Source: Candidatus Woesearchaeota archaeon (GTDB lineage Archaea; Nanobdellota; Nanobdellia; Woesearchaeales; JAADFO01). Taken from it: 41,411 nt of DNA. Below are positions 1-41,411 of the stretch, one piece after another. Location of the stretch: positions 1 to 41,411 of the forward strand of contig JAFGPE010000101.1 in the NCBI GenBank assembly GCA_016926055.1. Direction: 5' to 3'. The notes beneath the pieces were generated by a model. The model did not search any database. It saw only the letters and a program-made list of their open reading frames with translations, and was not told the origin of the DNA. Every line of letters starts with the position of its first letter. The first letter of the stretch is position 1. The translations under genes were made by a program, and so were the position numbers.

Positions 1-29
1 ATTTATCAAACAACGTTATACTAACATCC

Positions 30-260
30 ATGCAATTAAAATCAATTACAGACAAGATTACAAAAAGCAAGAATGCAATTCAAATAATTAATAAATATTT
101 AATAGCGAAGATTATTAATGCTTACAATAGAACTATTTTAAAGAGGGCTTTGAGCAAATTCATAGAGAAGAATAGCATACCGGAAAAAGGGAGAAAAATA
201 TATGAAAACTGGAAAATCTACAATCAAACATACAAAGAGGCGATAGAGGTTGTTACATAA
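30..260 (+). CDS. hypothetical small protein (76 aa); the frame is also open back to the left window edge
   Basis: ORF track. ATG 30 lies ~25 nt downstream of the AT-rich 'atttatcaaa' (1-10). Lys/Ile/Asn-rich, no motif recognised. Confidence 0.3.
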   Translation: MQLKSITDKITKSKNAIQIINKYLIAKIINAYNRTILKRALSKFIEKNSIPEKGRKIYENWKIYNQTYKEAIEVVT

Positions 261-570
261 CGAAGCAAGAGAGAAAATTGAAGTAATACTGGGTGGCAAG
301 ATTAGTTTTGAGGGTCATTTTAATATGGTCTTTGACAATCTCAAGGAGAATCGTCAGAAACAGCTAATAGGATGGATTAAAGAATGCAAAGAAGGAAAAT
401 CAAATCCAATAAGCTCTGATAAGGTGAAAGACTTGTTGGGCTTCATTCTCCGCTTCAGAGACACAAATTTCAGAGCAATTCTTACAAAAAAGAAGAATGA
501 ATATTTCATAGCCTTATTCTTAGACAAGCACAAGTATTATGAGACTGAAAGGAGAAAGTTGGGAATATAG
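250..570 (+). CDS. hypothetical protein (106 aa from TTG 250; first ATG at 325); possibly a frameshifted continuation of 30..260
   Basis: ORF track. Overlaps the previous ORF by 11 nt in the +1 frame. No TATA-like box of its own. Confidence 0.3.
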   Translation: MLHNEAREKIEVILGGKISFEGHFNMVFDNLKENRQKQLIGWIKECKEGKSNPISSDKVKDLLGFILRFRDTNFRAILTKKKNEYFIALFLDKHKYYETERRKLGI

Positions 571-770
571 CCGATTCTAAAAAGAGTTTACATACCATCC
601 AACAGAAGAGAAAGTGTTGGGAATAAGCAGGTTATACATGGAGACCACTCAGGTAGTAGTACAGTTGTAATAGATGAGAGCGGTTTTTGTTATAGAAAAT
701 ACCTCATATGAACCCTTCCTTTATGGTTTCTCTTTTCCACTGGTTCAGAAAAACCCAAATTTTCCAATAG

Positions 771-780
771 TTTTATAAAT
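771..780 (+). promoter_or_regulatory. TATA-like box for the 804..8170 operon
   Basis: 'ttttataaat' centred ~28 nt upstream of ATG 804, with no Shine-Dalgarno between. Same geometry as the other unit-leading genes here. Confidence 0.4.
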
Positions 781-803
781 TTACATCATTCCCGTCAGCA
801 GAT

Positions 804-2231
804 ATGAGACTGATGCTGAATGAAGGGGTAAGGGCAAGAAGAGTCCTGCTTATAGGTGCAGGAGATGGTGGAAGGCTGGTTCTGAATGAGATAAATAAAA
901 ACAAGTCTCTCAAGCTGAAAGCGGTTGGCTTTCTTGACGATAATAAGAGAAAAATTGGCAGGAAGATACTCGGAATAAATGTTCTTGGTTCGATAGGTGA
1001 GCTTCCTGTCTTGGCAAAAAAACATTCTGTCGATGAGGCAATAATCTGCATTCCTTCTGCTTCCGGCGTTTTGATCAGAAAGATAATACTGCTTTGCGAG
1101 GAGGCAGGGATTGACTACAGGATTGTTCCGGGAGTCTATGATATGCTGCTGAGAGAGTCTAAGGAGCTTCCTGCAAGGGCGGTTAGCATATACGACCTCT
1201 TGAGAAGAGAGCCCGTGGAGGCGGATATAGCCCCCATAAGGAAGAGATTCAGCGGCAAGTCAATGTTGGTAACGGGAGGTGCAGGCTCAATCGGCTCAGA
1301 ATTGTGCAGGCAGCTGGCGAGAATTAAACCAAGGATTCTTGCAATCCTTGATAAGGACGAGAATGGAATCTTCGAGCTGAAAAATGAGCTTTCTGGTTCA
1401 GGGACAAGGATAATTCCTCTTGTTGTTGATATGAGGGATTATGGTAAGATAGAAAGGCTTTTTGCAAGATATAACTTTCAGGTGGTTTTTCATGCAGCAG
1501 CACATAAGCATGTTTCCTTGATGGAAGAGGATGACAACATAGAGGAGGCTGTAAAGAACAACGTCCTTGTAACAAGAAACCTGTTGAGGTTATGTGAAAG
1601 CCATGATGCAGAGGAGGTTGTTCTGATATCGACAGATAAGGCAGTTAACCCAACAAGCATAATGGGCGTGACGAAAAGAATATGCGAGCTGTTGTTCCAG
1701 TCAATGGCAAGCAAGAAAACAAACTTTGTCGGAGTCAGATTTGGAAATGTCCTCGATAGCAACGGCAGCGTTATTCCTATCTTCAGAAAGCAGATACTGG
1801 CAGGAGGCCCCGTTACAGTAACCCATCCTGAAGTGAAAAGATTCTTCATGACAATACCTGAGGCAGTTCAGCTCATAATACAGGCAGCATCCCTTGCAAA
1901 GGGCGGAGAGATATTTGTGCTCGATATGGGTGAGCAGGTTAAAATAATTGAGCTTGCAAATGATATGATAAGGCTTTCAGGATATGAGCCCGGGAAGGAT
2001 ATAAAAATAAAGTTCACGGGTCTGAAGAAAGGCGAGAAGCTTTACGAGGAGCTTTTCTACGAGAGAGAGCAGCCAAGATTTATCTACAAGAACAACATAC
2101 TTGCATTAAAACCTGACAGGATAACTCAAAGGAAGCTGAACAAAGACATAGATGTTCTGCTTTCTGAGATGGACCCCGGGAAGATAAAAAAGAAGCTCAG
2201 GGCGATTGTTCCTGAATACAAGGCAGACTGA
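804..2231 (+). CDS. nucleotide-sugar 4,6-dehydratase, CapD/PglF/WbpM (Polysacc_synt_2) family, soluble form
   Basis: Rossmann motif 'MLVTGGAGSIGSEL', 'LISTDKAVNPTSIMGVTKR', and an N-terminal 'VLLIGAGDGG' domain. No TM segments. Confidence 0.85.
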   Translation: MRLMLNEGVRARRVLLIGAGDGGRLVLNEINKNKSLKLKAVGFLDDNKRKIGRKILGINVLGSIGELPVLAKKHSVDEAIICIPSASGVLIRKIILLCEEAGIDYRIVPGVYDMLLRESKELPARAVSIYDLLRREPVEADIAPIRKRFSGKSMLVTGGAGSIGSELCRQLARIKPRILAILDKDENGIFELKNELSGSGTRIIPLVVDMRDYGKIERLFARYNFQVVFHAAAHKHVSLMEEDDNIEEAVKNNVLVTRNLLRLCESHDAEEVVLISTDKAVNPTSIMGVTKRICELLFQSMASKKTNFVGVRFGNVLDSNGSVIPIFRKQILAGGPVTVTHPEVKRFFMTIPEAVQLIIQAASLAKGGEIFVLDMGEQVKIIELANDMIRLSGYEPGKDIKIKFTGLKKGEKLYEELFYEREQPRFIYKNNILALKPDRITQRKLNKDIDVLLSEMDPGKIKKKLRAIVPEYKAD

Positions 2232-2232
2232 A

Positions 2233-3375
2233 ATGAAAAAAAGAGAAAAATTTTTGGATTTTTCACCACCAGCAATAACAGATAAGGAGATTAATGCTGT
2301 AGTTGAGACTCTAAAAAGCGGCTGGCTTTCCATGGGGCCGAGAGTATTCGAATTTGAAAAAAAGTTCTCAGAATACATCGGTTGCAGATGTTCAGTGGCT
2401 GTAAACTCCTGCACCTCCGCATTGTTTCTTTCACTGGCGATTTCAGGAATAAATAAAGGGGACGAGGTGATAACAACCCCGTTTACTTTTGCATCGACGG
2501 CAAATGTGATATGCCATCTTGGCGCGAAGCCTGTCTTTTGCGACATTGACAAGGACACATTCAATATTAGTCCTAAGCAGATTGAATCAAAGATTACAAA
2601 AAAGACAAAGGCAATTCTTCCTGTACACTATGGAGGACAGCCATGCGATATGGAGGAGATACAGAGGATTGCGGATGAGCACGGTCTTGTGGTGGTAGAG
2701 GACGCAGCACACGCGCTTGGAGCAGAACTCAACAACAAACGAATAGGTGCTAGCGGAAACTTAACATGCTTTAGCTTCTATCCGACGAAAAACATCACCA
2801 CTGGCGAAGGTGGAATGATAACGACAAATAACAAGGAAATCGCTGACAGACTCAAGCTATTGAGGCTTCATGGAATCTCGAGCGAGGCATGGTCAAGATA
2901 TTCTAGGGGAGGAAAATGGAAATACGATGTTCTTGCTCCAGGATACAAACTTAACATGTCAGACATGAATGCTGCTGTTGGCATAGTTCAACTGGAAAGA
3001 ATAAAAGAGCTTAACCAAAAAAGAGAGGAGATTTACAATCTCTACACTAGAAAACTCTCACTATTAAATGCAATCGAGCTTCAGAAGCCAAGGGAAAATA
3101 TTAAAAGCTCATACCATCTCTTCCCGATTCTCCTGAAAAATCACAACAGGGACAGTTTTATTGATGGAATGACTGAGATGAACATTGGCACAAGCGTTCA
3201 CTTCATTCCGCTTCATCTCCAGCCATTCTACCAGAAGGAATTCGGCTACAAGGAAGGGGATTTTCCCGTTGCCGAGGACATCTATGGTAGAATAATCTCA
3301 CTCCCAATTCATCCAATGATGACAGATGGCGATGCGGAGTATGTCTGCGAGGCAATAATGCACATCCTGGGATGA
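2233..3375 (+). CDS. DegT/DnrJ/EryC1/StrS-family nucleotide-sugar aminotransferase (PglE-like)
   Basis: PLP-lysine context 'FSFYPTKNITTGEGGMITT'. ATG 2233 sits one nt after the upstream stop; the track start 2206 would overlap it. Confidence 0.85.
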   Translation: MKKREKFLDFSPPAITDKEINAVVETLKSGWLSMGPRVFEFEKKFSEYIGCRCSVAVNSCTSALFLSLAISGINKGDEVITTPFTFASTANVICHLGAKPVFCDIDKDTFNISPKQIESKITKKTKAILPVHYGGQPCDMEEIQRIADEHGLVVVEDAAHALGAELNNKRIGASGNLTCFSFYPTKNITTGEGGMITTNNKEIADRLKLLRLHGISSEAWSRYSRGGKWKYDVLAPGYKLNMSDMNAAVGIVQLERIKELNQKREEIYNLYTRKLSLLNAIELQKPRENIKSSYHLFPILLKNHNRDSFIDGMTEMNIGTSVHFIPLHLQPFYQKEFGYKEGDFPVAEDIYGRIISLPIHPMMTDGDAEYVCEAIMHILG

Positions 3376-3379
3376 AAAT

Positions 3380-4822
3380 ATGGAAAACAAATCATCTTCA
3401 GGAAAGGGCGTGTTGTACATTACCTTTTCAGAGTTGTTTTTTTACATTACCTCATACGCGACTTATTTCTTTCTTGGCAGGTCATTCGACCCAAAGGATT
3501 TCGGTATTTTTGGGATTGTTGTTTTTTTTGTTTCGATGATCAACACAGTTCTCACAACAGCATTTCAGCAGACCATATCAAAGTTTGTTTCACAGGAGCC
3601 CCATTCAGCAAAGGACATCAGAAGAAAATCCTTTCTGGCAGTCTTCATCATGAGCCTAATCCTCACTGTTCTCTACTTCAGCTTTTCAAAGCCACTTTCT
3701 TCCATTCTCCATGACGCTACCCTGGTCTCCTACATTCGATTGTCTTCTCTGCTAATCCTTCCAAGTTCGTTCTTTCATGCTTTTGTAGGCTATCTTAACG
3801 GTTTAAAGAAATTTAAGCGACAAGCGATACTTGTTATGATATACAGTGCGTTGAGATTGGGTCTTGTAATGACAATGGTCATGCTAGGTTTCTCAATCAA
3901 GGGGGTAATAATTGCATTGGTGCTAGCCCCTTTGCTCATTCTAGCAATTTCATTGCTTTCTGATATGAAGCTCTCTGAGAAAACCGTTTCAAACATAATG
4001 CCGAAAAACGTATTTAGGTTCGCCTATCCCCTTATGCTGTTCACCATACTTCTAAATCTGTTTATGAACCTTGACCTTTTCATGATCAAGTCGCTGTCAC
4101 AAACAGCTGTTGCGAACATAAACTCTGGATACTACACAGCAGCTTCCACTCTTGCGAGAGTGCCCTATTTTCTCGTAACAGGACTTTCATTTGTTCTATT
4201 CCCAATTATATCCGAATCAACATACAACAAGAAGAAAGAGCGAACATTGTCGCAGATTTCAACCTCGCTTAGGTATTGCTTGTTTGCTTTGGTTCCTGTA
4301 AGCTTCATAACAGCATCAACCACAACAGAGCTTGTGCATCTTGTTTATTCACGCAAATATCAGGGAGCAGTTATGCCTCTTTCGATTTTAGTCTTTGGCA
4401 TGGGTTTTTTCGCCCTTTTCATAATCCTGACAACTATAATCTCAGGAAGCGGCAGGCCAGTAAAATCGTTCCTGATTTCGTTGCCTTTAGTTATCATAGA
4501 TTTCGTTCTTAATGCAATTCTTATTCGAAGATATTCGCTTACAGGGGCAGCGGTGGCTACGACAGTTGCTTCGTTCTTGGGGTTTATCATTGCAGCGATA
4601 TATGTTAGCAGGAAATTCGGGGCTTTTATAAAACTAGCAAGCCTTGTCAAGATGTTGCTATCGGGTGCAATCATTTTTCTCATCAGCAGATTGTATGCGG
4701 TCTTTGGCATCTTTCTCCTGGTAAAGTATGCTGTCTTGCTTTCATTGTATGTTTCCCTCCTCATGATTCTTAAGGAAATAAATAAAAAGGATATTGACTT
4801 TTTCAGGAGTCTGTTGCCATGA
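3380..4822 (+). CDS. Wzx-like polysaccharide/oligosaccharide flippase (MOP superfamily)
   Basis: 480 aa, hydrophobic throughout with >=12 predicted helices, in a glycan operon. Confidence 0.7.
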   Translation: MENKSSSGKGVLYITFSELFFYITSYATYFFLGRSFDPKDFGIFGIVVFFVSMINTVLTTAFQQTISKFVSQEPHSAKDIRRKSFLAVFIMSLILTVLYFSFSKPLSSILHDATLVSYIRLSSLLILPSSFFHAFVGYLNGLKKFKRQAILVMIYSALRLGLVMTMVMLGFSIKGVIIALVLAPLLILAISLLSDMKLSEKTVSNIMPKNVFRFAYPLMLFTILLNLFMNLDLFMIKSLSQTAVANINSGYYTAASTLARVPYFLVTGLSFVLFPIISESTYNKKKERTLSQISTSLRYCLFALVPVSFITASTTTELVHLVYSRKYQGAVMPLSILVFGMGFFALFIILTTIISGSGRPVKSFLISLPLVIIDFVLNAILIRRYSLTGAAVATTVASFLGFIIAAIYVSRKFGAFIKLASLVKMLLSGAIIFLISRLYAVFGIFLLVKYAVLLSLYVSLLMILKEINKKDIDFFRSLLP

Positions 4823-5625
4823 ACAAAGACGAGGAATATTGGGAGGGCAGGGCAAGAAAATATGATAGACTTGCTGCAAACTATCTTGACAAGTCATTGT
4901 TTAGGCACGAGGAATCATTCCAGAGAAGAGCGATTTCCAGGCTAATAAAGAACGTTGAAGGCAAGCGTATTCTTGATGCCGGCTGCGGCACAGGCGACTG
5001 GTGCATCTATTTCGCGGATAAGGGAGCGGTTGTATCTGGTGTAGATATAAGCAAAACAATGATAGAGATAGCAAAGAGAGAGACGAAAAAACACAAATTA
5101 AAGGTGGATTATGAAGCAGTGCCGCTGGAGAAGATAGCTTTTCCAGATAAATCCTTCGACATCATCATAAGCATAACAACGTTGCAGCACATTACGAATC
5201 CGAAGAGGTTCAGGAAGGCAGTTAAGAACCTTGCAAGGGTTCTGAAAAAGAACGGCATCATTGCACTCATAGAGTTCTCCCCGCCGAAGCGGCTGAAGTC
5301 CTGGAAGGACCCCAGATATATGAGATACAAAACAAGGGGTGAGTGGATAGGAATCTTTTCAAAGGAAGGCCTGAAGCTCGTCGATGAGCAGCCAATATTT
5401 TTTATCGGCTTCAGAGTCCTGACATATCTCAAGAAATCATTTCTCTCTTCAAAGAATGATGAAAGCACTGCAGAGACTAAGCTAATGAAATCAAAACTCC
5501 GGGATATTGCATCCCTTGTACAGAGAATCATACTCTTTTTTTCAGGCTTGGTGGATTTATTGCTTTCAGGAATGCCTGTATTCAAGAAAAAAGCATATAC
5601 CTCACTTTTTATTTTCAAAAAATGA
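4819..5625 (+). CDS. class I SAM-dependent methyltransferase
   Basis: Motif I 'ILDAGCGTGDW'. ATGA start/stop overlap with the flippase. Hydrophobic C-terminal tail. Confidence 0.8.
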   Translation: MNKDEEYWEGRARKYDRLAANYLDKSLFRHEESFQRRAISRLIKNVEGKRILDAGCGTGDWCIYFADKGAVVSGVDISKTMIEIAKRETKKHKLKVDYEAVPLEKIAFPDKSFDIIISITTLQHITNPKRFRKAVKNLARVLKKNGIIALIEFSPPKRLKSWKDPRYMRYKTRGEWIGIFSKEGLKLVDEQPIFFIGFRVLTYLKKSFLSSKNDESTAETKLMKSKLRDIASLVQRIILFFSGLVDLLLSGMPVFKKKAYTSLFIFKK

Positions 5626-6794
5626 TATCGAGGGTTGGGCCGGAAACGAGCATGTTTGAATTAGCCTTGGCTCTCCTTTCGAGCTTTAAGAAAGAGGGGG
5701 TTCGTCTCGAAGAGGAGCTTTCAAAATTCTTCAGGGCAAAGAGAGCCCTCATCCTGCCAAGCGGAAGAGCAGCGCTATACTACATTCTGCGGAGTCTGCC
5801 CCAGAAAGATGTGTTTCTTCCTGCGTTTAACTGCAGGGCGGTTGTAGAGGCAGTAAAGCTGGCAAAAAAAACAATACATTATGTTGACGTGAATATGACC
5901 GATTATAACATGGATGTCAGGGATTTGAGACGAAGGATAGTGCCTAATTCGATAGTTGTTGCCACGCACCAGTTCGGCATACCTTGCGACTTGGACTCTA
6001 TTCAGAGAATATGCAGGGAAAATAATTGCACAATGATAGAGGACAACGCTGCAGCTTTCGGGGCAAAATACAAGGGCAGGCTTACAGGAACATTCGGAAA
6101 GGCTGCGATAGCCAGCTTTGAAAATACAAAAACAATAACTGCTTCTAGGGGAGGGGCAGCATTATTTCAGGACATATCCCTGTATAGAAAAGCAAAGAAG
6201 ATTTATGAGAACGAGAAAATCAGGCAGAAGCTATTGACGAGGATAATAAAAATAGTCCAGCTTGCAATATACCTTGTTTCCACAAATCACACATTTTACA
6301 GGCTCGTCATAATCCCCTACCTGAAACGAAAAGGTTATTACGGGGACAAGGGCAAATTAAAGGTTGCCAAGACCCCAATCCTCTATTGTGAAGAGATGTC
6401 CGGCTTTCAGATAAAGCTTGCGCTTTTTCAATTGAGGAGGGTTGGTAAAATCATTCATAGAAGGACAAAAATCGCTGAAAAATACCGTGAGGCATTGGCA
6501 CGAATCAAGAGTGTTTCAGTATATTCTGGAGAGATAGGTAAGAATCCTTCTTTTATGAGGTATCCGCTGCTTGTGAAAAGAGGAAGAAAGATGGATTTTT
6601 ATCTTGCTGTACTTTCGCACGGAGTTGACCTTGGATTCAGCTTTTCATATGTTTGCGGGAATTCAGTAAACTATAAATATGCAACAAAAATATCAGAGCA
6701 AATACTTAACCTGCCGATAAGGTCAACACTTTCAGATGATGAGGTGGATAAGATAATAGAAGCGATAAGAATGGCATGCGAGGAAACAAAGTGA
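5622..6794 (+). CDS. divergent DegT/DnrJ/EryC1-family PLP enzyme (second copy)
   Basis: 'MIEDNAAAFGA' and 'SFENTKTITASRGGAALF' (putative PLP lysine). ATGA overlap with the upstream gene. Confidence 0.6.
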   Translation: MISRVGPETSMFELALALLSSFKKEGVRLEEELSKFFRAKRALILPSGRAALYYILRSLPQKDVFLPAFNCRAVVEAVKLAKKTIHYVDVNMTDYNMDVRDLRRRIVPNSIVVATHQFGIPCDLDSIQRICRENNCTMIEDNAAAFGAKYKGRLTGTFGKAAIASFENTKTITASRGGAALFQDISLYRKAKKIYENEKIRQKLLTRIIKIVQLAIYLVSTNHTFYRLVIIPYLKRKGYYGDKGKLKVAKTPILYCEEMSGFQIKLALFQLRRVGKIIHRRTKIAEKYREALARIKSVSVYSGEIGKNPSFMRYPLLVKRGRKMDFYLAVLSHGVDLGFSFSYVCGNSVNYKYATKISEQILNLPIRSTLSDDEVDKIIEAIRMACEETK

Positions 6795-8170
6795 GATTTC
6801 TCTTTACACTTCCCAGGTTTGAAAAAGACACGAACCCTCCGCAAGGAATAAGCTATATTGCGGCAGTTTTGAGAAATGCTGGCCACCATGTTGAGATTCT
6901 CGACCCAACCTTCAAGGGGTTTGGCTATGCAAAAAAAGGCCTGATTGAGAAGGATTATGATGTTCTGGGAATTAGCACATATACCAAGAATCATGAGGCT
7001 GGCTTGCTGATGGCAAAGATTGCGAAGGAGCATCACCCATCGTGCATAGTTGTTTTTGGCGGAGTCCATCCAACAATCCTGAGCGAAGAAACAATCAAGG
7101 ATGACCTTGTTGACATAGTTGTTATAGGGGAGGGAGAAGAAACCCTGCTTGAGTTGGCAGAGCGGCTCGAGAAAAAAAAGGAACTCAAGGGCGTGAAGGG
7201 AATTCTATACAAAAAAAACAAAAAGGTTTTTAGAAACCCGCCAAGGCCCCTTATTGAGAACTTAGATGCCCTGCCATTTCCGGCAAGAGACCTTCTTCCG
7301 ATGCATGAGTATCTCAATGCAAAGCTTGGCAGGGCTGCTTGGGCAGTAAGGCAGCCCGCAACTTCAATGGTTTCGTCGAGAGGATGCCCTTTTCGCTGCA
7401 CCTATTGCTCTTCCCACCTGATTTTCGGGAGAAGGGTCAGGTTCAGGTCGCCCCAGAACATCATAGATGAAATAAAGTTCTTAAAAAAGGAATACGGCTT
7501 GAAGGGGCTCACCTTTGTTGATGACACCTTCACGCTTAATAAGAAATTAGTGACTGAATTCTGCGGTCTCCTGCTAAAGGAAAAAATCAAAGTTGACTGG
7601 GTTTGCAACGGAAGGGTCGATACTGTCTCAAAGGAAATGTTGCGGCTGATGAAGAAGGCAGGATGCAAGGTAATAGCCTTCGGTGTCGAGTCAGGAAACC
7701 AGAGAATACTTGATGACATACTCCACAAGGATATAACTCTTGAACGGGTCGAAAGAGCATTCAGGTGGTGCAGGGAAGTAGGGATAAAGACAGATGCATA
7801 CTTCATGCTTGGCATCCCCGGAGAGACCTTGGCAGATATGAAACAATCCATACGCTTTGCAAAGAAAATAAAGGCAGATGTTGCGAATTTTGCCGTGACA
7901 AATCCTTTGCCGAAAACAGAGCTTTACGATATCGCAAAAAAATACGGAAAGATAACTGCTAGGCGCTACAGTGACTTCGATTACATGAAACGGTCTGTTT
8001 TTGTGTCGGATACATTGAATCCCAGACTGATAGAGAAGATGCAGAGGCAGGCAAACAGAAGGTTTTATCTAAACATAGGATATGTCTGGAGGCAGCTGTT
8101 CTCCATAAGAAGCCTCTCTGATTTAAGAAATAAGTTCAATGGCTTTTTAATGGTGTTGAAGAGACAATGA
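6791..8170 (+). CDS. B12-binding (class B) radical SAM enzyme, paralogue A
   Basis: N-terminal B12-type Rossmann ('DVLGISTYT...VVFGGVHPT') and CX3CX2C 'SRGCPFRCTYC'. GTG 6791 overlaps the upstream TGA and aligns with the N-termini of paralogues B and C. Alternative ATG at 6776. Confidence 0.85.
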   Translation: MRFLFTLPRFEKDTNPPQGISYIAAVLRNAGHHVEILDPTFKGFGYAKKGLIEKDYDVLGISTYTKNHEAGLLMAKIAKEHHPSCIVVFGGVHPTILSEETIKDDLVDIVVIGEGEETLLELAERLEKKKELKGVKGILYKKNKKVFRNPPRPLIENLDALPFPARDLLPMHEYLNAKLGRAAWAVRQPATSMVSSRGCPFRCTYCSSHLIFGRRVRFRSPQNIIDEIKFLKKEYGLKGLTFVDDTFTLNKKLVTEFCGLLLKEKIKVDWVCNGRVDTVSKEMLRLMKKAGCKVIAFGVESGNQRILDDILHKDITLERVERAFRWCREVGIKTDAYFMLGIPGETLADMKQSIRFAKKIKADVANFAVTNPLPKTELYDIAKKYGKITARRYSDFDYMKRSVFVSDTLNPRLIEKMQRQANRRFYLNIGYVWRQLFSIRSLSDLRNKFNGFLMVLKRQ

Positions 8171-8183
8171 TTTCTTAAGAAAT
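8170..8183. terminator. perfect 14-nt palindrome spanning the two convergent stop codons
   Basis: 'atttcttaagaaat' lies between and over the stops of 6791..8170 (+) and 8175..9623 (-). A terminator function is a guess. Confidence 0.2.
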
Positions 8184-9623
8184 AAACCTTCTTGCCACCG
8201 GTCGAAAAACAAATCCGGGATGCTTCAGAAAAATCCTGAACATCATCAGCCACTTAAGCGGGGATGTGCTTGCGAGAACTCTTCCAAACACGCTCACCAT
8301 GATTCTAGACCATCTTTCAGAGCGCTTTCGGTAAAGATAGCGAAGAACTTTCTTCGGGATAAATGGAATCTGTGCAAGCTGGATAATCCATTCTCCCATG
8401 GAAATCTTCTTCTTATGAACGCGCGTATCCCCTCCCATGGTGATAGAAATACCCCTTCTGTGAGCTTCTTCAGTCAATACATATCTCGGAAAGAATGTGA
8501 GATAGAACATGTTCACTGTAAAGGGATGTGGGAGGCTCAAGACAGTGTCAACGGTCTCAGAAACATCTTGCTCATCTTCAAAAGGATTTTCAGTTATTAC
8601 ATCATAGGTAACCATGATTCCTTTCTTGGAAAATGCTCGTGCCAGAGAGATTAGATTTTCTTTGTTGAAATAGCGATGAAAAAGCTTTGAGGTTCTGGGC
8701 GAAGCACTCTGTATGCCGATGGAAATCGAAACGCACTTTGCTTTTTGCAAAACCTCTGCTACTCTGTCTAAATCCATCCCCTTCAGGGTTATGGGTGTGG
8801 CGAGGCAGCTGAACGGTAAGTTAATCTTCTTTTTGTAACTTTTGAGAAATGCCACGAGCCAGCTGTAGTCAGTGAGGAAATCCTCGTCTTCGAACATCAC
8901 CGTATCGATTCTATCGCGAACATGGCGAAGCTCTGCAAGCACAACCGAGGATTTCCTCCTTCTTACAAATTTTCTTCCAAATTTTCCACTGAATCTCTGA
9001 AGAAGAGGATTTACGCAGTAGGCGCAGCTATATGGGCAGCCGAACGAGGTGAATGTCTGATAGCGCACCACTGGACCTACCTTGCGAGGTACTTCTGAGG
9101 TTTTCTTTATTTTACCTTTTACAATGACCGTATCCTCGATGATACCATATCTCGGATAAGGGAACTTTGTTACGTCTTCAGTGAACCAGAAGGCATTGTC
9201 TCTTGGAAAAACCCCTTTCGGGGGCGTCTTTCCTTTCATTAGCTGCTCCACCAGTGAAAGAAGAGATTCTTCACCGGCTCCCCTTATTATGAAATCCGCG
9301 AAAGTTGCACATTCTTCAGGCATGATTGTTGGATGGATGCCACCCACAACAACGAATGCTCCGCTCTTCTTGACAGCCTTTGCTAACTTTCTTGTATCTT
9401 CAAGATAGGGAGTCATGAAGCTGATTCCGACAACATCTCCTTTCTGTGGATGAAAGTCATTGACAAATGAAGCAATGGTTGCACTTGGCATTTTGCGCTT
9501 GACATTAGCGTATCGTTCTAAAAAATAAAGGGAGACCTTATGTCCCTTTGATCTCAGGAATTCGGCAATATGCCTGATTCCCCATGCAATCTCGTTTTCA
9601 AAAGCTACCAGTGCAATTCTCAT
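8175..9623 (-). CDS. B12-binding (class B) radical SAM enzyme, paralogue B (divergent)
   Basis: 'VVGISFMTP...VVVGGIHPT' and CX3CX2C 'SFGCPYSCAYC'. Confidence 0.8.
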   Translation of the reverse strand: MRIALVAFENEIAWGIRHIAEFLRSKGHKVSLYFLERYANVKRKMPSATIASFVNDFHPQKGDVVGISFMTPYLEDTRKLAKAVKKSGAFVVVGGIHPTIMPEECATFADFIIRGAGEESLLSLVEQLMKGKTPPKGVFPRDNAFWFTEDVTKFPYPRYGIIEDTVIVKGKIKKTSEVPRKVGPVVRYQTFTSFGCPYSCAYCVNPLLQRFSGKFGRKFVRRRKSSVVLAELRHVRDRIDTVMFEDEDFLTDYSWLVAFLKSYKKKINLPFSCLATPITLKGMDLDRVAEVLQKAKCVSISIGIQSASPRTSKLFHRYFNKENLISLARAFSKKGIMVTYDVITENPFEDEQDVSETVDTVLSLPHPFTVNMFYLTFFPRYVLTEEAHRRGISITMGGDTRVHKKKISMGEWIIQLAQIPFIPKKVLRYLYRKRSERWSRIMVSVFGRVLASTSPLKWLMMFRIFLKHPGFVFRPVARRFIS

Positions 9624-9645
9624 ACGACAAAAATTACATATGGCA

Positions 9646-9653
9646 TATATAAA
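9646..9653 (-). promoter_or_regulatory. TATA-like box for 8175..9623
   Basis: Plus-strand 'tatataaa', centred ~26 nt upstream of the ATG at 9623. Confidence 0.35.
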
Positions 9654-9674
9654 GATTTCGAAAAGAAACAGAAG

Positions 9675-10844
9675 TTATCTTCTTATCTTTTTATAGAGTG
9701 AAAAGTACTTCTCCGCGGCACTTTTCGCTGAAAACCTCTCAACAGAGAGCTTTCTCAGGTTTACTTTCAATTCATCTCTTAGTTTTTTTTCACTTAGAAT
9801 CTTAATTATTTTATCAGAATAACCTTTAACATCACCATACTTTGCCAATAGTCCTGTTTTGCCGTCCATTACAACAAGGTCTGTATCTTTCACATCTGTC
9901 GCAACAACTGCAGAACCACATGCTGCAGCCTCGAAAAGTGCAGTTGAAGAGTAGTTTGTGACAGGCGAAGCGAATAGGACAGCATCTGCAAGGTTATAGT
10001 AGTCAGGCAAATCGACGTTGTTGATGTTGCCAAGAAACCTCACATTATTTTCAATCCCCAGCCCCTTTACAGCAGCCCTTAACTTTTCTTCTTCAGGGCC
10101 GGTTCCTGCCAGAAGCAAGAGTACATCTGGAAATCTCTTTCTTAGTTCCTTAACGCACCTGAATATGAACTTATGTCCTCTTATCCCCCTTAGCATTGCA
10201 ACCATTAGGAGAATTTTTCTACCCTTGAATTTCTTTATCAAATCAGAAGAAGGTTTTTTCGGCTTAAAAAAATCAACATTCGCGCCATTTGGAATATGAA
10301 TCCTTTTTTTTGTTCTGCAGCCAATCTCATCCATGTATGAGAACATCTCGCTGTTGTCATCAGAGACAGCATAATCTGCCTTGTCAAGCGAGTTCCTTAT
10401 CATTATCCTCAATATAGGAATCTTCCTTCCAATGCGCATATCAGAACCAAGAAGCGTGACGATGCTTTTCTTTTTCATCCTTCTTGCAAGCATAACAGCA
10501 ATTATGCCTCCTGGCATAGCCCAGCAGCCGTGGATTATTTCCGGATTAAATCTTTTTGCGACCCTTCTGCCGGTGTTAAGCATCTTCAGAAAATAATCCA
10601 TCCATCCAACCATATTCAGAAAGGTTATCTTTCCAAAATTAATGTCCCTCGCTCTGAAAGTGTGGACTTTTATTCCCTGAAAGAGGATTATGTTTTTCTT
10701 CGACTTGTTATTTGAACTCTTGGAAGTTACGATCTCAACATCAATGCCTTTTTTCTTATACAGCTTCATGAAGTTATGAAGATATATTCCCCGATAATCC
10801 TTCTTTGTTTGCGGATAGCTCGATGAGATTACAAGAACTTTCAT
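9675..10844 (-). CDS. GT4-family (GT-B) glycosyltransferase
   Basis: 'MKVLVISSSYP' N-terminus and 'LFEAAACGSAVVATDV' donor-binding motif. ATG 10844 follows the upstream stop by 2 nt; the track start 10979 overlaps the upstream gene. Confidence 0.75.
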   Translation of the reverse strand: MKVLVISSSYPQTKKDYRGIYLHNFMKLYKKKGIDVEIVTSKSSNNKSKKNIILFQGIKVHTFRARDINFGKITFLNMVGWMDYFLKMLNTGRRVAKRFNPEIIHGCWAMPGGIIAVMLARRMKKKSIVTLLGSDMRIGRKIPILRIMIRNSLDKADYAVSDDNSEMFSYMDEIGCRTKKRIHIPNGANVDFFKPKKPSSDLIKKFKGRKILLMVAMLRGIRGHKFIFRCVKELRKRFPDVLLLLAGTGPEEEKLRAAVKGLGIENNVRFLGNINNVDLPDYYNLADAVLFASPVTNYSSTALFEAAACGSAVVATDVKDTDLVVMDGKTGLLAKYGDVKGYSDKIIKILSEKKLRDELKVNLRKLSVERFSAKSAAEKYFSLYKKIRR

Positions 10845-10846
10845 TT

Positions 10847-11734
10847 TTATTTCCTGAACATGTCTGCCAATAATCCGAATAGCCATATCTGGACAGCAAC
10901 GCTGATTAAAAGCACTGTGAGCATCACCCTTGGCAGTGCTCCGACGGTGCCTGTTGTCAGAAGGGAATAGAGAATCCATGTGCCGAGAGCAAACCCTGTG
11001 AGAAAGAAAACCAGTCCTATGTAACTGAAAAACTTCAGCGGCTCATAGTCACGGTATATTCTTACAAGGTTAATCCAAGCCTTTAACGCATATTCAAACG
11101 GGCTGCTCATTAATCTGCTTTTGTCACGCCTCTTCCTGAAATATATGGGCACTTCCGCTATTCTGAACTTTTGTCTTACTGCCCTGATAATCTGCTCTTG
11201 GGTGTATGTGTGGGTAGACATCACCTTAACTTTCTCAGCAACGTCTTTTGTGAAAGCCCTGAACCCGGTCTGGGCGTCGCTTATCATGACTCTTGTGATG
11301 TTCGACACCAGTTTCGAGAATGCCATATTCCCAATTCTTTTTATTAGCGACATTGACTCAATCTTTCCTTTGAACCTGCTGCCTAAGACAAGGTCATATC
11401 CTTCATCAATCTTCCTCAGGAGCTTTGGAATCTCCTTTGCAACATACTGCCTGTCTGCATCAATATGGACTATCACACCGGCATTAAGCTCGAGGCATTT
11501 CTGGAGCTCAGTCCTGAATGTTTCAGCTAATCCTTGATTCGTCTGGTGGCTAAACACAATGGCTCCTGCTTTCTTTGCGACAGCAGCAGTTGAATCAGTG
11601 CTTCCGTCGTCAACAACAAGAATCTGATAATCATGGCCCTTTTTCAGGGCATCATCTATCTCCCTTATTACAGCACCTATTGTTCTTTCTTCATTATATG
11701 CAGGGATGCTGATGATAATTTTGCTGTTTTTCAT
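10847..11734 (-). CDS. GT2 polyprenyl-phosphate sugar synthase (GtrB/DPM1/ArnC-like) with C-terminal membrane anchor
   Basis: 'ISIPAYNEE', 'VVDDGSTDST', 'HIDADRQY' (DxD), and two C-terminal hydrophobic helices. Confidence 0.8.
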   Translation of the reverse strand: MKNSKIIISIPAYNEERTIGAVIREIDDALKKGHDYQILVVDDGSTDSTAAVAKKAGAIVFSHQTNQGLAETFRTELQKCLELNAGVIVHIDADRQYVAKEIPKLLRKIDEGYDLVLGSRFKGKIESMSLIKRIGNMAFSKLVSNITRVMISDAQTGFRAFTKDVAEKVKVMSTHTYTQEQIIRAVRQKFRIAEVPIYFRKRRDKSRLMSSPFEYALKAWINLVRIYRDYEPLKFFSYIGLVFFLTGFALGTWILYSLLTTGTVGALPRVMLTVLLISVAVQIWLFGLLADMFRK

Positions 11735-11757
11735 ATCATGACAAGAACCTGACAGAG

Positions 11758-11770
11758 TTTAAATATATTT
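11758..11770 (-). promoter_or_regulatory. TATA-like box for the 11734..9675 unit
   Basis: 'tttaaatatattt' centred ~30 nt upstream of the ATG at 11734. Confidence 0.3.
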
Positions 11771-11780
11771 CGCAATAAAC

Positions 11781-11788
11781 TATTTAAA
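11781..11788 (+). promoter_or_regulatory. TATA-like box for 11817..13619
   Basis: 'tatttaaa' centred ~32 nt upstream of ATG 11817. Confidence 0.3.
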
Positions 11789-11816
11789 CAGAGTTCTTTT
11801 TCATGGCTTTGATAAA

Positions 11817-13619
11817 ATGAGCGGGATAACAATACTCCTATTCTTCATTTACACATATGGATTGGGCTATTCTCTGCTCAGGTTTGTGAAGGAGGAAGAG
11901 GCTTTCTGGGAGAGGCAGATTATGAGGGCAGGTATAGGCCTTGGAGCATTTATTGTTCTGGGGCTTTTGATGAATCTCTTAAGAATACCTCTCGACTGGA
12001 AAATATTCCTTGTCCTGAGCTTGGCTTTCCCCGTCTATGACTTGATAAAAAAGAAAGGAATGACAACTCCTGATTTAAGACCGACAAAAAACAATCTCAT
12101 TATCCTTGTTGTCCTCGTTTTGTTTTTTGCTACACTTCACATGTACGCTAAAGGCTCATTTGTTTATCCCTACTTTGAGGATGATGACCCGTGGCACCAT
12201 GCCGCGGGCATGAAGTATGTGGCCATTGAAAAGAATCTTTTTCCGCCTTTGAATACTTTGATGTACATCGACCCTTATCCTCCGGCATACGATATGGTGA
12301 TGGGCATACTGAACCAGACATCCTCGTCTGTAATGTGGACTCTGAAGTTCTTTAACTCGCTAATAATATCGTTGAGCATAGTTTTCTTCTACTTCTTTGC
12401 AAAACGCTTCATGAACAATAGCAGAAGGGCACTATTTTCAGCGTTTGCCCTGGCCGCAATACCTTGCTTCCTGAGTCATTTCATATGGTCAATGGCACTC
12501 ACAGTGCCGATGTATTTTGTGGCGTTCTACTCAATAGAGATGATGAAGCGTGATAGAAAATGGCTTATTCCATCAATAATAATGAGTGCGGCAACTCTTA
12601 CGATATCGCCTTCCCACAGCGCTTACTTTGGAATATTGCTGTTCTTTTATGCAATAACAAGATGCGTTCTGGAGAAAAAGATTGTCAAGAACCTTTTCTT
12701 GGTTGGGATATTCGGAATTGTGCTTTCCCTTTTCTTGTGGTGGGGACCAATGATGGTTAAGTACGGAGTATCAGGCTTTTTCAGCTCGACAATAAATGTT
12801 CAGGGAGGGGACACCATTTTTTCTGTGGCAGGCTCAGCAGACAGGATATACTCGTTTAATGACTTTTTTATTGCTAAAAAGCAGAACATGATAAACAATC
12901 CAATAGGAGTAGGGATTTTCCTGTCAACCCTTGCCATAATCTCAATGATATCCGTATTATCAAAATGGAAATCCCTGAAAAAAGAAAGCAATCACTGGAT
13001 TGCCATCGGAGCAGCATGGTTTCTCATCATGCTATATTTTGTGAATGCAACCCCTTATCCTGTGAAGATAACCCCTTTTAGGGCATGGATGGTTTTCGCG
13101 ATTCCTGTAGCAATTGTTTCAGCAGAAGGCCTAGATTTCCTGACGGGTATTGGAAAAAAAGCAGGCATTCCGCCGTTAATAATAATTGCATTGGCTGTAT
13201 TCGGAATAATAATGACATCTGCTGTCCAGAAGTATGCGGTCAACACCGCAAATTGGTCTCCGGGCCTGGGCTGGTACTCATATCCTGAAGTATTGAGTTA
13301 TGAATACCTAAGGGAGCTCCCATACAATGCTGCAGTCTTCACTTTTACAGACAATCTTTTCGTCATAAGCTATGACAAATACAGCTGCGAATGGTGCCCC
13401 GATATAGATGAATACAGAAAGACAGCTTTTGATAGGACAGCTGTCGAGCTCAATTCATGGCTGAAGAGCAAAAAATATGAATACCTGCTTATAGATGGCA
13501 GAACGCTGAGGAATTTTGGAATAAACGAAACAACGATAAAAGCCCAAGAACTTGTTTCTTCAGATTTATTTATCCCCGTTAAGCAGTCTGAATCGTTTCT
13601 GGCATTAAGGGTTGTCTAG
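11817..13619 (+). CDS. putative GT-C fold membrane glycosyltransferase (ArnT/PMT/STT3-like architecture)
   Basis: 600 aa, >=10 hydrophobic helices, acidic loop 'YFEDDDPWHH' after the early helices, soluble C-terminal ~120 aa. Divergent from a polyprenyl-P-sugar synthase. No WWDYG motif seen. Confidence 0.5.
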   Translation: MSGITILLFFIYTYGLGYSLLRFVKEEEAFWERQIMRAGIGLGAFIVLGLLMNLLRIPLDWKIFLVLSLAFPVYDLIKKKGMTTPDLRPTKNNLIILVVLVLFFATLHMYAKGSFVYPYFEDDDPWHHAAGMKYVAIEKNLFPPLNTLMYIDPYPPAYDMVMGILNQTSSSVMWTLKFFNSLIISLSIVFFYFFAKRFMNNSRRALFSAFALAAIPCFLSHFIWSMALTVPMYFVAFYSIEMMKRDRKWLIPSIIMSAATLTISPSHSAYFGILLFFYAITRCVLEKKIVKNLFLVGIFGIVLSLFLWWGPMMVKYGVSGFFSSTINVQGGDTIFSVAGSADRIYSFNDFFIAKKQNMINNPIGVGIFLSTLAIISMISVLSKWKSLKKESNHWIAIGAAWFLIMLYFVNATPYPVKITPFRAWMVFAIPVAIVSAEGLDFLTGIGKKAGIPPLIIIALAVFGIIMTSAVQKYAVNTANWSPGLGWYSYPEVLSYEYLRELPYNAAVFTFTDNLFVISYDKYSCEWCPDIDEYRKTAFDRTAVELNSWLKSKKYEYLLIDGRTLRNFGINETTIKAQELVSSDLFIPVKQSESFLALRVV

Positions 13620-15046
13620 TTCTTCTTGGGAAGGAATGATTTGACTAGTTCGATTTCTTCATTCTTGAAACACCTTGTCATAAGCAATATCAAGAAATAA
13701 AGCGCCATTGCGAGAGGGATTATTATCAAAATATGCAGATTCCTGAGATAATACACAAAAAATGCCATGGCTGCCCCTGCAATCAGAGGTTTATAGCTTA
13801 ACTTGAGAAGATTCAGGCCGAAGCGGTTTTTCTGACAGAACATGAGAAGCAAAGCGAAGTTAATAATTTCTGTAATTACAGTTGCAACGGCAGCACCCAT
13901 GTAGCTGTACTTTGGTATGAACACCAGATTAAGTGTGATGTTTGCCAAAACACATACGCCTGCAGAAAGAGTGAATAGCTTCTCCTTTCCTATTGAATAA
14001 AGAAGATATCCCATGATGTAGTTTATGAAGACGAAAAACTCGGCCCATATCAATATCCTGAGAACACCTGTTGAGTTCAAAAAGCTGTCCTTGTATATGA
14101 AATATATTATCCTGTCTGCGAGAAGTGTGCATCCTATCGCCATAGGTATAGCCAGCATAATTAAGTACAGGACGATTTTTCCAAACAGCACTTTTAACAT
14201 TTTCCTGTTTTCCTTAAATAAGCGGGACATTACAGGATATGTGACGAATATGACTAGCTGCGGTATGAAGCCCAGAGCTTCCACAAGCTTGTATGCAGCG
14301 CTAAACCAGCCAACAGCTTCATAACTTTTCATCATGGAGAGCATTACTGTGCTAATTTTAAAATAAAAAATCACAAACAACGTCGTAAACCAAAAGGGAA
14401 TGGAAACCTTCACCATCCTTTTCATAAAGGGAATATCGAAGCAGAACCTTGCCTTTACAAACCTCTTCGAGGCAATTCTGGCAGCGGCCAGGCTCGAGAT
14501 TAGCTGAGAGAAAACAAGTACAAGCAAAAACAGCAAAAGACTTTTCCATTTATATAGAACGAGAATCCCCGCGCCGAATGCAATACTCCTTTCTATTACA
14601 ATCAGCAGAGAAACATACTGCATCTTCTCAAATGCCCTGAACAGCGTCACAAAAAGATTCGACAAGTTTTCAAACAAAATAACCGTTCCTGCCAGAAGAA
14701 CAATCAACCGTACATCGTTTGTTTTTTTGACAAAAAATGTGCTTATGAAAGTTATTGCAAGCATAATGACCATTAGGCTTAGTTTCAGGGTGAATACATT
14801 TGTAAAATATTTTTCAGCTTTTTTATGATTCTTGGCAATTTCCCTTATTGCCCAGTTCGTCGTCCCGAGATCCGAGAAGATTGAGAAAATATATGCGAAC
14901 GCGAATGCAAAAGAATACTTCCCCAGGCCAACATCTCCAAGGTATCTTGCAACAAAGATTATCAGGAAAAATGACAAAACCTTGCCATATAGTTCTGAGA
15001 AAAACATGAAGCCGGTATTTTTTGCAATTTCCTTGCTTAATGCCAT
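13616..15046 (-). CDS. Wzx-like flippase / polysaccharide biosynthesis protein (MOP superfamily), second copy
   Basis: 476 aa polytopic membrane protein. Its stop overlaps the stop of 11817..13619 in 'CTAG'. Confidence 0.7.
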   Translation of the reverse strand: MALSKEIAKNTGFMFFSELYGKVLSFFLIIFVARYLGDVGLGKYSFAFAFAYIFSIFSDLGTTNWAIREIAKNHKKAEKYFTNVFTLKLSLMVIMLAITFISTFFVKKTNDVRLIVLLAGTVILFENLSNLFVTLFRAFEKMQYVSLLIVIERSIAFGAGILVLYKWKSLLLFLLVLVFSQLISSLAAARIASKRFVKARFCFDIPFMKRMVKVSIPFWFTTLFVIFYFKISTVMLSMMKSYEAVGWFSAAYKLVEALGFIPQLVIFVTYPVMSRLFKENRKMLKVLFGKIVLYLIMLAIPMAIGCTLLADRIIYFIYKDSFLNSTGVLRILIWAEFFVFINYIMGYLLYSIGKEKLFTLSAGVCVLANITLNLVFIPKYSYMGAAVATVITEIINFALLLMFCQKNRFGLNLLKLSYKPLIAGAAMAFFVYYLRNLHILIIIPLAMALYFLILLMTRCFKNEEIELVKSFLPKKN

Positions 15047-15080
15047 TTACCCATCTCTCAAAAGGCTTTTTCAGCCTTTG

Positions 15081-16490
15081 TCATTCAGTCCTGCCCTTGT
15101 CCATCTTCAGCACGTGCCTCAAACCGACTGCCCTGAGAACGAAGTTCTTGAACCCCATCAATGAGCGTATCTGCTTCAGCCTGTGGATGATGAAACTGGG
15201 ATGCTTGATGTACTGCCACCTCATGAATCTCAGAAGCTCCCTGTATGCATAGCCAAATGCCTCGACTCTTTCTTCTGCTGGAAAATCGTCAGTTTCAAAA
15301 ATGGGCTGCGGCTTGTCTGTAAGGTGAGGACTCCATTTGTCAACATCTTTGATTAGCCATCTTCCGTTCTTGCTAATCCAATCATATATCTCTGTTCCAG
15401 GATAAGGAACAAGCATTCCAAAATAAGCTCCTCCGTTCAACTCAAGCTTTTTCATGAATGCAACTGAATCCTTGACAGTTTCAAACGTATCGCCCGGGTT
15501 ACCTATCATGAAGAATCCGCCAACAATGAGGCCAGCGTCCTTTGCCCATTTTACAGCCTTTTCAACCTGCTTAAGCGTAATCCCTTTCTTCATCATGTTA
15601 AGAACCCTCTGGTTCCCTGATTCTATTCCATAGTTCACTCTCTCGCAGCCTGCCCTCCTCATCTTCTTAAGAAGTCTTGGCGTTACCCTGTCCACCCGTA
15701 TGCCCACAGAGCATTCCCATTTGACATCAAGATTCTTTTTCAGCAGGATGTCACAAAAACGCTCGGCATTTTTCATGTCCAGAGTGAAAGTGTCATCAAG
15801 TATGTAAAACATGTCAGGATGATATTTCTTATTCAGGGTTTCAATCTCCCTTATTATGTTTTCAGGGCTCCGGTGGCGCCATTTGCTTCCGTGAACCGCC
15901 TTTGTGCAATACACGCACTGAAACGGGCAGCCCCTTCCTGTTACCACGCCCATCTGGCTGTATCTTGAAAGTTCATATAGCTCTCGAGGAGGAAACGGAA
16001 GAGCGTCAAGATCGTCTATTGGTGGCCTTGGCGGATTAACAACTATTTCGCCGTCTTTCCTGTATATCAAACCCTTGATTCCTTCAGGTTCTTTGTTGTC
16101 TTCCAAGGCTTCAACAAGTTCCATAATGGTATACTCCCCTTCACCGTAAACACCAAAATCGATAAACTTATTTTTTTCCAAAGCCTTTTCTTTTACTATG
16201 GAGACATAGGCTCCTCCAACCACCGTTTTGGCAGAGGTATGCTTCTTCGCTAGCTCAACAACCCTGTTGGCTTCTTTGGATGTAAATGTTAGGGCAGTAA
16301 CACCGATAAGGTCGAATTTATTCTTCTTGAACAGTTTGACTAGTTGGCTAAATCCCATATCAGAAGCCTTCATATCTATGATTCTCACGCTATGGTTTTT
16401 TTTCATAAGCATGGCTGCCATATACCCTATTCCCAAAGGGGGGTGCTTCATCTCAGCCTCGCATAAAGGACTTATAAACAAAACATTCAT
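15081..16490 (-). CDS. B12-binding (class B) radical SAM enzyme, paralogue C (close to A)
   Basis: 'GRGCPFQCVYC'. 'DDLDALPFPPREL' matches 'ENLDALPFPARDL' of paralogue A. The ATG at 16490 ('MNVLFIS') aligns with the paralogues. The track start 16508 is GTG. Confidence 0.85.
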   Translation of the reverse strand: MNVLFISPLCEAEMKHPPLGIGYMAAMLMKKNHSVRIIDMKASDMGFSQLVKLFKKNKFDLIGVTALTFTSKEANRVVELAKKHTSAKTVVGGAYVSIVKEKALEKNKFIDFGVYGEGEYTIMELVEALEDNKEPEGIKGLIYRKDGEIVVNPPRPPIDDLDALPFPPRELYELSRYSQMGVVTGRGCPFQCVYCTKAVHGSKWRHRSPENIIREIETLNKKYHPDMFYILDDTFTLDMKNAERFCDILLKKNLDVKWECSVGIRVDRVTPRLLKKMRRAGCERVNYGIESGNQRVLNMMKKGITLKQVEKAVKWAKDAGLIVGGFFMIGNPGDTFETVKDSVAFMKKLELNGGAYFGMLVPYPGTEIYDWISKNGRWLIKDVDKWSPHLTDKPQPIFETDDFPAEERVEAFGYAYRELLRFMRWQYIKHPSFIIHRLKQIRSLMGFKNFVLRAVGLRHVLKMDKGRTE

Positions 16491-16534
16491 TTCTATCCCC
16501 TCTTCCACCTAAAAAAACAGATTTGTTTTTAAAT

Positions 16535-16557
16535 GTTATCTCCTATAAAAAGATAAC
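16535..16557. promoter_or_regulatory. 6-bp inverted repeat bracketing an A/T box in a divergent intergenic region
   Basis: 'gttatc-tcctataaaaa-gataac' lies between the radical SAM C gene and the CDP-alcohol transferase gene. Confidence 0.25.
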
Positions 16558-16564
16558 TTTAAAA
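16558..16564 (+). promoter_or_regulatory. TATA-like box for 16589..17302
   Basis: 'tttaaaa' centred ~28 nt upstream of ATG 16589. Confidence 0.3.
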
Positions 16565-16588
16565 GCTGGAATAATTCTAGAGAAAAAA

Positions 16589-17302
16589 ATGATTCGGAAA
16601 TTAGAGGAAATAAAAAAAAGGTATGACAAGAACAAGAAGGAGAGGGCTGCAGACGGCAGGATAACTAACGCATATAGGTATGTTTCAACACCCATAGTTT
16701 ACCTCCTAAGCAAGACTCCTGCGACAGGAGACCACCTCACTCTCATGGGAGTAATTTTCTCAATAGTTGCTTCATTGTCGATTGCCACAGGCAACTACGT
16801 ATATTCCATCCTCGGTGCAGTTGGCCTTCACCTGAGTTTCATCTGCGATTTATGCGATGGGGCTTTAAACAGGGCAAAGAAGATAATAAACCCCAAGGGG
16901 ATGTTCGTGGAAGAACTGGCCCATGATGTTTTCTCATTTTCTGTTATGATGGGTCTGGGTCTTAACGCATACCACCATTTTAGCGATATCAGAGTAATCT
17001 ACCTTACCTTGGCAACACTCTTTTTCATATTCATGGTAATATCGGTAGGCGGGAAGAAAGCAATGTTTGGGAAGCACTCAGGCAAAAGGCCGGTAAATAT
17101 AACTGACACAATACCTAAAAGAGGACTGAGCCGCCTGGCACTGGAGTTCATGCGTTTATTCAACGACATGCACAAGATGATATTTATCCTGCTTTTTGCA
17201 GCAATATTCGATGTAATTCATTATGCGATATTCTTCTATTGTCCGTTTTATTTTGCGATAGTGGCAGTGAAACTGTATAAGGAATACAACTCAGAATTCT
17301 AA
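16589..17302 (+). CDS. CDP-alcohol phosphatidyltransferase family membrane protein (divergent motif)
   Basis: 'DLCDGALNRAKKIINPKGMFVEELAHD' approximates D1xxD2GxxAR...GxxxD3xxxD4 (A->N, D3->E, D4 shifted by one). Several TM helices. ATG 16589 preferred over the track start 16523. Confidence 0.6.
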   Translation: MIRKLEEIKKRYDKNKKERAADGRITNAYRYVSTPIVYLLSKTPATGDHLTLMGVIFSIVASLSIATGNYVYSILGAVGLHLSFICDLCDGALNRAKKIINPKGMFVEELAHDVFSFSVMMGLGLNAYHHFSDIRVIYLTLATLFFIFMVISVGGKKAMFGKHSGKRPVNITDTIPKRGLSRLALEFMRLFNDMHKMIFILLFAAIFDVIHYAIFFYCPFYFAIVAVKLYKEYNSEF

Positions 17303-18000
17303 CATCCTTTGGCGATAATCTTCTTGGCTTTTTCCAGGTCTTCAGGGAAATCAATGTCTATGAAAAAGGATCTTCCAATATCCAGTGCAGTTATCTTTTC
17401 ACCCTTTCTTATCATTTGCCTGATGACATTAATAAAAGAAACCTGAATATCCTTTTTTGCTTCATCATTCAGTTCGCCAATCAGCTTTTCAGCACCTTTA
17501 TGAGAGAATTTAGCTATGCCTATAAACTCGCCATTATCTCTTTTTATCTTGCCCTTGTCAACATCTTTTATTATTTCATCTTGCTCAAAAACTTTCTCGG
17601 CTTCATCCCTTATGACATCTTTTTTGATTGCCAAGCAGATATCAGATTTATTCTCAAGAAGCAGGCTAATGATTTTCCTGTCGAACAATATATCTGAATA
17701 CAATAAAATGAAGCCGTCTTTCAGATAATCCCTTACTACCCAAAGCGTCATTGCGATGCCTGAAACCTCGTAGAAAGGGTTCAGCAAGCAAGTGATACCT
17801 TCTTTCTTGCATTCTTCTTCAACCTGATTAGCCAGATGGCCAGAAACAACATAAATCTCGCCAATTCCAGCAGCATTCAATGCCTCTTTCTGGAGTTTCA
17901 GGATTTTCTTTCCACTTATCTCGAGCAAGCACTGAGGCACATTCTTTGTAAGAGGCAATAGCCTTGTAGACCTTCCGGCCGCTAAAATAATCGCTTTCAT
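17299..18000 (-). CDS. nucleotidyltransferase, LicC/IPCT-like (NTP_transferase fold)
   Basis: 'MKAIILAAGRSTRLLPLT' signature and C-terminal 'FIDIDFPEDLEKA'. Its stop codon overlaps that of the convergent 16589..17302. Confidence 0.7.
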   Translation of the reverse strand: MKAIILAAGRSTRLLPLTKNVPQCLLEISGKKILKLQKEALNAAGIGEIYVVSGHLANQVEEECKKEGITCLLNPFYEVSGIAMTLWVVRDYLKDGFILLYSDILFDRKIISLLLENKSDICLAIKKDVIRDEAEKVFEQDEIIKDVDKGKIKRDNGEFIGIAKFSHKGAEKLIGELNDEAKKDIQVSFINVIRQMIRKGEKITALDIGRSFFIDIDFPEDLEKAKKIIAKGC

Positions 18001-18023
18001 TTTAATCCACGCAGTGTCTATTG

Positions 18024-18031
18024 TTTATAAA
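18024..18031 (-). promoter_or_regulatory. TATA-like box (possible internal promoter) for 17299..18000
   Basis: Palindromic 'tttataaa' centred ~27 nt upstream of the ATG at 18000. Confidence 0.35.
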
Positions 18032-18042
18032 TGTTTAGCAAT

Positions 18043-18876
18043 CTATTTTGGAGATTCGATTCTTACAACATTCTTCCTTATGTAAGCGCTGAACCTGTCT
18101 ATCAATGTAACCATCAGGACCATTATGATTAGGATTGTAAGTACCTCTCTGTTCCTAAAAAGCCTCATGCTGGTTATCAGTTCCATGCCTATTCCTCCTG
18201 CACCAACCAGACCAAGAACAGTTGCAGCTCTGAAGTTATTCTCCAAATAATAGAGCACGTAGTTAAGGAATAGGGGCTTTACCTGCGGAAATATGCCTCT
18301 CGTAATGACCTGTATCTTATTCGCTCCAGTAGACACAATCGCTTTTATGACCTCCGGGTCGGCAGTCTCTATGGCTTCTGAGAAATACCTTCCCAACGCC
18401 CCTGTCACATGGGCTGTCAAGGCGAGGACTCCCGGGAACGGACCCAGGCCAACCATTGAGACAAAGATAAGGCCCCATACAATCTCATTGATTCCCCTGC
18501 ATGTGTCGAATATTGTTCTAACTCCATGGTATATTAATTTGTTATGCATTATGTTTCGTGCAGCCAAAAAAGACAAGGGGAAGGCAATCAGGGCACCAAG
18601 AGTCGAGCCGACAATGGCCATCTGCAGGGTTTCCACAGCCTTCAGAAGAAATTTACCGAGGTTACTTATGTCAGGGGGAAACATTCTTTTTACAAAATCA
18701 GCCATGAAAGGAAAGCCCTTGACGAAATCAGAAGGGCTGAACTTTGCACCGCTTAGTGCCCAGTAGTAAATAATCACTATAAGAATCCCAATCATCAGCT
18801 TTTTGTACTTTCCCTCCACAAACATTCTTTTCAGCTTTGCTACAAAATCAGGATTGTCGCTTTTCTTTATTTTCAT
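18043..18876 (-). CDS. phnE: phosphonate-type ABC transporter permease
   Basis: 6-TM ABC permease with an EAA-type loop 'EAIETADPEVIKAIVSTGANKIQ'. Adjacent to the PhnC- and PhnD-like genes. Confidence 0.8.
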   Translation of the reverse strand: MKIKKSDNPDFVAKLKRMFVEGKYKKLMIGILIVIIYYWALSGAKFSPSDFVKGFPFMADFVKRMFPPDISNLGKFLLKAVETLQMAIVGSTLGALIAFPLSFLAARNIMHNKLIYHGVRTIFDTCRGINEIVWGLIFVSMVGLGPFPGVLALTAHVTGALGRYFSEAIETADPEVIKAIVSTGANKIQVITRGIFPQVKPLFLNYVLYYLENNFRAATVLGLVGAGGIGMELITSMRLFRNREVLTILIIMVLMVTLIDRFSAYIRKNVVRIESPK

Positions 18877-18878
18877 TT

Positions 18879-19652
18879 TCAGAAACCCGTCTTTCCGTAG
18901 AGATACCAGTCTTCAGTCTTGCCGTAGATGTCAACAATATCTTTTTCAGTAAGGTCAACTGGCTTTCCATCGAAAACAATCGTTCCGTTTTTCATTCCAA
19001 TTATTCTTGAGCCATATCTCTTGGCAAAATCAAGAAAATGCAGGCTTGTGACTAGAGTTATTCCTTTCTCATCGCATATCTTCTTGAGAAGGTCCATCAC
19101 TTCCTTCATTAGCTTCGGGTCAAGATTTGACACGGGTTCATCAGCCAATATTATGTCAGGCCTTTGGGATAGTGCCCTTGCGATAGCAACCCTCTGCTTT
19201 TGCCCGCCGCTCAGGCTAGAAACCCTGTCCTCAGCATTCTCTTCAAGGCCAACCCTCTTTAGATTCTCTCTTGCCACCCTGTAATCCTCCCTAGAGAACC
19301 TGCCAAGTATTGTCCTCACGGTGCTCATGTACTTCAGCCTGCCGTTCAGCACATTGTCAATGACAGTGTTCCTTTCAATAAGGTTGAAGTTCTGGAAAAT
19401 CATGCTGACCTTGCCCCTTATCTTCTCTGCTTTTTTTTCATGGCAATTGACGATGTCTTCACCTTCAATGAAGATTTTTCCTGTTCTTGGCTCTATCAGT
19501 CTGTTTATGCATTTGAGCAGGGTTGACTTGCCTGAGCCCGAGGAGCCGATTATAACAACACTCTCCCCTTTTTTTACATGGAGGCTGATATTTCTAAGTG
19601 CTTCTTCGCTTCTGTTCTTATACATGTGACTCAAATTTTTTATTTTTATCAT
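18879..19652 (-). CDS. phnC: phosphonate-type ABC transporter ATP-binding protein
   Basis: Walker A 'GSSGSGKSTLL', signature 'LSGGQKQRVAIARAL', Walker B 'IILADEP'. Confidence 0.8.
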   Translation of the reverse strand: MIKIKNLSHMYKNRSEEALRNISLHVKKGESVVIIGSSGSGKSTLLKCINRLIEPRTGKIFIEGEDIVNCHEKKAEKIRGKVSMIFQNFNLIERNTVIDNVLNGRLKYMSTVRTILGRFSREDYRVARENLKRVGLEENAEDRVSSLSGGQKQRVAIARALSQRPDIILADEPVSNLDPKLMKEVMDLLKKICDEKGITLVTSLHFLDFAKRYGSRIIGMKNGTIVFDGKPVDLTEKDIVDIYGKTEDWYLYGKTGF

Positions 19653-19684
19653 CCTAAAATCTCCAGTACCCTGCTTGTATCACT

Positions 19685-19741
19685 TCAGCAAATCGTTTTC
19701 AGGGCAGGATAATTGCTATGTATGTCGCTAATCAGAGCCAT
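19685..19741 (-). pseudogene. 18-codon relic resembling the N-terminus of a metallophosphoesterase
   Basis: 'aaggagga'-N3-ATG, then 'MALISDIHSNYPALKTIC*'. 'ISDIHSN' matches motif I (DxH) of calcineurin-like phosphoesterases. It lies in the 132-nt phnD-phnC spacer. Confidence 0.3.
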
Positions 19742-19784
19742 TCTCCTCCTTGAACTCTCTGCAGCTGCTAATTTCTAAAATGAA

Positions 19785-20717
19785 TTATTTTGTTGCAGAT
19801 TCAGCATTTGTTACGTCCATTCCCAGTGTTTTCGCAGTTTCCCTTATTATATCATAGTCGCTGTCAGCAACTTTCTGGTATCTTGCAATATCGCCCCAGC
19901 CATCAACCTCATTAATTGTCTGCTCATCCATTTCGACAAGGGCTTGCTGTATCTTCTGCCTTAGTTCAGCAGGCAGGCTTTTCCTCACGACTATGGGTGA
20001 GCCAGGTATTGGAGGCGACTTGAACAGTATCTTGTTGACTTTCGGGTCAATTTCTCCAGCATTAACCATTCTTTCATAGGAGTTGTCGCTGTCTGCTCCT
20101 GCATCAACGTTGCCATTTGCAATTGCGTATTCTACAGCATTATGTGTGCCGGCATAATAGCTCATGCTAAAATCCTCTTCAGGGTCAATTCCATTGTCAA
20201 TAAGCATTTTTCTCGGTATAAGGTTTCCTGATGTGGATGCCGGGTCAACAAACGCAAACTTCTTTCCCTTTAAATCAGCCAGAGTCTCTACTCCGCTGCC
20301 AGCCCTCACCACAATTATTGATTGGTACTCGGCCTTTCCATCACTTCTCCTGATGCCATTGACAATTGCCTGGGCATCTGCAACATTCGCGGCGATGATG
20401 TACGAGAACGGACCAAACCATGCCATATCAATGTGCTTTGCCCTCATGGCTTCTATCGCTGCAGTATAGTCTGATGTAACCTGTATCTCCACAGGTATGC
20501 CCAGTTTCTTAGACAGATATTCTTTTACAGGCTCATAGCTTCTCAACATTTCTTCAGCGTCATCTGCTGGAATAAGGCCCATCTTAAGAACTTTAATCTC
20601 TTCCGAAGACGTTTCATCCGATTTAATCATATTTCCTGTTGCTTTGCTTTGTCCAGAGTTGCAGCCAGTCACTAAAACAAGCATGCACACCAGCAACACT
20701 ATTGCTTCTTTTTTCAT
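19785..20717 (-). CDS. phnD: phosphonate/phosphite-family periplasmic-type substrate-binding lipoprotein
   Basis: Lipobox 'LVLVTGC'. PhnD-family core 'LKMGLIPADDAEE...MAWFGPFSYI...FVDPASTSGNLIP'. Confidence 0.8.
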   Translation of the reverse strand: MKKEAIVLLVCMLVLVTGCNSGQSKATGNMIKSDETSSEEIKVLKMGLIPADDAEEMLRSYEPVKEYLSKKLGIPVEIQVTSDYTAAIEAMRAKHIDMAWFGPFSYIIAANVADAQAIVNGIRRSDGKAEYQSIIVVRAGSGVETLADLKGKKFAFVDPASTSGNLIPRKMLIDNGIDPEEDFSMSYYAGTHNAVEYAIANGNVDAGADSDNSYERMVNAGEIDPKVNKILFKSPPIPGSPIVVRKSLPAELRQKIQQALVEMDEQTINEVDGWGDIARYQKVADSDYDIIRETAKTLGMDVTNAESATK

Positions 20718-21508
20718 ATTTTTCTCCCCTCCTGTATTTCTCCTCCAATCCTTTTAAAATCCTGAACGGTGTCGAATTCCATCCAGCCCTTCTGAATCCT
20801 GACAGCATAAATCTCCTCTTTTTTGTCAACCATCTCCTGAAAAATATCAGTAATGTAGCTTTTCTGCCATTCCTTTGTGTTCTGATACGGGTCAGTCATT
20901 TTAAGAGTTGAATTAAGCCTGTCAAAATGCTTAAGGAATGTCCTTGCTCCTTCCGGAGTGAACTTCCATAGCCCAATAAATTCACCCTGCATGTCCTTCG
21001 GAGTGCCGTCTGTGAATATGTGTTTTCCAATCTTAAGTACCCTGTTTTTCTCATCAAGAATAACATTCTCAGCTTCCCCAATGGGATGGTCTGTCCTGCC
21101 TTTATAGTATTCCTGCCAGTCGGTGTCAACAATTGATGCAATCGGCTTTCTTGATTCAAGCAATTTCTTTACGACGCTGTCTTCATACAATATATCTGAG
21201 TATGTTATAACAACATCCTCTTCATTCTTTGTTGCTTCCTCAATTTTCGGCCTTGCACACATCAATGAATGAAGAATATTGTTGTTCCAGAAGTCAGCAT
21301 TCTCAAAATAGTTGATGCCGGGGAAATTAATCTTCTCTTTCTTATACCCTCTTATCACAGATATGTCTGTTATGCCGTTATTCCTGAAAAGCTCAATTGT
21401 ATTTTGTATTATCGACTTTCCTTTTATCTTAAGCATGCATTTTGGCAAATCATCAGTCAGGGGCCTTAATCTTTTGCAAGGTCCTGCAGCAATAACTATT
21501 CCTTTCAT
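20714..21508 (-). CDS. LicC/PntC-like cytidylyltransferase (phospho-/phosphono-alcohol type nucleotidyltransferase)
   Basis: 'MKGIVIAAGPCKRLRPLT', 'NNILHSL', and C-terminal 'MEFDTVQDFKRI', which parallels the LicC C-terminus. 4-nt overlap with phnD. Confidence 0.65.
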   Translation of the reverse strand: MKGIVIAAGPCKRLRPLTDDLPKCMLKIKGKSIIQNTIELFRNNGITDISVIRGYKKEKINFPGINYFENADFWNNNILHSLMCARPKIEEATKNEEDVVITYSDILYEDSVVKKLLESRKPIASIVDTDWQEYYKGRTDHPIGEAENVILDEKNRVLKIGKHIFTDGTPKDMQGEFIGLWKFTPEGARTFLKHFDRLNSTLKMTDPYQNTKEWQKSYITDIFQEMVDKKEEIYAVRIQKGWMEFDTVQDFKRIGGEIQEGRKI

Positions 21509-22047
21509 TTTTTCCTTCCTCCATAAATCCTGAATACTTTTCTGATTATGTTCTCAGTTGAGAGCTTGTCATAAAAAGGGGGCTGTGCAATCTTTCCTCC
21601 TATCTTTTTCACATATTCAGCCCCTGGAATTTTCTTCCAGTTTGAGCCGAAGACAAGAATAATTTCAGCATTCCTGAATTGCTTGTGGATGTTTTTCAGG
21701 TTTTCGGTAGGGTCAATATCATCCTGCGACATCACCATGTCAACACATCTCAAAGAGGATAGTATTGCCTCTCTTTCCTTAAGGCCGGCTATCGGCTCCT
21801 TCTTGTATGATTTTATTGCGTCATCACTAAGCACGCCGCATATGTGAAAGTCTCCAAGGGTATTTGCATTTTCCAGCAGCCGGAGATGGCCATAATGAAA
21901 CAAGTCACCTGTAACGACAGAGTAAACAATCCTGTTTATCTTCTGCTTTTCAATACCAACAATTTCGCCTTCCTTTATTCCTGAATCCTTGGGAATAGTT
22001 ACACAGAGCTGTCCGTTTGACTTGTTCAGCCAGACTGTTCTTTTCAT
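21505..22047 (-). CDS. HxGH cytidylyltransferase (TagD/ECT-like) with ~37-aa AbrB/SpoVT-like N-terminal extension
   Basis: 'VVTGDLFHYGHLRLLENA'. N-terminal 'NGQLCVTIPKDSGIKEGEIVGIE'. TAATG stop/start overlap upstream and 4-nt overlap downstream. Confidence 0.7.
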   Translation of the reverse strand: MKRTVWLNKSNGQLCVTIPKDSGIKEGEIVGIEKQKINRIVYSVVTGDLFHYGHLRLLENANTLGDFHICGVLSDDAIKSYKKEPIAGLKEREAILSSLRCVDMVMSQDDIDPTENLKNIHKQFRNAEIILVFGSNWKKIPGAEYVKKIGGKIAQPPFYDKLSTENIIRKVFRIYGGRKK

Positions 22048-22805
22048 TATTTCTCCCCTACAAGTATCACGTTCTTTACATCAATAAGGCAATCATCTTT
22101 CGTTATTTTCATATTGTATGCTTTCCTGAAAACATCAGAGCCATTGACGTGCATATCGTATATCTTTTTCTGTCTTGATTTGGGCAGACCGCTGTTATTC
22201 AGCCAATCCCTGACACTGAAGTTCCTCATCATATGCGTATGAAGCGTGATTTTTTTGAAACCGCCCTTTTTCATCATCCTTGTCAAGTCATCCTCAAGAA
22301 ATGTTAGCCTTTTTTCCTTAAGCCTGAATATCTTAACGTAGTCTTGCCTGACACCAGGAACCGGCGGAACCCCTTCACTTAAAATCATTTTTCCGCCTTT
22401 CTTCAGTATTCTGTAGCATTCATTCATTGCTTTTTGGGTGTTTTCAAGTATGTGGTGGAAAACCATTCTTGCAGTTATCTTATCAAAGACACCTTCATAA
22501 AACGTTGGCACCCTGATGTCCCTTTTTATAAAATATTTATTGCCTTGCCAGTTGCTGTGCTCGAGCATGTCCTGGGACTTGTCCAACCCTATGACTTCCT
22601 TTACAATGGGAGCTATTGCGTGAGCCACAATGCCCGTTCCTGTGCCAACATCTAGGACCAAGTCTGTTTTTTTGAAATTTCCCGCGGACACAAACGAATT
22701 CAGATATGAGTTGTCCTTTACCCACTTAAGGTTGTTGTACTTCTGAGACCTGACTTTCCAGAATCTCTCTTCCTGACTGGATGATTCCTTCCTTCCACTT
22801 TTCAT
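22047..22805 (-). CDS. class I SAM-dependent methyltransferase (Methyltransf_11-like)
   Basis: Motif I 'VLDVGTGTGIVA' and 'LKKGGKMIL'. Confidence 0.8.
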   Translation of the reverse strand: MKSGRKESSSQEERFWKVRSQKYNNLKWVKDNSYLNSFVSAGNFKKTDLVLDVGTGTGIVAHAIAPIVKEVIGLDKSQDMLEHSNWQGNKYFIKRDIRVPTFYEGVFDKITARMVFHHILENTQKAMNECYRILKKGGKMILSEGVPPVPGVRQDYVKIFRLKEKRLTFLEDDLTRMMKKGGFKKITLHTHMMRNFSVRDWLNNSGLPKSRQKKIYDMHVNGSDVFRKAYNMKITKDDCLIDVKNVILVGEK

Positions 22806-22808
22806 TCT

Positions 22809-22825
22809 ACTAGTACCACTAGTAC
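22809..22825. promoter_or_regulatory. tandem 'ACTAGTAC' repeats between the TATA box and start codon (candidate operator)
   Basis: 'actagtac-c-actagtac'. Each unit contains the palindrome ACTAGT. Confidence 0.3.
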
Positions 22826-22828
22826 TAA

Positions 22829-22836
22829 TATATAAA
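22829..22836 (-). promoter_or_regulatory. TATA-like box for the 22805..18043 operon
   Basis: Plus-strand 'tatataaa' centred ~27 nt upstream of the ATG at 22805. Confidence 0.4.
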
Positions 22837-22853
22837 GCTTTCTGTTCTTCAGA

Positions 22854-23579
22854 CTACAAGAATTTGTTTACTAGCCCAATATACTCCTTTGCATTGGCAC
22901 AGATGAATGCTTCTGCATACTCCATCTTTTCCCCACAGTATGTCAGTGCCCTGTAGCAGTTGAGCGAGAGGATTGCTTTTTCATAATTGAGTTCATTAAG
23001 CTGGCTTTTGTGTTTTCGTATCGCTTCAGCCTTCTTTTTCCAGACATCAGTTATATCAACAATCCTGCTGGGCATCAATGCCGTCCAAACTTCATATGCG
23101 CAGACCTTTGTCTTTATCGTGCAGGCCTTGGCAAATATCCTGTTTGCTTCTTTGTGGTCACGGTGGCTGTCAAAAAACCATGGAATGTATATGATGTTCG
23201 GCTTTAAATCGACCATTATTTTTTTCATTCTTTCAACAACATCCTTGGTCGCCTTAATCCTGTAATCCTTCTGCTCAAGAAAAACAAGATTCCTTATCCC
23301 CATTATTCTGGCGGCTTCCTTTGCCTCATTCTTTCTGATTCGAGCAACCTCTTTCTCGTCTTTATTACCTTTGATTCCTTTCTCGCCGTTGCAAAGATAT
23401 ACAACAGTTATATCATGGCCTTGCCTTATGTGCTTGCAAATTGTTCCGCCGCAGCCAAGAACATCATCGTCAGGATGGGGGGAAATAATAAGAACCTTTG
23501 GACCTTCTAATCTTTCAACCTTGCATAAAACTCCTGCTTTCTTATAAATCTCTTCCTTTAAATTACCCATTAGCTTCAT
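22854..23579 (-). CDS. PIG-L/LmbE-family N-acetylglucosaminyl deacetylase
   Basis: 'ISPHPDDDVLGCGGT' and 'HRDH' zinc motifs. Confidence 0.8.
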   Translation of the reverse strand: MKLMGNLKEEIYKKAGVLCKVERLEGPKVLIISPHPDDDVLGCGGTICKHIRQGHDITVVYLCNGEKGIKGNKDEKEVARIRKNEAKEAARIMGIRNLVFLEQKDYRIKATKDVVERMKKIMVDLKPNIIYIPWFFDSHRDHKEANRIFAKACTIKTKVCAYEVWTALMPSRIVDITDVWKKKAEAIRKHKSQLNELNYEKAILSLNCYRALTYCGEKMEYAEAFICANAKEYIGLVNKFL

Positions 23580-24544
23580 TTATCTCGACCTTCTAGCTTC
23601 TCAGCTTTTTCATACCACGAAATCGTCTTTTTCAATCCTTCAAGCAGCTCGGTTTCTGCCCCATAGTCCAGAAGCATTCTCATTTTTTCAACAGAGGCAC
23701 ATCTGTGAAGAATATCCTTCGGTCTCGGCTCCAGAAATACGGGCTTTATTTTCTTTTCCTTTCCTGCAGCCTTTATCACAGTGTTTGCCAGCTCAAGTAT
23801 TGTTGTTGCTTTGCCTGTTCCTATATTTATCGACTCACCATCAGATGCTTTTTTTTCCATTGCAATAAGTGAAGCTTCGATATTATCCTCAATGAAAGTA
23901 AAGTCCCTTGTCTGCATTCCATCGCCGAAGATAGTGGGGCTTTTTCCTTTCAGGACCTGCTCTATGAAGATGCCCGCGACAAAGCCATATGCAGAGGATA
24001 TCTGTTTTGGTCCATAAACATTGAAGAATCTTAGCGATGTTGTCCTTAGCCCGTATGTTGAGTAATACGAGCTCATGTACTTCTCTCCCGCGAGCTTAAC
24101 AACAGCATAGTTTATCTTCGGGTTGACTATGCCCTCCTCTTTTTCAGGAAGCTCGACGGGCTCACCATAAACTTCAGATGAGGAGGCAAACACAACCTTC
24201 TTGACATCGCCTTTCCTGCTAAGTTCTAGTATATTTTTTATGCCGACTAAATCATTCATGACAAGCAGAGGATTCTCAATAGTTCTCTTAACGCCGACAA
24301 CCGCCGCGTAATGGAAAACCATGTCAAATTCATTGTTTTTGAACAGCCTTTTCAAATCATCAGAATTGCAATCCCCCTTGACTAATCTGAAATTCCTTTT
24401 TTCTTTCAAGGAAAAAACATTTGTTTCTTTTCCAGTGCTTAGGTTGTCAAGGCAAACAATATTGTGGCCGTTAGAGACCAGCTCTTCACATAGATTGGAA
24501 CCAATAAATCCTGCTCCTCCTGTAACCAGAACATTCATTTTCAC
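23576..24544 (-). CDS. NAD-dependent nucleotide-sugar epimerase/dehydratase (extended SDR, GalE/UXS-like)
   Basis: 'VLVTGGAGFIGSNL' and catalytic 'YAVVK' (YxxxK). Confidence 0.8.
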   Translation of the reverse strand: MKMNVLVTGGAGFIGSNLCEELVSNGHNIVCLDNLSTGKETNVFSLKEKRNFRLVKGDCNSDDLKRLFKNNEFDMVFHYAAVVGVKRTIENPLLVMNDLVGIKNILELSRKGDVKKVVFASSSEVYGEPVELPEKEEGIVNPKINYAVVKLAGEKYMSSYYSTYGLRTTSLRFFNVYGPKQISSAYGFVAGIFIEQVLKGKSPTIFGDGMQTRDFTFIEDNIEASLIAMEKKASDGESINIGTGKATTILELANTVIKAAGKEKKIKPVFLEPRPKDILHRCASVEKMRMLLDYGAETELLEGLKKTISWYEKAEKLEGRDK

Positions 24545-25743
24545 TCTCTGATGTTTTGCATCATTGATTTATATATCTTTTCCAACCGGGCGATATGCGC
24601 TTTGACACCATGGTTCTTCTCCACAAGCTTTCTTCCCTCAACAGCAAGCCTTGTTGCCAGCTTCTTGTTCTTGAAAATATCCATTATTCTTCCAGCTAGC
24701 TCTTTTGAATCACCCGGTTTAACTATGAATCCTGTTTTGCCATGGATACACCATTCAGGTATTCCCCCTACATTTGTTCCTATGCAGGGGGTGCCGCATG
24801 CCATCGCCTCAATACCGCCAATGCCGAACTGCTCCATCAATAGCGAGGGCATGACAAAAACATTTGCATCATGATAGAACCTCTCCAGCTTGTCATTTTC
24901 AATCCTGCCCGAAAAACAGATGTTCTTTCTTATTCCCAGCTCTTTTACTAGAGCATCAATCTCTTCCCTGTCATCCCCCTCGCCAACAACAGTCAGTCTT
25001 GTATCAGGATACTTGCTAGTTACAATTGCCATCGCCTTTACAAGAACAATTAATCCCTTGGTCTTTGAAAATCTGCCTACAAACAAAATGTTCCTTCTGT
25101 CATCTCTTTCCGGCTTAAACTTCCATTTCTTCAAATCGAGAAAATAGGGCAGATGAATAACATTCCTGAATCCATCCTTCTCAAGATACTCTTTCAGCTT
25201 TTTTGATGGGCACAGAAAGCAATCAACTGTCTTTTTTATCATAAATCTCTTAATCCCGTGTGTAAGGAGGAACCCGACATAGTGGTGAGCGGGCATGCAT
25301 CCCTGTTTCAGGCATTTCAGTGCTAGCCTCTTATTTGGACAAAGTTTTCCGGTTGGAAGATAATATAAAATCGGGCAAAGCAGGGAATAGTCATGGACAG
25401 TCTGTACTATCGGCATTTTTGATTTCCTAGCGGCAAGAAGTATGGAATATGTCTGGTTCTGGTTCTGGTTAAGATGGATTATATCGGGATTTATTTCTTT
25501 TAATGCCTTTCTGAACAGAAGATATGTTTTGAGATTGAAGACGTTTCCGGCTATAAACCTTCCTATAAGCCCCTTTCTCTTTTTTTTATTAATAAACCTG
25601 TGCTTGTCATGAATTGGCTTGTCAGCAAACGAGAAAATAAAGACTTCATGGCCTTTTTTCCCGAGACATTCAGAAATCCTCAGGAAATGGCTTTCAGCGC
25701 CGCCGACATGATGGTAAATGTCGTTGTATTGAATGACTTTCAT
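24541..25743 (-). CDS. GT4-family glycosyltransferase
   Basis: 'VGGAESHF' and 'FGIGGIEAMACGTPCIGTNVGGIPEW'. ATG 25743 abuts the upstream stop; the track start 25791 overlaps it. Confidence 0.75.
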   Translation of the reverse strand: MKVIQYNDIYHHVGGAESHFLRISECLGKKGHEVFIFSFADKPIHDKHRFINKKKRKGLIGRFIAGNVFNLKTYLLFRKALKEINPDIIHLNQNQNQTYSILLAARKSKMPIVQTVHDYSLLCPILYYLPTGKLCPNKRLALKCLKQGCMPAHHYVGFLLTHGIKRFMIKKTVDCFLCPSKKLKEYLEKDGFRNVIHLPYFLDLKKWKFKPERDDRRNILFVGRFSKTKGLIVLVKAMAIVTSKYPDTRLTVVGEGDDREEIDALVKELGIRKNICFSGRIENDKLERFYHDANVFVMPSLLMEQFGIGGIEAMACGTPCIGTNVGGIPEWCIHGKTGFIVKPGDSKELAGRIMDIFKNKKLATRLAVEGRKLVEKNHGVKAHIARLEKIYKSMMQNIRE

Positions 25744-26417
25744 TTTTCTTTTCTTCCAATACAGTATATGTTGCCGCTGAACACATTCCATAATGAACTT
25801 GCAATCATTCCGCGGTTTCTACTGCACACACCGAATAAAATGAAGAAAGGCTCTAGAAAAAACTTAGGCCAGTTAACTGCACTGCCCACCTTGCAACTTT
25901 CAAGTTCACATACATCTGTGATAAAGCTATAGAGCGCTTGTTTTGTCCAAGGCCTTTTGTGGTCAATCTCATCAAAGAAGTTGATAACCTCGTATTTTTT
26001 CCTGTTTATCCCGAATGAGGGAATCAGGAGAGTGGTCCAGTTTGGAGTTTCGATATAAATCTCTCCGCCAGGTTTCAGCACTCTTTTTATCTCTTTTGCA
26101 ACATTATCGGTATTCTTGAGGTGTTCAAGAACATGTGTCATTATTATTGCGTCAAAGAAGTTGTCTTTGAATGGAAGCTTTTCTTTTTCAAGTTCGACTT
26201 TGAAATAAGACATCTCGAACTCGTGCTTTATTGACCTGTGCAAATCAACACAGCATATCTTGCAGCCAGGATACATCTTTTTTATGAATCTGGAGTTATA
26301 AAGGCCTGTGCCGCACCCAATATCTAGCACTGTCCTGTGCTTCTTCAATCTCCTGAAAAATATCCGTTTTTTTTCAAAGTAATTGATGTTCATTGGTTTA
26401 CAATAGAACCTGCTCAT
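25740..26417 (-). CDS. class I SAM-dependent methyltransferase
   Basis: Motif I 'VLDIGCGTGLY'. The alternative start ATG 26393 would place the 26419-26426 TATA box ~29 nt upstream. Confidence 0.75.
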   Translation of the reverse strand: MSRFYCKPMNINYFEKKRIFFRRLKKHRTVLDIGCGTGLYNSRFIKKMYPGCKICCVDLHRSIKHEFEMSYFKVELEKEKLPFKDNFFDAIIMTHVLEHLKNTDNVAKEIKRVLKPGGEIYIETPNWTTLLIPSFGINRKKYEVINFFDEIDHKRPWTKQALYSFITDVCELESCKVGSAVNWPKFFLEPFFILFGVCSRNRGMIASSLWNVFSGNIYCIGRKEK

Positions 26418-26418
26418 C

Positions 26419-26426
26419 TTTATAAA
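26419..26426 (-). promoter_or_regulatory. TATA-like core of 13-nt repeat copy 1
   Basis: 'ctttataaatctt' at 26418-26430 is identical to 26462-26474. Confidence 0.3.
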
Positions 26427-26462
26427 TCTTATCGTAAGGTAGAGGTTTGCAAAAGAATAAAC

Positions 26463-26470
26463 TTTATAAA
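26463..26470 (+). promoter_or_regulatory. TATA-like core of 13-nt repeat copy 2; promoter for 26494..29378
   Basis: 'tttataaa' centred ~27 nt upstream of ATG 26494. Confidence 0.4.
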
Positions 26471-26493
26471 TCTTTTAATTTTGCAGGATACCT

Positions 26494-27216
26494 ATGAAAA
26501 CTGTCGACGAAGTTGTTATTTTGTGCGGAGGAAAGGGGACAAGGCTGAGAGAGCATACTGAACAGATTCCAAAAGCCTTGGTCGAGATTGGGGGGAAGCC
26601 AATCATATGGCACATCATAAAATTCTACGCTCACTGGGGCGTTAACAGATTCATATTGTGTGTCGGCTACAAGAGCGAAAAGATAAGGGAATATTTCTCA
26701 GGAATAGATGACTTCAAAGGAAAGGAAATACTGCTTTCAGATGCCGGCGAAAATGCCAGCAAGGCAAAAAGGATACTCGAGGCAAGTTCCTTCGTGAAAG
26801 GAGAAAACTTTTATGTCGCCTATGGTGATGATTTGTCTGATGTGAATATCGGGGAGGTTGCAGCACACCATATCGAGTCGGGAAACATTGTAACTCTTAC
26901 TGCTGTTCCTCTTGTATCTCAGTTCGGAATTGTCGAACTGGATGATTCTCTGCAGATTACAGGCTTTAAGGAAAAGCCCAAGCTTAATCACTGGCTCAAC
27001 GGAGGTTTTTTTGTTTTCAGCAGAAGGATATTTGATTACCTTGAGCTGCCGGGTGAACTTGAGGTTGAGGTATTCAACGAGCTTGTCAAGAGAGGCAAGA
27101 TTGGCGCATATAAGCATTCTGGAAACTGGAAATGCATGAACACGTTCAAGGAATCACAGGAGCTTAATGATCTATGGAATAAGAACAAGGCATTTTGGAG
27201 ATGTTGGAAGGATTGA
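26494..27216 (+). CDS. rfbF: glucose-1-phosphate cytidylyltransferase
   Basis: 'VVILCGGKGTRLRE..IPKALVEIGGKPIIWHI' and 'WKCMNTFKE', typical of RfbF. Confidence 0.8.
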   Translation: MKTVDEVVILCGGKGTRLREHTEQIPKALVEIGGKPIIWHIIKFYAHWGVNRFILCVGYKSEKIREYFSGIDDFKGKEILLSDAGENASKAKRILEASSFVKGENFYVAYGDDLSDVNIGEVAAHHIESGNIVTLTAVPLVSQFGIVELDDSLQITGFKEKPKLNHWLNGGFFVFSRRIFDYLELPGELEVEVFNELVKRGKIGAYKHSGNWKCMNTFKESQELNDLWNKNKAFWRCWKD

Positions 27217-27222
27217 TTTCCT

Positions 27223-28197
27223 ATGAAAGAAAAAAACAATTGGGAAGAGAAAAATGTTTTTGTAACAGGGGGCTCAGGGTTTGTCGGTTCATGGCTGACA
27301 AAAAAGCTTCTGGAAAAGAATGCGAACGTCACAGTACTTGTAAGGGATGAAGTCAAGAACTCAGGGCTTAATCTATTGAATGTTGAAGGCTACAATGTTG
27401 TTAGGGGGGATATAACTGATTACAGTGTTGTTGAAAGAGCGCTGAACGAGTTTGAGATAGAGACTGTATTTCATCTTGCGGCGCAGGCAATAGTCGGCAT
27501 AGCAAACAGGTCACCCTTGCCAACCTTCCGTACTAATATAATGGGGACCTGCAATGTCCTTGAGGCTGCACGAAGCATAAGCACTGTGAAGAGAGTGATT
27601 GTGGCATCAAGCGACAAGGCGTACGGCCCGCATGAAAAACTTCCTTACACAGAAGACTTTCCCCTTAAGGGCACCCATCCATATGATGTTTCAAAGACAT
27701 GTACAGATCTTGTAAGCCAGGCATATTTTCACACGTATGAACTTCCCGTTTCAATCCTCCGATGCGCGAACATCTACGGGGGAGCAGATATGAATTTTAA
27801 CAGAATCATTCCGGGGACCATAAAATCAATACTATTTGATGAGGCACCGATAATAAGGAGTGATGGAAAATTCAAGCGCGATTATTTCTATGTCGAGGAT
27901 GCAGCTGATGCATATATCCTTCTTGGAGAACAGCAGGACAAGAAGTTCTTTGGTGAGGCATTTAACTTCGGCACAGGAATCCCAATATCTGTCCTGGACC
28001 TTGTGGATGAGATAATCAAGGCTTCAGGAAAAACAGCAATGAAGCCGAAAATCCTTAATCAGGCTTCAGGGGAGATAAGGGACCAGTTCCTCTCTTCTGA
28101 GAAGGCAAAGAAAATTTTCAACTGGAAGCCAAGATTCGGCACGGGGGAAGGGCTTAGAAAAACATTTGATTGGTACAGGGAGTTTTTCAGAAAATGA
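27223..28197 (+). CDS. NDP-hexose 4,6-dehydratase-like extended SDR (CDP-glucose 4,6-dehydratase candidate)
   Basis: 'VFVTGGSGFVGSWL' and 'YDVSK' (YxxxK). Lies immediately downstream of rfbF. Confidence 0.6.
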   Translation: MKEKNNWEEKNVFVTGGSGFVGSWLTKKLLEKNANVTVLVRDEVKNSGLNLLNVEGYNVVRGDITDYSVVERALNEFEIETVFHLAAQAIVGIANRSPLPTFRTNIMGTCNVLEAARSISTVKRVIVASSDKAYGPHEKLPYTEDFPLKGTHPYDVSKTCTDLVSQAYFHTYELPVSILRCANIYGGADMNFNRIIPGTIKSILFDEAPIIRSDGKFKRDYFYVEDAADAYILLGEQQDKKFFGEAFNFGTGIPISVLDLVDEIIKASGKTAMKPKILNQASGEIRDQFLSSEKAKKIFNWKPRFGTGEGLRKTFDWYREFFRK

Positions 28198-29378
28198 GCA
28201 GAATAAGGTTGTGCAGTGTATGTTTCGGCTTCAACCACCCGACAGCAAAGAGGCTTCTTAATTTTTTTGAGTACGTGGGCAAGAACTATGATATTGATAT
28301 AGACCTGATTACTGTCAAGAAATGGAACGGCTTTGTTCTTCCGGATATAGAAAAATACAACAGCAAGACTCTCAGAATTCACTTTCTCGACACAATGCAT
28401 TTTGATTTCAGGAAAACTCATTCCCAGCACAGGTTTTTGTATCTGCACATCCGCAGCAAGATAAGGCAGCTCAACCCAGATGTATTGTACATAATGGATG
28501 AACCAATCTCTTTGTCAAGCTTCCAATTAACATTGATTGCCAAATCCCTGGACATCAAGATAGCATTTCACTGCTGGGAGAACATGGAGTTCAGACACTC
28601 GCTTCCTGTCCAGTTAATGGAAAAATTCGTTATAAGGAACACTGATTTGATAATTGCAGGCACTGAAGAAGTGAAGAAGATATATCTTGATAGGGGAACT
28701 CCTAATGAAAAAATCATAATTCTTCCCGAGGCAGGGATTGATACAGGGTTCTACACGCCGGTTGACAAGCCCAGTGCAATAAAGAAAAAGCTGAACAAAT
28801 TAGCAAATCTCCCAAAAGAAAAAACAATCCTTTTCATAGGAAGACTCATGGAGATAAAGGGAATAAGAACATTATTAAGCGCTGCTGAGATTCTTGACGA
28901 TGGCAAGATAGACTACAGGTTGATAATAATAGGTTTTGGCGGGCACAATGAAGAAACGCTTGCAGAAGAAACGATTAAATTCTCAAAGAACCACAAAAAT
29001 GTTATTTTCATAGAAGACCTAGAAAACAAATATATCCCTCAGGCCTATAACCTTGGCTCAATATTTGTATATCCTTCCATTCCGAGTTCGGTTTGGAGGG
29101 AGCAGTTCGGCTATTCGATAATCGAGGCAATGTCCTGTCGTCTTCCGGTCATTTCGACTTATAGTGGTGGCCCTGAAACAATAATTGAAGATGCAAAGAA
29201 CGGATTTCTCATAGAGCCGGATGATGCAAAGATTCTTGCCAAGAAGATTATGATTCTGTTGAAGAACCATGAATTGAGGGCCAGAATGGGAAACTATGCG
29301 CGGGAATATGTCATAAAAAAATACAGCTTTCCGGCTGTCTCAAAAAAATTATACTCTGCATTCAAGAAGTTGGTTTGA
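28194..29378 (+). CDS. GT4-family glycosyltransferase
   Basis: 'EQFGYSIIEAMSCRLPVISTYSGGPETII'. ATGA overlap with the upstream gene at 28194. Confidence 0.7.
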   Translation: MSRIRLCSVCFGFNHPTAKRLLNFFEYVGKNYDIDIDLITVKKWNGFVLPDIEKYNSKTLRIHFLDTMHFDFRKTHSQHRFLYLHIRSKIRQLNPDVLYIMDEPISLSSFQLTLIAKSLDIKIAFHCWENMEFRHSLPVQLMEKFVIRNTDLIIAGTEEVKKIYLDRGTPNEKIIILPEAGIDTGFYTPVDKPSAIKKKLNKLANLPKEKTILFIGRLMEIKGIRTLLSAAEILDDGKIDYRLIIIGFGGHNEETLAEETIKFSKNHKNVIFIEDLENKYIPQAYNLGSIFVYPSIPSSVWREQFGYSIIEAMSCRLPVISTYSGGPETIIEDAKNGFLIEPDDAKILAKKIMILLKNHELRARMGNYAREYVIKKYSFPAVSKKLYSAFKKLV

Positions 29379-30426
29379 TGCTCTCGTAAATTTTGATATG
29401 ATTCTTTCCGTTCTGTTTCCAGTCAGCCATCTTCCTGTATTTTTCAATTCCTTCCCTGTAACTCGCAAGGTTTAAATAAACAGCATTAATCCCTTTTGCA
29501 ATTTGCTCAGGGCTTTCAGGTTTTATTATCTCTCCCGTGCGGTACTCCTTTACAACGTCGAATATTGCTCCCACTTTAGTTATCACAACAGGAATATTGT
29601 ACTCTGCAGCATCCTGCACTATGCCTGAGTTATATGGCCCCCAGGTATATGGAATAACAACTATACTTGTCTGCCTGTACAATTTGTCCTTCACCTTATC
29701 CGAAATCCATTCACCGGAAACAATATCTATCCTGCCTTTTGCTCTGCTTTTACTTACCTTATCCTTTAGCCTTTCAAGATATTGTTTGGATTTGCTGTTC
29801 GGAGTGCTCCCGGCAATTGTCAGCCTAAAATCGCTGAGCAGTTCCATTGCTTCTATCAAATGCTCGAGGCCCTTGCCTTTGGATATTATCCCAAAAAATA
29901 GGATGCTCCTTGACTTTTTTGGAATGTTTTTCCTGGGATAAAGACCAGTATGTACGACTTCAACATTGTCTGCTTTGTATTTCTGAACAAGGAATCTCTT
30001 CTGCACATCTGTATGCACAATGAGTCTGGAGGACTTTCTTACAATATTCCCTTCGATAAACTCCAGCACGGCGTGCCTGAGATTCGTGATTATGCTCCCA
30101 TCCATTTTGAACTGAACCTCGTGCAGCGTAGTCACTACGGGAATTCCGAGGCTGTAGACAGGAAGAAGATTAAGATTAAAAGTAAACTTTCCATAGAGGG
30201 GAGCAATATACTGAATGTGAAGAATATCCAGATTTTCTTTTTTAATTATTTCCTGAATCCTTCTTCTCAGCGAGAATGATTTGAAGTTTATGACATAGTC
30301 CGCCCTTGAGCCACTGGAACCTATTTTTACAAAATTAGTTTTGCAGTTCTTCACAAGGTTATATGTATAAATCCTTGCAACGCTGTCCTTAAGAGGAGGA
30401 TATGAGCTTATCATCCCTACCCTCAT
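29362..30426 (-). CDS. GT4-family glycosyltransferase
   Basis: 'MRVGMISSYPP' and 'IVQDAAEYNIPVVITKVGAI'. GGAGGTG Shine-Dalgarno 8 nt upstream. Confidence 0.7.
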   Translation of the reverse strand: MRVGMISSYPPLKDSVARIYTYNLVKNCKTNFVKIGSSGSRADYVINFKSFSLRRRIQEIIKKENLDILHIQYIAPLYGKFTFNLNLLPVYSLGIPVVTTLHEVQFKMDGSIITNLRHAVLEFIEGNIVRKSSRLIVHTDVQKRFLVQKYKADNVEVVHTGLYPRKNIPKKSRSILFFGIISKGKGLEHLIEAMELLSDFRLTIAGSTPNSKSKQYLERLKDKVSKSRAKGRIDIVSGEWISDKVKDKLYRQTSIVVIPYTWGPYNSGIVQDAAEYNIPVVITKVGAIFDVVKEYRTGEIIKPESPEQIAKGINAVYLNLASYREGIEKYRKMADWKQNGKNHIKIYESIKPTS

Positions 30427-30444
30427 GGCGATTCCACCTCCTTC

Positions 30445-31740
30445 TTACAGGCAATAATAAATAAAGCCGTTTCTTCTGGCTTCCTCAGTAGAGTAATGTG
30501 ATTTTATGTCCATTAGAACAGCTTTCTCGCAGGCAATTTTCTTTAAATCACTGATCCCCATCTTTTTGAACTGGTCATGAATAACAGAAACAATAATCGC
30601 ATCATACTTTGTCTTGGTTTTTGTCGCGTCACCGCTTTCTACCCTGAACTCATCCCTTATTGTTTGCTCTGTAAGTAAGGGGTCATGTGCATGGACATCG
30701 CAGCCTTGTTTTTTCAGTTCATCTATGACGTGCAGTATTTTGCTGTTTCTTGTGTCGTTGATATTCTCCTTGAAAGATAGCCCCATGACAAGAACTTTAG
30801 CTTTATTGATGTCCTTTCCTATATCTTTAATGCCTGAGATGACGAGCCGGGCAATATGTACTGCCATGTGCTCGTTAACCTCGCGTGCGGCAAGTATTAG
30901 TTTAGGAGTATGGCCAAGAGCCTTGCTTTTGTGAACAAGATAATAAGGGTCTACAGAGATGCAATGGCCACCAACAAGGCCTGGCTGATATTTCTGAAAG
31001 TTCCATTTTGTGCCGGCAGCTTCAATTACCTCTTTTGTGTTCAACCCCATCTTCCTGAAAATCAATGACAGCTCATTGACAAGAGCAATATTGAGGTCGC
31101 GCTGGGTATTCTCAATGACCTTTGCAGCTTCAGCAGTCTTTATGCTTTTTGCCCTGTAGACTCCTGCTTTGATTATCTTCCCATAAAGCTTCGCGATTTC
31201 ATCCAGGCTTTTTTCATCACAACCAGACACAATCTTAACAATATTCTCTGTAGTGTGAACAGTATCGCTAGGATTCACCCTTTCAGGGCTATAACCAGTC
31301 TTGAAATCAGCAGGATATTTCATGCCACTTTCCTTTTCCAGGATTGGCACGCATATATCCTCTGTGACTCCTGGGTAGACAGTTGACTCATAGACTACTA
31401 TTGCATTCTTCTTAAGGTTTCTTCCAATAGTCACTGTTGCAGACTCAACAAAGCTAAGATCGGGTTCTTCGCTTCCCTCATCAATCGGCGTCGGAACGGC
31501 AACAACAACATAAGCAGCTTCATTTATTCTGGTTTCATCTGATGTGAACTCTATCCTGCTCGTTTTTAAATCATTTTCACTTGTTTGCTTCGTTGAATCA
31601 ATTCCTTTTTTTAGTTCTTCAATCCTTTTTTTGCTTATGTCAAAGCCTATTGTAAGAAGGTCAGTTTTTGAGAAAAGAACTGCCAGCGGCAGCCCAACAT
31701 AGCCTAGGCCGACAATACATACTGTTTTCTTGTCCATCAT
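30445..31740 (-). CDS. UDP-N-acetyl-hexosamine 6-dehydrogenase-like nucleotide-sugar dehydrogenase (TviB/WbpO/WecC group)
   Basis: 'VCIVGLGYVGLPLAV' and catalytic Cys 'GLVGGHCISVDPYY'. Confidence 0.85.
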   Translation of the reverse strand: MMDKKTVCIVGLGYVGLPLAVLFSKTDLLTIGFDISKKRIEELKKGIDSTKQTSENDLKTSRIEFTSDETRINEAAYVVVAVPTPIDEGSEEPDLSFVESATVTIGRNLKKNAIVVYESTVYPGVTEDICVPILEKESGMKYPADFKTGYSPERVNPSDTVHTTENIVKIVSGCDEKSLDEIAKLYGKIIKAGVYRAKSIKTAEAAKVIENTQRDLNIALVNELSLIFRKMGLNTKEVIEAAGTKWNFQKYQPGLVGGHCISVDPYYLVHKSKALGHTPKLILAAREVNEHMAVHIARLVISGIKDIGKDINKAKVLVMGLSFKENINDTRNSKILHVIDELKKQGCDVHAHDPLLTEQTIRDEFRVESGDATKTKTKYDAIIVSVIHDQFKKMGISDLKKIACEKAVLMDIKSHYSTEEARRNGFIYYCL

Positions 31741-31757
31741 TCCTTCGAATAAAGGGC

Positions 31758-31767
31758 TTTTTATAAA
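31758..31767 (-). promoter_or_regulatory. TATA-like box for 31740..29362
   Basis: Plus-strand 'tttttataaa' centred ~23-25 nt upstream of the MM start. Confidence 0.3.
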
Positions 31768-31867
31768 CTTTTCGGAATACCGTAATCCAGCCCAGTATTC
31801 GATTTTTTCTTTTCAGTTGAATTGCTGCAGAACATAGCCAAGGAGAATGTCCTTCCTGAGAACGAAC

Positions 31868-32437
31868 TTAATTTGAACAAACATACGCGAATGCCGGAGG
31901 TAAATTTAACCACACTATTTTTGTAGTCTTTACAGTCTTGAATGTTTCTAACAATAGCCTCCTGAACCGTCTTCCTGCAGGAAGATAGGTTAGTGGAAAA
32001 TATGAAAAAGTTACAAATATGCCCTCTTTAACCATGCTCTTTTGTATTTTGCTAATTAACCTTTTTTGTAATTCTTTTTCGAATGCAGTCCAAGGCAAAC
32101 CAGATACAATTCTGTCTGCCTTATCGAAGTTATTCAACCTGAGGTATTTATCGATATTTTCACAAGTATCGTTATAAACAGTGCAATGAGGCAGATGTCT
32201 ATTGATTATTTTAACAAAGGCTTCATTGAGCTCAATAGCAAAAAAAACTGACGTTTTATTCTTTTTATTCAATATCTCTTTTGAGAAAACCCCTGTTCCC
32301 GGCCCCAGTTCCACAATGCATCTGGCAGCACCAAGGTCAGCTTCATCCGTAACAAGCTTTGCTAATCCTTTTGAACTTTCTGCTACAGCTCCTGTGGACT
32401 TCGGCGATCTGAAGGTTTCTTTTAAAAAATTGAGCAT
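31868..32437 (-). CDS. class I methyltransferase of the COG3963 'phospholipid N-methyltransferase'-like group
   Basis: 'FRSPKSTGAVAESS', 'IVELGPGTGVF', 'IVSGLPW'. Start ATG 32437 chosen because the TATA-like box 32460-32468 is centred 27 nt upstream and family N-termini look like 'MLNFLKETF'. The track start is 32500. Confidence 0.6.
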   Translation of the reverse strand: MLNFLKETFRSPKSTGAVAESSKGLAKLVTDEADLGAARCIVELGPGTGVFSKEILNKKNKTSVFFAIELNEAFVKIINRHLPHCTVYNDTCENIDKYLRLNNFDKADRIVSGLPWTAFEKELQKRLISKIQKSMVKEGIFVTFSYFPLTYLPAGRRFRRLLLETFKTVKTTKIVWLNLPPAFAYVCSN

Positions 32438-32459
32438 ACTGGATAACAATCTCTCCCTA

Positions 32460-32468
32460 TTTATAAAA
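32460..32468 (-). promoter_or_regulatory. TATA-like box for 31868..32437
   Basis: Plus-strand 'tttataaaa', 27 nt from the ATG at 32437. Confidence 0.35.
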
Positions 32469-32550
32469 TCTTTGCTAACTCTCATTCTTACAACTCTCAA
32501 CCGGTTGTTGGGAAATTGCAGATGTGATTCAATGTCAATCTATCTAAACT

Positions 32551-32560
32551 TTTATATATT
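32551..32560 (+). promoter_or_regulatory. TATA-like box for 32583..33584
   Basis: 'tttatatatt' centred 28 nt upstream of ATG 32583. Confidence 0.4.
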
Positions 32561-32582
32561 TCATTCAGTTCTTCTGCTTATA

Positions 32583-33584
32583 ATGAATAGCTCTCTTTTG
32601 AAAAAAGCCCTCGCAAAGCATCCTCTTGCCCAGAGGCTTTTTTTCTCTGATGAAGATATGCGGTGGGCCACCCCGAAGGTTGTTGCAGATTACCGTGCAG
32701 AAAGACTAAAGTGCGACGTTATTGCCGACTTGTGCTGCGGCATTGGTCTTCAGGCTTTTTCCTTCGCAGAGCAATGCAAAAACGTATATGCTGTGGAGAT
32801 TGACGAGAGAAAGCTTGACTGTGCTAGGAAGAATGCAGAAGTGCTGGGGATAAAAAACATTGTTTTCATAAAGGGCAATATTCTGGATGACGCAGTCATT
32901 GAGAAAATAAACGAGTCTGAGATAGTATTCTGTGACCCTGAGCGGCTGGCTTCCGAGGACAAAAGAAAGGTAGAGAATATTAAGCCAGATATCAAAGAGC
33001 TGCTTGATAAATACCGGAATATCACTGATGAAATCTGCATAGAATTTCCTCCCCAGATAAAAAAAATCTCCTTGGACTGTGAAAAAGAATACGTCTCTAT
33101 TGATGGAAGACTAAACAGATTAAATCTTTACTTTGGAAGCTTAAAAAGGTCAAATCTCAGCGCAGTTTCTCTCCCCAGCAAAGCAAGAATTGAGGCTGAA
33201 AAGAAAGAAAGGCTAAGAATCTCCTCGCAAATCTGCGAACACATCTATGAGGTTGACAGCGCTCTTGTTAAGTCGGGGCTCGCTTCGGGGCTTAATGCAA
33301 AGCTACTGTATTCCGGAAGAAATACCTACCTCACCTCAGATAAGGTTATCGAAAGCGCTTTTATTGTCAACAGCTTTTTTGTTAGCGAGGTATGCGATTT
33401 TGAAGTCAGGGAAATACGCGAATCCCTTCGCAGGCAGGGGGCAAAACTCGTCGAAATAAGATTTAATGTTGAGCCAAAGGATTACTGGCGCATAAGGAAT
33501 TCTTTCGAGAAAGGCCTTGAGGGAGATAAGAAGCTCTATCTCTTCAAAATCAAAGACAAGGCAGTTATTGCGAGGAAGGTTTAG
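32583..33584 (+). CDS. class I SAM methyltransferase with C-terminal THUMP-like region (RNA guanine-N2 / Tgs1-like)
   Basis: 'IADLCCGIGLQAF', 'VYAVEID', 'VFCDPERL'. The 5' 381 nt of track ORF 32202..33584 is antisense to the previous gene and is discarded. Confidence 0.55.
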   Translation: MNSSLLKKALAKHPLAQRLFFSDEDMRWATPKVVADYRAERLKCDVIADLCCGIGLQAFSFAEQCKNVYAVEIDERKLDCARKNAEVLGIKNIVFIKGNILDDAVIEKINESEIVFCDPERLASEDKRKVENIKPDIKELLDKYRNITDEICIEFPPQIKKISLDCEKEYVSIDGRLNRLNLYFGSLKRSNLSAVSLPSKARIEAEKKERLRISSQICEHIYEVDSALVKSGLASGLNAKLLYSGRNTYLTSDKVIESAFIVNSFFVSEVCDFEVREIRESLRRQGAKLVEIRFNVEPKDYWRIRNSFEKGLEGDKKLYLFKIKDKAVIARKV

Positions 33585-34821
33585 CTTTAATAAGATATAA
33601 TTTATCATTCCTTCTTATCTTGTCTTTTACAGGAACAGTTACAAGGTCCCCCTTTGCGGCAGAGCCCACGCTCTCATTGTCTTTGAAAATTGTTTTTATC
33701 TTTTCAAAGACCACGCCTGTTGTCGGTCCGGTTATAAGAATATCATCGCCTTTTTTTATTGTTCCCGTTTCCATAATGAACAAACCTATCTTCTTCTTGT
33801 TAAAATAATTCCTTGCAGTCCCGATAAATGCCTTTTCCTTTGTTGCCTTGGAGCCATATGCGCCGCTCCACTCGCCAAGCTTCTTCCCAAGGTAATATCC
33901 GCCGTGCCAGAATCCTCTATTAAAAACGGTTGAGAGTTCTTTTTCCAGGTTGATTATCTTGTTTTTATCATAACTGCCATTGTAATAAGAATTTATTGCC
34001 TCCCGATATATTTTTGTTGCTTTATAAACATAGTCTGCTGCCCTTGCCCTTCCTTCTATCTTCAATACGGATACCCCTGATTCAATTATCCTGTCAATGA
34101 ACCTTATTGTGCACAGGTCCTTTGGCGACATCACATATTTGTTTTCTATTAAAAGTTCATCCCCTGTTTCGTCATCAATAATCCTGTACCTTCTCCTGCA
34201 GTTCTGCAAGCATTCCCCGCGGTTTGCCGACTTATTGTAAACAGCGAGGCTCATGTGGCATTTTCCTGCAATTGAAACACAGAGTGCACCATGAATAAAG
34301 ATTTCTGTTCTGATGAGATTTCCGGAGGGGCCTTTAATCTTTTGTTTTCTTATTTCATTGCAGATATTTCTTATCTGTTCAAGCGACAGCTCCCTTGCAA
34401 GAACAATTGTATCACAATATCTTGAATAGAACCTTACAGCCTCGATGTTGCTCACATTTGCCTGTGTTGACAGATGAACTTCCATCCCTATCGAGTTCGC
34501 ACATTCCATCACAGCAACATCGCAGGCTACAACAGCATCAATCCCAGCTTTCTTCGCAGCGTTGCATATTTTTTTCACTAGTTTGATGTCTTTGTCATAA
34601 ATTATTGTGTTTAGTGTAAGATAGCTTTTTACTCTGTGCTTTTTGCAGGTGCTAGCAACCTTTTTCAGCTCAGAGATATTAAAATTGTTTGCGCCATGGC
34701 TCCTCATGTTAAGCTGCTTCACCCCAAAATATACAGAATCGGCCCCTGCCTTTATGGCTGCCATTAACGATTCAAAGTTTCCTGTAGGGGCAGTTAGTTC
34801 TGCCTTGTTCGTTTTGGTCAT
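33565..34821 (-). CDS. peptidase U32 family protein (RlhA/TrhP-type)
   Basis: 'ELTAPTGNFESLMAAIKAGADSVYFG' and the Cys-rich 'GECLQNCRRRY' region. Start ATG 34821 is 25 nt from the TATA-like box 34841-34851. Confidence 0.8.
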   Translation of the reverse strand: MTKTNKAELTAPTGNFESLMAAIKAGADSVYFGVKQLNMRSHGANNFNISELKKVASTCKKHRVKSYLTLNTIIYDKDIKLVKKICNAAKKAGIDAVVACDVAVMECANSIGMEVHLSTQANVSNIEAVRFYSRYCDTIVLARELSLEQIRNICNEIRKQKIKGPSGNLIRTEIFIHGALCVSIAGKCHMSLAVYNKSANRGECLQNCRRRYRIIDDETGDELLIENKYVMSPKDLCTIRFIDRIIESGVSVLKIEGRARAADYVYKATKIYREAINSYYNGSYDKNKIINLEKELSTVFNRGFWHGGYYLGKKLGEWSGAYGSKATKEKAFIGTARNYFNKKKIGLFIMETGTIKKGDDILITGPTTGVVFEKIKTIFKDNESVGSAAKGDLVTVPVKDKIRRNDKLYLIKAKPSSQ

Positions 34822-34840
34822 ACAAAATAAGAACCGCATC

Positions 34841-34851
34841 TTATTAATATA
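34841..34851 (-). promoter_or_regulatory. TATA-like box for the U32 gene
   Basis: Plus-strand 'ttattaatata'. Confidence 0.3.
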
Positions 34852-34862
34852 CTTAACGAAAG

Positions 34863-34873
34863 ATATATAAATA
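34863..34873 (+). promoter_or_regulatory. TATA-like box for the ArsR unit
   Basis: 'atatataaata' centred ~25 nt upstream of ATG 34893. Confidence 0.35.
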
Positions 34874-34891
34874 CTTGCATATTTGTGCAAG
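34874..34891. promoter_or_regulatory. 6-6-6 palindrome, candidate ArsR operator
   Basis: 'cttgca-tatttg-tgcaag' lies between the TATA-like box and the arsR-like ATG. Confidence 0.35.
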
Positions 34892-34892
34892 C

Positions 34893-35159
34893 ATGCAATC
34901 AGACTTTGAGAAAAAATCGAGGTATTTCAAGGCACTTTCTGAGCCGGTGCGGCTGAAGATTTTGGATTACCTGTTGAAGCGCAGGGAGTGTTCCTGTATC
35001 TGCCATCTCTCAAAGGCCCTGAATAAGCACGAGTCAGTCATACTTCGGCACATCCAGCAGCTAAAGTCAGCTGGAATTGTTAATACAAGAAAGAATGAGA
35101 GATTCCTTTTTTGCTGTGTAGGCGATAAGGACAAGATAAAAAGACTACTGGAGGAATAA
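34893..35159 (+). CDS. ArsR/SmtB-family metalloregulator
   Basis: 'LSEPVRLKILDYL' wHTH and the alpha3 Cys site 'ECSCICHL' (compare ELCVCDL of ArsR). Confidence 0.8.
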   Translation: MQSDFEKKSRYFKALSEPVRLKILDYLLKRRECSCICHLSKALNKHESVILRHIQQLKSAGIVNTRKNERFLFCCVGDKDKIKRLLEE

Positions 35160-35161
35160 TT

Positions 35162-35278
35162 ATGGTGAAGAAGAAGGGTTTTATTGGAAAACTTCTTGAC
35201 AATCTGGATAAGAAGATGGAACAGAAAGCGAGAGCCGGGAAATGCTGTTGCTGTGATGATGGATGCTCAAAGAAATAA
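35162..35278 (+). CDS. unannotated 38-aa Cys-rich peptide 'MVKKKGFIGKLLDNLDKKMEQKARAGKCCCCDDGCSKK'
   Basis: GGAGGA 6-7 nt upstream. Starts 3 nt after the arsR-like stop. Its 3' end overlaps the permease start by 16 nt. Below the ORF-track length cut-off. Confidence 0.4.
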   Translation: MVKKKGFIGKLLDNLDKKMEQKARAGKCCCCDDGCSKK

Positions 35279-36216
35279 TAGAGTTTTTTGTTTACTCGAT
35301 TTTGAGATTAGATCCCGGGGTTGGCGAAATACTCAGTTTTTTCCTCTATGACTCGATAAAAATACTTCTTCTGCTTTTTACAATGATATCTGTCATTGGT
35401 TTCCTGAGAAGCTATATTCCGCCAGACAAGGTAAAGAGATTTCTTAGCGGAAAAAGGCTCGGTTTTGGAAATCTATTGGCATCGCTCTTTGGGGCAGTTA
35501 CCCCTTTTTGCACATGCTCCTCAATTCCGATTTTTCTCGGTTTCCTTGAAGCAGGAGTTCCTCTTGGAATAACGTTCTCATTTTTGATAACTTCACCAAT
35601 AATCAATGAATACCTTGTTGTCCTTATGCTTGGCTTTTTCGGCTGGAAAATTGCGCTAGCTTATGTCCTTAGCGGTGTAATCATAGGAGTCATATCAGGA
35701 TTAATGCTTGGAAGGATGAATCTTGAAAGATATCTTGTCAGGGACTTGGATTTCATGGGAATTGAGAAGGAAAAATCAAGATTCAGAACAGTGAAAGACA
35801 GGATTATTTTCGGCTTTAATGAGTCGAAATCAATTGTAAAAAAGCTCTGGCTCTGGGTTCTTCTGGGTGTTGCAGTTGGCGCAGTAATCCACAACTATGT
35901 TCCGCAGGAATTTATCCAGAAAGCGATAAGTGCTACAGGGCTTTTTGGAGTTCCCATCGCAGTTCTGCTCGGTGTTCCAATGTACGGAAGTTGTGCAGCG
36001 ATCGTGCCGATAGCGGTTGTTCTTTTTCAGAAAGGTGTTCCATTGGGAACAGCGCTTTCATTCATGATGGCAATATCCTCATTAAGCCTTCCAGAGGCAA
36101 TAATACTCAGAAGGGCAATGAAATTAAAGCTCATCGCAATCTTCTTCGTGATTGTGTCCATTGGAATAATCCTAACAGGATATTTGTTCAATGAGTTACA
36201 GGCAGTATTGGCCTAG
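35263..36216 (+). CDS. COG0701/ArsP-like permease
   Basis: Polytopic membrane protein with the 'VTPFCTCSSIPIF' vicinal-Cys motif typical of this permease family. Confidence 0.7.
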   Translation: MLKEIIEFFVYSILRLDPGVGEILSFFLYDSIKILLLLFTMISVIGFLRSYIPPDKVKRFLSGKRLGFGNLLASLFGAVTPFCTCSSIPIFLGFLEAGVPLGITFSFLITSPIINEYLVVLMLGFFGWKIALAYVLSGVIIGVISGLMLGRMNLERYLVRDLDFMGIEKEKSRFRTVKDRIIFGFNESKSIVKKLWLWVLLGVAVGAVIHNYVPQEFIQKAISATGLFGVPIAVLLGVPMYGSCAAIVPIAVVLFQKGVPLGTALSFMMAISSLSLPEAIILRRAMKLKLIAIFFVIVSIGIILTGYLFNELQAVLA

Positions 36217-37437
<1,221 letters not shown>

Positions 37438-37441
37438 GACA

Positions 37442-38200
37442 TTACCATACATGCATAAACTCAATGCGTATCTGCGTGTAAAAGGATAATGAATATCTTT
37501 CTTGCTTTTTAACGTTTGCAGTCCCCAACTTATAATGACCAGTTGCGCACAGATTTGCAATAGTATCTCCTTCTGAAATTATTTCTTTAATGTAATCAGG
37601 ATTCCATACTCTGATGTCAAATTTCTCATAGTTCAGCTTTTTAAGGTTACTAATTATTTTTTTCTTTTGCTCCTCCTCTCCAAGAGCATATTCTACAATC
37701 TTTTTATCCTCCCCCTCCACATATTCAAGTTCATTTATTTTAAACTCAAGATTTGCATATCTGCCAGGAGGGGTTTCAAACGGCTTTACTCGTGTTTTTG
37801 ACAGGTTTATCCTGACTGCTCCTTCAGCTTTCTTTATCCGCTCAGCTTCATCCTGAGTGGGGGAATAATTACCAAACATATGGAATGCATTGGTTGCTTC
37901 ATAAATGTTTTTGAAGATTGGATTATTTTCTCCTCCTTTCAGGAGATATAGGAATACCTCCCCTCTTTGAATAGAATAAAGTGCAGTGTCTGCTGCGAGA
38001 TAAGCTTCACCCTCTCCTGATGTTTTTTTGGAAATTTTGTTATCTTCAAGTTTTCTTGGAATAAGTTCAATAGTATTAAAGAAGGCATTCCAGTATTTAA
38101 ACTGATTATTTTCTACTAAACTATCTTCAAGATAATAACAATTAGTTGCGGTAATCGTTTGTTTGTTATCCGGCATGAAAACCAAATAAATAGGCGCCAT
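37442..38200 (-). CDS. hypothetical protein, no recognisable domain
   Basis: 252-aa ORF with normal composition. The alternative start ATG 38176 would place 'tttataaa' (38200-38207) 27 nt upstream. Confidence 0.5.
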   Translation of the reverse strand: MAPIYLVFMPDNKQTITATNCYYLEDSLVENNQFKYWNAFFNTIELIPRKLEDNKISKKTSGEGEAYLAADTALYSIQRGEVFLYLLKGGENNPIFKNIYEATNAFHMFGNYSPTQDEAERIKKAEGAVRINLSKTRVKPFETPPGRYANLEFKINELEYVEGEDKKIVEYALGEEEQKKKIISNLKKLNYEKFDIRVWNPDYIKEIISEGDTIANLCATGHYKLGTANVKKQERYSLSFYTQIRIEFMHVW

Positions 38201-38365
38201 TTATAAATCCTTTGATTAGTTACTACTTAAAAAAAGTAATAGCTTTTGCAGAAATCAATTGAATACGATAGTTATCCTTGTTCATTCCTCGTGAAAATAA
38301 TAATCCCCTGGGTGTCGATTCTGAACCTCTTAGCAAGGCATCTCAACCACTGCAAAAAACAGAAA

Positions 38366-38377
38366 CTATAAATATTT
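38366..38377 (+). promoter_or_regulatory. TATA-like box for the receiver gene
   Basis: 'ctataaatattt' centred 27 nt upstream of GTG 38398. Confidence 0.35.
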
Positions 38378-38397
38378 CTTTTGACAACAAACTCAGG

Positions 38398-38766
38398 GTG
38401 CCAAAAAGAATAATGATAGTGGATGATGAAAAGAATCTAAGAGAGCTGGTTAAGGCAATTTTTAATGCGGAAGGGATTGTTGTCATCGAGGCCGATTCTG
38501 GAAAGGAATGCCTTAAGATGCTTAAAACAGAAAAGCCTGACTTAATATTGATGGACATAATGATGCCTAGGCTAAGCGGAATAGAGACGATAAAGAAAAT
38601 AAGGAAAAACCCGAAGACAAAGAGGATGAAGATAATCTTTCTGACAGTCATGAAAACAACAGAGACGGCAAAGAGCGAATTAAGCAAGCTGAATGTTCTT
38701 GATTATATAGTAAAGCCCTTTAACATTGATGATCTGGTCAAGAGAGTTAAGACTTTTCTTTCCTGA
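38398..38766 (+). CDS. stand-alone CheY-like receiver domain protein
   Basis: 'IMIVDDE', phospho-acceptor 'LILMDIMMP', 'FLTV', 'IVKPF'. Start is GTG 38398 (TATA rule) or ATG 38413. The track TTG 38278 is unlikely. Confidence 0.85.
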   Translation: MPKRIMIVDDEKNLRELVKAIFNAEGIVVIEADSGKECLKMLKTEKPDLILMDIMMPRLSGIETIKKIRKNPKTKRMKIIFLTVMKTTETAKSELSKLNVLDYIVKPFNIDDLVKRVKTFLS

Positions 38767-38777
38767 TTTTCCAATAA

Positions 38778-38786
38778 CTATTTAAT
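38778..38786 (+). promoter_or_regulatory. TATA-like box for 38810..40341
   Basis: 'ctatttaat' centred 28 nt upstream of ATG 38810. Confidence 0.3.
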
Positions 38787-38809
38787 CCCTTATTGAACTC
38801 TTTTCTTTC

Positions 38810-39655
38810 ATGGAAAGATTCCGGGATCTGGCATTGCCACCTGAACTGAAAAAGCCATTGGCTGAAATAAAGGAAGAACTAAAGGAATTAATTATCGCTT
38901 CGATAAAGAAGAATACATCTAAGAAAAAATTCGGAATTCTATTTTCTGGAGGAATAGACTCCACAGTAATTGCATTTATTTGCAAGAGGCTTTGTTGTGA
39001 TTTTATTTGCTGTACTGCAAGTCTGGAAGAAGATGGCTTAAAGCCCGCAGAAGACCTCATATATGCAGAAAAGGTTTCAAGGAAACTTGGATTTGAATTA
39101 AAAACTATAAAGGTAAAATTAGATGATGTCGAAGAAATCATTAAGGAAATAATCAGAATAACCGATTCATCGAACGTTGTGACTGTTGGAGTTGCTCTTC
39201 CCTTGTACCTTGCAATGAAAGAGGCAAGGAAAGTTGGCTGCGATGTTGTTTTCTCAGGGCTTGGCTCGGAAGAGATATTTGCCGGATATGAGCGGCACAG
39301 GAAAAGCAAGGACATCAATGAGGAATGCGTCAACGGATTAAAGAACATCCATGAAAAAGACATTTCAAGGGACCTTGCGTTGGCCGAGCATTTCGGAATT
39401 GAAGTAAAAATTCCTTTTTTGGATAACGAGCTGGTCGAATACTCTCTTAAAATTCCTGCAAAATACAAGATGGATGACAAACACTCCAAGTTAATACTGA
39501 GAATGGTTGCGTCTGACCTTGGAATCCCGGATGAATTCGCCTACAGGAAAAAGAAGGCTGCTCAGTATGGAAGCAATTTCGACAAGGCAATAGCTAAGCT
39601 GGCGAAGAAAAACGGTTATAGATATAAATCACAATATCTGACGGGGTTAAGATGA
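38810..39655 (+). CDS. asparagine synthetase B C-terminal (synthetase/PP-loop) domain protein lacking a glutaminase domain
   Basis: 'GILFSGGIDSTV' PP-loop and 'VVFSGLGSEEIFAGY'. Confidence 0.7.
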   Translation: MERFRDLALPPELKKPLAEIKEELKELIIASIKKNTSKKKFGILFSGGIDSTVIAFICKRLCCDFICCTASLEEDGLKPAEDLIYAEKVSRKLGFELKTIKVKLDDVEEIIKEIIRITDSSNVVTVGVALPLYLAMKEARKVGCDVVFSGLGSEEIFAGYERHRKSKDINEECVNGLKNIHEKDISRDLALAEHFGIEVKIPFLDNELVEYSLKIPAKYKMDDKHSKLILRMVASDLGIPDEFAYRKKKAAQYGSNFDKAIAKLAKKNGYRYKSQYLTGLR

Positions 39656-40341
39656 AACTAGGAGTTTTGTCGAGCGGCGGGAAAGACGGATTATATTCTG
39701 CATACGTCATGAAGAAACAGAACTATGAGCTTTCCTGCATAATCTCAATAAAAAGCAGGAATCCTGATTCGTTCATGTTTCACACACCAAATATTCATTT
39801 GTCAGAGCTTCAGGCAGAGGCAATGGGATTGCCAATTCTGGTGCAGGAGACAGCGGGCGAAAAGGAAGAAGAGCTAACCGATTTAACCAAGGCAATAGAA
39901 AAAGCAAAAAAAGATTTTCACATAGAGGGCATTGTTGTGGGCGCAATCTTTTCAAACTATCAGCGCGAAAGAGTTGAGAAAGTCTGTGACAAATTCGGGC
40001 TTAAGATTTTTGCTCCATTGTGGCACAAGAGCCAAGAGGATTACATAAGGGAGCTAATTAAGAACGATTTCAGGGTAATAATAACTGCAATCGCTGCTGA
40101 GGGTTTGGACAGGAGCTTTCTCGGAAAGGAAATAGATGAAAATTTAATAAAAGAATTAATTATCATTAATAAGAAAAATAAAATGAATCTTGCCGGCGAG
40201 GGCGGCGAGTATGAAAGCCTTGTCCTTGACTGTCCTTTGTTCAAAAAGAAGATAATTGTAGAGAAAGCTGAAATCCTTACTGAAAATGCCTTCACGGGAA
40301 GATTCATAATCCAGAAAGCTCTTCTCGATAAATCGAAATAA
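39652..40341 (+). CDS. dph6: diphthine-ammonia ligase-like PP-loop ATPase (MJ0570/Dph6 family)
   Basis: 'LGVLSSGGKDGLY' and 'AGEGGEYESLVLDCPLF'. Collinear with MJ0570 as I remember it. ATGA overlap with the upstream gene. Confidence 0.75.
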   Translation: MKLGVLSSGGKDGLYSAYVMKKQNYELSCIISIKSRNPDSFMFHTPNIHLSELQAEAMGLPILVQETAGEKEEELTDLTKAIEKAKKDFHIEGIVVGAIFSNYQRERVEKVCDKFGLKIFAPLWHKSQEDYIRELIKNDFRVIITAIAAEGLDRSFLGKEIDENLIKELIIINKKNKMNLAGEGGEYESLVLDCPLFKKKIIVEKAEILTENAFTGRFIIQKALLDKSK

Positions 40342-41404
40342 ACTTTTTTTCAATCTTTTCCGTCATCGTCTTGCTTTTGTAGATTTTGAAAAACTTCTTA
40401 TAAAGATAATCTTCCTTTTCCTTTGCCGTGTCAAGAAACCTTTCTTTGAACAAATCAATGAGGTAGCCTTTCGTTTTATTCCTGTATGCCATATAGAACG
40501 CCAGCAACTGCTCCTCCTTTGACTCAATGCTCTTCTCGTAGCAGTCCACTTCATTTCCATCAAACAGTGTGTAAAGCTTTTTGTGTTTCTTGTCGAGAAG
40601 TTTTCTTTTTAATCCAACATTTCCTATGTCAAAGCCGAATGCGAGCATTAGCAATGACAGTCTTGCACATTTTGAGCAGTTATGGCACCACCTTTTTTCA
40701 TCTGATGCATCAAGACAGTCGCACGACACTTCATACTTTGCAAAATCAGGATACCTCGAATTAAGAATTTTAACAATTGCAGGATTCGTCAATGGCTCGA
40801 TAAGGCTTATCACTTTTCCGCCAATCATCTTGTTTATCATGGAGTCCTGCTTCTTCATCCAGATTGTTGTTTGGTCATAACTCGGGTATGTTTTTACACC
40901 GTCTTTGTTTACATAGGAGAAATTCATGTCCTGTTCATTTCCCGGAATAAAATATCTCGCATTGTAGAAGTGCATTAGCGGTAGTGATATGAAGGAAAAG
41001 CCGGTGAGCATGTGGGTATATCCGAGACAGGTTTCATTCTTGCCCCAGGTTTCAAAATCATTCAGCTGTTCAACCTCATTTCTAATCTGGACAAGAGGAA
41101 TGTTATGTTCCTTGCAAACTTTCTTTGTGTGCTCTAGTTTAATCCTGTTTTCAGACGGCGAAACCGTGTCGTTGATATAAACCGCGGCAGGATTCAACCC
41201 TGTTTCATTCGATACAGCGAGAGTCAACAGGCTGTCCTTCCCGCAGGAGAAAGGTATGACTGCTTTTTCAGAAAGATTTTCTCTGTACCTGGGAGATTTT
41301 ACCTTATTGTCGTAAAAGAAATATTCTATTCTTTTAAATCTCTTAACAACGCTGTCGGTAGACTCGTTATAATCCTCCGTCGCATGGGGGATGCTTTTTA
41401 TCAC
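40304..41404 (-). CDS. PP-loop (adenine nucleotide alpha-hydrolase) superfamily protein with a QueC-like Cys cluster; 5' end may lie beyond the window
   Basis: 'VIPFSCGKDSLL' and 'SCDC-x9-CHNCSKCARL'. The track start 41404 is GTG, and the frame stays open to the window edge. Confidence 0.55.
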   Translation of the reverse strand: MIKSIPHATEDYNESTDSVVKRFKRIEYFFYDNKVKSPRYRENLSEKAVIPFSCGKDSLLTLAVSNETGLNPAAVYINDTVSPSENRIKLEHTKKVCKEHNIPLVQIRNEVEQLNDFETWGKNETCLGYTHMLTGFSFISLPLMHFYNARYFIPGNEQDMNFSYVNKDGVKTYPSYDQTTIWMKKQDSMINKMIGGKVISLIEPLTNPAIVKILNSRYPDFAKYEVSCDCLDASDEKRWCHNCSKCARLSLLMLAFGFDIGNVGLKRKLLDKKHKKLYTLFDGNEVDCYEKSIESKEEQLLAFYMAYRNKTKGYLIDLFKERFLDTAKEKEDYLYKKFFKIYKSKTMTEKIEKKFISIYREELSGL

Positions 41405-41411
41405 AACCTCC

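Follow-up and report, generated by a model that had tools for sequence, protein, structure and literature searches.

Three predicted class-B radical SAM tailoring enzymes in a surface-glycan locus of a woesearchaeal genome

A surface-glycan locus of ~31 kb in a Candidatus Woesearchaeota MAG (DPANN) holds three radical SAM genes, here called A, B, and C. We think it rather probable that they encode class-B radical SAM tailoring enzymes of a flippase-dependent surface-glycan pathway, with C-methylation of the predicted substrates as the likeliest reaction. A role of these enzymes in glycan or glycolipid tailoring is well supported. The domain architecture, the synteny with related loci, and the translational coupling were observed directly. 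In what follows, the window is the whole analysed stretch of 41,411 nucleotides (contig JAFGPE010000101.1).

The radical SAM trio

In the window, exactly three genes code for a protein with a B12-binding Rossmann domain at its N terminus and, after it, a CX3CX2C radical SAM barrel, and tblastn of the window yielded copies at A, B, and C and no more. In all three, both domains score above the Pfam gathering scores applied (32.1 bits for B12-binding, PF02310, and 29.5 bits for Radical_SAM, PF04055):

6791..8170, + strand: radical SAM A, class-B architecture, 459 aa from GTG 6791 (PF02310 78 bits; PF04055 119 bits)
8175..9623, - strand: radical SAM B, class-B architecture, 482 aa, last gene of the GT2-GT4-B operon (PF02310 63 bits; PF04055 52 bits)
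15081..16490 (alternative 15081..16508), - strand: radical SAM C, class-B architecture, 469-aa form on record (PF02310 76 bits; PF04055 99 bits)

A sequence-only reading of this DNA had reported three B12-type radical SAM genes at these positions, and the ORFs were indeed found there, together with the motifs it gave (SRGCPFRCTYC in A, SFGCPYSCAYC in B, and GRGCPFQCVYC in C). The NCBI call for A is the 459-aa form with the GTG 6791 start; an alternative ATG is at 6776. The convergent orientation of A and B is also as described, with stop codons 4 nt apart (TGA-TTTC-TTA).

A and C share 37% identity over 447 aa (E 3e-93), compared with 26% for A and B and 23% for C and B, in line with the earlier view of B as the more divergent protein. 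Two of the blocks said to be shared by A and C, LDALPFP.R.L and DDTFTL, are common to both, while the third reads VESGNQRIL in A and IESGNQRVL in C. To call A and C clearly close paralogues was, however, an overstatement, as neither is the nearest relative of the other. By its sequence, C falls in the same broad subfamily as A, and the two appear to be members of one subfamily rather than recent duplicates, since A has orthologues at 49-64% identity, while the best relative of C anywhere is at 44% and no orthologue of C was found in the databases. None of the three proteins reaches the curated cut-off of any named NCBIfam family (BchE, HpnJ, MgmA, PhpK, AprD4, and others), which rules out function transfer by orthology; by the same models, none of them falls in a housekeeping clade.

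Gene neighbourhoods and related loci

The genes preceding A are, in this order:

804..2231, + strand: PglF/CapD-like nucleotide-sugar 4,6-dehydratase, first gene of the A operon (Polysacc_synt_2, E 7e-106)
2206..3375, + strand: PseC/ArnB-like sugar 4-aminotransferase (PF01041, E 2e-139; TIGR03588 PseC 405 bits, slightly below the cut-off of 423.5)
3380..4822, + strand: Wzx/MurJ-type flippase 1 (Polysacc_synt_3, Polysacc_synt, MurJ)
4819..5625, + strand: class I SAM methyltransferase (Methyltransf_25/11)
5622..6794, + strand: DegT2, a divergent DegT/DnrJ/EryC1-type PLP enzyme (Pfam PF01041, E 7e-46)

DegT2 is a conserved, translationally coupled partner of A. Its TGA stop (6792-6794) overlaps the GTG of A (6791), giving a 4-nt overlap, and it keeps the PLP lysine (FENTK aligned to FNGNK of 7b0m). 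A is a member of a defined orthogroup, with about 45 proteins at no less than 49% identity, and in the seven places examined translational coupling of its orthologues to a DegT-type PLP enzyme is usual. Orthologues of DegT2 (36-51% identity) lie beside A orthologues in loci L003, L004, L085, and L092 and two genes off in L090; the arrangement with DegT2 directly upstream and a 4-nt overlap is found in the window, L003, L004, and L092. A class I methyltransferase gene is at most two genes from the A orthologue in L004, L085, L090, and L091. Orthologous GT4 (45% identity in L003), GT2 (64% in L003, 41% in L004, and 38% in L091), and flippase genes (flippase 1, 52% in L003) share loci with A orthologues. 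The 126 immediate neighbours of more distant relatives of A (31-41% identity) include 24 radical SAM, 14 GT2, 6 GT4-type, and 3 PMT_2 genes.

The partners of B and C, and the remaining gene of the region, are:

9675..10979, - strand: GT4 glycosyltransferase (Glycos_transf_1, Glyco_trans_4_2)
10847..11734, - strand: GT2 glycosyltransferase with a C-terminal membrane segment (Glycos_transf_2)
11817..13619, + strand: 600-aa hydrophobic, apparently multi-pass membrane protein, oriented divergently from the GT2 gene
13616..15046, - strand: Wzx-type flippase 2, downstream of C (Polysacc_synt, E 3e-41)

The true start of the GT4 gene is probably an internal ATG near 10844, and GT2 is predicted to be of the polyprenol-phosphate sugar synthase type. 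The 600-aa membrane protein is a candidate GT-C, polymerase, or ligase; it has no Pfam or NCBIfam match even at E 0.1, and similarity to it is undetectable in the same-position proteins of L004 and L091.

B represents a rare clade that occurs in archaea and bacteria with GT4 and methyltransferase genes. At 50% identity or above, no more than about 12 full-length orthologues were found, and among 1.84 billion representatives there is one full-length 50%-identity cluster, after which the scores fall from 829 to 363 bits. A GT4 gene is beside or near the B orthologues in L093 and L094. The former, which is bacterial, has the order MT-B-MT-GT4-LPG_synthase_TM, and the latter is a glycan locus. Another B orthologue (P0128) is a fusion with a class I methyltransferase, and a CPR bacterium carries a B-like gene within a heptose-type sugar operon.

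The operon partners named in the sequence-only reading (aminotransferases, a methyltransferase, and a flippase for A; GT4 and GT2 for B; flippase 2 for C) were thus recovered, and its link to glycan tailoring is upheld by the relatives: all seven places of A orthologues are sugar or glycan loci, and in all three places of the B group (the window, L093, and L094) the radical SAM gene is next to GT4 and methyltransferase genes. Of the two relatives of C examined, one is outside any glycan locus, which counts against our main explanation. The radical tailoring had also been described as unusually heavy, which has to be tempered, as three to five radical SAM genes per locus are the norm in related DPANN glycan loci; such numbers are also seen in one CPR bacterium. 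The pattern of three B12-type radical SAM genes in a glycan cluster recurs in related uncultivated microbes.

LPG_synthase_TM genes adjoin relatives of A, B, or C in L092, L093, and L095, and in one protein (P0075) LPG_synthase_TM and an A-like radical SAM enzyme are truly fused. The presence of fused or adjacent LPG_synthase_TM in relatives points to membrane-lipid substrates over soluble nucleotide sugars and counts against our main explanation.

The cobalamin domain and the closest known systems

The AF2 models of A (pLDDT 92.6) and B (pLDDT 87.7) comprise an intact Rossmann domain of five strands and five helices plus the barrel, and degeneracy of the B12 domain, considered in the sequence-only reading, is not seen in either. 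Both models agree with the 'class I' architecture defined for OxsB, TsrM, TokK, and QCMT (PMC12931638). Judged by alignment, A appears to have a genuine cobalamin domain at its N terminus. In particular, the A-family profile, starting at residue 3-55, can be aligned to the N-terminal parts of OxsB, TokK, TsrM, and CysS, taking in the stated lower-axial residues of the first three, whereas its alignment with AprD4 covers only residues 151-419. Similarly, the NCBIfam models of BchE, HpnJ, PhpK, BzaD, and HpnR align to A from about residue 20, and that of AprD4 only from residue 140. In the A family, strand 3 is followed by a conserved, hydrophobic loop (G-[IVF]-S-x-[YF]-T-M-N), with Met opposite Trp76 of TokK in 28 of 40 members, and Lys, not Met, in A of the window. 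Still, architecture alone does not prove cobalamin use, since AprD4 and ArsL belong to the same B12-radical-SAM similarity network and do not bind cobalamin (PMC12931638). DPANN are not among the lineages listed with the full cobalamin pathway (PMC11459464), and the window contains no cobalamin uptake gene.

GenK/GenD1 (gentamicin) and MoeK5 (moenomycin), listed as characterised methylases (PMC12931638), are cobalamin-dependent radical SAM C-methyltransferases with a class-B architecture like that of A, B, and C. Their substrate is a sugar carbon, the sugar being lipid-linked for MoeK5, and their clusters, like this locus, carry aminotransferases, class I methyltransferases, and glycosyltransferases. 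However, they serve secondary-metabolite pathways of actinomycetes and not a DPANN cell-surface glycan locus, and the likeness lies in architecture, type of substrate, and gene context. MgmA/QCMT (9ccb), a cobalamin-dependent glutamine C-methyltransferase from archaea that is about 450 aa long and counts as a 'class I' B12 radical SAM enzyme, heads the Foldseek matches of A (E 1.6e-24; the other top matches are AprD4, TsrM, CysS, TokK, and OxsB) and the PDB sequence matches of C (E 2e-25). Its substrate is a protein, methyl-coenzyme M reductase; its context is unlike this locus, and the window showed no MCR genes. The respective model, TIGR04014, yields 132 and 145 bits, below its cut-off of 360. 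Among the curated models, BchE (TIGR02026; 235 and 199 bits) and HpnJ (TIGR03471; 222 and 196 bits) score highest for A and C, with cut-offs of 481-578 bits; the window has no hopanoid or bacteriochlorophyll context.

Predicted pathway and alternative explanations

In the proposed pathway, A and the PLP enzyme DegT2 encoded upstream would catalyse consecutive steps on a nucleotide-activated keto or amino sugar, itself made by the dehydratase and the aminotransferase heading the same operon. B would pair with GT2 and GT4 of its operon, its probable substrate being either a lipid-linked sugar or what GT4 produces, and C may be an extra, lineage-specific tailoring enzyme. Reductive cleavage of SAM would generate a 5'-deoxyadenosyl radical that abstracts hydrogen from an unactivated sugar carbon, and the likeliest end would be methyl transfer from methylcobalamin, producing a C-methylated or branched sugar. 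The substrate class is predicted, and cobalamin-dependent C-methylation by A, B, and C is putative, the likeliest of several possible reactions.

DesI (DegT-family) and DesII (radical SAM) of the desosamine pathway are an established pair for deoxygenation. The PLP aminotransferase and its radical SAM partner work one after the other on a single nucleotide sugar, much as we suggest for DegT2 and A; DesII, unlike A, is not known to have a B12-type domain. The pair also sets a precedent for another scheme, in which A, and perhaps B, would be a cobalamin-independent radical dehydratase or deaminase: DegT2 would add an amino group, and the radical SAM enzyme would eliminate the neighbouring hydroxyl or amine to give a deoxygenated sugar. 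AprD4 (6fd2), the apramycin 1,2-diol dehydratase, acts on the diol of an amino sugar without cobalamin despite its place in the B12-radical-SAM network (PMC12931638), and it ranks best or second-best among the structural matches of both A and B and is at or near the top by sequence: it is the best PDB sequence match of A (E 1e-26; family profile E 2e-47), has the highest TM-score to A (0.76), and ranks first for B. We nevertheless consider this scheme unlikely, as only the barrel and the C-terminal portion are similar, the N-terminal domain of A aligns to cobalamin-binding enzymes instead, the AprD4 model NF033070 gives 118 (A), 27 (B), and 73 (C) bits against a cut-off of 500, and no AprD3-like reductase gene is coupled to A. 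Quite unlikely, in our view, is modification of lipids or lipid-linked intermediates in place of nucleotide sugars, the substrate being a polyprenol or dolichol carrier, a glycolipid head group, or a membrane lipid, with MoeK5, GrsA/B, Gmm, and HpnP/R as known parallels. The LPG_synthase_TM fusion and neighbours described above favour it, as do TIGR04072 ('lipid biosynthesis B12-binding/radical SAM'), which is among the best NCBIfam matches of B, and the fact that the archaeal B12-binding radical SAM enzymes of known function act on GDGT lipids (PMC11214058). Yet the PLP enzyme coupled to A is of a soluble, sugar type, and all lipid-family models score far under their cut-offs. Moreover, DPANN archaea are mostly devoid of lipid biosynthesis. 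For B this explanation overlaps with ours, since modifying a lipid-linked sugar would still be glycan tailoring.

Cobalamin could also serve beyond methyl transfer, in contraction, rearrangement, or cyclisation of the sugar, as in HpnJ, OxsB, or BchE. The ranking of BchE and HpnJ, the annotation of HpnJ as acting on a glucosamine-derived head group, and the presence of OxsB among the structural matches of A are consistent with such chemistry, but it seems improbable given that the BchE and HpnJ scores are less than half of the curated cut-offs (481 and 578 bits) and that the A family has a hydrophobic lower-face loop, like that of radical methylases, while those of OxsB and TsrM are hydrophilic. 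The MgmA matches, along with moderate scores from ApyD and RiPP C-methyltransferase models, might suggest a protein or peptide substrate, such as an S-layer protein or a RiPP; this is very improbable, as these scores are under the cut-offs, no precursor-peptide, protease, or RiPP-transport genes are among the called genes of the window and related loci, and the genes conserved nearby encode sugar enzymes and glycosyltransferases. As tailoring enzymes of a surface-glycan pathway, A, B, and C would be a good lead for enzymology rather than a new system.

The glycan locus and its radical SAM genes

The window is the complete contig of 41,411 nt, with an even GC content (0.37-0.44), and a dense block of sugar genes spans positions 804 to ~31,740. 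This block comprises genes encoding a PglF-like 4,6-dehydratase, a PseC/ArnB-like aminotransferase and a second, divergent DegT-type enzyme, two Wzx-type flippases, class I methyltransferases, five GT4-type glycosyltransferases and one GT2, two SDR epimerase/dehydratases, one UDP-sugar dehydrogenase, one PIG-L deacetylase, and several nucleotidyltransferases. We regard a locus as directing flippase-dependent surface-glycan synthesis if nucleotide-sugar enzymes, several glycosyltransferases and a Wzx-type flippase are clustered together, as they are here. No polymerase (Wzy), ligase or oligosaccharyltransferase (AglB) defining the acceptor was recognized in the window by Pfam or NCBIfam models. 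The genes considered below are as follows.

3380-4822, +, flippase 1
5622-6794, +, DegT2, the divergent DegT/DnrJ/EryC1-type PLP enzyme
6791-8170, +, A, radical SAM protein with an N-terminal B12-type domain
8175-9623, -, B, same architecture
9675-10979, -, GT4 glycosyltransferase
10847-11734, -, GT2 glycosyltransferase
15081-16490, -, C, same architecture as A and B

The sequence-only reading had correctly described the three radical SAM ORFs with their lengths and CX3CX2C motifs, which are visible in the sequence itself, as well as the convergence of A and B, with four bases between the stop codons, and the operon partners (two aminotransferases, a methyltransferase and a flippase for A; GT4 and GT2 for B; the second flippase for C). 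B is the last gene of the GT2-GT4-B operon. All three proteins match Radical_SAM PF04055 (119, 52 and 99 bits for A, B and C, respectively; gathering cut-off 29.5) and B12-binding PF02310 (78, 63 and 76 bits; cut-off 32.1), and tblastn yielded no fourth copy of this type in the window. The same reading had taken A and C for close paralogues, and this did not hold: they are 37% identical over 447 residues, whereas orthologues of A elsewhere reach 49-64% and the best relative of C 44%, none above this value being found among 5.8 billion clusters. A and C thus belong to the same large subfamily rather than stem from a recent duplication. B is more distant, with 26% identity to A and 23% to C.

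Several other features of the window deserve mention. A 600-aa hydrophobic protein (11817-13619), apparently a multi-pass membrane protein, is divergently transcribed from GT2 and has no Pfam or NCBIfam family matches. In two other loci, which hold orthologues of A (L004 and L091), the corresponding place beside the orthologous GT2 is taken by unannotated membrane proteins of 500-520 aa, with no detectable similarity to the 600-aa protein; the latter may be a GT-C type transferase, polymerase or ligase. The GT4 ORF is probably over-long at its 5' end: it runs 133 nt into the GT2 gene, and with a start at the internal ATG near 10844 (MKVLVISS...) the two genes would be 2 nt apart. Similarly, the ORF at 16523-17302 is probably over-long: from its TTG start, only 14 nt remain to C in its longest form, and a more plausible start is an ATG near 16589. 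In two places, a long ORF on one strand overlaps another on the opposite strand: 31868-32500(-) and 32202-33584(+) in the first, 38782-39489(-) and 38810-39655(+) in the second. Either pair probably includes a spurious ORF, and the translation of 38782-39489(-) is of low complexity and looks non-coding.

A phosphonate-type ABC transporter, PhnD/PhnC/PhnE (18043-20717), is embedded within the glycan locus and flanked by two nucleotidyltransferases, for which the best PDB match is LicC, the CTP:phosphocholine cytidylyltransferase; for the one at 17299-18000, the second-best match is the PntC 2-aminoethylphosphonate cytidylyltransferase fusion (6pd1). The neighboring ORFs encode a protein with a weak CDP-alcohol phosphatidyltransferase-like match (16523-17302), a cytidylyltransferase-like protein (21505-22047), and a methyltransferase (22047-22805). 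Together, these genes look like a module that scavenges, activates and attaches a phosphonate or phosphocholine-type head group. The start of C lies ~100 nt from this module, on the other strand, and C, sitting beside LicC/PntC-like genes and PhnCDE, might act in a Fom3-like manner on a cytidylylated phosphonate head group.

Family placement and the cobalamin-type domain

Few large enzyme groups are as poorly characterized as the class B radical SAM enzymes. None of A, B and C reached a curated NCBIfam cut-off; in particular, the equivalog cut-offs for BchE, HpnJ, HpnR, MgmA, BzaD, PhpK/Sden_1168, TsrM-type, ladderane-lipid, ArsL, KedN5, and ApyD were not attained. The best model for A and C is BchE (235 and 199 bits, cut-off 481), and HpnJ gives 222 and 196 bits (cut-off 578). 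For B, the top models are the uncharacterized TIGR04013 and the "ladder lipid" TIGR04072, at 87 bits each (cut-offs 251 and 360). The housekeeping identities BchE, HpnJ, MgmA, BzaD, and MiaB/RimO were therefore rejected. The possibility, raised by the sequence-only reading, that the proteins would fall into housekeeping clades was not borne out, as all three score below every curated cut-off and hence belong to unnamed clades. The A orthogroup contains ~45 proteins, chiefly encoded in MAGs of DPANN lineages, Diapherotrites and Woesearchaeota among them, while B is rare, with ~12 full-length orthologues: in an exhaustive search of 1.84 billion representatives, the B HMM retrieved one full-length cluster at 50% identity (829 bits), the next full-length match at 363 bits, and then a continuum at 220-270 bits.

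The AlphaFold2 models of A and B (pLDDT 92.6 and 87.7) contain a five-strand, five-helix Rossmann domain followed by the radical SAM barrel; in A, the elements are E2-6/H18-29/E33-37/H43-53/E58-62/H65-81/E86-90/H98-102/E109-111/H115-127, and the pattern in B is the same. This is the "class I" architecture of OxsB, TsrM, TokK, and QCMT/MgmA (2026 review, PMC12931638). A degenerate B12-type domain, which the earlier reading had allowed for, is thus not what the models of A and B contain.

Still, architecture alone does not prove the use of cobalamin, since AprD4 and ArsL sit inside the B12-radical-SAM similarity network and bind no cobalamin (PMC12931638). AprD4/DesII-like deoxygenation without cobalamin is one of the main rivals to a cobalamin-dependent reaction. 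Foldseek could not serve as an arbiter: for A, MgmA (E 1.6e-24) and AprD4 (E 2.4e-24) are tied, with the top TM-score belonging to AprD4 (0.76), and for B, AprD4 comes first. Against the model of the AprD4-family diol dehydratases (NF033070), A, B and C score 118, 27 and 73 bits, short of the curated cut-off of 500, and these alignments begin only at residues 140, 192 and 163, respectively. The profile of the A family behaves in the same way: its alignments with OxsB, TokK, TsrM, and CysS already start in the N-terminal domain, but that with AprD4 (PDB) covers only residues 151-419.

The loop after strand 3 bears the lower-axial residue in characterized enzymes (TokK Trp76, TsrM Arg69, OxsB Asn186), and a hydrophobic lower face of cobalamin is the stated hallmark of radical methylases (PMC12931638). 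In the A family, this loop carries a conserved G-[IVF]-S-x-[YF]-T-M-N motif. By sequence alignment only, TokK Trp76 corresponds to column 66 of the family, which is Met in 28 of 40 members and Lys in A itself, and TsrM Arg69 and OxsB Asn186 correspond to column 64, Tyr or Phe in 29 of 40. From these sequence comparisons at the level of the family, we favor the view that the N-terminal domain is a genuine cobalamin domain; the loop, given the Lys, does not extend this to A itself.

Gene neighborhoods of the relatives

Orthologues of A lie inside a sugar locus in all seven places examined, namely in the window and in L003, L004, L085, L090, L091, and L092; a metagenome search with A by itself gave one of these loci, L085. 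DegT2 or its orthologue (36-51% identity) directly precedes A, overlapping it by 4 nt, in the window, L003, L004, and L092; it is adjacent to A in L085 and two genes off in L090, and L091 has a SPASM radical SAM gene instead of DegT2. At the junction in the window, GAGGAAACAAAGTGA, the DegT2 stop overlaps the GTG start of A, which is preceded by GAGGA. DegT2 retains the PLP lysine. Other components recur as well: the A-orthologue loci contain orthologues of GT4 (45% identity, in L003), GT2 (64%, 41% and 38%), and flippase 1 (52%), and a class I methyltransferase is usually no more than two genes away from A.

Each of these loci has three to five radical SAM genes. Class B genes number four in L004, at least four in L090, and three in L091, together with one SPASM enzyme. 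Paralogues other than A are 28-36% identical between loci and not orthologous, so the radical SAM complement differs from locus to locus, much as, by analogy, glycosyltransferases vary between serotypes.

Glycan contexts are also seen for relatives of B. In L093, an orthologue (10001-11503, 53-55% identity) is found in the order MT-B-MT-GT4-LPG_synthase_TM on a 547-kb contig with the bacterial hallmark genes PriA, Fmt, Def, and RsmB; in L094, the orthologue is surrounded by a glycan locus that includes PMT_2, GT2, GT4, methyltransferase, and DegT genes. A 29% relative from the CPR bacterium Candidatus Nealsonbacteria (L097, GCA_026396115.1) belongs to a long sugar operon (1352-17217) comprising heptose-type precursor genes (SIS isomerase, GHMP kinase, HAD phosphatase, nucleotidyltransferase), a flippase, the B-like class B radical SAM gene, two SPASM radical SAM genes, five methyltransferases, and GT2. 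The layout of this operon parallels that of the DPANN loci. For C, one 44% relative is located in a locus with three radical SAM genes, GT2, GT4, PMT_2, and LPG_synthase_TM, and a 42% relative is not within a glycan context.

The B orthogroup thus spans archaea and, with the L093 copy, bacteria. The contig with the DegT2-A cassette of L092 (8832-11389) also has a PorV-like gene and a gene for a giant protein of 9118 aa, and may be bacterial. The B copy beside bacterial genes and the L092 cassette together suggest inter-domain transfer of tailoring cassettes.

Domain fusions were found: a B orthologue (P0128) and a C-like protein (P0215) are each fused to a class I methyltransferase, and in P0075 (811 aa, Logan contig, 41% identical to A) LPG_synthase_TM (residues 9-296) is fused to an A-like B12-binding radical SAM protein. 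An apparent fusion of a B-like protein with GT4 (P0136) was discarded as an artefact of overlapping Rossmann folds, since the Glyco_transf_4 match falls within the B12 Rossmann region (residues 17-96).

More distant relatives of A come from Bathyarchaeota, Aenigmatarchaeota, Chloroflexota, Omnitrophota, Planctomycetota, and other groups. The matches listed from GTDB genomes were all of this distant kind (31-41% identity) and did not include the contig of the window, so they served to count neighbors rather than to compare orthologue synteny.

Immediate neighbors (n = 126) of 31-41% identical relatives of A, among the matches listed, in 80 species-representative genomes (GTDB)
Further radical SAM genes: 24/126 (18 of the 24 with a B12 domain)
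GT2: 14/126
GT4-type: 6/126
Class I methyltransferases: about 6/126
PMT_2: 3/126

Glycosyltransferases and radical SAM paralogues make up more than one third of these neighbors, among the matches listed. By general expectation rather than a computed background rate, such a share far exceeds what is usual for these families in a genome. Scattering outside glycan loci, which the sequence-only reading had named as an adverse outcome, therefore does not apply to the A and B orthogroups, and applies in part to the distant family.

Proposed roles and their significance

The evidence best supports a role for A, B and C in the tailoring of a surface glycan made by a flippase-dependent pathway. In this reading, A and DegT2 would act on a keto or amino sugar in nucleotide-activated form, B would work with GT2 and GT4, plausibly on a lipid-linked sugar, and C would be a lineage-specific addition. 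The likeliest chemistry, by analogy, would be cobalamin-dependent C-methylation, because methylases form the majority of characterized class B enzymes (PMC12931638) and the N-terminal domain resembles that of true B12 enzymes.

Next to deoxygenation, two other readings are main rivals. A cobalamin reaction other than methylation, of the HpnJ, OxsB or BchE type, is in line with BchE being the best model for A and C, with both scores less than half the cut-off. Alternatively, the substrates could be lipid carriers or glycolipids. The P0075 fusion and the LPG_synthase_TM genes adjoining relatives in L092, L093, and L095 hint at lipid-linked substrates or membrane-associated action; the sugar contexts of A and B speak for glycan tailoring. 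Protein modification is far less likely.

We also consider, as a tentative and rather doubtful generalization, that ultra-small, host-dependent lineages (DPANN and, for the B-like clade, CPR) build their surface glycans via arrays of cobalamin-dependent radical SAM enzymes, including the DegT2-A cassette. Searches of the open-access literature found no precedent for such enzymes, whether class B or cobalamin radical SAM, in archaeal N-glycosylation, O-antigen, capsule or DPANN glycans, which is weak evidence. The archaeal class B precedents that we found are for GDGT lipids (PMC11214058) and methyl-coenzyme M reductase. To our knowledge, all known sugar-directed class B members belong to antibiotic pathways. 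These include GenK, GenD1, MoeK5, and Fms7 (PMC12931638), and A, B and C would therefore add enzymes of a known type in a new biological setting. DPANN do not appear in a list of archaeal groups with the full cobalamin pathway (PMC11459464), so that, speculatively, cobalamin dependence would imply scavenging.

If the reading as arrays is true, class B radical SAM chemistry would gain its first role in primary envelope glycan synthesis. The resulting sugars, C-methylated or remodeled by other radical reactions, would be of a kind that only antibiotics are known to contain so far, and envelope construction would depend on cobalamin scavenged from hosts or neighbors. If, on the other hand, the proteins are ordinary deoxygenases, only a routine refinement of annotation follows. 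Three uncharacterized clades are defined, and A with its coupled PLP partner offers a specific gene pair on which in vitro reconstitution could be tried. Glycan loci with multiple radical SAM genes are recurrent in DPANN archaea and present in a CPR bacterium, with counterparts in many uncultivated anaerobes. If these enzymes are cobalamin-dependent, genome-reduced symbionts would need external B12 for the decoration of their surface, and cofactor exchange would be tied to cell-cell interaction.

Follow-up and report, generated by a model that had tools for sequence, protein, structure and literature searches.

A phnDCE operon as a candidate route for phosphonate salvage in a Woesearchaeota archaeon

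The classic role of PhnCDE transporters is the acquisition of phosphorus, and the hallmark gene of phosphonate biosynthesis is the one coding for PEP mutase. A contig from a metagenome-assembled genome of Candidatus Woesearchaeota, tiny symbiotic archaea of the DPANN group, encodes such a transporter together with three nucleotidyltransferases; its archaeal origin was shown. This raises the question of what the imported compound is used for. The first-pass annotation had proposed that a phosphonate is imported, activated and attached to a lipid or glycan, with neither a kinase nor PEP mutase being required. This proposal is supported and is strengthened by the observation that the activating enzymes of relatives are paired with either phnDCE or ppm, and we consider it probable, though by no means certain, that the operon represents a form of the phosphonyl-tailoring (Pnt) pathway that relies on salvage; its ligand, its use of CTP and the acceptor are inferred.

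According to this model, the lipoprotein PhnD would capture a small extracellular phosphonate, which would be imported by PhnC and PhnE. The nucleotidyltransferase NT3, and possibly also NT7 and the Fom1-like enzyme CT2, would then condense the phosphonate with CTP to a CMP-phosphonate, from which a CDP-alcohol-type membrane protein would pass the phosphonyl group on to a hydroxyl of a lipid or lipid-linked glycan embedded in the membrane. The head group may be modified by the methyltransferase MT1 and perhaps by a B12-radical SAM enzyme, and flippases and glycosyltransferases encoded in the same island could carry the phosphonylated product to the surface.

Gene layout and surroundings

The window, that is, the whole analysed stretch of 41,411 nucleotides, contains all eight genes reported in the first-pass annotation, and an ORF check confirmed their positions and overlaps as well as a TATA-like box. 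Seven of them had been described as an operon; their order and strand hold, but they are only the distal part of a co-directional block of 11 genes, which extends from position 26417 to 17299. The box TTTATATA (22829..22836, minus strand) is located 23 nt before the ATG of MT1 and is likely the promoter of a near-leaderless transcript, a function inferred from its sequence and position. It is followed on the minus strand by genes for the class I SAM methyltransferase MT1 (22047..22805; Pfam Methyltransf_11/25/23), the HxGH-type cytidylyltransferase CT2 (21505..22047; PF01467, motif FHYGH), the PntC/LicC-type nucleotidyltransferase NT3 (20714..21508; identified by Pfam and a LicC match), the lipoprotein PhnD, which is the substrate-binding protein of the ABC importer (19785..20717; TIGR03431, lipobox LVTGC), the ATPase PhnC (18879..19652; TIGR02315), the permease PhnE (18043..18876; TIGR01097) and a second PntC/LicC-type nucleotidyltransferase, NT7 (17299..18000; matches to LicC and Tde-PntC). 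NCBI lists NT3 under the product name 'phosphocholine cytidylyltransferase family'. The genes for MT1 and CT2 have one base in common (TAATG), CT2/NT3 and NT3/PhnD overlap by 4 nt each, and NT3 and phnD are, as judged from their junction, translationally coupled.

On the plus strand, the gene for a divergent CDP-alcohol phosphotransferase-family membrane protein (16589..17302; profile match to AF2299) ends with a TAA (17300-17302), which overlaps the TAG of NT7 (17301-17299). Further genes on the minus strand code for a B12-binding radical SAM enzyme (15081..16508; Pfam B12-binding and Radical_SAM) and a Wzx/MOP-type flippase (13616..15046; Pfam Polysacc_synt), a context that places the operon within a surface-glycan island. 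Members of the same flippase family also adjoin the cluster in two related loci (L014, L045).

The claim that the window lacks catabolic genes, PEP mutase and a kinase was borne out: Pfam searches of all ORFs with 110 aa or more detected no Ppm, Ppd, alcohol dehydrogenase or MPnS in the window, and no C-P lyase, PhnW/X, PtxD-type dehydrogenase or kinase. For the first four of these, Ppm to MPnS, tblastn at E<=0.01 was likewise negative in the window. A ppm gene elsewhere in the genome cannot be excluded, since only this contig is visible.

The PhnD pocket and the nucleotidyltransferases

The assignment of the importer to the PhnDCE families holds, since PhnD (279 bits, cut-off 261), PhnC (324 bits, cut-off 266) and PhnE (296 bits, cut-off 217) all score above the NCBIfam equivalog cut-offs of TIGR03431, TIGR02315 and TIGR01097, respectively. 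The closest solved relatives of PhnD in a PDB comparison are phosphite binders, PtxB (1.7e-50), which, together with the classic role of these transporters, would fit a merely nutritional function, i.e. the uptake of phosphite or phosphonate as a phosphorus source by an importer that lies in the glycan island by chance. However, a pocket alignment based on the head-binding residues listed for E. coli PhnD and PtxB (PMC5700983, PMC12718374) revealed that, while the binders of the phosphonate head are all kept in PhnD (Y47, Y93, S127-T128-S129, H157), the capping Tyr208 and its partner Asp22, which phosphite binders invariably possess (PMC5700983), are replaced by Ser and Ala in 8/8 orthologues examined, and the 50 nearest cluster representatives all lack the capping Tyr. 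The alignment thus gives no support for a phosphite-type pocket, which would have refuted the proposed pathway. Moreover, neither the window nor any related locus contains a PtxD-type dehydrogenase, C-P lyase or PhnW/X, the PhnD and NT3 genes overlap, and linkage to nucleotidyltransferases outlasts gene-order shuffling in two domains of life. A nutritional coincidence is therefore very unlikely.

The tail pocket of PhnD is of an uncharacterised type, which matches no characterised member of the family: Ser is found at the position of PtxB Tyr208, E. coli Asp205 and GpxB Thr247, and the Glu177 position is occupied by Asn with an adjoining invariant Asp. The PhnD family also includes GpxB, which can bind glycerol phosphates (PMC12718374), and the tail positions of PhnD are small and polar (Ser, Asn, Asp). 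It is therefore conceivable, but rather unlikely, that a phosphate monoester is salvaged instead of a C-P compound in a Lic- or teichoic-acid-like manner; phosphoethanolamine, phosphocholine or glycerol-1/3-phosphate would then be converted to a CDP-alcohol for CDP-OH or TagF-type transfer, and a kinase would be equally unneeded. PhnD, however, lacks the GpxB signature Arg223/Thr247 and scores above the PhnD equivalog cut-off.

The nucleotidyltransferases provide arguments for both cargoes. NT3 and NT7 both match LicC (7.6e-11 and 1.3e-14, respectively), and NT7 also matches Tde-PntC (8.6e-14). An NT-Ppm fusion contains a nucleotidyltransferase domain to which NT3 (over 261 aa, 1e-40) and NT7 (3e-27) each show 32% identity. 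LicC-like enzymes can produce CMP-AEP, as has been demonstrated for PntC (PMC6697681). Among solved structures, the best match of CT2 is to Fom1, whose cytidylyltransferase domain (5x3d, 4.9e-13) acts on hydroxyethylphosphonate; human ECT (1.3e-12) and TagD (3.6e-8) come next. A CyT-Ppm fusion also contains a cytidylyltransferase domain with 28% identity to CT2. By these scores, CT2 is equally close to ECT and Fom1, which counts against phosphonate salvage and, like the TagD match and the NCBI name of NT3, favours a phospho-alcohol. In NT3 and NT7, on the other hand, the acidic residue of LicC/PntC that contacts the amine (D105/E104) is a Tyr, and the LicC Trp is not conserved, as the YWDN segment aligns with SYITD (NT3) and SFIN (NT7); both substitutions are evidence against choline or ethanolamine head groups. 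It also counts against our preferred interpretation that the nucleotidyltransferase signature of NT7 contains PQ instead of the conserved catalytic PK, and which of the three enzymes acts on what can only be inferred. An identity as sugar-1-phosphate enzymes, which would have spoken against the pathway, was rejected, as the three group with LicC, PntC, Fom1 and Ppm-fused domains.

Exchange of phnDCE for ppm in related loci

The gene linkage is not confined to the window: about 23 independent loci of DPANN archaea and CPR bacteria show it with rearranged gene order, a recurrence far beyond chance. NT3 orthologues (65-80% identical) accompany phnDCE in 18 loci (the window, L001, L003-L006, L008, L009, L014, L015, L019-L022, L024, L030, L036, L038) and Ppm/Ppd genes in five (L002, L010, L011, L025, L026), three of which also contain an Fe-alcohol dehydrogenase gene (L002, L010, L011) and two an MPnS gene directly beside NT3 (L002, L010). 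No locus with an NT3 orthologue contains both the phnDCE and the ppm set. Four loci share an upstream module made up of unk287 (an unknown protein), a HIT protein and NT3; in L022 and L024 this module is followed by PhnDCE-NT7, in L025 and L026 by rSAM-CyT~Ppm-Ppd. The importer locus L014 and the de novo locus L002 have in common a pair of sulfatase genes as well as unk287, NT3 and a CDP-OH gene. CT2 orthologues (around 70% identity) are found in importer and de novo loci alike, and in nearly all importer loci NT7 comes after phnE. Some NT3 orthologues are located in unrelated contexts (L007, L017, L018), which counts against the salvage model. In a reverse test with five further PhnD-clade ortholog contexts, including CPR bacteria, nucleotidyltransferases were adjacent in four and catabolic genes in none; four lie among surface-glycan genes, and no polysaccharide gene is in view in the fifth (L041).

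Given this either/or pairing, the importer most likely takes the place of a pathway that makes phosphonates de novo, an inference drawn from gene neighbourhoods. Salvage of a phospho-alcohol would leave unexplained why NT3 and its accessory genes alternate between phnDCE and ppm-ppd-alcohol dehydrogenase-mpnS, even though L015 has a TagF-like Glyphos_transf gene next to the cluster; such salvage is not excluded, because the biochemistry is untested. The relatives thus support the phosphonate cargo suggested initially, whereas AEP fits less well: as close relatives produce 2-hydroxyethylphosphonate or methylphosphonate de novo, one of these is probably the cargo, although no ligand has been measured. 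The operon is conserved and, if the model is true, serves the uptake, activation and attachment of a ready-made phosphonate, so that even organisms without PEP mutase may carry phosphonates on their surface.

Candidate transferase and tailoring enzymes

The membrane protein encoded at 16589..17302 had been assigned to the CDP-alcohol transferase family. Pfam alone does not sustain this (CDP-OH, 18.4 bits versus a threshold of 22), but a profile built from the protein and its cluster-linked homologues matches AF2299, a CDP-alcohol phosphotransferase (3.8e-27), as well as CPT1/CEPT1 (about 1e-5). The protein itself matches NCBIfam AIPS (1.8e-9) and a homologue in L014 (1e-13), is predicted to cross the membrane at least four times and carries the motif DxxDGxxNRx8GxxxExxxH; the missing canonical last Asp of the CDP-OH signature counts against our interpretation. 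Homologous CDP-OH-family genes flank the cluster in ten loci, and such genes are known to accompany ppm clusters (PMC8942020). The protein is thus a candidate for the enzyme that transfers the CMP-activated head group. Together with NT7 it also weakly matches the bifunctional model NF041135 and 4mnd, as if the pair at 16589-18000 were an IPCT/DIPPS module for di-myo-inositol phosphate unrelated to the transporter. This explanation, which would have refuted the pathway, can be ruled out for a standard module and has next to nothing left in its favour: the NF041135 scores of 70.7 and 24 bits fall far short of the cut-off (580), the two genes converge instead of being fused, the window contains no inositol-1-phosphate synthase, AF2299 is a far better match than DIPPS, and NT7 keeps its place behind phnE with or without a CDP-OH gene.

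N-methylation by MT1, as suggested initially, found no specific support: its closest solved relatives are the uncharacterised methyltransferases BH2331 and YcgJ, phosphoethanolamine N-methyltransferases are matched only weakly, and its substrate remains unassigned. The B12-radical SAM enzyme is a possible tailoring partner with an unassigned role; all its NCBIfam matches are sub-threshold, and paralogues (29-34% identical) are found near the cluster in L003, L009 and L015, while L041 contains a B12-radical SAM gene by Pfam. Either enzyme could be thought to P-methylate imported and nucleotidylylated phosphite, yielding CMP-methylphosphonate without the O2-dependent MPnS. PhnD is overall most similar to PtxB, NT3 adjoins MPnS in relatives, the radical SAM enzymes bear a sub-threshold resemblance to PhpK-type P-methyltransferases, and MT1, with orthologues (67-73% identical) in L001, L005, L009, L014 and L036, was found in no de novo (ppm-type) locus compared. 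Yet PhnD lacks the Tyr cap for P-H...pi binding, many importer loci lack MT1 (L003, L004, L006, L015, L022, L024), the similarity to PhpK is generic (156 bits, cut-off 600), and we know of no precedent for class I SAM-dependent P-methylation, leaving this route highly improbable.

In relatives, MT1 and a metallophosphoesterase are encoded inside the transporter operon, with the MT1 slot usually located between phnD and phnC. In L045/46, the order is PhnD-methyltransferase-Metallophos-PhnC with an intact Metallophos gene, and the MT1 slot is filled by a methyltransferase of the same size and with the same Pfam domains, whose identity to MT1 was not measured. The 132-nt spacer between phnD and phnC in the window is, by alignment, the deletion scar of this metallophosphoesterase gene (19657..19744, minus strand), as both ends of the L045 Metallophos protein match there in two frames, the N-terminal 18 residues with 61% and the C-terminal 17 with 53% identity.

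The operon, its surroundings and the importer pocket

The operon consists of seven genes on the minus strand, which code for the class I SAM methyltransferase MT1 (22047-22805), the cytidylyltransferase CT2 (21505-22047; HxGH motif FHYGH), the LicC/PntC-type nucleotidyltransferase NT3 (20714-21508), the ABC importer PhnDCE with the lipoprotein PhnD (19785-20717; lipobox LVTGC), the ATPase PhnC (18879-19652) and the permease PhnE (18043-18876), and a second LicC/PntC-type nucleotidyltransferase, NT7 (17299-18000). A membrane protein resembling CDP-alcohol phosphotransferases (CDP-OH; 16589-17302, plus strand) is encoded convergently, and its stop codon overlaps that of NT7. All genes and overlaps described in the first-pass annotation were recovered in an ORF check of the window, and the TATA-like box placed in front of the operon, TTTATATA, is located 23 nt 5' of the ATG of MT1. 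The seven genes form the distal part of a block of 11 co-directional genes within a single surface-glycan island, which spans 0.8-31.7 kb of the window. The island codes for sugar-nucleotide dehydratases, epimerases and aminotransferases, six glycosyltransferases, several methyltransferases, two Wzx-type flippases and three B12-binding radical SAM enzymes (6776-8170, plus strand; 8175-9623 and 15081-16508, minus strand). The enzymes at 6776-8170 and 15081-16508 are paralogues with 37% identity, and the latter neighbours the CDP-OH gene, an arrangement also found in the related locus L003. A 600-aa membrane protein (11817-13619, plus strand) with at least 10 predicted TM segments has no Pfam match, and similarity to the PMT_2 proteins beside the cluster in three related loci (L005, L009, L014) was not detected. 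The archaeal markers diphthamide synthase and an archaeosine-type TGT are encoded at 36-40 kb; tRNA and Rfam scans of the window gave no matches.

The absence of phosphonate catabolism, PEP mutase (Ppm) and a LicA-like kinase, which had been noted in the first-pass annotation, holds for all window ORFs of at least 110 aa: Pfam searches of these found no Ppm, phosphonopyruvate decarboxylase (Ppd), alcohol dehydrogenase (ADH), methylphosphonate synthase (MPnS), C-P lyase, PhnW/X, PtxD-like dehydrogenase or kinase. For Ppm, Ppd, ADH and MPnS, tblastn gave no match at E<=0.01 in the 41-kb window either, and the EDKxxxxxNS-type PEP mutase (PF13714) has no Pfam match there, a statement that covers the contig only and not the whole genome. 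Nor do the Pfam matches of any window ORF include the kinase LicA, the permease LicB or the transferase LicD. The spacer between phnD and phnC (19653-19784, minus strand) contains the deletion scar of a metallophosphoesterase gene (19657-19744, minus strand). Its first 18 codons, MALISDIHSNYPALKTI, match the N-terminus of an intact Metallophos gene, and its last 17 codons (..KRFAEVIQAGYWRF), which lie in another frame, match the C-terminus. The intact gene is present in L045/46, in the order PhnD-methyltransferase-Metallophos-PhnC.

All three importer components exceed the cut-offs of their NCBIfam models (PhnD, 279 bits vs 261 for the equivalog TIGR03431; PhnC, 324 vs 266, TIGR02315; PhnE, 296 vs 217, TIGR01097). 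In its three-component architecture, equivalog-level scores and head-group residues, the importer resembles PhnCDE, PtxABC, HtxBCDE and GpxBCD of the PhnT family (TC 3.A.1.9). The known partners of this family are catabolic (C-P lyase, PhnWX, PtxD), whereas those in the window are anabolic (nucleotidyltransferases, transferase, methyltransferase); that the transporter is purely nutritional seems very unlikely.

By whole-sequence similarity, the window PhnD is nearest among solved proteins to phosphite binders (PtxB, 5o2j, 1.7e-50), with E. coli PhnD trailing at just 5.6e-28. The phosphorus-head residues Y47, Y93, S127-T128-S129 and H157 (E. coli numbering) are kept in the window PhnD and seven orthologues. 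Phosphite specificity depends on a strictly conserved capping Tyr (Y208 of Te_PtxB), which is braced by Asp22 and provides a P-H...pi contact (PMC5700983). In the window PhnD and the seven orthologues, PQYPW of PtxB is invariantly changed to PGSPI (Tyr to Ser) and Asp22 to Ala; the 50 nearest cluster representatives (50% identity) all lack a Tyr cap, with Ser as the most frequent residue at this position. The amine-binding pair of E. coli PhnD, Glu177/Asp205, is replaced by Asn(Thr)/Ser in the alignment, where an invariant Asp directly precedes the 177 column, and the pair Arg223/Thr247 found at the equivalent positions of GpxB (PMC12718374) is absent as well, Asn and Ser standing there. The tail pocket (Ser/Asn, plus Asp) thereby differs from those of PtxB (Tyr), E. 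coli PhnD (Glu/Asp) and GpxB (Arg/Thr). The loss of the Tyr cap together with the Ser, Asn and Asp residues argues for an enlarged, polar pocket of an uncharacterised type, which is predicted not to be a phosphite pocket.

A pocket of the phosphite-binding type would have overturned the phosphonate import proposed in the first-pass annotation; comparison with phosphite binders and the AEP (2-aminoethylphosphonate) binder PhnD refutes such a match by the Ser cap and the Ala in place of Asp22, so that a phosphite importer was rejected on the pocket residues despite PtxB being the best PDB match. In a variant of this idea, phosphite would be imported and the CMP adduct P-methylated by MT1 or a B12-radical-SAM enzyme, thereby providing an O2-independent route to methylphosphonate (MPn). 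This is chemically intriguing but unsupported, and we give it hardly any credence. ArsM-type arsenic methylation by MT1 with ArrX/AioX-type binding by PhnD was also rejected: MT1 has two Cys only and no ArsM motif, and its NCBIfam scores are far below the cut-offs.

Importer and biosynthesis genes in related loci

NT3 scans of genome and metagenome collections and exact-protein look-ups yielded 40 loci, which were mapped by tblastn. In 18 loci, the window among them, which represent the importer type, NT3 orthologues (65-80% identity) adjoin phnD or phnDCE. The gene linkage, whose absence from every relative would have spoken against the first-pass annotation, is thus conserved in these loci and in further PhnD contexts, with shuffled gene orders. 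The order NT3-PhnD-MT1-PhnC-PhnE-NT7 is found in L001, L005, L009, L014 and L036, and L004 and L006 show PhnDCE-NT3-NT7 or PhnDCE-NT7-NT3; CT2 is located upstream in the importer loci L005, L008, L009 and L015. In five loci, the de novo type, NT3 is found with phosphonate biosynthesis genes instead. These are L002 (sulfatase-sulfatase-unk287-NT3-MPnS-CT2-CyT~Ppm-Ppd-Fe-ADH, where unk287 is an unknown accessory protein and ~ a fusion), L010 (NT~Ppm-MPnS-NT3 with two sulfatases, ADH, Ppd and CyT~Ppm), L011 (Ppm~NT-Ppd-...-NT3-ADH) and L025 and L026 (unk287-HIT-NT3-rSAM-CyT~Ppm-Ppd). None of the mapped loci contains phnDCE and ppm together. The module unk287-HIT-NT3 is followed either by PhnDCE-NT7 (L022, L024) or by rSAM-CyT~Ppm-Ppd (L025, L026), and a CDP-OH gene, two sulfatases, unk287 and NT3 are common to the importer locus L014 and the de novo locus L002. 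As judged from gene content, with binding and CTP use inferred, the importer most likely substitutes for phosphonate biosynthesis, and this either/or pattern is the strongest evidence for it.

The MPnS protein of L010 scores 531 bits against Nitrosopumilus MPnS. Like that of L002, it has the His/Gln/His ligands as well as Phe162/Ile184, a pair that reportedly tells MPnS from HEPD (Born et al. 2017); the HEPD chain in the same alignment output has Tyr/Gly at these positions.

In the PhnD clade, 764 homologues reach E<=1e-40, the best 120 of them all with an identity of at least 68%. In a reverse test starting from PhnD, five further contexts were sampled: CT-PhnDCE-NT in a member of the Patescibacteria (L041); CT, two methyltransferases, NT, PhnDCE, NT and CDP-OH in a bacterium (L043); a sulfatase and a sulfatase~NT fusion followed by PhnDCE (L044); NT3, PhnD, a methyltransferase at the MT1 position, Metallophos, PhnC, PhnE, NT7 and CDP-OH (L045/46); and PhnDCE beside Wzx, Wzy and Bac_transf in Nealsonbacteria, with the upstream side outside the sequence (L042). 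None of the five sampled contexts contains catabolic genes, and surface-polysaccharide genes surround them except for L041, where none is in view. The contexts L041-L046 therefore indicate that the module is common to DPANN archaea and CPR bacteria. PhnD orthologues of around 70% identity with the same CT/NT/CDP-OH neighbours are found in the CPR bacteria of L041, L042 and L043 (Patescibacteria, Nealsonbacteria), which implies that these two radiations of ultra-small symbionts share the module across domains.

A radical SAM/SPASM enzyme is encoded in both de novo and importer clusters (L026:1120-2421, L002:17419-18336, L011:12459-14147, L041:1-1141, L044:12505-13653); in L025/26 it lies between NT3 and CyT~Ppm, the slot occupied by MPnS in L002 and L010. 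NT3 orthologues with 72% identity also occur alone in L007, L017, L018 and L029; their neighbours are ThiF, ThiI, TtuA and SAMP genes, and neither phosphonate nor transporter genes are encoded within 9 kb.

Proposed activation and transfer, and the likely cargo

LicC (1.3e-14) and Treponema PntC (8.6e-14; next best, 8e-10) are the best characterised matches of NT7. For NT3 the best is LicC (7.6e-11; next best, 1e-5), and sugar-1-phosphate enzymes are at least 5 orders of magnitude weaker for NT3. Over their full length, NT3 (1e-40) and NT7 (3e-27) are 32% identical to the nucleotidyltransferase domain of an NT-PEP-mutase fusion. CT2 scores 47.1 bits for Pfam PF01467 (gathering threshold, 21); its closest solved relative is the cytidylyltransferase domain of Fom1 (4.9e-13), ECT is a close second, and the CyT domain of a CyT-Ppm fusion is matched as well. 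The Fom1 domain produces CMP-HEP, the CMP adduct of 2-hydroxyethylphosphonate (HEP). The LicC-related assignment of NT3 and NT7 in the first-pass annotation is consistent with this placement: they group with LicC/PntC and the Ppm-fused domains, CT2 groups with Fom1, and none belongs with sugar-1-phosphate enzymes. In the N-terminal signature GxG(T/S)Rx4-8PK, whose Arg and Lys are catalytic, NT3 (AAGPCKRLRPLTDDLPK) contains the Arg and PK, and NT7 (AAGRSTRLLPLTKNVPQ) contains PQ, the Lys being changed to Gln in all NT7 orthologues examined (window, 17299-18000; L005:14145-14831; L014:13116-13808). The Lys of PK has been reported to be essential in relatives of NT7; NT7 may be catalytically altered, or use a nearby Lys in LTK instead. 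The amine-contacting Glu104/Asp105 of PntC/LicC (PMC6697681) is a Tyr in NT3, NT7 and every archaeal nucleotidyltransferase fused to Ppm.

The O-methyl phosphoramidate (MeOPN) pathway was considered because JGI calls one NT3 homologue 'L-glutamine-phosphate cytidylyltransferase', and was also suggested by the Borg paper (PMC12660748); it was dropped, as glutamine kinase (Cj1418-like) and gamma-glutamyl-CDP-amidate hydrolase (Cj1417-like) domains are missing from the window. In L044, a 629-aa fusion of a sulfatase-family domain and an NT3-like nucleotidyltransferase (6093-7982) is encoded directly upstream of PhnDCE. By its domain composition, this fusion would make a functional connection between the recurring cytoplasmic 'sulfatase' proteins and the nucleotidyl activation step.

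The membrane protein encoded at 16589-17302 has at least four hydrophobic segments, remains below the Pfam threshold on its own and is homologous to a protein of L014 (1e-13). A profile of six cluster-linked members matches the CDP-alcohol phosphotransferase AF2299 (3.8e-27), IPCT/DIPPS (2.4e-13), PIP synthases (~1e-9; PIPS, 7e-10) and human CPT1/CEPT1 (~1e-5). Compared with the family signature D1xxD2GxxARx8GxxxD3xxxD4, the window sequence DLCDGALNRx8GMFVEELAH(D) keeps D1, D2, G, R and G, and shows Asn for Ala, Glu for D3 and His for D4. The cluster-linked homologues (L002, L003, L009, L014, L024, L043, L045) read DxxDGxx[AN]Rx8Gxxx[DE], with H, S, G, N or D as D4. These proteins appear to be a divergent subfamily; that its last Asp is not conserved hints at changes in either the catalytic arrangement or the donor. 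CDP-OH genes adjoin the cluster in ten loci (window, L003, L024, L014, L002, L021, L009, L043, L045/46). Since a CMP-phosphonate is chemically an analogue of a CDP-alcohol, phosphonyl transfer to a lipid or lipid-linked acceptor is inferred to be the natural reaction. Sulfatase-family, HIT or TagF-like genes occur in other loci and are missing from the window. The pair at 16589-18000 could have been a standard IPCT/DIPPS module for di-myo-inositol-phosphate, the similarity of the profile to IPCT/DIPPS being in its favour; this is effectively excluded by the NF041135 scores, which reach just 70.7 and 24 bits where 580 are required, by the convergent orientation and by the lack of inositol-1-phosphate synthase in the window. 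MT1 is confined to importer-type loci, and its closest solved relatives are uncharacterised; a DhpI-type phosphonate O-methyltransferase has no PDB match to it, so MT1 was left unassigned.

In the proposed pathway, PhnDCE would take up a ready-made phosphonate, the nucleotidyltransferases, whose activity is inferred, would condense it with CTP to a CMP-phosphonate, and the CDP-OH-like protein would load an acceptor, either a lipid or a lipid-linked compound, with the phosphonyl group. Why three nucleotidyltransferases are retained in the window remains unexplained in this scheme. As NT3 is 65-80% identical across the locus types, the substrate class is expected to be kept, that is, the product of Ppm-Ppd-ADH(-MPnS), HEP or MPn. 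These are favoured by the predicted pathways of the relatives, which contain ADH rather than a transaminase, with MPnS in two of the five de novo loci, and by the Fom1-like CT2. The Tyr at the PntC Glu104/LicC Asp105 position may point in the same direction; this argument is weak, since no other column of the LicC/PntC pocket can be aligned with confidence, D192/E196 being ambiguous. The predicted tail pocket of PhnD (Ser/Asn/Asp) should accommodate a hydroxyl, as in HEP, or an amine more readily than a bare methyl group. As a rough split, HEP is the foremost single candidate with about a third of our confidence, other compounds including phosphate esters hold about a quarter, and MPn and AEP share the rest equally. 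A phospho-alcohol cargo is a serious alternative, to which we give about a fifth of our confidence: GpxB provides a precedent, CT2 is similar to TagD/ECT and L015 contains a TagF-like gene; however, such a cargo fails to explain the either/or pattern with ppm, which the import of a phosphonate would explain.

Relation to known phosphonate systems

The Pnt pathway (Rice et al. 2019, PMC6697681; Li & Horsman 2022, PMC8942020) shares with the window the PF12804 and PF01467 nucleotidyltransferases, the transfer from CMP-phosphonate to glycans or lipids, frequent CDP-OH companion genes and a setting among surface-polysaccharide genes. However, it consists of Ppm-Ppd-AEPT, PntC and a LicD/CDP-OH transferase, whereas the window lacks PEP mutase, decarboxylase and transaminase and has PhnDCE in their place; the relatives of the window indicate HEP or MPn rather than AEP, and the cluster occurs in DPANN archaea and CPR bacteria. 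Published phosphonate inventories begin from ppm (PMC6697681, PMC8942020, PMC9381506) and would therefore miss the window cluster. The Lic phosphocholine pathway (LicB-LicA-LicC-LicD) follows the same logic of import, cytidylyl activation and attachment to surface glycans, and NT3 and NT7 are LicC homologues; in contrast, the window has a phosphonate-family ABC importer and no LicA, LicB or LicD, and the amine-contact residue of LicC is not conserved. For diatoms, uptake of 2-AEP and its cytidylyltransferase-dependent incorporation into lipids were proposed as a non-catabolic fate (PMC9765203), but this eukaryotic route relies on endocytosis and general Kennedy-pathway enzymes without a dedicated operon as present in the window.

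A further likeness concerns the Fom1 (CyTase-Ppm)/Fom3 logic: CT2 is closest to the Fom1 CyT domain, and B12-radical-SAM enzymes are encoded nearby, as compared with Fom3, which methylates CMP-HEP. Unlike Fom1, CT2 stands alone, the window lacks homologues of Fom4 and FomD, and the context is that of a glycan rather than an antibiotic. The radical SAM enzymes of the window cannot be assigned to the Fom3 family; identification of a B12-radical-SAM enzyme as Fom3 or PhpK was dropped, as the similarity is generic only.

It is tempting to speculate, at slightly less than an even chance, that DPANN archaea and CPR bacteria share an operon that scavenges HEP or MPn from the community and displays it on lipids or glycans, which would be the first anabolic role of PhnCDE, the first case of ppm-independent phosphonate-decorated cells and a sink without C-P cleavage. 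The parts are known (PhnCDE, PntC/Fom1-type activation, CDP-OH transfer); new is the importer in place of biosynthesis, which is biochemically unproven. In open-access full text, no description was found of a Pnt-type cluster with an ABC importer replacing PEP mutase, and none of this kind was found reported from a DPANN or CPR genome; earlier mention elsewhere is not excluded. PEP mutase is currently used to count organisms that produce or display phosphonates, and PhnCDE is read as a marker of catabolism or phosphorus scavenging; its placement in this setting would surprise specialists. If the proposal is true, neither shortcut can be relied on, surface C-P compounds are possible even where a genome lacks ppm, and the widespread PhnD clade of DPANN and CPR serves biosynthesis rather than nutrition. 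It would also show in a concrete case how ultra-small symbionts depend on metabolites of their community, give the phosphonate/MPn cycle a sink that involves no degradation and supply candidates for the still-unknown enzymes of HEP/MPn activation and transfer in mpnS clusters.

MPnS clusters are known from Nitrosopumilus and other marine microbes (Lockwood et al. 2022, PMC9381506). The sister loci L002 and L010 share accessory genes with them, and around mpnS these genes were read as machinery for (methyl)phosphonate esters. Both loci carry ppm, ppd, Fe-ADH, MPnS, 'choline kinase'/nucleotidyltransferase and arylsulfatase-like genes, and NT3 of the window is 65-75% identical to the nucleotidyltransferases adjoining MPnS; the window itself differs by the importer, which stands in place of the biosynthetic genes, and by the lack of sulfatase, HIT and unk287 genes. 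The MPnS genes (L010:5574-6917, L002:10899-12134) lie directly beside NT3 in a Nanoarchaeota MAG and a MAG labelled Methanosarcinales. MPnS is O2-dependent, and its presence is unexpected in these lineages, which are usually regarded as anaerobic.
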